Below are positions 1 to 37,603 of a DNA stretch of 37,603 nucleotides, one piece after another. The translations under genes and the position numbers were made by a program. Below the pieces are notes generated by a model. That model had not been told where the DNA came from. It ran no database searches and worked only from the letters and a program-made list of their open reading frames with translations. The DNA comes from Escherichia phage T7: the sequence record PV223881. The stretch is one strand, 5' to 3'. Numbering within the stretch: position 1 is the first letter of the stretch; each line of letters opens with the position of its first letter.

Positions 1-8989: not shown

Positions 8990-9012
8990 TAATTGAACTC
9001 ACTAAAGGGAGA
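8990..9012 (+). promoter_or_regulatory. T7 promoter phi3.8
   Basis: taattgaactcactaaagggaga. Confidence 0.75.
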
Positions 9013-9050
9013 CCACAGCGGTTTCCCTTTGTTCGCATTGGAGGTCAAAT
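9013..9050 (+). promoter_or_regulatory. RNase III site R3.8 (predicted from position)
   Basis: Leader ccacagcggtttccctttgttcgcattggaggtcaaataa; structure not computed. Confidence 0.35.
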
Positions 9051-9051
9051 A

Positions 9052-10801
<1,750 letters not shown>

Positions 10802-10869
10802 CAGGATTCTTGATAGTTGTTTCATATGAAGAGATTGTTAAGTCACGATAATCAATAGGAGAAATCAAT

Positions 10870-12984
10870 ATGATCGTTTCTGACATCGAAGCTAACGCCC
10901 TCTTAGAGAGCGTCACTAAGTTCCACTGCGGGGTTATCTACGACTACTCCACCGCTGAGTACGTAAGCTACCGTCCGAGTGACTTCGGTGCGTATCTGGA
11001 TGCGCTGGAAGCCGAGGTTGCACGAGGCGGTCTTATTGTGTTCCACAACGGTCACAAGTATGACGTTCCTGCATTGACCAAACTGGCAAAGTTGCAATTG
11101 AACCGAGAGTTCCACCTTCCTCGTGAGAACTGTATTGACACCCTTGTGTTGTCACGTTTGATTCATTCCAACCTCAAGGACACCGATATGGGTCTTCTGC
11201 GTTCCGGCAAGTTGCCCGGAAAACGCTTTGGGTCTCACGCTTTGGAGGCGTGGGGTTATCGCTTAGGCGAGATGAAGGGTGAATACAAAGACGACTTTAA
11301 GCGTATGCTTGAAGAGCAGGGTGAAGAATACGTTGACGGAATGGAGTGGTGGAACTTCAACGAAGAGATGATGGACTATAACGTTCAGGACGTTGTGGTA
11401 ACTAAAGCTCTCCTTGAGAAGCTACTCTCTGACAAACATTACTTCCCTCCTGAGATTAACTTTACGGACGTAGGATACACTACGTTCTGGTCAGAATCCC
11501 TTGAGGCCGTTGACATTGAACATCGTGCTGCATGGCTGCTCGCTAAACAAGAGCGCAACGGGTTCCCGTTTGACACAAAAGCAATCGAAGAGTTGTACGT
11601 AGAGTTAGCTGCTCGCCGCTCTGAGTTGCTCCGTAAATTGACCGAAACGTTCGGCTCGTGGTATCAGCCTAAAGGTGGCACTGAGATGTTCTGCCATCCG
11701 CGAACAGGTAAGCCACTACCTAAATACCCTCGCATTAAGACACCTAAAGTTGGTGGTATCTTTAAGAAGCCTAAGAACAAGGCACAGCGAGAAGGCCGTG
11801 AGCCTTGCGAACTTGATACCCGCGAGTACGTTGCTGGTGCTCCTTACACCCCAGTTGAACATGTTGTGTTTAACCCTTCGTCTCGTGACCACATTCAGAA
11901 GAAACTCCAAGAGGCTGGGTGGGTCCCGACCAAGTACACCGATAAGGGTGCTCCTGTGGTGGACGATGAGGTACTCGAAGGAGTACGTGTAGATGACCCT
12001 GAGAAGCAAGCCGCTATCGACCTCATTAAAGAGTACTTGATGATTCAGAAGCGAATCGGACAGTCTGCTGAGGGAGACAAAGCATGGCTTCGTTATGTTG
12101 CTGAGGATGGTAAGATTCATGGTTCTGTTAACCCTAATGGAGCAGTTACGGGTCGTGCGACCCATGCGTTCCCAAACCTTGCGCAAATTCCGGGTGTACG
12201 TTCTCCTTATGGAGAGCAGTGTCGCGCTGCTTTTGGCGCTGAGCACCATTTGGATGGGATAACTGGTAAGCCTTGGGTTCAGGCTGGCATCGACGCATCC
12301 GGTCTTGAGCTACGCTGCTTGGCTCACTTCATGGCTCGCTTTGATAACGGCGAGTACGCTCACGAGATTCTTAACGGCGACATCCACACTAAGAACCAGA
12401 TAGCTGCTGAACTACCTACCCGAGATAACGCTAAGACGTTCATCTATGGGTTCCTCTATGGTGCTGGTGATGAGAAGATTGGACAGATTGTTGGTGCTGG
12501 TAAAGAGCGCGGTAAGGAACTCAAGAAGAAATTCCTTGAGAACACCCCCGCGATTGCAGCACTCCGCGAGTCTATCCAACAGACACTTGTCGAGTCCTCT
12601 CAATGGGTAGCTGGTGAGCAACAAGTCAAGTGGAAACGCCGCTGGATTAAAGGTCTGGATGGTCGTAAGGTACACGTTCGTAGTCCTCACGCTGCCTTGA
12701 ATACCCTACTGCAATCTGCTGGTGCTCTCATCTGCAAACTGTGGATTATCAAGACCGAAGAGATGCTCGTAGAGAAAGGCTTGAAGCATGGCTGGGATGG
12801 GGACTTTGCGTACATGGCATGGGTACATGATGAAATCCAAGTAGGCTGCCGTACCGAAGAGATTGCTCAGGTGGTCATTGAGACCGCACAAGAAGCGATG
12901 CGCTGGGTTGGAGACCACTGGAACTTCCGGTGTCTTCTGGATACCGAAGGTAAGATGGGTCCTAATTGGGCGATTTGCCACTGA
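10870..12984 (+). CDS. 5: DNA polymerase gp5
   Basis: 704-aa [42 protein letters not shown]... Confidence 0.98.
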
Positions 12985-13029
12985 TACAGGAGGCTACTCA
13001 AAAGGCATAAAACTATAGGAGAAATTATT

Positions 13030-13329
13030 ATGGCTATGACAAAGAAATTTAAAGTGTCCTTCGACGTTACCGCAAAGATGTCGTCTGACGTTCAGGCAAT
13101 CTTAGAGAAAGATATGCTGCATCTATGTAAGCAGGTCGGCTCAGGTGCGATTGTCCCCAATGGTAAACAGAAGGAAATGATTGTCCAGTTCCTGACACAC
13201 GGTATGGAAGGATTGATGACATTCGTAGTACGTACATCATTTCGTGAGGCCATTAAGGACATGCACGAAGAGTATGCAGATAAGGACTCTTTCAAACAAT
13301 CTCCTGCAACAGTACGGGAGGTGTTCTGA
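13030..13329 (+). CDS. 5.5: gp5.5 (H-NS binding protein)
   Basis: 99-aa ORF MAMTKKFKVSFDVTAKMSSDVQAILEKDML... Confidence 0.9.
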   Translation: MAMTKKFKVSFDVTAKMSSDVQAILEKDMLHLCKQVGSGAIVPNGKQKEMIVQFLTHGMEGLMTFVVRTSFREAIKDMHEEYADKDSFKQSPATVREVF

Positions 13330-13538
13330 TGTCTGACTACCTGAAAGTGCTGCAAGCAATCAAAAGTTGCCCTAAGACTTTCCAGTCCAACTATGTACGG
13401 AACAATGCGAGCCTCGTAGCGGAGGCCGCTTCCCGTGGTCACATCTCGTGCCTGACTACTAGTGGACGTAACGGTGGCGCTTGGGAAATCACTGCTTCCG
13501 GTACTCGCTTTCTGAAACGAATGGGAGGATGTGTCTAA
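13329..13538 (+). CDS. 5.7: gp5.7
   Basis: 69-aa ORF MSDYLKVLQAIKSCPKTFQSNYVRNN...; start overlaps 5.5 stop. Confidence 0.88.
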   Translation: MSDYLKVLQAIKSCPKTFQSNYVRNNASLVAEAASRGHISCLTTSGRNGGAWEITASGTRFLKRMGGCV

Positions 13539-13696
13539 TGTCTCGTGACCTTGTGACTATTCCACGCGATGTGTGGAACGATATACAGGGCTACATCGAC
13601 TCTCTGGAACGTGAGAACGATAGCCTTAAGAATCAACTAATGGAAGCTGACGAATACGTAGCGGAACTAGAGGAGAAACTTAATGGCACTTCTTGA
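13538..13696 (+). CDS. 5.9: gp5.9 (RecBCD inhibitor)
   Basis: ATG at 13538 overlapping 5.7 stop; MSRDLVTIPRDVWNDIQGYIDSLERENDSLKNQLMEADEYVAELEEKLNGTS. Confidence 0.85.
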   Translation: MSRDLVTIPRDVWNDIQGYIDSLERENDSLKNQLMEADEYVAELEEKLNGTS

Positions 13697-14585
13697 CCTT
13701 AAACAATTCTATGAGTTACGTGAAGGCTGCGACGACAAGGGTATCCTTGTGATGGACGGCGACTGGCTGGTCTTCCAAGCTATGAGTGCTGCTGAGTTTG
13801 ATGCCTCTTGGGAGGAAGAGATTTGGCACCGATGCTGTGACCACGCTAAGGCCCGTCAGATTCTTGAGGATTCCATTAAGTCCTACGAGACCCGTAAGAA
13901 GGCTTGGGCAGGTGCTCCAATTGTCCTTGCGTTCACCGATAGTGTTAACTGGCGTAAAGAACTGGTTGACCCGAACTATAAGGCTAACCGTAAGGCCGTG
14001 AAGAAACCTGTAGGGTACTTTGAGTTCCTTGATGCTCTCTTTGAGCGCGAAGAGTTCTATTGCATCCGTGAGCCTATGCTTGAGGGTGATGACGTTATGG
14101 GAGTTATTGCTTCCAATCCGTCTGCCTTCGGTGCTCGTAAGGCTGTAATCATCTCTTGCGATAAGGACTTTAAGACCATCCCTAACTGTGACTTCCTGTG
14201 GTGTACCACTGGTAACATCCTGACTCAGACCGAAGAGTCCGCTGACTGGTGGCACCTCTTCCAGACCATCAAGGGTGACATCACTGATGGTTACTCAGGG
14301 ATTGCTGGATGGGGTGATACCGCCGAGGACTTCTTGAATAACCCGTTCATAACCGAGCCTAAAACGTCTGTGCTTAAGTCCGGTAAGAACAAAGGCCAAG
14401 AGGTTACTAAATGGGTTAAACGCGACCCTGAGCCTCATGAGACGCTTTGGGACTGCATTAAGTCCATTGGCGCGAAGGCTGGTATGACCGAAGAGGATAT
14501 TATCAAGCAGGGCCAAATGGCTCGAATCCTACGGTTCAACGAGTACAACTTTATTGACAAGGAGATTTACCTGTGGAGACCGTAG
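13683..14585 (+). CDS. 6: 5'-3' exonuclease gp6
   Basis: 300-aa ORF MALLDLKQFYELREGCDDKGILVMDGDWLVFQAM... Confidence 0.97.
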   Translation: MALLDLKQFYELREGCDDKGILVMDGDWLVFQAMSAAEFDASWEEEIWHRCCDHAKARQILEDSIKSYETRKKAWAGAPIVLAFTDSVNWRKELVDPNYKANRKAVKKPVGYFEFLDALFEREEFYCIREPMLEGDDVMGVIASNPSAFGARKAVIISCDKDFKTIPNCDFLWCTTGNILTQTEESADWWHLFQTIKGDITDGYSGIAGWGDTAEDFLNNPFITEPKTSVLKSGKNKGQEVTKWVKRDPEPHETLWDCIKSIGAKAGMTEEDIIKQGQMARILRFNEYNFIDKEIYLWRP

Positions 14586-14686
14586 CGTATATTGGTCTGG
14601 GTCTTTGTGTTCTCGGAGTGTGCCTCATTTCGTGGGGCCTTTGGGACTTAGCCAGAATAATCAAGTCGTTACACGACACTAAGTGA
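14573..14686 (+). CDS. 6.3: gp6.3 (37 aa, GTG start)
   Basis: GTG at 14573 in frame to TGA at 14684-14686; ...AYIGLGLCVLGVCLISWGLWDLARIIKSLHDTK. Confidence 0.6.
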   Translation: METVAYIGLGLCVLGVCLISWGLWDLARIIKSLHDTK

Positions 14687-14706
14687 TAAACTCAAGGTCC
14701 CTAAAT

Positions 14707-14729
14707 TAATACGACTCACTATAGGGAGA
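14707..14729 (+). promoter_or_regulatory. T7 class III promoter phi6.5
   Basis: taatacgactcactatagggaga (exact consensus). Confidence 0.9.
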
Positions 14730-14780
14730 TAGGGGCCTTTACGATTATTACTTTAAGATTTAACTCTAAGAGGAATCTTT
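14730..14780 (+). promoter_or_regulatory. RNase III site R6.5 (predicted from position)
   Basis: Leader after phi6.5; structure not computed. Confidence 0.35.
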
Positions 14781-14783
14781 ATT

Positions 14784-15038
14784 ATGTTAACACCTATTAA
14801 CCAATTACTTAAGAACCCTAACGATATTCCAGATGTACCTCGTGCAACCGCTGAGTATCTACAGGTTCGATTCAACTATGCGTACCTCGAAGCGTCTGGT
14901 CATATAGGACTTATGCGTGCTAATGGTTGTAGTGAGGCCCACATCTTGGGTTTCATTCAGGGCCTACAGTATGCCTCTAACGTCATTGACGAGATTGAGT
15001 TACGCAAGGAACAACTAAGAGATGATGGGGAGGATTGA
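14784..15038 (+). CDS. 6.5: gp6.5
   Basis: 84-aa [33 protein letters not shown]... Confidence 0.88.
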
Positions 15039-15042
15039 CACT

Positions 15043-15309
15043 ATGTGTTTCTCACCGAAAATTAAAACTCCGAAGATGGATACCAATCAGATTCGAGCCG
15101 TTGAGCCAGCGCCTCTGACCCAAGAAGTGTCAAGCGTGGAGTTCGGTGGGTCTTCTGATGAGACGGATACCGAGGGCACCGAAGTGTCTGGACGCAAAGG
15201 CCTCAAGGTCGAACGTGATGATTCCGTAGCGAAGTCTAAAGCCAGCGGCAATGGCTCCGCTCGTATGAAATCTTCCATCCGTAAGTCCGCATTTGGAGGT
15301 AAGAAGTGA
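15043..15309 (+). CDS. 6.7: gp6.7 (virion protein)
   Basis: ATG 15043, MCFSPKIKTPKMDTNQIRAVEPAP... 88 aa. Confidence 0.85.
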   Translation: MCFSPKIKTPKMDTNQIRAVEPAPLTQEVSSVEFGGSSDETDTEGTEVSGRKGLKVERDDSVAKSKASGNGSARMKSSIRKSAFGGKK

Positions 15310-15710
15310 TGTCTGAGTTCACATGTGTGGAGGCTAAGAGTCGCTTCCGTGCAATCCGGTGGACTGTGGAACACCTTGGGTTGCCTAAAGGATTCGAAGG
15401 ACACTTTGTGGGCTACAGCCTCTACGTAGACGAAGTGATGGACATGTCTGGTTGCCGTGAAGAGTACATTCTGGACTCTACCGGAAAACATGTAGCGTAC
15501 TTCGCGTGGTGCGTAAGCTGTGACATTCACCACAAAGGAGACATTCTGGATGTAACGTCCGTTGTCATTAATCCTGAGGCAGACTCTAAGGGCTTACAGC
15601 GATTCCTAGCGAAACGCTTTAAGTACCTTGCGGAACTCCACGATTGCGATTGGGTGTCTCGTTGTAAGCATGAAGGCGAGACAATGCGTGTATACTTTAA
15701 GGAGGTATAA
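15309..15710 (+). CDS. 7: gp7 (host-range / virion assembly protein)
   Basis: ATG 15309 overlapping 6.7 stop; MSEFTCVEAKSRFRAIRWTVEHLGLPKGF... 133 aa. Confidence 0.85.
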   Translation: MSEFTCVEAKSRFRAIRWTVEHLGLPKGFEGHFVGYSLYVDEVMDMSGCREEYILDSTGKHVAYFAWCVSCDIHHKGDILDVTSVVINPEADSKGLQRFLAKRFKYLAELHDCDWVSRCKHEGETMRVYFKEV

Positions 15711-15713
15711 GTT

Positions 15714-16013
15714 ATGGGTAAGAAAGTTAAGAAGGCCGTGAAGAAAGTCACCAAGTCCGTTAAGAAAGTCGTTAAGGAAGGGGCTCGTCCGGTTAAACAG
15801 GTTGCTGGCGGTCTAGCTGGTCTGGCTGGTGGTACTGGTGAAGCACAGATGGTGGAAGCACCACAAGCTGCCGCACAGATTGTTGACGTACCTGAGAAAG
15901 AGGTTTCCACTGAGGACGAAGCACAGACAGAAAGCGGACGCAAGAAAGCTCGTGCTGGCGGTAAGAAATCCTTGAGTGTAGCCCGTAGCTCCGGTGGCGG
16001 TATCAACATTTAA
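15714..16013 (+). CDS. 7.3: gp7.3 (virion/tail-associated protein)
   Basis: 99-aa lysine-rich ORF MGKKVKKAVKKVTKSVKKVVKEG... Confidence 0.88.
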   Translation: MGKKVKKAVKKVTKSVKKVVKEGARPVKQVAGGLAGLAGGTGEAQMVEAPQAAAQIVDVPEKEVSTEDEAQTESGRKKARAGGKKSLSVARSSGGGINI

Positions 16014-16026
16014 TCAGGAGGTTATC

Positions 16027-16290
16027 GTGGAAGACTGCATTGAATGGACCGGAGGTGTCAACTCTAAGGGTTATGGTCGTAAGTGGGTTAATGGTAAACT
16101 TGTGACTCCACATAGGCACATCTATGAGGAGACATATGGTCCAGTTCCAACAGGAATTGTGGTGATGCATATCTGCGATAACCCTAGGTGCTATAACATA
16201 AAGCACCTTACGCTTGGAACTCCAAAGGATAATTCCGAGGACATGGTTACCAAAGGTAGACAGGCTAAAGGAGAGGAACTAAGCAAGTAA
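16027..16290 (+). pseudogene. 7.7: Gene 7.7 (HNH endonuclease-like) truncated after codon 87 by the inserted cassette
   Basis: GTG 16027 (ggagg SD); VEDCIEWTGGVNSKGYGRKWVNGKLV...GEELSK then TAA supplied by the inserted promoter's TAATACGACTC. Confidence 0.75.
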
Positions 16291-16310
16291 TACGACTCAC
16301 TATAGGCCTC
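16288..16310 (+). promoter_or_regulatory. Inserted consensus T7 promoter (pET-type, no lac operator)
   Basis: taatacgactcactatagg directly followed by cctctagaaataattttg; not at any native T7 promoter position. Confidence 0.9.
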
Positions 16311-16350
16311 TAGAAATAATTTTGTTTAACTTTAAGAAGGAGATATACAT
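16309..16350 (+). promoter_or_regulatory. Synthetic 5' leader: XbaI site plus gene-10 (pET) RBS
   Basis: tctagaaataattttgtttaactttaagaaggagatatacat, then NdeI catatg at the start codon. Confidence 0.9.
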
Positions 16351-17874
16351 ATGGGCAGCAGCCATCATCATCATCATCACAGCAGCGGCGCTAAGACTCA
16401 AGCAGAAATAAATAAACGTTTAGACGCTTATGCAAAAGGTACAGTAGACAGTCCTTATAGAATTAAAAAAGCTACAAGCTATGACCCATCGTTTGGTGTA
16501 ATGGAAGCAGGAGCAATTGACGCAGATGGTTACTATCATGCACAGTGCCAAGACTTAATTACTGATTATGTATTATGGTTAACAGATAATAAAGTTAGAA
16601 CTTGGGGTAATGCTAAAGACCAAATCAAACAAAGTTATGGTACTGGATTTAAAATACATGAAAATAAACCTTCTACAGTACCTAAAAAAGGATGGATTGC
16701 TGTATTTACATCCGGTAGTTATCAGCAATGGGGTCACATAGGTATTGTATATGATGGAGGTAATACTTCTACATTTACTATTTTAGAGCAAAACTGGAAC
16801 GGTTACGCTAATAAAAAACCTACAAAACGTGTAGATAATTATTACGGATTAACTCATTTTATTGAGATACCTGTAAAAGCAGGAACTACTGTTAAAAAAG
16901 AAACAGCTAAGAAAAGTGCAAGTAAAACACCTGCACCTAAAAAGAAAGCAACACTAAAAGTTTCTAAGAACCATATTAACTATACAATGGATAAACGTGG
17001 TAAGAAACCTGAAGGAATGGTAATACACAACGATGCAGGTCGTTCTTCAGGGCAACAATACGAGAATTCATTAGCTAACGCAGGTTATGCTAGATATGCT
17101 AATGGTATTGCTCATTACTATGGCTCTGAAGGTTATGTATGGGAAGCAATAGATGCTAAGAATCAAATTGCTTGGCACACAGGAGATGGAACAGGAGCAA
17201 ACTCAGGTAACTTTAGATTTGCAGGTATTGAAGTCTGTCAATCAATGAGTGCTAGTGATGCTCAATTCCTTAAAAACGAACAAGCAGTATTCCAATTTAC
17301 TGCAGAGAAATTTAAAGAATGGGGTCTTACTCCTAATCGTAAAACTGTAAGATTGCATATGGAATTTGTTCCAACAGCTTGTCCTCATCGTTCTATGGTT
17401 CTTCATACAGGATTTAATCCAGTAACACAAGGAAGACCATCTCAAGCAATAATGAATAAACTAAAAGATTATTTCATTAAACAAATTAAAAACTACATGG
17501 ATAAAGGAACTTCAAGTTCTACAGTAGTTAAAGACGGTAAAACAAGTAGCGCAAGTACACCGGCAACTAGACCAGTAACAGGCTCTTGGAAAAAGAACCA
17601 GTACGGAACTTGGTACAAACCGGAAAATGCAACATTTGTTAATGGTAACCAACCTATAGTAACTAGAATAGGTTCTCCATTCTTAAATGCTCCAGTAGGA
17701 GGTAACTTACCGGCAGGAGCTACAATTGTATATGACGAAGTTTGTATCCAAGCAGGTCACATTTGGATAGGTTACAATGCTTACAATGGTGACAGAGTAT
17801 ATTGCCCTGTTAGAACTTGTCAAGGAGTTCCACCTAATCATATACCTGGGGTTGCCTGGGGAGTATTCAAATAG
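16351..17874 (+). CDS. lysK: Heterologous His6-tagged staphylococcal phage endolysin (LysK family: CHAP peptidase, amidase_2, SH3b cell-wall binding)
   Basis: [13 protein letters not shown] tag then [24 protein letters not shown]...YHAQCQDL (CHAP Cys) ...[15 protein letters not shown]; AT-rich codon usage unlike the T7 backbone. Confidence 0.9.
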
Positions 17875-17906
17875 TACTACAGCGTAAGACATGGAGACAC
17901 ATTTAA
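17875..17906 (+). other. Retained 3' end of gene 7.7 carrying the gene 8 RBS and overlapping stop/start (TAATG)
   Basis: tactacagcgtaagacatggagacacatttaATG immediately before gene 8, as in T7. Confidence 0.6.
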
Positions 17907-19516
17907 TGGCTGAGAAACGAACAGGACTTGCGGAGGATGGCGCAAAGTCTGTCTATGAGCGTTTAAAGAACGACCGTGCTCCCTATGAGACACGCGCTCA
18001 GAATTGCGCTCAATATACCATCCCATCATTGTTCCCTAAGGACTCCGATAACGCCTCTACAGATTATCAAACTCCGTGGCAAGCCGTGGGCGCTCGTGGT
18101 CTGAACAATCTAGCCTCTAAGCTCATGCTGGCTCTATTCCCTATGCAGACTTGGATGCGACTTACTATATCTGAATATGAAGCAAAGCAGTTACTGAGCG
18201 ACCCCGATGGACTCGCTAAGGTCGATGAGGGCCTCTCGATGGTAGAGCGTATCATCATGAACTACATTGAGTCTAACAGTTACCGCGTGACTCTCTTTGA
18301 GGCTCTCAAACAGTTAGTCGTAGCTGGTAACGTCCTGCTGTACCTACCGGAACCGGAAGGGTCAAACTATAATCCCATGAAGCTGTACCGATTGTCTTCT
18401 TATGTGGTCCAACGAGACGCATTCGGCAACGTTCTGCAAATGGTGACTCGTGACCAGATAGCTTTTGGTGCTCTCCCTGAGGACATCCGTAAGGCTGTAG
18501 AAGGTCAAGGTGGTGAGAAGAAAGCTGATGAGACAATCGACGTGTACACTCACATCTATCTGGATGAGGACTCAGGTGAATACCTCCGATACGAAGAGGT
18601 CGAGGGTATGGAAGTCCAAGGCTCCGATGGGACTTATCCTAAAGAGGCTTGCCCATACATCCCGATTCGGATGGTCAGACTAGATGGTGAATCCTACGGT
18701 CGTTCGTACATTGAGGAATACTTAGGTGACTTACGGTCCCTTGAAAATCTCCAAGAGGCTATCGTCAAGATGTCCATGATTAGCTCTAAGGTTATCGGCT
18801 TAGTGAATCCTGCTGGTATCACCCAGCCACGCCGACTGACCAAAGCTCAGACTGGTGACTTCGTTACTGGTCGTCCAGAAGACATCTCGTTCCTCCAACT
18901 GGAGAAGCAAGCAGACTTTACTGTAGCTAAAGCCGTAAGTGACGCTATCGAGGCTCGCCTTTCGTTTGCCTTTATGTTGAACTCTGCGGTTCAGCGTACA
19001 GGTGAACGTGTGACCGCCGAAGAGATTCGGTATGTAGCTTCTGAACTTGAAGATACTTTAGGTGGTGTCTACTCTATCCTTTCTCAAGAATTACAATTGC
19101 CTCTGGTACGAGTGCTCTTGAAGCAACTACAAGCCACGCAACAGATTCCTGAGTTACCTAAGGAAGCCGTAGAGCCAACCATTAGTACAGGTCTGGAAGC
19201 AATTGGTCGAGGACAAGACCTTGATAAGCTGGAGCGGTGTGTCACTGCGTGGGCTGCACTGGCACCTATGCGGGACGACCCTGATATTAACCTTGCGATG
19301 ATTAAGTTACGTATTGCCAACGCTATCGGTATTGACACTTCTGGTATTCTACTCACCGAAGAACAGAAGCAACAGAAGATGGCCCAACAGTCTATGCAAA
19401 TGGGTATGGATAATGGTGCTGCTGCGCTGGCTCAAGGTATGGCTGCACAAGCTACAGCTTCACCTGAGGCTATGGCTGCTGCCGCTGATTCCGTAGGTTT
19501 ACAGCCGGGAATTTAA
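17906..19516 (+). CDS. 8: Head-to-tail connector (portal) protein gp8
   Basis: MAEKRTGLAEDGAKSVYERLKNDRAPYETRAQNCAQYTIPSLFP... 536 aa. Confidence 0.97.
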   Translation: MAEKRTGLAEDGAKSVYERLKNDRAPYETRAQNCAQYTIPSLFPKDSDNASTDYQTPWQAVGARGLNNLASKLMLALFPMQTWMRLTISEYEAKQLLSDPDGLAKVDEGLSMVERIIMNYIESNSYRVTLFEALKQLVVAGNVLLYLPEPEGSNYNPMKLYRLSSYVVQRDAFGNVLQMVTRDQIAFGALPEDIRKAVEGQGGEKKADETIDVYTHIYLDEDSGEYLRYEEVEGMEVQGSDGTYPKEACPYIPIRMVRLDGESYGRSYIEEYLGDLRSLENLQEAIVKMSMISSKVIGLVNPAGITQPRRLTKAQTGDFVTGRPEDISFLQLEKQADFTVAKAVSDAIEARLSFAFMLNSAVQRTGERVTAEEIRYVASELEDTLGGVYSILSQELQLPLVRVLLKQLQATQQIPELPKEAVEPTISTGLEAIGRGQDLDKLERCVTAWAALAPMRDDPDINLAMIKLRIANAIGIDTSGILLTEEQKQQKMAQQSMQMGMDNGAAALAQGMAAQATASPEAMAAAADSVGLQPGI

Positions 19517-19536
19517 TACGACTCACTATAGGGAGA
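19514..19536 (+). promoter_or_regulatory. T7 class III promoter phi9
   Basis: taatacgactcactatagggaga. Confidence 0.9.
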
Positions 19537-19615
19537 CCTCATCTTTGAAATGAGCGATGACAAGAGGTTGGAGTCCTCGGTCTTCCTGTAGTTCAACTTT
19601 AAGGAGACAATAATA

Positions 19616-20539
19616 ATGGCTGAATCTAATGCAGACGTATATGCATCTTTTGGCGTGAACTCCGCTGTGATGTCTGGTGGTTCCGTTGAGGAACATGAGC
19701 AGAACATGCTGGCTCTTGATGTTGCTGCCCGTGATGGCGATGATGCAATCGAGTTAGCGTCAGACGAAGTGGAAACAGAACGTGACCTGTATGACAACTC
19801 TGACCCGTTCGGTCAAGAGGATGACGAAGGCCGCATTCAGGTTCGTATCGGTGATGGCTCTGAGCCGACCGATGTGGACACTGGAGAAGAAGGCGTTGAG
19901 GGCACCGAAGGTTCCGAAGAGTTTACCCCACTGGGCGAGACTCCAGAAGAACTGGTAGCTGCCTCTGAGCAACTTGGTGAGCACGAAGAGGGCTTCCAAG
20001 AGATGATTAACATTGCTGCTGAGCGTGGCATGAGTGTCGAGACCATTGAGGCTATCCAGCGTGAGTACGAGGAGAACGAAGAGTTGTCCGCCGAGTCCTA
20101 CGCTAAGCTGGCTGAAATTGGCTACACGAAGGCTTTCATTGACTCGTATATCCGTGGTCAAGAAGCTCTGGTGGAGCAGTACGTAAACAGTGTCATTGAG
20201 TACGCTGGTGGTCGTGAACGTTTTGATGCACTGTATAACCACCTTGAGACGCACAACCCTGAGGCTGCACAGTCGCTGGATAATGCGTTGACCAATCGTG
20301 ACTTAGCGACCGTTAAGGCTATCATCAACTTGGCTGGTGAGTCTCGCGCTAAGGCGTTCGGTCGTAAGCCAACTCGTAGTGTGACTAATCGTGCTATTCC
20401 GGCTAAACCTCAGGCTACCAAGCGTGAAGGCTTTGCGGACAGTAGCGAGATGATTAAAGCTATGAGTGACCCTCGGTATCGCACAGATGCCAACTATCGT
20501 CGTCAAGTCGAACAGAAAGTAATCGATTCGAACTTCTGA
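19616..20539 (+). CDS. 9: Capsid assembly (scaffolding) protein gp9
   Basis: 307-aa acidic ORF MAESNADVYASFGVNSAVMSGGSVEEHEQNMLALD... Confidence 0.96.
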   Translation: MAESNADVYASFGVNSAVMSGGSVEEHEQNMLALDVAARDGDDAIELASDEVETERDLYDNSDPFGQEDDEGRIQVRIGDGSEPTDVDTGEEGVEGTEGSEEFTPLGETPEELVAASEQLGEHEEGFQEMINIAAERGMSVETIEAIQREYEENEELSAESYAKLAEIGYTKAFIDSYIRGQEALVEQYVNSVIEYAGGRERFDALYNHLETHNPEAAQSLDNALTNRDLATVKAIINLAGESRAKAFGRKPTRSVTNRAIPAKPQATKREGFADSSEMIKAMSDPRYRTDANYRRQVEQKVIDSNF

Positions 20540-20552
20540 TAGACTTCGAAAT

Positions 20553-20575
20553 TAATACGACTCACTATAGGGAGA
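20553..20575 (+). promoter_or_regulatory. T7 class III promoter phi10
   Basis: taatacgactcactatagggaga followed by the gene 10 leader stem-loop. Confidence 0.92.
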
Positions 20576-20632
20576 CCACAACGGTTTCCCTCTAGAAATA
20601 ATTTTGTTTAACTTTAAGAAGGAGATATACAT

Positions 20633-21670
20633 ATGGCTAGCATGACTGGTGGACAGCAAATGGGTACTAACCAAGGTAAAGGTGTAGTTGCTGCTGGAGA
20701 TAAACTGGCGTTGTTCTTGAAGGTATTTGGCGGTGAAGTCCTGACTGCGTTCGCTCGTACCTCCGTGACCACTTCTCGCCACATGGTACGTTCCATCTCC
20801 AGCGGTAAATCCGCTCAGTTCCCTGTTCTGGGTCGCACTCAGGCAGCGTATCTGGCTCCGGGCGAGAACCTCGACGATAAACGTAAGGACATCAAACACA
20901 CCGAGAAGGTAATCACCATTGACGGTCTCCTGACGGCTGACGTTCTGATTTATGATATTGAGGACGCGATGAACCACTACGACGTTCGCTCTGAGTATAC
21001 CTCTCAGTTGGGTGAATCTCTGGCGATGGCTGCGGATGGTGCGGTTCTGGCTGAGATTGCCGGTCTGTGTAACGTGGAAAGCAAATATAATGAGAACATC
21101 GAGGGCTTAGGTACTGCTACCGTAATTGAGACCACTCAGAACAAGGCCGCACTTACCGACCAAGTTGCGCTGGGTAAGGAGATTATTGCGGCTCTGACTA
21201 AGGCTCGTGCGGCTCTGACCAAGAACTATGTTCCGGCTGCTGACCGTGTGTTCTACTGTGACCCAGATAGCTACTCTGCGATTCTGGCAGCACTGATGCC
21301 GAACGCAGCAAACTACGCTGCTCTGATTGACCCTGAGAAGGGTTCTATCCGCAACGTTATGGGCTTTGAGGTTGTAGAAGTTCCGCACCTCACCGCTGGT
21401 GGTGCTGGTACCGCTCGTGAGGGCACTACTGGTCAGAAGCACGTCTTCCCTGCCAATAAAGGTGAGGGTAATGTCAAGGTTGCTAAGGACAACGTTATCG
21501 GCCTGTTCATGCACCGCTCTGCGGTAGGTACTGTTAAGCTGCGTGACTTGGCTCTGGAGCGCGCTCGCCGTGCTAACTTCCAAGCGGACCAGATTATCGC
21601 TAAGTACGCAATGGGCCACGGTGGTCTTCGCCCAGAAGCTGCTGGTGCAGTGGTTTTCAAAGTGGAGTAA
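20633..21670 (+). CDS. 10A: Major capsid protein gp10A
   Basis: 345-aa ORF MASMTGGQQMGTNQGKGVVAAGDKLALFLKVFGG...AVVFKVE. Confidence 0.98.
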   Translation: MASMTGGQQMGTNQGKGVVAAGDKLALFLKVFGGEVLTAFARTSVTTSRHMVRSISSGKSAQFPVLGRTQAAYLAPGENLDDKRKDIKHTEKVITIDGLLTADVLIYDIEDAMNHYDVRSEYTSQLGESLAMAADGAVLAEIAGLCNVESKYNENIEGLGTATVIETTQNKAALTDQVALGKEIIAALTKARAALTKNYVPAADRVFYCDPDSYSAILAALMPNAANYAALIDPEKGSIRNVMGFEVVEVPHLTAGGAGTAREGTTGQKHVFPANKGEGNVKVAKDNVIGLFMHRSAVGTVKLRDLALERARRANFQADQIIAKYAMGHGGLRPEAAGAVVFKVE

Positions 21671-21828
21671 TGCTGGGGGTGGCCTCAACGGTCGCTGCTA
21701 GTCCCGAAGAGGCGAGTGTTACTTCAACAGAAGAAACCTTAACGCCAGCACAGAAGGCCGCACGCACCCGCGCTGCTAACAAAGCCCGAAAGGAAGCTGA
21801 GTTGACTGCTGCCACCGCTGAGCAATAA
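20633..21828 (+). CDS. 10B: Minor capsid protein gp10B, made by programmed -1 frameshift near the end of 10A
   Basis: -1 frame stays open past the 10A stop to TAA at 21826-21828; slippery ggttttc run near 21653. Confidence 0.75.
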
Positions 21829-21876
21829 CTAGCATAACCCCTTGGGGCCTCTAAACGGGTCTTGAGGGGTTTTTTG
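21829..21876 (+). terminator. T7 RNAP terminator Tphi
   Basis: ctagcataaccccttggggcctctaaacgggtcttgaggggttttttg. Confidence 0.92.
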
Positions 21877-21893
21877 CTGAAAGGAGGAACTAT

Positions 21894-22484
21894 ATGCGCT
21901 CATGCGATATGAACGTTGAGACTGCCGCTGAGTTATCAGCTGTGAACGACATTCTGGCGTCTATCGGTGAACCTCCGGTATCAACGCTGGAAGGTGACGC
22001 TAACGCAGATGTAGCGAACGCTCGGCGTATTCTCAACAAGATTAACCGACAGATTCAATCTCGTGGATGGACGTTCAACATTGAGGAAGGCATAACGCTA
22101 CTACCTGATGTTTACTCCAACCTGATTGTATACAGTGACGACTATTTATCCCTAATGTCTACTTCCGGTCAATCCATCTACGTTAACCGAGGTGGCTATG
22201 TGTATGACCGAACGAGTCAATCAGACCGCTTTGACTCTGGTATTACTGTGAACATTATTCGTCTCCGCGACTACGATGAGATGCCTGAGTGCTTCCGTTA
22301 CTGGATTGTCACCAAGGCTTCCCGTCAGTTCAACAACCGATTCTTTGGGGCACCGGAAGTAGAGGGTGTACTCCAAGAAGAGGAAGATGAGGCTAGACGT
22401 CTCTGCATGGAGTATGAGATGGACTACGGTGGGTACAATATGCTGGATGGAGATGCGTTCACTTCTGGTCTACTGACTCGCTAA
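21894..22484 (+). CDS. 11: Tail tubular protein A gp11
   Basis: 196-aa [38 protein letters not shown]... Confidence 0.96.
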
Positions 22485-22507
22485 CATTAATAAATAAGGA
22501 GGCTCTA

Positions 22508-24892
22508 ATGGCACTCATTAGCCAATCAATCAAGAACTTGAAGGGTGGTATCAGCCAACAGCCTGACATCCTTCGTTATCCAGACCAAGGGTCACGCCAA
22601 GTTAACGGTTGGTCTTCGGAGACCGAGGGCCTCCAAAAGCGTCCACCTCTTGTTTTCTTAAATACACTTGGAGACAACGGTGCGTTAGGTCAAGCTCCGT
22701 ACATCCACCTGATTAACCGAGATGAGCACGAACAGTATTACGCTGTGTTCACTGGTAGCGGAATCCGAGTGTTCGACCTTTCTGGTAACGAGAAGCAAGT
22801 TAGGTATCCTAACGGTTCCAACTACATCAAGACCGCTAATCCACGTAACGACCTGCGAATGGTTACTGTAGCAGACTATACGTTCATCGTTAACCGTAAC
22901 GTTGTTGCACAGAAGAACACAAAGTCTGTCAACTTACCGAATTACAACCCTAATCAAGACGGATTGATTAACGTTCGTGGTGGTCAGTATGGTAGGGAAC
23001 TAATTGTACACATTAACGGTAAAGACGTTGCGAAGTATAAGATACCAGATGGTAGTCAACCTGAACACGTAAACAATACGGATGCCCAATGGTTAGCTGA
23101 AGAGTTAGCCAAGCAGATGCGCACTAACTTGTCTGATTGGACTGTAAATGTAGGGCAAGGGTTCATCCATGTGACCGCACCTAGTGGTCAACAGATTGAC
23201 TCCTTCACGACTAAAGATGGCTACGCAGACCAGTTGATTAACCCTGTGACCCACTACGCTCAGTCGTTCTCTAAGCTGCCACCTAATGCTCCTAACGGCT
23301 ACATGGTGAAAATCGTAGGGGACGCCTCTAAGTCTGCCGACCAGTATTACGTTCGGTATGACGCTGAGCGGAAAGTTTGGACTGAGACTTTAGGTTGGAA
23401 CACTGAGGACCAAGTTCTATGGGAAACCATGCCACACGCTCTTGTGCGAGCCGCTGACGGTAATTTCGACTTCAAGTGGCTTGAGTGGTCTCCTAAGTCT
23501 TGTGGTGACGTTGACACCAACCCTTGGCCTTCTTTTGTTGGTTCAAGTATTAACGATGTGTTCTTCTTCCGTAACCGCTTAGGATTCCTTAGTGGGGAGA
23601 ACATCATATTGAGTCGTACAGCCAAATACTTCAACTTCTACCCTGCGTCCATTGCGAACCTTAGTGATGACGACCCTATAGACGTAGCTGTGAGTACCAA
23701 CCGAATAGCAATCCTTAAGTACGCCGTTCCGTTCTCAGAAGAGTTACTCATCTGGTCCGATGAAGCACAATTCGTCCTGACTGCCTCGGGTACTCTCACA
23801 TCTAAGTCGGTTGAGTTGAACCTAACGACCCAGTTTGACGTACAGGACCGAGCGAGACCTTTTGGGATTGGGCGTAATGTCTACTTTGCTAGTCCGAGGT
23901 CCAGCTTCACGTCCATCCACAGGTACTACGCTGTGCAGGATGTCAGTTCCGTTAAGAATGCTGAGGACATTACATCACACGTTCCTAACTACATCCCTAA
24001 TGGTGTGTTCAGTATTTGCGGAAGTGGTACGGAAAACTTCTGTTCGGTACTATCTCACGGGGACCCTAGTAAAATCTTCATGTACAAATTCCTGTACCTG
24101 AACGAAGAGTTAAGGCAACAGTCGTGGTCTCATTGGGACTTTGGGGAAAACGTACAGGTTCTAGCTTGTCAGAGTATCAGCTCAGATATGTATGTGATTC
24201 TTCGCAATGAGTTCAATACGTTCCTAGCTAGAATCTCTTTCACTAAGAACGCCATTGACTTACAGGGAGAACCCTATCGTGCCTTTATGGACATGAAGAT
24301 TCGATACACGATTCCTAGTGGAACATACAACGATGACACATTCACTACCTCTATTCATATTCCAACAATTTATGGTGCAAACTTCGGGAGGGGCAAAATC
24401 ACTGTATTGGAGCCTGATGGTAAGATAACCGTGTTTGAGCAACCTACGGCTGGGTGGAATAGCGACCCTTGGCTGAGACTCAGCGGTAACTTGGAGGGAC
24501 GCATGGTGTACATTGGGTTCAACATTAACTTCGTATATGAGTTCTCTAAGTTCCTCATCAAGCAGACTGCCGACGACGGGTCTACCTCCACGGAAGACAT
24601 TGGGCGCTTACAGTTACGCCGAGCGTGGGTTAACTACGAGAACTCTGGTACGTTTGACATTTATGTTGAGAACCAATCGTCTAACTGGAAGTACACAATG
24701 ACTGGTGCCCGATTAGGCTCTAACACTCTGAGGGCTGGGAGACTGAACTTAGGGACCGGACAATATCGATTCCCTGTGGTTGGTAACGCCAAGTTCAACA
24801 CTGTATACATCTTGTCAGATGAGACTACCCCTCTGAACATCATTGGGTGTGGCTGGGAAGGTAACTACTTACGGAGAAGTTCCGGTATTTAA
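22508..24892 (+). CDS. 12: Tail tubular protein B gp12
   Basis: 794-aa ORF MALISQSIKNLKGGISQQPDILRYPDQGSRQVNGW... Confidence 0.97.
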   Translation: MALISQSIKNLKGGISQQPDILRYPDQGSRQVNGWSSETEGLQKRPPLVFLNTLGDNGALGQAPYIHLINRDEHEQYYAVFTGSGIRVFDLSGNEKQVRYPNGSNYIKTANPRNDLRMVTVADYTFIVNRNVVAQKNTKSVNLPNYNPNQDGLINVRGGQYGRELIVHINGKDVAKYKIPDGSQPEHVNNTDAQWLAEELAKQMRTNLSDWTVNVGQGFIHVTAPSGQQIDSFTTKDGYADQLINPVTHYAQSFSKLPPNAPNGYMVKIVGDASKSADQYYVRYDAERKVWTETLGWNTEDQVLWETMPHALVRAADGNFDFKWLEWSPKSCGDVDTNPWPSFVGSSINDVFFFRNRLGFLSGENIILSRTAKYFNFYPASIANLSDDDPIDVAVSTNRIAILKYAVPFSEELLIWSDEAQFVLTASGTLTSKSVELNLTTQFDVQDRARPFGIGRNVYFASPRSSFTSIHRYYAVQDVSSVKNAEDITSHVPNYIPNGVFSICGSGTENFCSVLSHGDPSKIFMYKFLYLNEELRQQSWSHWDFGENVQVLACQSISSDMYVILRNEFNTFLARISFTKNAIDLQGEPYRAFMDMKIRYTIPSGTYNDDTFTTSIHIPTIYGANFGRGKITVLEPDGKITVFEQPTAGWNSDPWLRLSGNLEGRMVYIGFNINFVYEFSKFLIKQTADDGSTSTEDIGRLQLRRAWVNYENSGTFDIYVENQSSNWKYTMTGARLGSNTLRAGRLNLGTGQYRFPVVGNAKFNTVYILSDETTPLNIIGCGWEGNYLRRSSGI

Positions 24893-24894
24893 TT

Positions 24895-24970
24895 AAATAT
24901 TCTCCCTGTGGTGGCTCGAAATTAATACGACTCACTATAGGGAGAACAATACGACTACGGGAGGGTTTTC
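24895..24970 (+). promoter_or_regulatory. RNase III site R13 region (predicted from position; overlaps phi13)
   Basis: Leader around phi13; structure not computed. Confidence 0.35.
24923..24945 (+). promoter_or_regulatory. T7 class III promoter phi13
   Basis: taatacgactcactatagggaga. Confidence 0.9.
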
Positions 24971-24972
24971 TT

Positions 24973-25389
24973 ATGATGACTATAAGACCTACTAAAAGTA
25001 CAGACTTTGAGGTATTCACTCCGGCTCACCATGACATTCTTGAAGCTAAGGCTGCTGGTATTGAGCCGAGTTTCCCTGATGCTTCCGAGTGTGTCACGTT
25101 GAGCCTCTATGGGTTCCCTCTAGCTATCGGTGGTAACTGCGGGGACCAGTGCTGGTTCGTTACGAGCGACCAAGTGTGGCGACTTAGTGGAAAGGCTAAG
25201 CGAAAGTTCCGTAAGTTAATCATGGAGTATCGCGATAAGATGCTTGAGAAGTATGATACTCTTTGGAATTACGTATGGGTAGGCAATACGTCCCACATTC
25301 GTTTCCTCAAGACTATCGGTGCGGTATTCCATGAAGAGTACACACGAGATGGTCAATTTCAGTTATTTACAATCACGAAAGGAGGATAA
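24973..25389 (+). CDS. 13: Internal virion protein gp13
   Basis: 138-aa ORF MMTIRPTKSTDFEVFTPAHHDILEAKAAGIEPSFPD... Confidence 0.93.
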   Translation: MMTIRPTKSTDFEVFTPAHHDILEAKAAGIEPSFPDASECVTLSLYGFPLAIGGNCGDQCWFVTSDQVWRLSGKAKRKFRKLIMEYRDKMLEKYDTLWNYVWVGNTSHIRFLKTIGAVFHEEYTRDGQFQLFTITKGG

Positions 25390-25393
25390 CCAT

Positions 25394-25984
25394 ATGTGTT
25401 GGGCAGCCGCAATACCTATCGCTATATCTGGCGCTCAGGCTATCAGTGATCAGAACGCTCAGGCCAAAATGATTGCCGCTCAGACCGCTGCTGGTCGTCG
25501 TCAAGCTATGGAAATCATGAGGCAGACGAACATCCAGAATGCTGACCTATCGTTGTCAGCTCGAAGTAAACTTGAGGAAGCGTCCGCCGAGTTGACCTCA
25601 CAGAACATGCAGAAGGTCCAAGCTATTGGGTCTATCCGAGCGGCTATCGGAGAGAGTATGCTTGAAGGTTCCTCAATGGACCGCATTAAGCGAGTCACAG
25701 AAGGACAGTTCATTCGGGAAGCCAATATGGTAACTGAGAACTATCGCCGTGACTACCAAGCAATCTTCGCACAGCAACTTGGTGGTACTCAAAGTGCTGC
25801 AAGTCAGATTGACGAAATCTATAAGAGCGAACAGAAACAGAAGAGTAAGCTACAGATGGTTCTGGACCCACTGGCTATCATGGGGTCTTCCGCTGCGAGT
25901 GCTTACGCATCCGGTGCGTTCGACTCTAAGTCCACAACTAAGGCACCTATTGTTGCCGCTAAAGGAACCAAGACGGGGAGGTAA
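25394..25984 (+). CDS. 14: Internal core protein gp14
   Basis: ATG 25394 after ggagg SD; MCWAAAIPIAISGAQAISDQNAQAKMIAAQTAAG... 196 aa. Confidence 0.93.
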   Translation: MCWAAAIPIAISGAQAISDQNAQAKMIAAQTAAGRRQAMEIMRQTNIQNADLSLSARSKLEEASAELTSQNMQKVQAIGSIRAAIGESMLEGSSMDRIKRVTEGQFIREANMVTENYRRDYQAIFAQQLGGTQSAASQIDEIYKSEQKQKSKLQMVLDPLAIMGSSAASAYASGAFDSKSTTKAPIVAAKGTKTGR

Positions 25985-25990
25985 TGAGCT

Positions 25991-28234
25991 ATGAGTAAAA
26001 TTGAATCTGCCCTTCAAGCGGCACAACCGGGACTCTCTCGGTTACGTGGTGGTGCTGGAGGTATGGGCTATCGTGCAGCAACCACTCAGGCCGAACAGCC
26101 AAGGTCAAGCCTATTGGACACCATTGGTCGGTTCGCTAAGGCTGGTGCCGATATGTATACCGCTAAGGAACAACGAGCACGAGACCTAGCTGATGAACGC
26201 TCTAACGAGATTATCCGTAAGCTGACCCCTGAGCAACGTCGAGAAGCTCTCAACAACGGGACCCTTCTGTATCAGGATGACCCATACGCTATGGAAGCAC
26301 TCCGAGTCAAGACTGGTCGTAACGCTGCGTATCTTGTGGACGATGACGTTATGCAGAAGATAAAAGAGGGTGTCTTCCGTACTCGCGAAGAGATGGAAGA
26401 GTATCGCCATAGTCGCCTTCAAGAGGGCGCTAAGGTATACGCTGAGCAGTTCGGCATCGACCCTGAGGACGTTGATTATCAGCGTGGTTTCAACGGGGAC
26501 ATTACCGAGCGTAACATCTCGCTGTATGGTGCGCATGATAACTTCTTGAGCCAGCAAGCTCAGAAGGGCGCTATCATGAACAGCCGAGTGGAACTCAACG
26601 GTGTCCTTCAAGACCCTGATATGCTGCGTCGTCCAGACTCTGCTGACTTCTTTGAGAAGTATATCGACAACGGTCTGGTTACTGGCGCAATCCCATCTGA
26701 TGCTCAAGCCACACAGCTTATAAGCCAAGCGTTCAGTGACGCTTCTAGCCGTGCTGGTGGTGCTGACTTCCTGATGCGAGTCGGTGACAAGAAGGTAACA
26801 CTTAACGGAGCCACTACGACTTACCGAGAGTTGATTGGTGAGGAACAGTGGAACGCTCTCATGGTCACAGCACAACGTTCTCAGTTTGAGACTGACGCGA
26901 AGCTGAACGAGCAGTATCGCTTGGAGATTAACTCTGCGCTGAACCAAGAGGACCCAAGGACAGCTTGGGAGATGCTTCAAGGTATCAAGGCTGAACTAGA
27001 TAAGGTCCAACCTGATGAGCAGATGACACCACAACGTGAGTGGCTAATCTCCGCACAGGAACAAGTTCAGAATCAGATGAACGCATGGACGAAAGCTCAG
27101 GCCAAGGCTCTGGACGATTCCATGAAGTCAATGAACAAACTTGACGTAATCGACAAGCAATTCCAGAAGCGAATCAACGGTGAGTGGGTCTCAACGGATT
27201 TTAAGGATATGCCAGTCAACGAGAACACTGGTGAGTTCAAGCATAGCGATATGGTTAACTACGCCAATAAGAAGCTCGCTGAGATTGACAGTATGGACAT
27301 TCCAGACGGTGCCAAGGATGCTATGAAGTTGAAGTACCTTCAAGCGGACTCTAAGGACGGAGCATTCCGTACAGCCATCGGAACCATGGTCACTGACGCT
27401 GGTCAAGAGTGGTCTGCCGCTGTGATTAACGGTAAGTTACCAGAACGAACCCCAGCTATGGATGCTCTGCGCAGAATCCGCAATGCTGACCCTCAGTTGA
27501 TTGCTGCGCTATACCCAGACCAAGCTGAGCTATTCCTGACGATGGACATGATGGACAAGCAGGGTATTGACCCTCAGGTTATTCTTGATGCCGACCGACT
27601 GACTGTTAAGCGGTCCAAAGAGCAACGCTTTGAGGATGATAAAGCATTCGAGTCTGCACTGAATGCATCTAAGGCTCCTGAGATTGCCCGTATGCCAGCG
27701 TCACTGCGCGAATCTGCACGTAAGATTTATGACTCCGTTAAGTATCGCTCGGGGAACGAAAGCATGGCTATGGAGCAGATGACCAAGTTCCTTAAGGAAT
27801 CTACCTACACGTTCACTGGTGATGATGTTGACGGTGATACCGTTGGTGTGATTCCTAAGAATATGATGCAGGTTAACTCTGACCCGAAATCATGGGAGCA
27901 AGGTCGGGATATTCTGGAGGAAGCACGTAAGGGAATCATTGCGAGCAACCCTTGGATAACCAATAAGCAACTGACCATGTATTCTCAAGGTGACTCCATT
28001 TACCTTATGGACACCACAGGTCAAGTCAGAGTCCGATACGACAAAGAGTTACTCTCGAAGGTCTGGAGTGAGAACCAGAAGAAACTCGAAGAGAAAGCTC
28101 GTGAGAAGGCTCTGGCTGATGTGAACAAGCGAGCACCTATAGTTGCCGCTACGAAGGCCCGTGAAGCTGCTGCTAAACGAGTCCGAGAGAAACGTAAACA
28201 GACTCCTAAGTTCATCTACGGACGTAAGGAGTAA
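25991..28234 (+). CDS. 15: Internal core protein gp15
   Basis: 747-aa ORF MSKIESALQAAQPGLSRLRGGAGGMGYRAATTQAEQPR... Confidence 0.96.
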   Translation: MSKIESALQAAQPGLSRLRGGAGGMGYRAATTQAEQPRSSLLDTIGRFAKAGADMYTAKEQRARDLADERSNEIIRKLTPEQRREALNNGTLLYQDDPYAMEALRVKTGRNAAYLVDDDVMQKIKEGVFRTREEMEEYRHSRLQEGAKVYAEQFGIDPEDVDYQRGFNGDITERNISLYGAHDNFLSQQAQKGAIMNSRVELNGVLQDPDMLRRPDSADFFEKYIDNGLVTGAIPSDAQATQLISQAFSDASSRAGGADFLMRVGDKKVTLNGATTTYRELIGEEQWNALMVTAQRSQFETDAKLNEQYRLEINSALNQEDPRTAWEMLQGIKAELDKVQPDEQMTPQREWLISAQEQVQNQMNAWTKAQAKALDDSMKSMNKLDVIDKQFQKRINGEWVSTDFKDMPVNENTGEFKHSDMVNYANKKLAEIDSMDIPDGAKDAMKLKYLQADSKDGAFRTAIGTMVTDAGQEWSAAVINGKLPERTPAMDALRRIRNADPQLIAALYPDQAELFLTMDMMDKQGIDPQVILDADRLTVKRSKEQRFEDDKAFESALNASKAPEIARMPASLRESARKIYDSVKYRSGNESMAMEQMTKFLKESTYTFTGDDVDGDTVGVIPKNMMQVNSDPKSWEQGRDILEEARKGIIASNPWITNKQLTMYSQGDSIYLMDTTGQVRVRYDKELLSKVWSENQKKLEEKAREKALADVNKRAPIVAATKAREAAAKRVREKRKQTPKFIYGRKE

Positions 28235-28260
28235 CTAAAGGCTACATAAGGAGGCCCTAA

Positions 28261-31200
28261 ATGGATAAGTACGATAAGAACGTACCAAGTGATTATGATG
28301 GTCTGTTCCAAAAGGCTGCTGATGCCAACGGGGTCTCTTATGACCTTTTACGTAAAGTCGCTTGGACAGAATCACGATTTGTGCCTACAGCAAAATCTAA
28401 GACTGGACCATTAGGCATGATGCAATTTACCAAGGCAACCGCTAAGGCCCTCGGTCTGCGAGTTACCGATGGTCCAGACGACGACCGACTGAACCCTGAG
28501 TTAGCTATTAATGCTGCCGCTAAGCAACTTGCAGGTCTGGTAGGGAAGTTTGATGGCGATGAACTCAAAGCTGCCCTTGCGTACAACCAAGGCGAGGGAC
28601 GCTTGGGTAATCCACAACTTGAGGCGTACTCTAAGGGAGACTTCGCATCAATCTCTGAGGAGGGACGTAACTACATGCGTAACCTTCTGGATGTTGCTAA
28701 GTCACCTATGGCTGGACAGTTGGAAACTTTTGGTGGCATAACCCCAAAGGGTAAAGGCATTCCGGCTGAGGTAGGATTGGCTGGAATTGGTCACAAGCAG
28801 AAAGTAACACAGGAACTTCCTGAGTCCACAAGTTTTGACGTTAAGGGTATCGAACAGGAGGCTACGGCGAAACCATTCGCCAAGGACTTTTGGGAGACCC
28901 ACGGAGAAACACTTGACGAGTACAACAGTCGTTCAACCTTCTTCGGATTCAAAAATGCTGCCGAAGCTGAACTCTCCAACTCAGTCGCTGGGATGGCTTT
29001 CCGTGCTGGTCGTCTCGATAATGGTTTTGATGTGTTTAAAGACACCATTACGCCGACTCGCTGGAACTCTCACATCTGGACTCCAGAGGAGTTAGAGAAG
29101 ATTCGAACAGAGGTTAAGAACCCTGCGTACATCAACGTTGTAACTGGTGGTTCCCCTGAGAACCTCGATGACCTCATTAAATTGGCTAACGAGAACTTTG
29201 AGAATGACTCCCGCGCTGCCGAGGCTGGCCTAGGTGCCAAACTGAGTGCTGGTATTATTGGTGCTGGTGTGGACCCGCTTAGCTATGTTCCTATGGTCGG
29301 TGTCACTGGTAAGGGCTTTAAGTTAATCAATAAGGCTCTTGTAGTTGGTGCCGAAAGTGCTGCTCTGAACGTTGCATCCGAAGGTCTCCGTACCTCCGTA
29401 GCTGGTGGTGACGCAGACTATGCGGGTGCTGCCTTAGGTGGCTTTGTGTTTGGCGCTGGCATGTCTGCAATCAGTGACGCTGTAGCTGCTGGACTGAAAC
29501 GCAGTAAACCAGAAGCTGAGTTCGACAATGAGTTCATCGGTCCTATGATGCGATTGGAAGCCCGTGAGACAGCACGAAACGCCAACTCTGCGGACCTCTC
29601 TCGGATGAACACTGAGAACATGAAGTTTGAAGGTGAACATAATGGTGTCCCTTATGAGGACTTACCAACAGAGAGAGGTGCCGTGGTGTTACATGATGGC
29701 TCCGTTCTAAGTGCAAGCAACCCAATCAACCCTAAGACTCTAAAAGAGTTCTCCGAGGTTGACCCTGAGAAGGCTGCGCGAGGAATCAAACTGGCTGGGT
29801 TCACCGAGATTGGCTTGAAGACCTTGGGGTCTGACGATGCTGACATCCGTAGAGTGGCTATCGACCTCGTTCGCTCTCCTACTGGTATGCAGTCTGGTGC
29901 CTCAGGTAAGTTCGGTGCAACAGCTTCTGACATCCATGAGAGACTTCATGGTACTGACCAGCGTACTTATAATGACTTGTACAAAGCAATGTCTGACGCT
30001 ATGAAAGACCCTGAGTTCTCTACTGGCGGCGCTAAGATGTCCCGTGAAGAAACTCGATACACTATCTACCGTAGAGCGGCACTAGCTATTGAGCGTCCAG
30101 AACTACAGAAGGCACTCACTCCGTCTGAGAGAATCGTTATGGACATCATTAAGCGTCACTTTGACACCAAGCGTGAACTTATGGAAAACCCAGCAATATT
30201 CGGTAACACAAAGGCTGTGAGTATCTTCCCTGAGAGTCGCCACAAAGGTACTTACGTTCCTCACGTATATGACCGTCATGCCAAGGCGCTGATGATTCAA
30301 CGCTACGGTGCCGAAGGTTTGCAGGAAGGGATTGCCCGCTCATGGATGAACAGCTACGTCTCCAGACCTGAGGTCAAGGCCAGAGTCGATGAGATGCTTA
30401 AGGAATTACACGGGGTGAAGGAAGTAACACCAGAGATGGTAGAGAAGTACGCTATGGATAAGGCTTATGGTATCTCCCACTCAGACCAGTTCACCAACAG
30501 TTCCATAATAGAAGAGAACATTGAGGGCTTAGTAGGTATCGAGAATAACTCATTCCTTGAGGCACGTAACTTGTTTGATTCGGACCTATCCATCACTATG
30601 CCAGACGGACAGCAATTCTCAGTGAATGACCTAAGGGACTTCGATATGTTCCGCATCATGCCAGCGTATGACCGCCGTGTCAATGGTGACATCGCCATCA
30701 TGGGGTCTACTGGTAAAACCACTAAGGAACTTAAGGATGAGATTTTGGCTCTCAAAGCGAAAGCTGAGGGAGACGGTAAGAAGACTGGCGAGGTACATGC
30801 TTTAATGGATACCGTTAAGATTCTTACTGGTCGTGCTAGACGCAATCAGGACACTGTGTGGGAAACCTCACTGCGTGCCATCAATGACCTAGGGTTCTTC
30901 GCTAAGAACGCCTACATGGGTGCTCAGAACATTACGGAGATTGCTGGGATGATTGTCACTGGTAACGTTCGTGCTCTAGGGCATGGTATCCCAATTCTGC
31001 GTGATACACTCTACAAGTCTAAACCAGTTTCAGCTAAGGAACTCAAGGAACTCCATGCGTCTCTGTTCGGGAAGGAGGTGGACCAGTTGATTCGGCCTAA
31101 ACGTGCTGACATTGTGCAGCGCCTAAGGGAAGCAACTGATACCGGACCTGCCGTGGCGAACATCGTAGGGACCTTGAAGTATTCAACACAGGAACTGGCT

Positions 31201-32217
31201 GCTCGCTCTCCGTGGACTAAGCTACTGAACGGAACCACTAACTACCTTCTGGATGCTGCGCGTCAAGGTATGCTTGGGGATGTTATTAGTGCCACCCTAA
31301 CAGGTAAGACTACCCGCTGGGAGAAAGAAGGCTTCCTTCGTGGTGCCTCCGTAACTCCTGAGCAGATGGCTGGCATCAAGTCTCTCATCAAGGAACATAT
31401 GGTACGCGGTGAGGACGGGAAGTTTACCGTTAAGGACAAGCAAGCGTTCTCTATGGACCCACGGGCTATGGACTTATGGAGACTGGCTGACAAGGTAGCT
31501 GATGAGGCAATGCTGCGTCCACATAAGGTGTCCTTACAGGATTCCCATGCGTTCGGAGCACTAGGTAAGATGGTTATGCAGTTTAAGTCTTTCACTATCA
31601 AGTCCCTTAACTCTAAGTTCCTGCGAACCTTCTATGATGGATACAAGAACAACCGAGCGATTGACGCTGCGCTGAGCATCATCACCTCTATGGGTCTCGC
31701 TGGTGGTTTCTATGCTATGGCTGCACACGTCAAAGCATACGCTCTGCCTAAGGAGAAACGTAAGGAGTACTTGGAGCGTGCACTGGACCCAACCATGATT
31801 GCCCACGCTGCGTTATCTCGTAGTTCTCAATTGGGTGCTCCTTTGGCTATGGTTGACCTAGTTGGTGGTGTTTTAGGGTTCGAGTCCTCCAAGATGGCTC
31901 GCTCTACGATTCTACCTAAGGACACCGTGAAGGAACGTGACCCAAACAAACCGTACACCTCTAGAGAGGTAATGGGCGCTATGGGTTCAAACCTTCTGGA
32001 ACAGATGCCTTCGGCTGGCTTTGTGGCTAACGTAGGGGCTACCTTAATGAATGCTGCTGGCGTGGTCAACTCACCTAATAAAGCAACCGAGCAGGACTTC
32101 ATGACTGGTCTTATGAACTCCACAAAAGAGTTAGTACCGAACGACCCATTGACTCAACAGCTTGTGTTGAAGATTTATGAGGCGAACGGTGTTAACTTGA
32201 GGGAGCGTAGGAAATAA
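28261..32217 (+). CDS. 16: Internal core protein gp16 with N-terminal lytic transglycosylase domain
   Basis: 1318-aa ORF; N-terminal transglycosylase-like motif (VAWTESRF...GPLGMMQFT). Confidence 0.97.
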   Translation: MDKYDKNVPSDYDGLFQKAADANGVSYDLLRKVAWTESRFVPTAKSKTGPLGMMQFTKATAKALGLRVTDGPDDDRLNPELAINAAAKQLAGLVGKFDGDELKAALAYNQGEGRLGNPQLEAYSKGDFASISEEGRNYMRNLLDVAKSPMAGQLETFGGITPKGKGIPAEVGLAGIGHKQKVTQELPESTSFDVKGIEQEATAKPFAKDFWETHGETLDEYNSRSTFFGFKNAAEAELSNSVAGMAFRAGRLDNGFDVFKDTITPTRWNSHIWTPEELEKIRTEVKNPAYINVVTGGSPENLDDLIKLANENFENDSRAAEAGLGAKLSAGIIGAGVDPLSYVPMVGVTGKGFKLINKALVVGAESAALNVASEGLRTSVAGGDADYAGAALGGFVFGAGMSAISDAVAAGLKRSKPEAEFDNEFIGPMMRLEARETARNANSADLSRMNTENMKFEGEHNGVPYEDLPTERGAVVLHDGSVLSASNPINPKTLKEFSEVDPEKAARGIKLAGFTEIGLKTLGSDDADIRRVAIDLVRSPTGMQSGASGKFGATASDIHERLHGTDQRTYNDLYKAMSDAMKDPEFSTGGAKMSREETRYTIYRRAALAIERPELQKALTPSERIVMDIIKRHFDTKRELMENPAIFGNTKAVSIFPESRHKGTYVPHVYDRHAKALMIQRYGAEGLQEGIARSWMNSYVSRPEVKARVDEMLKELHGVKEVTPEMVEKYAMDKAYGISHSDQFTNSSIIEENIEGLVGIENNSFLEARNLFDSDLSITMPDGQQFSVNDLRDFDMFRIMPAYDRRVNGDIAIMGSTGKTTKELKDEILALKAKAEGDGKKTGEVHALMDTVKILTGRARRNQDTVWETSLRAINDLGFFAKNAYMGAQNITEIAGMIVTGNVRALGHGIPILRDTLYKSKPVSAKELKELHASLFGKEVDQLIRPKRADIVQRLREATDTGPAVANIVGTLKYSTQELAARSPWTKLLNGTTNYLLDAARQGMLGDVISATLTGKTTRWEKEGFLRGASVTPEQMAGIKSLIKEHMVRGEDGKFTVKDKQAFSMDPRAMDLWRLADKVADEAMLRPHKVSLQDSHAFGALGKMVMQFKSFTIKSLNSKFLRTFYDGYKNNRAIDAALSIITSMGLAGGFYAMAAHVKAYALPKEKRKEYLERALDPTMIAHAALSRSSQLGAPLAMVDLVGGVLGFESSKMARSTILPKDTVKERDPNKPYTSREVMGAMGSNLLEQMPSAGFVANVGATLMNAAGVVNSPNKATEQDFMTGLMNSTKELVPNDPLTQQLVLKIYEANGVNLRERRK

Positions 32218-32237
32218 TACGACTCACTATAGGGAGA
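32215..32237 (+). promoter_or_regulatory. T7 class III promoter phi17
   Basis: taatacgactcactatagggaga overlapping the gene 16 stop. Confidence 0.9.
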
Positions 32238-32289
32238 GGCGAAATAATCTTCTCCCTGTAGTCTCTTAGATTTACTTTAAGGAGGTCAA

Positions 32290-33951
32290 ATGGCTAACGT
32301 AATTAAAACCGTTTTGACTTACCAGTTAGATGGCTCCAATCGTGATTTTAATATCCCGTTTGAGTATCTAGCCCGTAAGTTCGTAGTGGTAACTCTTATT
32401 GGTGTAGACCGAAAGGTCCTTACGATTAATACAGACTATCGCTTTGCTACACGTACTACTATCTCTCTGACAAAGGCTTGGGGTCCAGCCGATGGCTACA
32501 CGACCATCGAGTTACGTCGAGTAACCTCCACTACCGACCGATTGGTTGACTTTACGGATGGTTCAATCCTCCGCGCGTATGACCTTAACGTCGCTCAGAT
32601 TCAAACGATGCACGTAGCGGAAGAGGCCCGTGACCTCACTGCGGATACTATCGGTGTCAATAACGATGGTCACTTGGATGCTCGTGGTCGTCGAATTGTG
32701 AACCTAGCGAACGCCGTGGATGACCGCGATGCTGTTCCGTTTGGTCAACTAAAGACCATGAACCAGAACTCATGGCAAGCACGTAATGAAGCCTTACAGT
32801 TCCGTAATGAGGCTGAGACTTTCAGAAACCAAGCGGAGGGCTTTAAGAACGAGTCCAGTACCAACGCTACGAACACAAAGCAGTGGCGCGATGAGACCAA
32901 GGGTTTCCGAGACGAAGCCGAGCAGTTCAAGAATACGGCTGGTCAATACGCTACATCTGCTGGGAACTCTGCTTCCGCTGCGCATCAATCTGAGGTAAAC
33001 GCTGAGAACTCTGCCACAGCATCCGCTAACTCTGCTCATTTGGCAGAACAGCAAGCAGACCGTGCGGAACGTGAGGCAGACAAGCTGGAAAATTACAATG
33101 GATTGGCTGGTGCAATTGATAAGGTAGATGGAACCAATGTGTACTGGAAAGGAAATATTCACGCTAACGGGCGCCTTTACATGACCACAAACGGTTTTGA
33201 CTGTGGCCAGTATCAACAGTTCTTTGGTGGTGTCACTAATCGTTACTCTGTCATGGAGTGGGGAGATGAGAACGGATGGCTGATGTATGTTCAACGTAGA
33301 GAGTGGACAACAGCGATAGGCGGTAACATCCAGTTAGTAGTAAACGGACAGATCATCACCCAAGGTGGAGCCATGACCGGTCAGCTAAAATTGCAGAATG
33401 GGCATGTTCTTCAATTAGAGTCCGCATCCGACAAGGCGCACTATATTCTATCTAAAGATGGTAACAGGAATAACTGGTACATTGGTAGAGGGTCAGATAA
33501 CAACAATGACTGTACCTTCCACTCCTATGTACATGGTACGACCTTAACACTCAAGCAGGACTATGCAGTAGTTAACAAACACTTCCACGTAGGTCAGGCC
33601 GTTGTGGCCACTGATGGTAATATTCAAGGTACTAAGTGGGGAGGTAAATGGCTGGATGCTTACCTACGTGACAGCTTCGTTGCGAAGTCCAAGGCGTGGA
33701 CTCAGGTGTGGTCTGGTAGTGCTGGCGGTGGGGTAAGTGTGACTGTTTCACAGGATCTCCGCTTCCGCAATATCTGGATTAAGTGTGCCAACAACTCTTG
33801 GAACTTCTTCCGTACTGGCCCCGATGGAATCTACTTCATAGCCTCTGATGGTGGATGGTTACGATTCCAAATACACTCCAACGGTCTCGGATTCAAGAAT
33901 ATTGCAGACAGTCGTTCAGTACCTAATGCAATCATGGTGGAGAACGAGTAA
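32290..33951 (+). CDS. 17: Tail fiber protein gp17
   Basis: 553-aa ORF MANVIKTVLTYQLDGSNRDFNIPFEYLARKFVVVTLIGVDRKV... Confidence 0.97.
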   Translation: MANVIKTVLTYQLDGSNRDFNIPFEYLARKFVVVTLIGVDRKVLTINTDYRFATRTTISLTKAWGPADGYTTIELRRVTSTTDRLVDFTDGSILRAYDLNVAQIQTMHVAEEARDLTADTIGVNNDGHLDARGRRIVNLANAVDDRDAVPFGQLKTMNQNSWQARNEALQFRNEAETFRNQAEGFKNESSTNATNTKQWRDETKGFRDEAEQFKNTAGQYATSAGNSASAAHQSEVNAENSATASANSAHLAEQQADRAEREADKLENYNGLAGAIDKVDGTNVYWKGNIHANGRLYMTTNGFDCGQYQQFFGGVTNRYSVMEWGDENGWLMYVQRREWTTAIGGNIQLVVNGQIITQGGAMTGQLKLQNGHVLQLESASDKAHYILSKDGNRNNWYIGRGSDNNNDCTFHSYVHGTTLTLKQDYAVVNKHFHVGQAVVATDGNIQGTKWGGKWLDAYLRDSFVAKSKAWTQVWSGSAGGGVSVTVSQDLRFRNIWIKCANNSWNFFRTGPDGIYFIASDGGWLRFQIHSNGLGFKNIADSRSVPNAIMVENE

Positions 33952-34009
33952 TTGGTAAATCACAAGGAAAGACGTGTAGTCCACGGATGGACTCTCAAGG
34001 AGGTACAAG

Positions 34010-34213
34010 GTGCTATCATTAGACTTTAACAACGAATTGATTAAGGCTGCTCCAATTGTTGGGACGGGTGTAGCAGATGTTAGTGCTCGACTGTTCTTTG
34101 GGTTAAGCCTTAACGAATGGTTCTACGTTGCTGCTATCGCCTACACAGTGGTTCAGATTGGTGCCAAGGTAGTCGATAAGATGATTGACTGGAAGAAAGC
34201 CAATAAGGAGTGA
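34010..34213 (+). CDS. 17.5: Holin gp17.5
   Basis: 67-aa ORF with one hydrophobic segment (FFGLSLNEWFYVAAIAYTVVQIGA). Confidence 0.9.
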   Translation: MLSLDFNNELIKAAPIVGTGVADVSARLFFGLSLNEWFYVAAIAYTVVQIGAKVVDKMIDWKKANKE

Positions 34214-34218
34214 TATGT

Positions 34219-34488
34219 ATGGAAAAGGATAAGAGCCTTATTACATTCTTAGAGATGTTGGACACTGCGATGGCTCAGCGTATGCTTGCGGACCTTTCGG
34301 ACCATGAGCGTCGCTCTCCGCAACTCTATAATGCTATTAACAAACTGTTAGACCGCCACAAGTTCCAGATTGGTAAGTTGCAGCCGGATGTTCACATCTT
34401 AGGTGGCCTTGCTGGTGCTCTTGAAGAGTACAAAGAGAAAGTCGGTGATAACGGTCTTACGGATGATGATATTTACACATTACAGTGA
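34219..34488 (+). CDS. 18: Terminase small subunit gp18
   Basis: ATG 34219, MEKDKSLITFLEMLDTAMAQRMLADLSDHERRSPQLYNAINKLL... Confidence 0.9.
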   Translation: MEKDKSLITFLEMLDTAMAQRMLADLSDHERRSPQLYNAINKLLDRHKFQIGKLQPDVHILGGLAGALEEYKEKVGDNGLTDDDIYTLQ

Positions 34489-34494
34489 TATACT

Positions 34495-34560
34495 CAAGGC
34501 CACTACAGATAGTGGTCTTTATGGATGTCATTGTCTATACGAGATGCTCCTACGTGAAAT
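34495..34560 (+). promoter_or_regulatory. RNase III site R18.5 (predicted)
   Basis: Inverted repeat ggccactacagatagtggtc upstream of gene 18.5. Confidence 0.4.
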
Positions 34561-34582
34561 CTGAAAGTTAACGGGAGGCATT

Positions 34583-35014
34583 ATGCTAGAATTTTTACGT
34601 AAGCTAATCCCTTGGGTTCTCGCTGGGATGCTATTCGGGTTAGGATGGCATCTAGGGTCAGACTCAATGGACGCTAAATGGAAACAGGAGGTACACAATG
34701 AGTACGTTAAGAGAGTTGAGGCTGCGAAGAGCACTCAAAGAGCAATCGATGCGGTATCTGCTAAGTATCAAGAAGACCTTGCCGCGCTGGAAGGGAGCAC
34801 TGATAGGATTATTTCTGATTTGCGTAGCGACAATAAGCGGTTGCGCGTCAGAGTCAAAACTACCGGAACCTCCGATGGTCAGTGTGGATTCGAGCCTGAT
34901 GGTCGAGCCGAACTTGACGACCGAGATGCTAAACGTATTCTCGCAGTGACCCAGAAGGGTGACGCATGGATTCGTGCGTTACAGGATACTATTCGTGAAC
35001 TGCAACGTAAGTAG
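34583..35014 (+). CDS. 18.5: gp18.5, Rz-like inner-membrane spanin
   Basis: 143-aa ORF with N-terminal TM segment (LIPWVLAGMLFGLGWHL). Confidence 0.9.
   Translation: MLEFLRKLIPWVLAGMLFGLGWHLGSDSMDAKWKQEVHNEYVKRVEAAKSTQRAIDAVSAKYQEDLAALEGSTDRIISDLRSDNKRLRVRVKTTGTSDGQCGFEPDGRAELDDRDAKRILAVTQKGDAWIRALQDTIRELQRK
34698..34949 (+). CDS. 18.7: gp18.7, Rz1-like outer-membrane lipoprotein spanin embedded in 18.5 in another frame
   Basis: 83-aa ORF nested in 18.5 with lipobox-like LICVATISGC. Confidence 0.75.
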   Translation: MSTLRELRLRRALKEQSMRYLLSIKKTLPRWKGALIGLFLICVATISGCASESKLPEPPMVSVDSSLMVEPNLTTEMLNVFSQ

Positions 35015-35035
35015 GAAATCAAGTAAGGAGGCAAT

Positions 35036-36796
35036 GTGTCTACTCAATCCAATCGTAATGCGCTCGTAGTGGCGAAACTGAAAGGAGACTTCGTGGCGTT
35101 CCTATTCGTCTTATGGAAGGCGCTAAACCTACCGGTGCCCACTAAGTGTCAGATTGACATGGCTAAGGTGCTGGCGAATGGAGACAACAAGAAGTTCATC
35201 TTACAGGCTTTCCGTGGTATCGGTAAGTCGTTCATCACATGTGCGTTCGTTGTGTGGTCCTTATGGAGAGACCCTCAGTTGAAGATACTTATCGTATCAG
35301 CCTCTAAGGAGCGTGCAGACGCTAACTCCATCTTTATTAAGAACATCATTGACCTGCTGCCATTCCTATCTGAGTTAAAGCCAAGACCCGGACAGCGTGA
35401 CTCGGTAATCAGCTTTGATGTAGGCCCAGCCAATCCTGACCACTCTCCTAGTGTGAAATCAGTAGGTATCACTGGTCAGTTAACTGGTAGCCGTGCTGAC
35501 ATTATCATTGCGGATGACGTTGAGATTCCGTCTAACAGCGCAACTATGGGTGCCCGTGAGAAGCTATGGACTCTGGTTCAGGAGTTCGCTGCGTTACTTA
35601 AACCGCTGCCTTCCTCTCGCGTTATCTACCTTGGTACACCTCAGACAGAGATGACTCTCTATAAGGAACTTGAGGATAACCGTGGGTACACAACCATTAT
35701 CTGGCCTGCTCTGTACCCAAGGACACGTGAAGAGAACCTCTATTACTCACAGCGTCTTGCTCCTATGTTACGCGCTGAGTACGATGAGAACCCTGAGGCA
35801 CTTGCTGGGACTCCAACAGACCCAGTGCGCTTTGACCGTGATGACCTGCGCGAGCGTGAGTTGGAATACGGTAAGGCTGGCTTTACGCTACAGTTCATGC
35901 TTAACCCTAACCTTAGTGATGCCGAGAAGTACCCGCTGAGGCTTCGTGACGCTATCGTAGCGGCCTTAGACTTAGAGAAGGCCCCAATGCATTACCAGTG
36001 GCTTCCGAACCGTCAGAACATCATTGAGGACCTTCCTAACGTTGGCCTTAAGGGTGATGACCTGCATACGTACCACGATTGTTCCAACAACTCAGGTCAG
36101 TACCAACAGAAGATTCTGGTCATTGACCCTAGTGGTCGCGGTAAGGACGAAACAGGTTACGCTGTGCTGTACACACTGAACGGTTACATCTACCTTATGG
36201 AAGCTGGAGGTTTCCGTGATGGCTACTCCGATAAGACCCTTGAGTTACTCGCTAAGAAGGCAAAGCAATGGGGAGTCCAGACGGTTGTCTACGAGAGTAA
36301 CTTCGGTGACGGTATGTTCGGTAAGGTATTCAGTCCTATCCTTCTTAAACACCACAACTGTGCGATGGAAGAGATTCGTGCCCGTGGTATGAAAGAGATG
36401 CGTATTTGCGATACCCTTGAGCCAGTCATGCAGACTCACCGCCTTGTAATTCGTGATGAGGTCATTAGGGCCGACTACCAGTCCGCTCGTGACGTAGACG
36501 GTAAGCATGACGTTAAGTACTCGTTGTTCTACCAGATGACCCGTATCACTCGTGAGAAAGGCGCTCTGGCTCATGATGACCGATTGGATGCCCTTGCGTT
36601 AGGCATTGAGTATCTCCGTGAGTCCATGCAGTTGGATTCCGTTAAGGTCGAGGGTGAAGTACTTGCTGACTTCCTTGAGGAACACATGATGCGTCCTACG
36701 GTTGCTGCTACGCATATCATTGAGATGTCTGTGGGAGGAGTTGATGTGTACTCTGAGGACGATGAGGGTTACGGTACGTCTTTCATTGAGTGGTGA
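35036..36796 (+). CDS. 19: Terminase large subunit gp19 (GTG start)
   Basis: 586-aa ORF; Walker A-like [10 protein letters not shown]. Confidence 0.96.
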
Positions 36797-36877
36797 TTTA
36801 TGCATTAGGACTGCATAGGGATGCACTATAGACCACGGATGGTCAGTTCTTTAAGTTACTGAAAAGACACGATAAAT

Positions 36878-36900
36878 TAATACGACTCACTATAGGGAGA
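36878..36900 (+). promoter_or_regulatory. T7 promoter phiOR
   Basis: taatacgactcactatagggaga near the right end. Confidence 0.88.
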
Positions 36901-37054
36901 GGAGGGACGAAAGGTTACTATATAGATACTGAATGAATACTTATAGAGTGCATAAAGTATGCATAATGGTGTACCTAGAGTGACCTCTAAGAATGGTGAT
37001 TATATTGTATTAGTATCACCTTAACTTAAGGACCAACATAAAGGGAGGAGACTC

Positions 37055-37204
37055 ATGTTCCGCTTATTGTTGAACCTACTGCGGCATAGAGTCACCTACC
37101 GATTTCTTGTGGTACTTTGTGCTGCCCTTGGGTACGCATCTCTTACTGGAGACCTCAGTTCACTGGAGTCTGTCGTTTGCTCTATACTCACTTGTAGCGA
37201 TTAG
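37055..37204 (+). CDS. 19.5: gp19.5 (49 aa, unknown function)
   Basis: ATG 37055 after gggagg SD; MFRLLLNLLRHRVTYRFLVVLCAALGYASLTGDLSSLESVVCSILTCSD. Confidence 0.7.
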   Translation: MFRLLLNLLRHRVTYRFLVVLCAALGYASLTGDLSSLESVVCSILTCSD

Positions 37205-37443
37205 GGTCTTCCTGACCGACTGATGGCTCACCGAGGGATTCAGCGGTATGATTGCATCACACCACTTCATCCCTATAGAGTCAAGTCCTAAGGTATACCC
37301 ATAAAGAGCCTCTAATGGTCTATCCTAAGGTCTATACCTAAAGATAGGCCATCCTATCAGTGTCACCTAAAGAGGGTCTTAGAGAGGGCCTATGGAGTTC
37401 CTATAGGGTCCTTTAAAATATACCATAAAAATCTGAGTGACTA

Positions 37444-37603
37444 TCTCACAGTGTACGGACCTAAAGTTCCCCCATAGGGGGTACCTAAAGCCCAGCCAAT
37501 CACCTAAAGTCAACCTTCGGTTGACCTTGAGGGTTCCCTAAGGGTTGGGGATGACCCTTGGGTTTGTCTTTGGGTGTTACCTTGAGTGTCTCTCTGTGTC
37601 CCT
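37444..37603. repeat. Right direct terminal repeat (TR)
   Basis: Identical to 1..160. Confidence 0.95.

Follow-up and report, generated by a model that had tools for sequence, protein, structure and literature searches.

At least three independent engineering efforts have already shown that bacteriophage T7 can dispense with its 4.3-4.7 region. In a genome-wide T7 knockout screen, genes 4.2, 4.3, 4.5 and 4.7 were found to be highly dispensable (PMC11482910). The product of gene 4.5 counteracts a Lon-dependent toxin-antitoxin defence and gains importance where the host carries CcdAB, a toxin-antitoxin system under the control of Lon-dependent proteolysis, and both gp4.3 and gp4.5 have surfaced in screens of defence systems (PMC11482910).

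The closest described system is the synthetic chassis T7-B, for which seamless deletions of gp1.4, gp1.7, gp3.8, gp4.3-gp4.7, gp5.3, gp7.7 and gp19.5 were made on BAC-cloned T7 segments (PMC12153263). The method combined Red-ccdB counter-selection with single-stranded oligonucleotides bearing two 40-nt arms, gp4.3-gp4.7 being located on segment F6; the segment with gp0.4-0.7 was left out, and the phage was assembled and rebooted (SMART method, PMC12153263). T7-B, which retains gp19.5, was selected as the chassis, and its derivative T7-B-G, deposited under accession PV223881, carries a 1.6-kb PT7-lysGH15 cassette at the gp7.7 locus (mBio 2025, PMC12153263). The authors cite the CiPGr genome-reduction study (PMC9825161) as their source of non-essential genes (PMC12153263).

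Here we focus on the interval between gene 4 and gene 5 in a stretch of 37,603 nucleotides (record PV223881), referred to as the window throughout. The 68-bp junction found in this interval is already known: it is a published, intentional laboratory deletion of 1,019 bp, neither natural nor new. Its significance is one of bookkeeping only: the genome in the window is that of a published synthetic phage, in which the compact junction counts among the designed deletions.

The gene 4-gene 5 junction

In the reference genome NC_001604, the last base of gene 4 is 13265 and the first of gene 5 is 14353, which gives a wild-type spacer of 1,087 bp (13266-14352). In the window, the open reading frame (ORF) listing places the stop of gene 4 at 10801 and the ATG of gene 5 at 10870, leaving a spacer of 68 bp (10802..10869). 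The contrast drawn by the initial annotation, 68 bp against about 1.09 kb in wild-type T7, is thus borne out by the ORF coordinates and by alignment to NC_001604, and the wild type does not share the short spacing. Base-by-base extension of exact matches on both sides aligns window position 10814 with wild-type (WT) 13278 and window position 10815 with WT 14298, so that exactly WT 13279-14297 (1,019 bp) is absent, as a clean deletion with zero inserted bases at the junction 10814|10815. The features around this junction are as follows.

8990..9012, plus strand: promoter phi3.8, retained; 29.4 bits in the position-weight matrix (PWM) scan described below; sequence that of wild-type phi3.8
9101..10801, plus strand: gene 4A, primase/helicase, 566 aa in the ORF list; protein identical to wild-type gp4A
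10190..10212, plus strand: promoter phi4c, inside gene 4; PWM 30.0 bits; identical to wild-type phi4c
10524..10829, plus strand: clipped gene 4.2 ORF, 101 aa, with 97 of 112 wild-type codons and 4 new residues (SCFI) across the junction, from its translation against WT 12988-13326
10802..10814, plus strand: left deletion flank, the 13 bp 3' of the gene 4 stop, equal to WT 13266-13278 by exact-match extension
10814..10815, no strand: deletion junction, WT 13279-14297 (1,019 bp) missing; coordinates and size as in Table S2 of PMC12153263
10815..10851, plus strand: gene 4.7 remnant, the last 37 nt with the TAA stop at 10849-10851 and without a start codon of its own; WT gene 4.7 is 13927-14334
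10852..10869, plus strand: native gene 5 translation-initiation region with AGGAG at 10857-10861; identical to WT 14335-14352
10870..12984, plus strand: gene 5, DNA polymerase, 704 aa; one substitution relative to NC_001604, D197N
14707..14729, plus strand: promoter phi6.5, the next T7 promoter downstream; PWM 39.2 bits

According to the NC_001604 annotation, genes 4.3 and 4.5 lie entirely inside the deleted interval, and of gene 4.7 only the last 37 nt survive (window 10815-10851). By the annotation of the sibling record PV223882, which is identical in sequence here, gene 4.1 (9171-9293) is nested in gene 4 and wholly retained, and gene 4B starts at 9290 within gene 4A. The statement in the initial annotation that genes 4.1-4.7 are lost consequently holds for 4.3, 4.5 and all but 37 nt of 4.7, but is overstated for the remainder, because 4.1 is intact and 97 of the 112 codons of 4.2 remain, with only the 3' end clipped. 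The ORF list contains no complete ORF inside 10802-10869, and thus no extra gene in the spacer; the ORFs that overlap it all begin elsewhere, namely the clipped 4.2 tail (10524-10829) and a minus-strand ORF at 10668-10916, while the 4.7 remnant is without a start codon.

Exact-match extension further shows that the wild-type sequence is kept over the 55 bp 5' of the gene 5 ATG, AGGAG at 10857-10861 included, which confirms that the gene 5 ribosome-binding site is intact, as first read. When the RNA of the junction and of the wild-type gene 5 leader was folded, neither was more stable than shuffled controls (z = +0.5 and -0.2, respectively), and a new structure masking the ribosome-binding site therefore finds no support. 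No sigma-70 promoter or plus-strand terminator created by the junction was found in 10150-11000; the single weak terminator-like hairpin in this region lies on the minus strand inside gene 4.

In addition, the DNA polymerase gene carries a G-to-A change at window 11458 (NC_001604 position 14941), which produces D197N in gp5. This substitution is present in T7-B and T7-B-GJ and absent from MZ375246, MZ375243, PP384394 and the reference, and it is probably private to the T7 stock or clone of the T7-B laboratory.

A designed deletion and its alternatives

The published report states that the deletion was designed and lists its coordinates; the entry for gp4.3-4.7 in the deletion table runs from 13,279 to 14,297, names gp4.3, gp4.5 and gp4.7 and gives a size of 1,019 (Table S2, PMC12153263). 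The breakpoints computed here (WT 13278|14298, 1,019 bp) equal this entry. Whole-genome BLAST blocks against NC_001604 resolve seven deletions and one insertion of 1,587 bp relative to the wild type: the companion deletions of gp1.4, 1.7, 3.8, 5.3 and 7.7 are present at their Table S2 coordinates, and another removes WT 1259-2739, which corresponds to the omitted F2 segment (gp0.4-0.7 region). As expected for T7-B, gp19.5 is retained, and the right end is colinear through WT 39937.

A 901-bp query spanning the junction is 100% identical to PV223880, PV223882 and PV223883, which are titled "Mutant Escherichia phage T7 clone recombinant T7-B...", while wild-type T7 records match the same query as two separate places. 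Over its whole length, the window is 100% identical to and colinear with T7-B (PV223880, 36,016 bp) at 1-16287 and 17875-37603, with no mismatches, and 100% identical to T7-B-GJ (PV223882) over 1-21671, lysGH15 cassette included. The sole difference from T7-B is the 1,587-bp T7-promoter/His6-lysGH15 cassette (36,016 + 1,587 = 37,603). This cassette (16288-17874) consists of a T7 promoter and a ribosome-binding site of the pET type, followed by a His6 tag and the endolysin LysGH15 from Staphylococcus phage GH15; it begins TAATACGACTCACTATAGG...ATGGGCAGCAGCCATCATCATCATCATCAC, its His6 tag is N-terminal, and its T7 promoter, TAATACGACTCACTATAGG, has no lac operator. It substitutes for 100 bp of gene 7.7 (WT 20109-20208), the first ~261 nt of which are kept upstream at about 16027-16287. 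The lyJDSS3 cassette is absent after gene 10, and from 17875 to its end the window runs colinear with T7-B. The sibling records and the tables of the published report together identify the window, by inference, as T7-B-G, a derivative of T7-B.

The spacer is accordingly read as the scar-free junction of a designed deletion in the T7-B chassis, an origin that the initial annotation had missed, and nothing in the sequence speaks against an engineered origin. Red-ccdB recombineering with a single-stranded oligonucleotide carrying two 40-nt arms would have removed WT 13279-14297 from the BAC-cloned segment; the edited segment would then have been assembled and the phage rebooted to give T7-B, and insertion of the lysGH15 cassette at the gene 7.7 locus would have given T7-B-G. 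The presumed purpose was to free packaging capacity by removing the dispensable genes 4.3, 4.5 and 4.7, the promoters phi4.3 and phi4.7 and the R4.7 hairpin. We are close to certain of this explanation as a whole, including the consequences for transcription and growth that are set out below.

A collapse of the gene 4-gene 5 region through an assembly or sequencing artefact has a negligible probability, given that the identical junction occurs in three independently deposited sibling genomes and that the authors verified the deletions by PCR and whole-genome sequencing (PMC12153263). The breakpoints equal the design table, which likewise disfavours an artefact. Nor does a natural T7-like lineage with a compact gene 4-gene 5 junction have any appreciable likelihood. 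The content of this spacer does vary among relatives, with T3, phiSG-JL2 and Klebsiella phages having some 600 bp less of it than T7, but among the matches listed, T3, phiSG-JL2 and the Klebsiella and Salmonella relatives all keep about 600 bp or more, with 4.3 and 4.5, and the T3 spacer has an annotated R4.7 site and a promoter. Every one-piece match across the junction among those listed is a labelled T7 mutant or recombinant and none is a natural phage, and the window also contains the pET-style cassette of T7 promoter, ribosome-binding site and His6 tag that expresses a staphylococcal phage endolysin. A natural compact variant was therefore rejected, as no natural relative among the matches listed has the junction of the window.

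A spontaneous origin deserves closer attention, since the deletion is flanked by a 14-nt imperfect direct repeat, ACAGG(A/T)TTCTTGA(T/C), with one copy (ACAGGATTCTTGAT) at WT 13265-13278 and the other (ACAGGTTTCTTGAC) at 14284-14297. These copies are exactly 1,019 bp apart and bound the deletion, and recombination between them, as in the CiPGr genome-reduction lines, followed by inheritance, could be envisaged. The CiPGr paper describes an undesigned 'large fragment' loss of gp4.3-4.7 (PMC9825161), and the 901-bp junction query is matched in one piece, at 99.7-99.8%, by at least 25 records derived from CiPGr (MZ3752xx, OL964741). The junction of the CiPGr record MZ375246 retains the right-hand repeat copy (ACAGGTTTCTTGAC), whereas the window retains the whole left-hand copy, the last mismatched T included, and then continues at WT 14298. 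The CiPGr-type junction CTGACAGGTTTCTTGACAGTTG, as read in MZ375246 (the sole CiPGr record checked), does not occur in the window, which has ACAGGATTCTTGATAGTTG instead. There is no homology to the right of the junction point 13278|14298, and a simple crossover within the shared bases therefore does not yield the sequence of the window, while an oligonucleotide designed on the wild-type coordinates 13278|14298 does. Owing to this two-base difference at the junction and the published design, the spontaneous, repeat-mediated deletion was ruled out as a candidate, and we consider it very improbable as the origin of the window.

The junction of MZ375246 is what would be expected from a crossover in the shared ACAGG, and the left-copy junction of the window appears to result from rebuilding the deletion on wild-type sequence from right-justified alignment coordinates. 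We infer that the designers of T7-B copied the coordinates of the spontaneous CiPGr deletion. In another CiPGr record, MZ375243 (T7_60L; L007 1903-2791), a smaller deletion of ~198 bp removes 4.3 and keeps 4.5 and 4.7; the gene 4-gene 5 interval was thus reduced in more than one way in the CiPGr experiment.

Several further observations concern the remainder of the genome. At the left end, the deletion of WT 1259-2739 begins within gene 0.3 (ocr, window 925-1318), with its junction 1258|1259 at the short repeat GGAAGTCGAGGA, and the predicted translation of Ocr exchanges the last 6 residues (YEEDEE) for a 20-residue out-of-frame tail from the gene 0.7 remnant. Relative to NC_001604, there are 15 single-base differences at 20441-35075 (late region, genes 9-19) and further single differences at 4830, 7781 and 15859, all of which are common to T7-B. 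Positions 1-160 and 37444-37603 are identical 160-bp direct terminal repeats, which makes the window a linear genome of full length; in the sibling GenBank records these repeats carry the label 'cohesive-end site', a mis-annotation for T7.

Transcription and growth of the compacted genome

T7 promoters were located with a PWM derived from the 17 annotated promoters of NC_001604, on which real promoters score 26-39 bits; it replaced a consensus search with at most 3 mismatches, which had missed phi3.8, phi4c and other class II promoters. The matrix recovers every expected T7 promoter in the window. Between phi4c and phi6.5 (10213-14706, both strands) no T7 promoter was detected, the best score being 4.7 bits as compared with at least 26 for real ones, and the consensus search with at most 3 mismatches also found none in 10213-14706. 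The wild-type promoters phi4.3 (+1 at 13341) and phi4.7 (+1 at 13915) both fall within the deleted WT 13279-14297 (NC_001604), and in the window genome no T7 promoter lies closer upstream of gene 5 than phi4c. RNA folding also places a long interrupted hairpin inside the deleted interval, at about WT 13854-13903 (-24.1 kcal/mol, z = -2.3). This hairpin sits at the RNase III site R4.7, which we take to lie at about 13892 on the T7 map drawn by Dunn and Studier in 1983.

The proposals of the initial annotation on transcription thus stand: the interval 10213-14706, including the spacer 10802-10869, holds no T7 promoter-like 23-mer by the PWM, phi4.3, phi4.7 and R4.7 are all lost (R4.7 as placed by the assumed map position and one fold), and gene 5 can be reached from upstream promoters only. 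Since phi4c is followed by no further T7 promoter before phi6.5, gene 5 must be read from the upstream class II promoters. Those intact in the window by PWM are phi1.1A, phi1.1B, phi1.3, phi1.6, phi2.5, phi3.8 and phi4c, and phi1.5 is altered. The gp1.4 deletion ends inside phi1.5 (window 6124-6146), where TAAT at positions -17 to -14 has become TTTA and the score drops from 33.9 to 20.2 bits. In the T7-B study, reporter expression was lowest at the gp1.4 locus (PMC12153263).

The deletion takes away the two promoters nearest to gene 5, phi4.3 and phi4.7, and transcription of the gene would now depend entirely on T7 RNA polymerase that started at phi1.1A, phi1.1B, phi1.3, the damaged phi1.5, phi1.6, phi2.5, phi3.8 and phi4c. 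On the T7 map, T7 RNA polymerase is not known to meet a terminator from the class II promoters up to Tphi, which follows gene 10, and wild-type gene 5 would therefore already be transcribed from all upstream class II promoters. The same map reportedly has wild-type gene 5 read by run-through from all of these promoters. Given such run-through, two of ~10 contributing promoters are lost, and the gene had not depended on these two alone.

The sequences around the RNase III sites R3.8 and R6.5, the positions of which we take from the T7 map, are retained in the window. With R4.7 gone and these surroundings kept, genes 4 and 5 would share one RNase III-bounded mRNA of ~5.7 kb, from R3.8 to R6.5, and would no longer be separated at R4.7, gene 5 presumably being translated from its unchanged ribosome-binding site. 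Genome entry of T7 is transcription-coupled, and the upstream deletions, which bring gene 5 ~3.5 kb nearer to the first-entering genome end, could also slightly advance its entry.

The growth cost of these changes would be small. T7-B forms plaques comparable to those of the wild type, with a burst of 197±9 as compared with 224±9 for seven deletions combined, and a reporter cassette placed at the gp4.3-4.7 locus gave viable phage (PMC12153263). The mild phenotype of T7-B, in which seven deletions act together, sets an upper bound on the effect of any altered timing or level of the polymerase. Removal of phi4.3, phi4.7 and R4.7 might nonetheless, through one long gene 4-gene 5 mRNA, have a measurable effect on how much DNA polymerase is made, or when, and so explain some of the ~12% drop in T7-B burst; we regard this as unlikely. 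If true, T7-B would be a ready-made test of the contribution of internal class II promoters and RNase III sites to T7 gene dosage.

Comparison with described T7 genomes

The junction confirms that T7 can grow on laboratory E. coli without genes 4.3-4.7, two class II promoters and one RNase III site. The lost genes may matter on other hosts, given the anti-toxin-antitoxin role of gp4.5 and the appearance of gp4.3 and gp4.5 in defence screens (PMC11482910), and the effective host range of the chassis may thus be narrower than that of the wild type.

In comparison with the wild type (NC_001604, 13266-14352), the flanking genes, phi4c and the gene 5 ribosome-binding site are those of the window; unlike the window, the wild-type interval spans 1,087 bp with the 3' end of 4.2, phi4.3, 4.3, 4.5, R4.7, phi4.7 and 4.7. 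A third minimal phage, T7_mini (PP384394, USA), engineered independently, resembles the window in being without phi4.3, 4.3, 4.5, R4.7, phi4.7 and most of 4.7, and in having gene 5 read from upstream promoters, but differs in its breakpoints, a 160-bp spacer, longer 4.2 and 4.7 ends and a short linker.

The CiPGr T7 mutants (MZ3752xx, OL964741; NAR 2022, PMC9825161) come closer: they have lost the same 1,019 bp of gp4.3-4.7, and their genes 4 and 5 likewise stand 68 bp apart. Two junction bases distinguish MZ375246 from the window (A/T at 10809 and T/C at 10814), the CiPGr deletion is undesigned, unlike that of the window, and the other deletions in the CiPGr genomes differ as well. In T7-B, T7-B-G, T7-B-J and T7-B-GJ (PV223880-PV223883), finally, the junction sequence, the deletion coordinates 13,279-14,297 and the other deletions are those of the window; T7-B-GJ shares its lysGH15 cassette and carries, in addition, the lyJDSS3 cassette that the window is without.

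Follow-up and report, generated by a model that had tools for sequence, protein, structure and literature searches.

The DNA analysed here, referred to below as the window, is the whole 37,603-nucleotide stretch of Escherichia phage T7 deposited as PV223881. Gene 5, which codes for the T7 DNA polymerase of 704 aa, lies at 10870..12984 on the plus strand and is intact according to the ORF list, the sequence and the annotation of sister records; it ends with a TGA stop at 12982-12984 and carries the substitution D197N (position 11458) with respect to the reference NC_001604. It is followed on the same strand by gene 5.5 (13030..13329; H-NS-binding protein, 99 aa), the DNA of which is that of the wild type. 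The interval between both genes, 12985..13029, reads TACAGGAGGCTACTCAAAAGGCATAAAACTATAGGAGAAATTATT, and the ORF list and the sequence confirm the 45 bp that a preliminary description of this DNA had counted between the gene 5 stop and the gene 5.5 ATG. In BLAST comparisons with NC_001604, window 10788-13000 corresponds to T7 14273-16483 and window 13001-16287 to T7 16822-20108, the second block abutting the first one. Base-by-base extension placed the junction at 13000..13001, where T7 16483 is directly followed by T7 16822. BLAST, extension from both sides and multiple alignment coincide in that T7 16484..16821 is missing, which is nearly the whole of gene 5.3, annotated in NC_001604 at T7 16483-16839 with 118 codons. 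The loss, put beforehand at about 338 bp, amounts to exactly this segment of 338 bp, and alignment of the interval to T7 16468..16850 bore out the deletion, its size and its position. The deletion spares only the first base of the gene 5.3 ATG on one side and, on the other, the last 18 nt of the gene, stop codon included. Re-inspection of the ORF list revealed no ORF of about 118 codons in 12985..13029, and the initial 25 nt of gene 5.3 occur nowhere in the window, so that the reported absence of this gene stands.

What remains between the two genes is made up of three pieces, all on the plus strand. The first one, 12985..13000, is by alignment to the wild type the native intergenic region between genes 5 and 5.3 (T7 16468-16483), and it still holds the ribosome-binding site of gene 5.3, AGGAGG, now orphaned, together with the A of the 5.3 ATG. 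The second, 13001..13018, consists of the final 18 nt of gene 5.3 (T7 16822-16839), which were kept by design and no longer belong to any ORF in the gene 5.3 frame that has a start codon. The third, 13019..13029, is identified by its sequence as the native spacer between 5.3 and 5.5 (T7 16840-16850). Since the gene 5.5 ribosome-binding site TAGGAG (13016-13021), which spans the boundary between the 5.3 tail and the spacer, has been retained with them, the translation signals of gene 5.5 are untouched. Genes 5.5, 5.7, 5.9 and 6 are identical in DNA to the wild type. In the wild-type record, T7 16484-16821 is free of annotated promoters, terminators and other regulatory features. In scans of the window, neither a T7-promoter-like nor a terminator-like site was found near the junction, and the only sigma-70-like matches there were two on the minus strand, at chance level; beyond these, no promoter or terminator was found to be created or lost at this position.

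The preliminary description had called the product of gene 5.3 an HNH endonuclease. This label was rejected: in a Pfam search, wild-type gp5.3 matched the PD-(D/E)XK endonuclease family PF11645 (E 1.1e-10; 42.1 bits with a cut-off of 26.1; residues 5-96), and no HNH family was matched at E <= 0.1. The best relative of solved structure was 2OST, with an E-value of only 0.013 over residues 5-97 and with conserved DLV and KVQVK stretches; 2OST is the PD-(D/E)XK homing endonuclease I-Ssp6803I. By profile gp5.3 belongs to the same family as the I-Ssp6803I-type enzymes (PF11645), but it is free-standing and not intron-encoded. In phiYeO3-12-like phages this position is occupied by a different protein, also named gp5.3 and annotated as a homing endonuclease, and it may be the source of the HNH label.

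A search of 50,697 phage records yielded homologues of gp5.3 in only 100, and T7 itself or its laboratory derivatives account for about 57 of these, whereas the flanking gene 5/5.5 DNA matches 686 phage records. Among syntenic relatives the gene is sporadically present or absent, as is the case for a free-standing homing endonuclease gene, and judging from the sequences such a patchy distribution is in keeping with an accessory nuclease gene that is mobile. The same pattern, together with the dispensability of gp5.3, suggests that its loss is tolerated in nature, and it could therefore be argued that the window represents a spontaneous deletion or a natural 5.3-less T7 variant which arose through replication slippage or illegitimate recombination. 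However, when a direct repeat of the kind expected for a microhomology-mediated event was looked for at the end-points, none was detected: base-by-base extension gave an overlap of 0 bp between the deletion ends at 13000/13001. A second possibility, that the region was collapsed by a sequencing or assembly artefact, has nothing specific in its favour. The flanks of the junction are 100% identical to T7 and free of ambiguity, and, because the junction homology is 0 bp, the region offers no repeat prone to collapse.

The gene 5.3 junction is not the only departure of the window from the wild type. In BLAST blocks against NC_001604, the window is T7 with seven interruptions. Six are losses, in the 0.3-0.7 region (1.48 kb), at gene 1.4 (156 bp), within genes 1.7 (536 bp) and 3.8 (291 bp), across genes 4.3-4.7 (about 1.02 kb) and at gene 5.3 (338 bp). 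At the seventh, in gene 7.7, foreign DNA of 1587 bp has taken the place of 100 bp. The 0.4-0.7 and 4.3-4.7 junctions were placed from the BLAST blocks and from Table S2 of the study discussed below (PMC12153263), with the additional help of the oligonucleotide HA-gp4.3, a neighbour of the one used for gene 5.3, which matches the window at 80 of 80 positions.

Several of these interruptions affect nuclease-like genes. Like gene 5.3, the HNH_3 genes 2.8, 3.8 and 7.7 of T7 are small, dispensable and nuclease-like, and are interspersed among replication and structural genes; in Pfam searches, HNH_3 (PF13392) was matched by gp3.8 (E 3e-15), gp7.7 (E 2.6e-13) and gp2.8 (E 6.8e-6). In gene 3.8 the deletion junction lies at 9094..9096, where 291 bp (T7 11268/9-11558/9) have been removed in agreement with Table S2, leaving a 24-codon ORF without the HNH motif, which occupies residues 14-56 of gp3.8. 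Gene 7.7 is truncated (16027..16290, plus strand; ORF and Pfam evidence): its first 87 codons, followed by a stop, precede the foreign DNA that replaces 100 bp, and this remnant still covers the whole HNH_3 match (residues 29-70). The C-terminal 43 residues of gp7.7, which carry weak helix-turn-helix matches, are lost. Gene 2.8 remains as a full-length ORF of 139 codons (7684..8103, plus strand), with a single substitution, V33A (7781), with respect to NC_001604. The disruption of genes 3.8 and 7.7 and the integrity of gene 2.8 had thus been read correctly beforehand. Of the statement that three HNH-like genes are removed or broken, it holds that three nuclease-like genes are affected, but two of them are HNH genes (3.8 and 7.7), targeted in the same design as the third, the PD-(D/E)XK gene 5.3.

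The foreign DNA at gene 7.7 is a payload cassette of 1587 bp (16288..17874, plus strand) which, according to BLAST, the sequence and PMC12153263, takes the place of T7 20109-20208. It opens with a consensus T7 promoter (16288-16306), followed by a pET-type leader and a ribosome-binding site, and contains an ORF for a His6-LysGH15 protein of 507 aa (16351-17874). At the DNA level, this ORF and lysGH15, the endolysin gene of Staphylococcus phage G15, are 100% identical.

A genome of this constitution has been described. Zhang et al. (mBio 2025; PMC12153263; PV223880-PV223883) built the T7-B family of phages by the SMART method, in which T7 is divided into ten BAC-cloned segments. In these segments, gp1.4, gp1.7, gp3.8, gp4.3-4.7, gp5.3, gp7.7 and gp19.5 were removed by what the authors call "seamless" Red-ccdB deletion, with a second round of recombineering in which 80-nt oligonucleotides composed of two 40-nt arms replace an amp-ccdB cassette; the gp0.4-0.7 segment was omitted, and the genome was then reassembled and rebooted (PMC12153263). 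The purpose given by the authors was to free packaging capacity for payloads, and their list of non-essential regions was taken from Yuan et al. (NAR 2022), a study known as CiPGr (PMC12153263). The chassis chosen, T7-B, is 36.0 kb long and retains gp19.5; its plaque size is near that of the wild type and its burst size is 197 versus 224 for the wild type (PMC12153263). Inserts of 3 kb at the gp5.3, gp7.7 and gp10 loci were stable in T7-B, whereas wild-type T7 carrying them could not be rebooted (PMC12153263). Phage T7-B-G, listed in Table S1 under accession PV223881, is T7-B with a 1.6-kb PT7-lysGH15 cassette, providing an N-terminal 6xHis tag, at the gp7.7 locus (PMC12153263).

Our measurements coincide with this design. 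For gp5.3, the range entered in Table S2 is 16,484-16,821, 338 bp (PMC12153263), and the junction in the window corresponds to these coordinates exactly. The six further deletions in the window agree with the same table: all companion deletions of the T7-B lineage (gp0.4-0.7, 1.4, 1.7, 3.8, 4.3-4.7 and 7.7) are present, and the DNA of gene 19.5, retained in that lineage, is wild type. The 80-nt oligonucleotide HA-gp5.3 of Table S7, with arms of 40 + 40 nt, has its footprint at 12961..13040 on the plus strand; it matches 78 of the 80 window positions, with the junction identical and central. At each of the other two positions a single base has dropped out of a homopolymer run, the oligonucleotide as extracted from the text being 78 nt long instead of 80. 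Several other oligonucleotides in Table S7 are likewise short by 1-2 nt in homopolymer runs, and HA-gp1.4 is printed there with the same 40-nt left arm twice and no right arm (PMC12153263). These anomalies are probably errors of typesetting or text extraction and not real sequences.

The deposited sister genomes lead to the same result. Positions 12971-13030 of PV223880, PV223882 and PV223883, like those of the window, hold an identical 60-nt sequence across the 5.3 junction. T7-B (PV223880, 36016 bp) and the window have an identical prefix of 16289 nt and an identical suffix of 19731 nt, so that the window is T7-B plus exactly 1587 bp. Compared with T7-B-GJ (PV223882), with which it shares the LysGH15 cassette at the gp7.7 locus, the window lacks only a cassette of 829 bp, inserted in T7-B-GJ at gene 10. 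Among the phage records searched with the LysGH15 cassette, PV223882 was the only one to match at least 80% of its length. The gp5.3 junction, the six other deletions and the point substitutions of T7-B, T7-B-G, T7-B-J and T7-B-GJ are all common to the window. As for T7-B-G in particular, the PT7-His6-lysGH15 cassette of about 1.6 kb is present at gp7.7, a cassette at the gp10 locus is absent, and no difference from the window was detectable. Combining the genome lengths with the three sister records and PMC12153263, we infer that the window is T7-B-G.

In the light of these data, the interval between genes 5 and 5.5 is almost certainly what a seamless deletion of gene 5.3, made by design in the synthetic phage T7-B-G, has left behind. 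The deletion is thus already known, having been designed for a phage that has been published and deposited, and is neither natural nor new. Seven deletions were designed into the published chassis, that of gene 5.3 among them, and this deliberate nature of the pattern had been missed in the preliminary description. A spontaneous or natural origin would have to account for boundaries (after the first base of the start codon and 18 nt short of the stop) that coincide with a published design table and an oligonucleotide, and for the six other designed deletions and the pET-style His-tag cassette in the same genome; we consider its probability negligible. Just as implausible is the artefact, since the identical junction occurs in three independently deposited sister genomes and the authors report confirmation of the deletions by PCR and whole-genome sequencing (PMC12153263).

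A third alternative is that the deletion was not rebuilt by recombineering but inherited from one of the CiPGr mutants, which were obtained by CRISPR/Cas9 serial-transfer genome reduction (Yuan et al. 2022). The fact that the non-essential regions listed by Zhang et al. were drawn from the CiPGr work speaks for such a relationship, as does the match of the junction in one piece, with 98.3% identity, to MZ375249-51 (T7_90L and others). T7_90L (MZ375249; Yuan et al., NAR 2022, PMC9825161) also has a 338-bp deletion of gene 5.3 and a 45-bp spacer. We linked this record to the CiPGr study by its name, which fits the scheme of the study; the main text of the paper contains neither exact coordinates nor accession numbers, although it does include a statement on the dominance of gp5.3 (PMC9825161). 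However, the boundaries are not the same. In T7_90L, T7 16483-16820 is deleted and the junction reads CTACTC/CAAAGGC, as against 16484-16821 and CTACTCA/AAAGGC in the window, one base off register. This difference separates the two lineages and identifies the junction of the window as the version rebuilt by SMART; it is the junction of the SMART oligonucleotide and of the T7-B records. Furthermore, the CiPGr mutants, which arose by Cas9-assisted serial transfer, combine their other deletions differently and lack a payload (PMC9825161), whereas the LysGH15 cassette in the window is specific to the later work. Direct inheritance from a CiPGr mutant is therefore very unlikely, and a rebuilt deletion remains our preferred explanation. 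Regarding the boundaries themselves, the first base of the ATG is spared by the SMART deletions of gene 5.3 (beginning at T7 16484) and gene 1.4 (beginning at T7 7609), while the deletion of gene 5.3 in T7_90L starts at the A of the ATG (16483), with its junction between positions 1530 and 1531 of MZ375249. It seems that the shift in the 5.3 boundary came about when coordinates passed between the CiPGr and SMART studies with an offset of one base.

According to the construction that we propose for the window, the target in each segment would first have been swapped for an amp-ccdB cassette, and this cassette would then have been exchanged for an 80-nt oligonucleotide under ccdB counter-selection. 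At gene 5.3, the arms of the oligonucleotide would have joined T7 16483 to T7 16822 and removed 338 bp, leaving in place the gene 5 stop, the last 18 nt of the non-essential gene 5.3 and the ribosome-binding site of gene 5.5. By keeping this ribosome-binding site and the 5.3 tail, downstream expression would be preserved. The gain is packaging room for payload genes, 3.9 kb over the seven loci, used in T7-B-G for a His-tagged staphylococcal lysin at the gene 7.7 locus, and the product lost at gene 5.3 is a small accessory protein of the PD-(D/E)XK nuclease family. Our own data establish the position of the junction, the agreement with the deposited chassis and with the published coordinates and oligonucleotide, and the family of gp5.3; construction, viability and phenotypes are as given in PMC12153263.

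Other effects of the deletions were observed elsewhere in the window. The gp0.4-0.7 deletion (T7 1257-2737 in Table S2) begins inside gene 0.3 (Ocr, T7 925-1278). The resulting Ocr ORF (window 925-1320) keeps residues 1-111, loses the last 6 and acquires a foreign tail of 20 residues, giving 131 aa versus the original 117. In the deposited T7-B and T7-B-GJ records no gp0.3 CDS is annotated, and the first CDS is gp1.0 at 1690. Window 1386-1619 contains a 77-codon ORF in the gene 0.7 frame that ends at the native stop, and the C-terminal part of the gene 0.7 kinase/host-shutoff protein could still be made if an internal start were used. ORF 4.2 (window 10524-10829), an overlapping frame within the end of gene 4, has 101 aa versus 112 in the wild type; its first 97 residues are identical, and its C-terminus is altered because of the 4.3-4.7 deletion.

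The promoter complement has also changed. Matches to the T7 promoter consensus with up to 3 mismatches go from 15 in the wild type to 13 in the window. Promoters phi4.3 and phi4.7 were deleted along with genes 4.3-4.7 (window 10775-10854), and phi1.5 (window 6120-6140) lost the TAAT at -17..-14 to the gene 1.4 deletion and now has TTTA instead, while the LysGH15 cassette contributed one T7 promoter, at 16288. From phi4c, which lies within gene 4, as far as phi6.5, no promoter that matches the consensus is left.

Apart from the deletion junctions, 19 single-base differences from NC_001604 were found, most of them non-synonymous. They include D197N in gene 5 and V33A in gene 2.8, already mentioned, T118A, K211E and R212Q in gene 17 (32641, 32920 and 32924, respectively) and Q55S in gene 14 (25556-25557). 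Two G-to-A changes are located at window 21754 and 21805 (T7 24088 and 24139), in the gene 10B frameshift extension past the 10A stop. The sister records give the name "gp10B" to the CDS of the 345-aa major capsid protein. As the window is identical to T7-B outside the cassette, the 19 substitutions are common to both, and presumably they reflect the T7 stock of the laboratory.

Two corrections to annotation follow from this analysis: gp5.3 of T7 is a PD-(D/E)XK (PF11645) protein and not an HNH one, and the gene 7.7 described as deleted in the chassis still encodes the HNH motif region. On the other hand, since the window is a laboratory construct, the nuclease-like genes missing from it are uninformative about the natural evolution of T7 or the dynamics of homing endonucleases.

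The loss of gene 5.3 might have a corollary in the interaction with host defences. The title of a 2026 paper in Mol Cell (Xu et al.; doi 10.1016/j.molcel.2025.11.011) states that Ppl senses Gp5.3-cleaved 3'-OH DNA overhangs, and wild-type T7 is impaired on a host expressing ppl (PMC11482910). The main text of the PhageMaP preprint makes no mention of gp5.3, gp3.8 or gp7.7. Taken together, the sensing of Gp5.3-cleaved ends by Ppl and the impairment of wild-type T7 suggest that phages lacking 5.3 might escape Ppl. It is conceivable, although in our opinion rather doubtful, that the loss of gene 5.3 gave the T7-B chassis family a side-benefit in the form of escape from this single-gene anti-phage defence. 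If the Gp5.3 of the Ppl work is that of T7, 5.3-deleted phages should plate better than wild-type T7 on ppl+ hosts. Such an escape would follow from an engineered deletion that is already known, and would not amount to a new feature of the sequence. In practice, chassis phages without gene 5.3 may behave differently on hosts with the Ppl defence gene.

Follow-up and report, generated by a model that had tools for sequence, protein, structure and literature searches.

Upstream of the portal gene, the window (the whole 37,603-nt stretch of DNA analysed here, record PV223881) holds a truncated gene 7.7, an inserted T7 promoter, a gene-10-type leader, an open reading frame of 507 aa for a His-tagged endolysin and a short spacer, followed by gene 8 (Table 1). 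The lysin frame is closed by TAG, and a 31-nt gap, TACTACAGCGTAAGACATGGAGACACATTTA, lies between this stop and the gene 8 ATG (17906-17908). A previous model-made reading of the same DNA (hereafter, the sequence-only reading) had located the lysin stop correctly and had placed the ATG within 32 nt of it, which is essentially right, although the span it gave for the junction (17875-17910) runs 5 nt into gene 8.

Table 1. Positions in the window of the lysin cassette and of the T7 elements around it (WT, wild-type T7 coordinates)
Feature	Position	Strand	Remarks
phi6.5, native class III promoter	14707..14729	+	+1 at 14724; 0 mismatches to 23-mer; WT 18545
Gene 7.7 remnant	16027..16290	+	87 codons, GTG start; WT-identical up to junction
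Inserted T7 promoter (-17..+6)	16288..16310	+	+1 at 16305; consensus from -17 to +2 only; +3..+6 is CCTC
Gene-10-type leader and RBS AAGGAG, as in pET vectors	16307..16350	+	Without the 5' stem-loop of the native phi10 leader
His6-LysGH15, Staphylococcus phage GH15 endolysin	16351..17874	+	CHAP, Amidase_2, SH3_5 (Pfam); stop TAG 17872-17874
Spacer	17875..17905	+	Native last 31 nt of gene 7.7 (WT 20209-20239); from T7-B/WT alignment and oligo HA-gp7.7
Gene 8, portal/head-tail connector, 536 aa	17906..19516	+	Pfam Head-tail_con, E = 2.8e-113; gp8 in PV223882; no promoter of its own
phi9, native promoter	19514..19536	+	Overlaps gene 8 stop codon
phi10, native promoter	20553..20575	+	23-mer match; WT annotation
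Tphi	21836..21875	+	15-bp stem and T6; next T7 RNAP terminator after the inserted promoter, at a distance of 5.5 kb

Origin and content of the cassette

In megablast comparisons, positions 1-16287 and 17875-37603 of the window were 100% identical to positions 1-16287 and 16288-36016, respectively, of PV223880 (T7-B), and positions 15000-19600 matched, with 100% identity and no shift in numbering, PV223882 ("Mutant Escherichia phage T7 clone recombinant T7-B-GJ"), in which the payload frame is annotated "LysGH15; from Staphylococcus aureus phage GH15". The remaining segment, 16288-17874, is a cassette of 1,587 bp identical to that in PV223882, and the 36,016 bp of T7-B plus this cassette make up the full 37,603 nt. 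The T7-B chassis was described as a 36,016-bp genome with seven deletions totalling 3,921 bp, and a 1.6-kb PT7-lysGH15 cassette encoding an N-terminal His tag was reported at the gp7.7 locus; Table S1 of that work assigns PV223881 to T7-B-G (Zhang et al., mBio 2025; PMC12153263). Brought in by recombineering, the cassette occupies the place of the 100-bp gene 7.7 deletion (WT 20109-20208), and no second payload was found at the gp10 locus, the window 3' of gene 10 being identical to T7-B. Judged from these identities, the window is the published, laboratory-built synthetic phage T7-B-G.

The left junction (...CTAAGCAAG followed by TAATACGACTC) and the right junction (...TTCAAATAG followed by TACTACAGCG) agree exactly with both 40-nt arms of HA-gp7.7, an oligo of the designers, indicating that the 31 nt of the spacer come from the native 3' end of gene 7.7. 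The promoter, His tag, locus and junctions agree with the published description of T7-B-G and T7-B-GJ (PV223881 and PV223882), with no detectable difference. The engineered origin can be recognised from the pET-type promoter and leader, the His tag, the low-GC staphylococcal gene and the seamless junctions, and the window can be attributed to a specific paper and accession set. The feature is already known, engineered and ordinary for T7 engineering, and as part of a published, man-made construct it carries little biological weight.

Several labels in the sibling GenBank records are unusual. The identical 160-bp direct terminal repeats (1-160 and 37444-37603) are entered as a 'cohesive-end site', the 345-aa product of gene 10A (20633-21670) is labelled gp10B, and in PV223880 gp18 is labelled gp1.8.

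The payload, with a G + C content of 36.5% against 48% for the genome, shows the CHAP, Amidase_2 and SH3b architecture of the LysGH15/LysK staphylococcal endolysins, to which its predicted product is assigned; its PDB matches were 4OLK (E = 6.5e-112), 4OLS (1.5e-160) and 2MK5 (1.2e-85), together with LysK 4CSH. As in other effector-armed lytic phages (ref. 41 in PMC12153263), a payload enzyme is made during infection, released at lysis and kills bystanders; the chassis and payloads of those phages differ from those of T7-B-G, and the likeness is irrelevant to the question of a terminator. Upstream of the lysin frame, the 48 nt at 16307-16354 are identical to native positions 20589-20636, and the GGGAGACCACAACGGTTTCCC stem-loop of the native phi10 transcript is lacking. 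With its T7 promoter core, the leader CCTCTAGAAATAATTTTGTTTAACTTTAAGAAGGAGATATACATATG and an N-terminal tag, the cassette follows the pattern of pET-type vectors. It differs from a pET-type cassette in having neither a lac operator nor the phi10 5' stem-loop (the transcript starts GGCCUC), and in that no Tphi follows the lysin frame, termination being left to the phage Tphi 5.5 kb downstream.

Two further observations concern this DNA. The cassette forms direct repeats with the native phi10/gene 10 leader (16288-16354 versus 20553-20636; 19 nt and 48 nt, 4.3 kb apart); since recombination between them would delete lysGH15 along with the essential genes 8 and 9, viable payload-loss mutants are not expected from this route. 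In addition, a strongly sigma-70-like element (TTGACA-16-TATACT, 11/12) lies on the minus strand at 17823-17796, pointing leftward inside the 3' end of the lysin gene, and is probably a chance match, as promoter-like matches in the region are not enriched (4 versus 9.1 in shuffles).

Gene 7.7 remnant and the start of gene 8

The remnant of gene 7.7 ends at the TAA with which the inserted promoter begins. This "deleted" gene retains a complete HNH_3 domain (residues 29-70; Pfam E = 1.1e-13), and, going by the sequence, the HNH domain is not abolished by the 100-bp deletion.

On the other side of the cassette, the spacer carries the gene 8 Shine-Dalgarno GGAG at 17893-17896, 9 nt before the ATG from which the product MAEKRTG... 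is read. That the native 3' end of gene 7.7 had been kept for gene 8 initiation, as the sequence-only reading suggested, agrees with the finding that these 31 nt with GGAG are the right arm of HA-gp7.7, and with a predicted pairing like that of T7-B: the predicted pairing probabilities of the Shine-Dalgarno and the AUG are 0.25 and 0.16 in T7-B-G versus 0.25-0.28 and 0.17-0.24 in T7-B. The predicted pairing is no worse than in wild type, and the AUG is less paired. We considered whether the new upstream context might bury the gene 8 ribosome-binding site and rejected this possibility, as the predicted pairing is that of the T7-B chassis.

The relation of gene 8 to the frame upstream did change. 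In wild-type T7 the gene 7.7 TAA overlaps the gene 8 ATG (TAATG), in T7-B the 7.7 remnant, shifted in frame, ends shortly after the start of gene 8, and in T7-B-G the lysin stops 31 nt before the ATG, so that, with the upstream frame ending earlier, the stop-start overlap is gone and no TAATG-type coupling of 7.7 and 8 is found. Gene 8 is translated independently, from its own native GGAG. We do not claim a general rule by which gene tails were kept to protect downstream ribosome-binding sites: the gp3.8 deletion leaves 6 nt before 4A, and among the chassis deletions whose coordinates are listed, the distance left to the following gene ranges from 6 to 55 nt. An in-frame ATG, native to T7 and with no evident Shine-Dalgarno, precedes the gene 8 start by five codons (17891-17905; METHLMAEKR...); the open-reading-frame lister takes it as the start of gene 8, and the deposited annotation uses 17906.

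T7 promoters upstream of gene 8

The inserted promoter, TAATACGACTCACTATAGG at 16288-16306, has 0 mismatches to the 19-mer (19/19 from -17 to +2) but does not reach the 23-bp class III consensus, TAATACGACTCACTATAGGGAGA (-17..+6). Its CCTC at +3 to +6 stands where GAGA is found in all six native class III promoters (phi6.5, phi9, phi10, phi13, phi17 and phiOR), each of which matches at 23/23 positions and ends GGGAGA. By its bases, the element is a T7 promoter core and not the full class III consensus; the description of it as a strong consensus promoter in the sequence-only reading is accurate from -17 to +2 and fails at +3 to +6. The latter positions may affect output, as GGG-starting T7 promoters are the most active on average and positions +4 to +8 tune output about 5-fold in vitro (PMC7429497).

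The closest native T7 promoter upstream of gene 8 is phi6.5. In wild-type T7 the next promoter after phi6.5 (18545) is phi9 (21865), in agreement with the statement that wild-type gene 8 lacks one immediately upstream; the 1,695 nt from phi6.5 to gene 8 in wild type contain no terminator, and the inserted promoter lies 1,601 nt from gene 8. The sequence-only reading had also presented the cassette promoter as a new one reading into gene 8. It is indeed added, but because the consensus phi6.5 already feeds gene 8, with no terminator between, it represents an added input and not a new kind of input.

Other T7 promoters were altered in construction of the chassis. The deletion of gene 1.4, which effectively covers WT 7609-7764 (the designers' homology arm begins at ACGACTCAC), clips phi1.5 at window positions 6124-6146, replacing -17..-14 and leaving 3 mismatches (TTTAACGACTCACTAAAGGAGGT in the window versus TAATACGACTCACTAAAGGAGGT in wild type); the gene 1.4 locus is also the one at which the lowest PT7-luciferase activity was reported (PMC12153263). 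In addition, the gp4.3-4.7 deletion (WT 13279-14297; window about 10800-10870) removes the class II promoters phi4.3 (WT 13341) and phi4.7 (13915), and thus the transcriptional input to the late region is already unlike wild type in the chassis, irrespective of the cassette.

Read-through into genes 8-10 and the share of the inserted promoter

The sequence-only reading had held that no hairpin with a U-tract precedes gene 8, and every search made here bears this out. A pattern scan of the + strand from 15561 to 20692 returned 0 terminator-like sites; Tphi was recovered at 21836-21871. The folded RNA of 17850-17935 had a minimum free energy (MFE) of -12.5 kcal/mol (z = +0.77), and 156 of 200 shuffles were at least as stable. 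Only the Tphi U-tract (21870-21875) was found among runs of at least five T on the + strand of 16305-21900, the longest run in the gap being 3. When 40-nt segments were folded along 16305-21900 in a sliding MFE scan (regional mean -6.3, sd 3.3), those beginning within 17840-17900 went no lower than -11.2 kcal/mol, compared to -22.8 for Tphi. Taken as a class, Tphi-type (class I) terminators, with a GC-rich hairpin and a U-run, are absent from 17875-17905 and from the + strand of 16305-21835. The sole + strand copy of the class II T7 RNAP signal ATCTGTT lies at 161-167, at the terminal-repeat junction (that at 16581-16587 is on the minus strand), and an Rfam search of the whole window gave 0 matches. 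A functional terminator in 17875..17905, the one sequence finding named beforehand as contrary to read-through, was looked for and not found.

The payload transcript might nevertheless be uncoupled from gene 8 by a cryptic signal for stopping or processing, located either at the junction or within the AT-rich foreign gene. The payload is foreign, with the low G + C content given above, and AT-rich RNA is a typical substrate of RNase E. Against such a signal, neither a hairpin with a U-tract nor a + strand ATCTGTT was found, the junction folds no more stably than its shuffles, and Rfam was empty. Moreover, no T7 promoter lies between the payload and the essential gene 8 and the phage is viable, so transcription must cross 17875-17905, the segment through which all transcripts reaching gene 8 have to pass. 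We regard an uncoupling signal as highly improbable.

With no terminator before gene 8, transcripts from the inserted promoter run into genes 8, 9 and 10 until Tphi; the sequence scans thus support the claim that they continue into genes 8 and 9, and extend it to gene 10. The cassette sits within the long late transcription unit from phi6.5 to Tphi, and lysGH15 would be transcribed both by polymerases coming from phi6.5 and earlier promoters and by those starting at 16305. As nothing would halt them, these polymerases would move onward through the 31-nt tail of gene 7.7 into genes 8, 9 and 10 until Tphi is reached. The native phi6.5-Tphi unit shows the same polycistronic read-through of genes 6.5-10, with phi9 and phi10 as additive inputs and a single terminator. 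T7-B-G differs from it in the non-native promoter placed ahead of gene 8, in the 1.5-kb foreign frame between 7.7' and 8, and in the 31-nt untranslated gap that takes the place of the TAATG overlap of 7.7 and 8. Consistently, T7 transcripts have been described as mostly polycistronic, with one incomplete terminator located after gene 10 (PMC6068830).

The absence of a terminator is deliberate and effectively required. A terminator at 17875 would leave the essential gene 8, which lacks a promoter of its own, out of reach of all T7 promoters; the reverse primers of the luciferase cassettes, at those loci whose primers were examined, likewise end at the stop codon and include no terminator. For designers, this means that a payload ahead of a promoter-less essential T7 gene cannot carry its own terminator, and that a promoter added with such a payload also feeds the downstream structural genes.

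Taken together, our analyses favor, with a probability of roughly 0.88, a reading in which T7-B-G carries a terminator-less cassette within the phi6.5-Tphi unit, read-through is intended and required, and the expression of genes 8-10 rises by a modest increment that the phage tolerates. The new promoter would add modestly to gene 8, 9 and 10 mRNA, by at most about one class III-like input and probably by less, because +3..+6 are non-consensus and the 5' stem-loop is missing. As to tolerance, T7-B-G cleared E. coli at an MOI of 0.001 and kept its cassette through 10 transfers (60-80 generations), and a promoter-less 3-kb insert at gp7.7 left infection about equal to that of T7-B (PMC12153263). 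For T7-B-G, neither transcript levels nor gp8 amounts, burst size or plaque size were found in the paper of Zhang et al. or its supplement; for T7-B, a burst size of 197 +/- 9 is reported there. That the added promoter raises gene 8 mRNA is plausible; the size and consequence of such a rise are what we infer here.

A modest increment also accords with the firefly luciferase reporters, whose PT7- and PJ23119-driven activities were identical at the gp7.7 locus (PMC12153263). The simplest reading of this equality argues that upstream read-through carries much of the expression, and alternatively J23119 could be active in the gp0.7-deleted chassis. Carried to its end, the former would mean that the inserted promoter contributes almost nothing, phi6.5 and upstream read-through driving the lysin and gene 8 and leaving gene 8 expression unchanged. 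Host RNA polymerase should largely be shut off by gp2 by the time the gp7.7-region DNA enters the cell, which together with the identical activities speaks for this possibility, as do the GGCCUC start instead of GGGAGA and a leader without the phi10 5' stem-loop. However, the same -17..+2 core with varied downstream sequence transcribes strongly in pET-type vectors. PT7 also outperformed PJ23119 at other loci in the same study (PMC12153263), and in a chassis without gp0.7 host polymerase may be shut off less strongly and J23119 genuinely active. A negligible contribution is thus possible, but we consider it the less probable outcome, and a modest increment remains the preferred reading.

At the opposite extreme, the inserted promoter might be strong enough for gene 8 mRNA and gp8 to rise by a factor of about 2 or more, which would upset portal stoichiometry and the balance of the late genes at a measurable cost in burst or plaque size. 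The perfect match from -17 to +2 and the lack of a terminator speak for this; furthermore, in phages from which phi9 and phi10 were removed, downstream RNA falls to about 14-22% and fitness is lower (PMC6068830), indicating that local class III promoters dominate the genes just downstream and that expression balance matters to T7, and reads climb sharply after phi6.5 (PMC6938266). Such an effect is nonetheless unlikely given the non-consensus +3..+6, the equal luciferase activities of the two promoters at gp7.7, and the clearing of cultures at an MOI of 0.001 with no cassette loss in 10 transfers; in our judgement, excess of a minor structural protein would also generally do less harm than its shortage. 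A similarly unlikely outcome is that, through transcription continuing from the added promoter, T7-B-G makes measurably more portal protein than the chassis does, with a slight excess of gp9 and gp10, and that procapsid assembly or burst size shifts as a result. In that case, T7-B-G would constitute an accidental test of how far T7 assembly tolerates excess portal.

A related case is that of the T7 strains attenuated by promoter knockout, in which the set of class III promoters supplying genes 8-10 was likewise changed in number and a response of dosage and balance to that number was shown (Paff et al. 2018, PMC6068830). In those strains promoters were removed, whereas in T7-B-G one was added, and it is in the former that both expression and fitness were measured.
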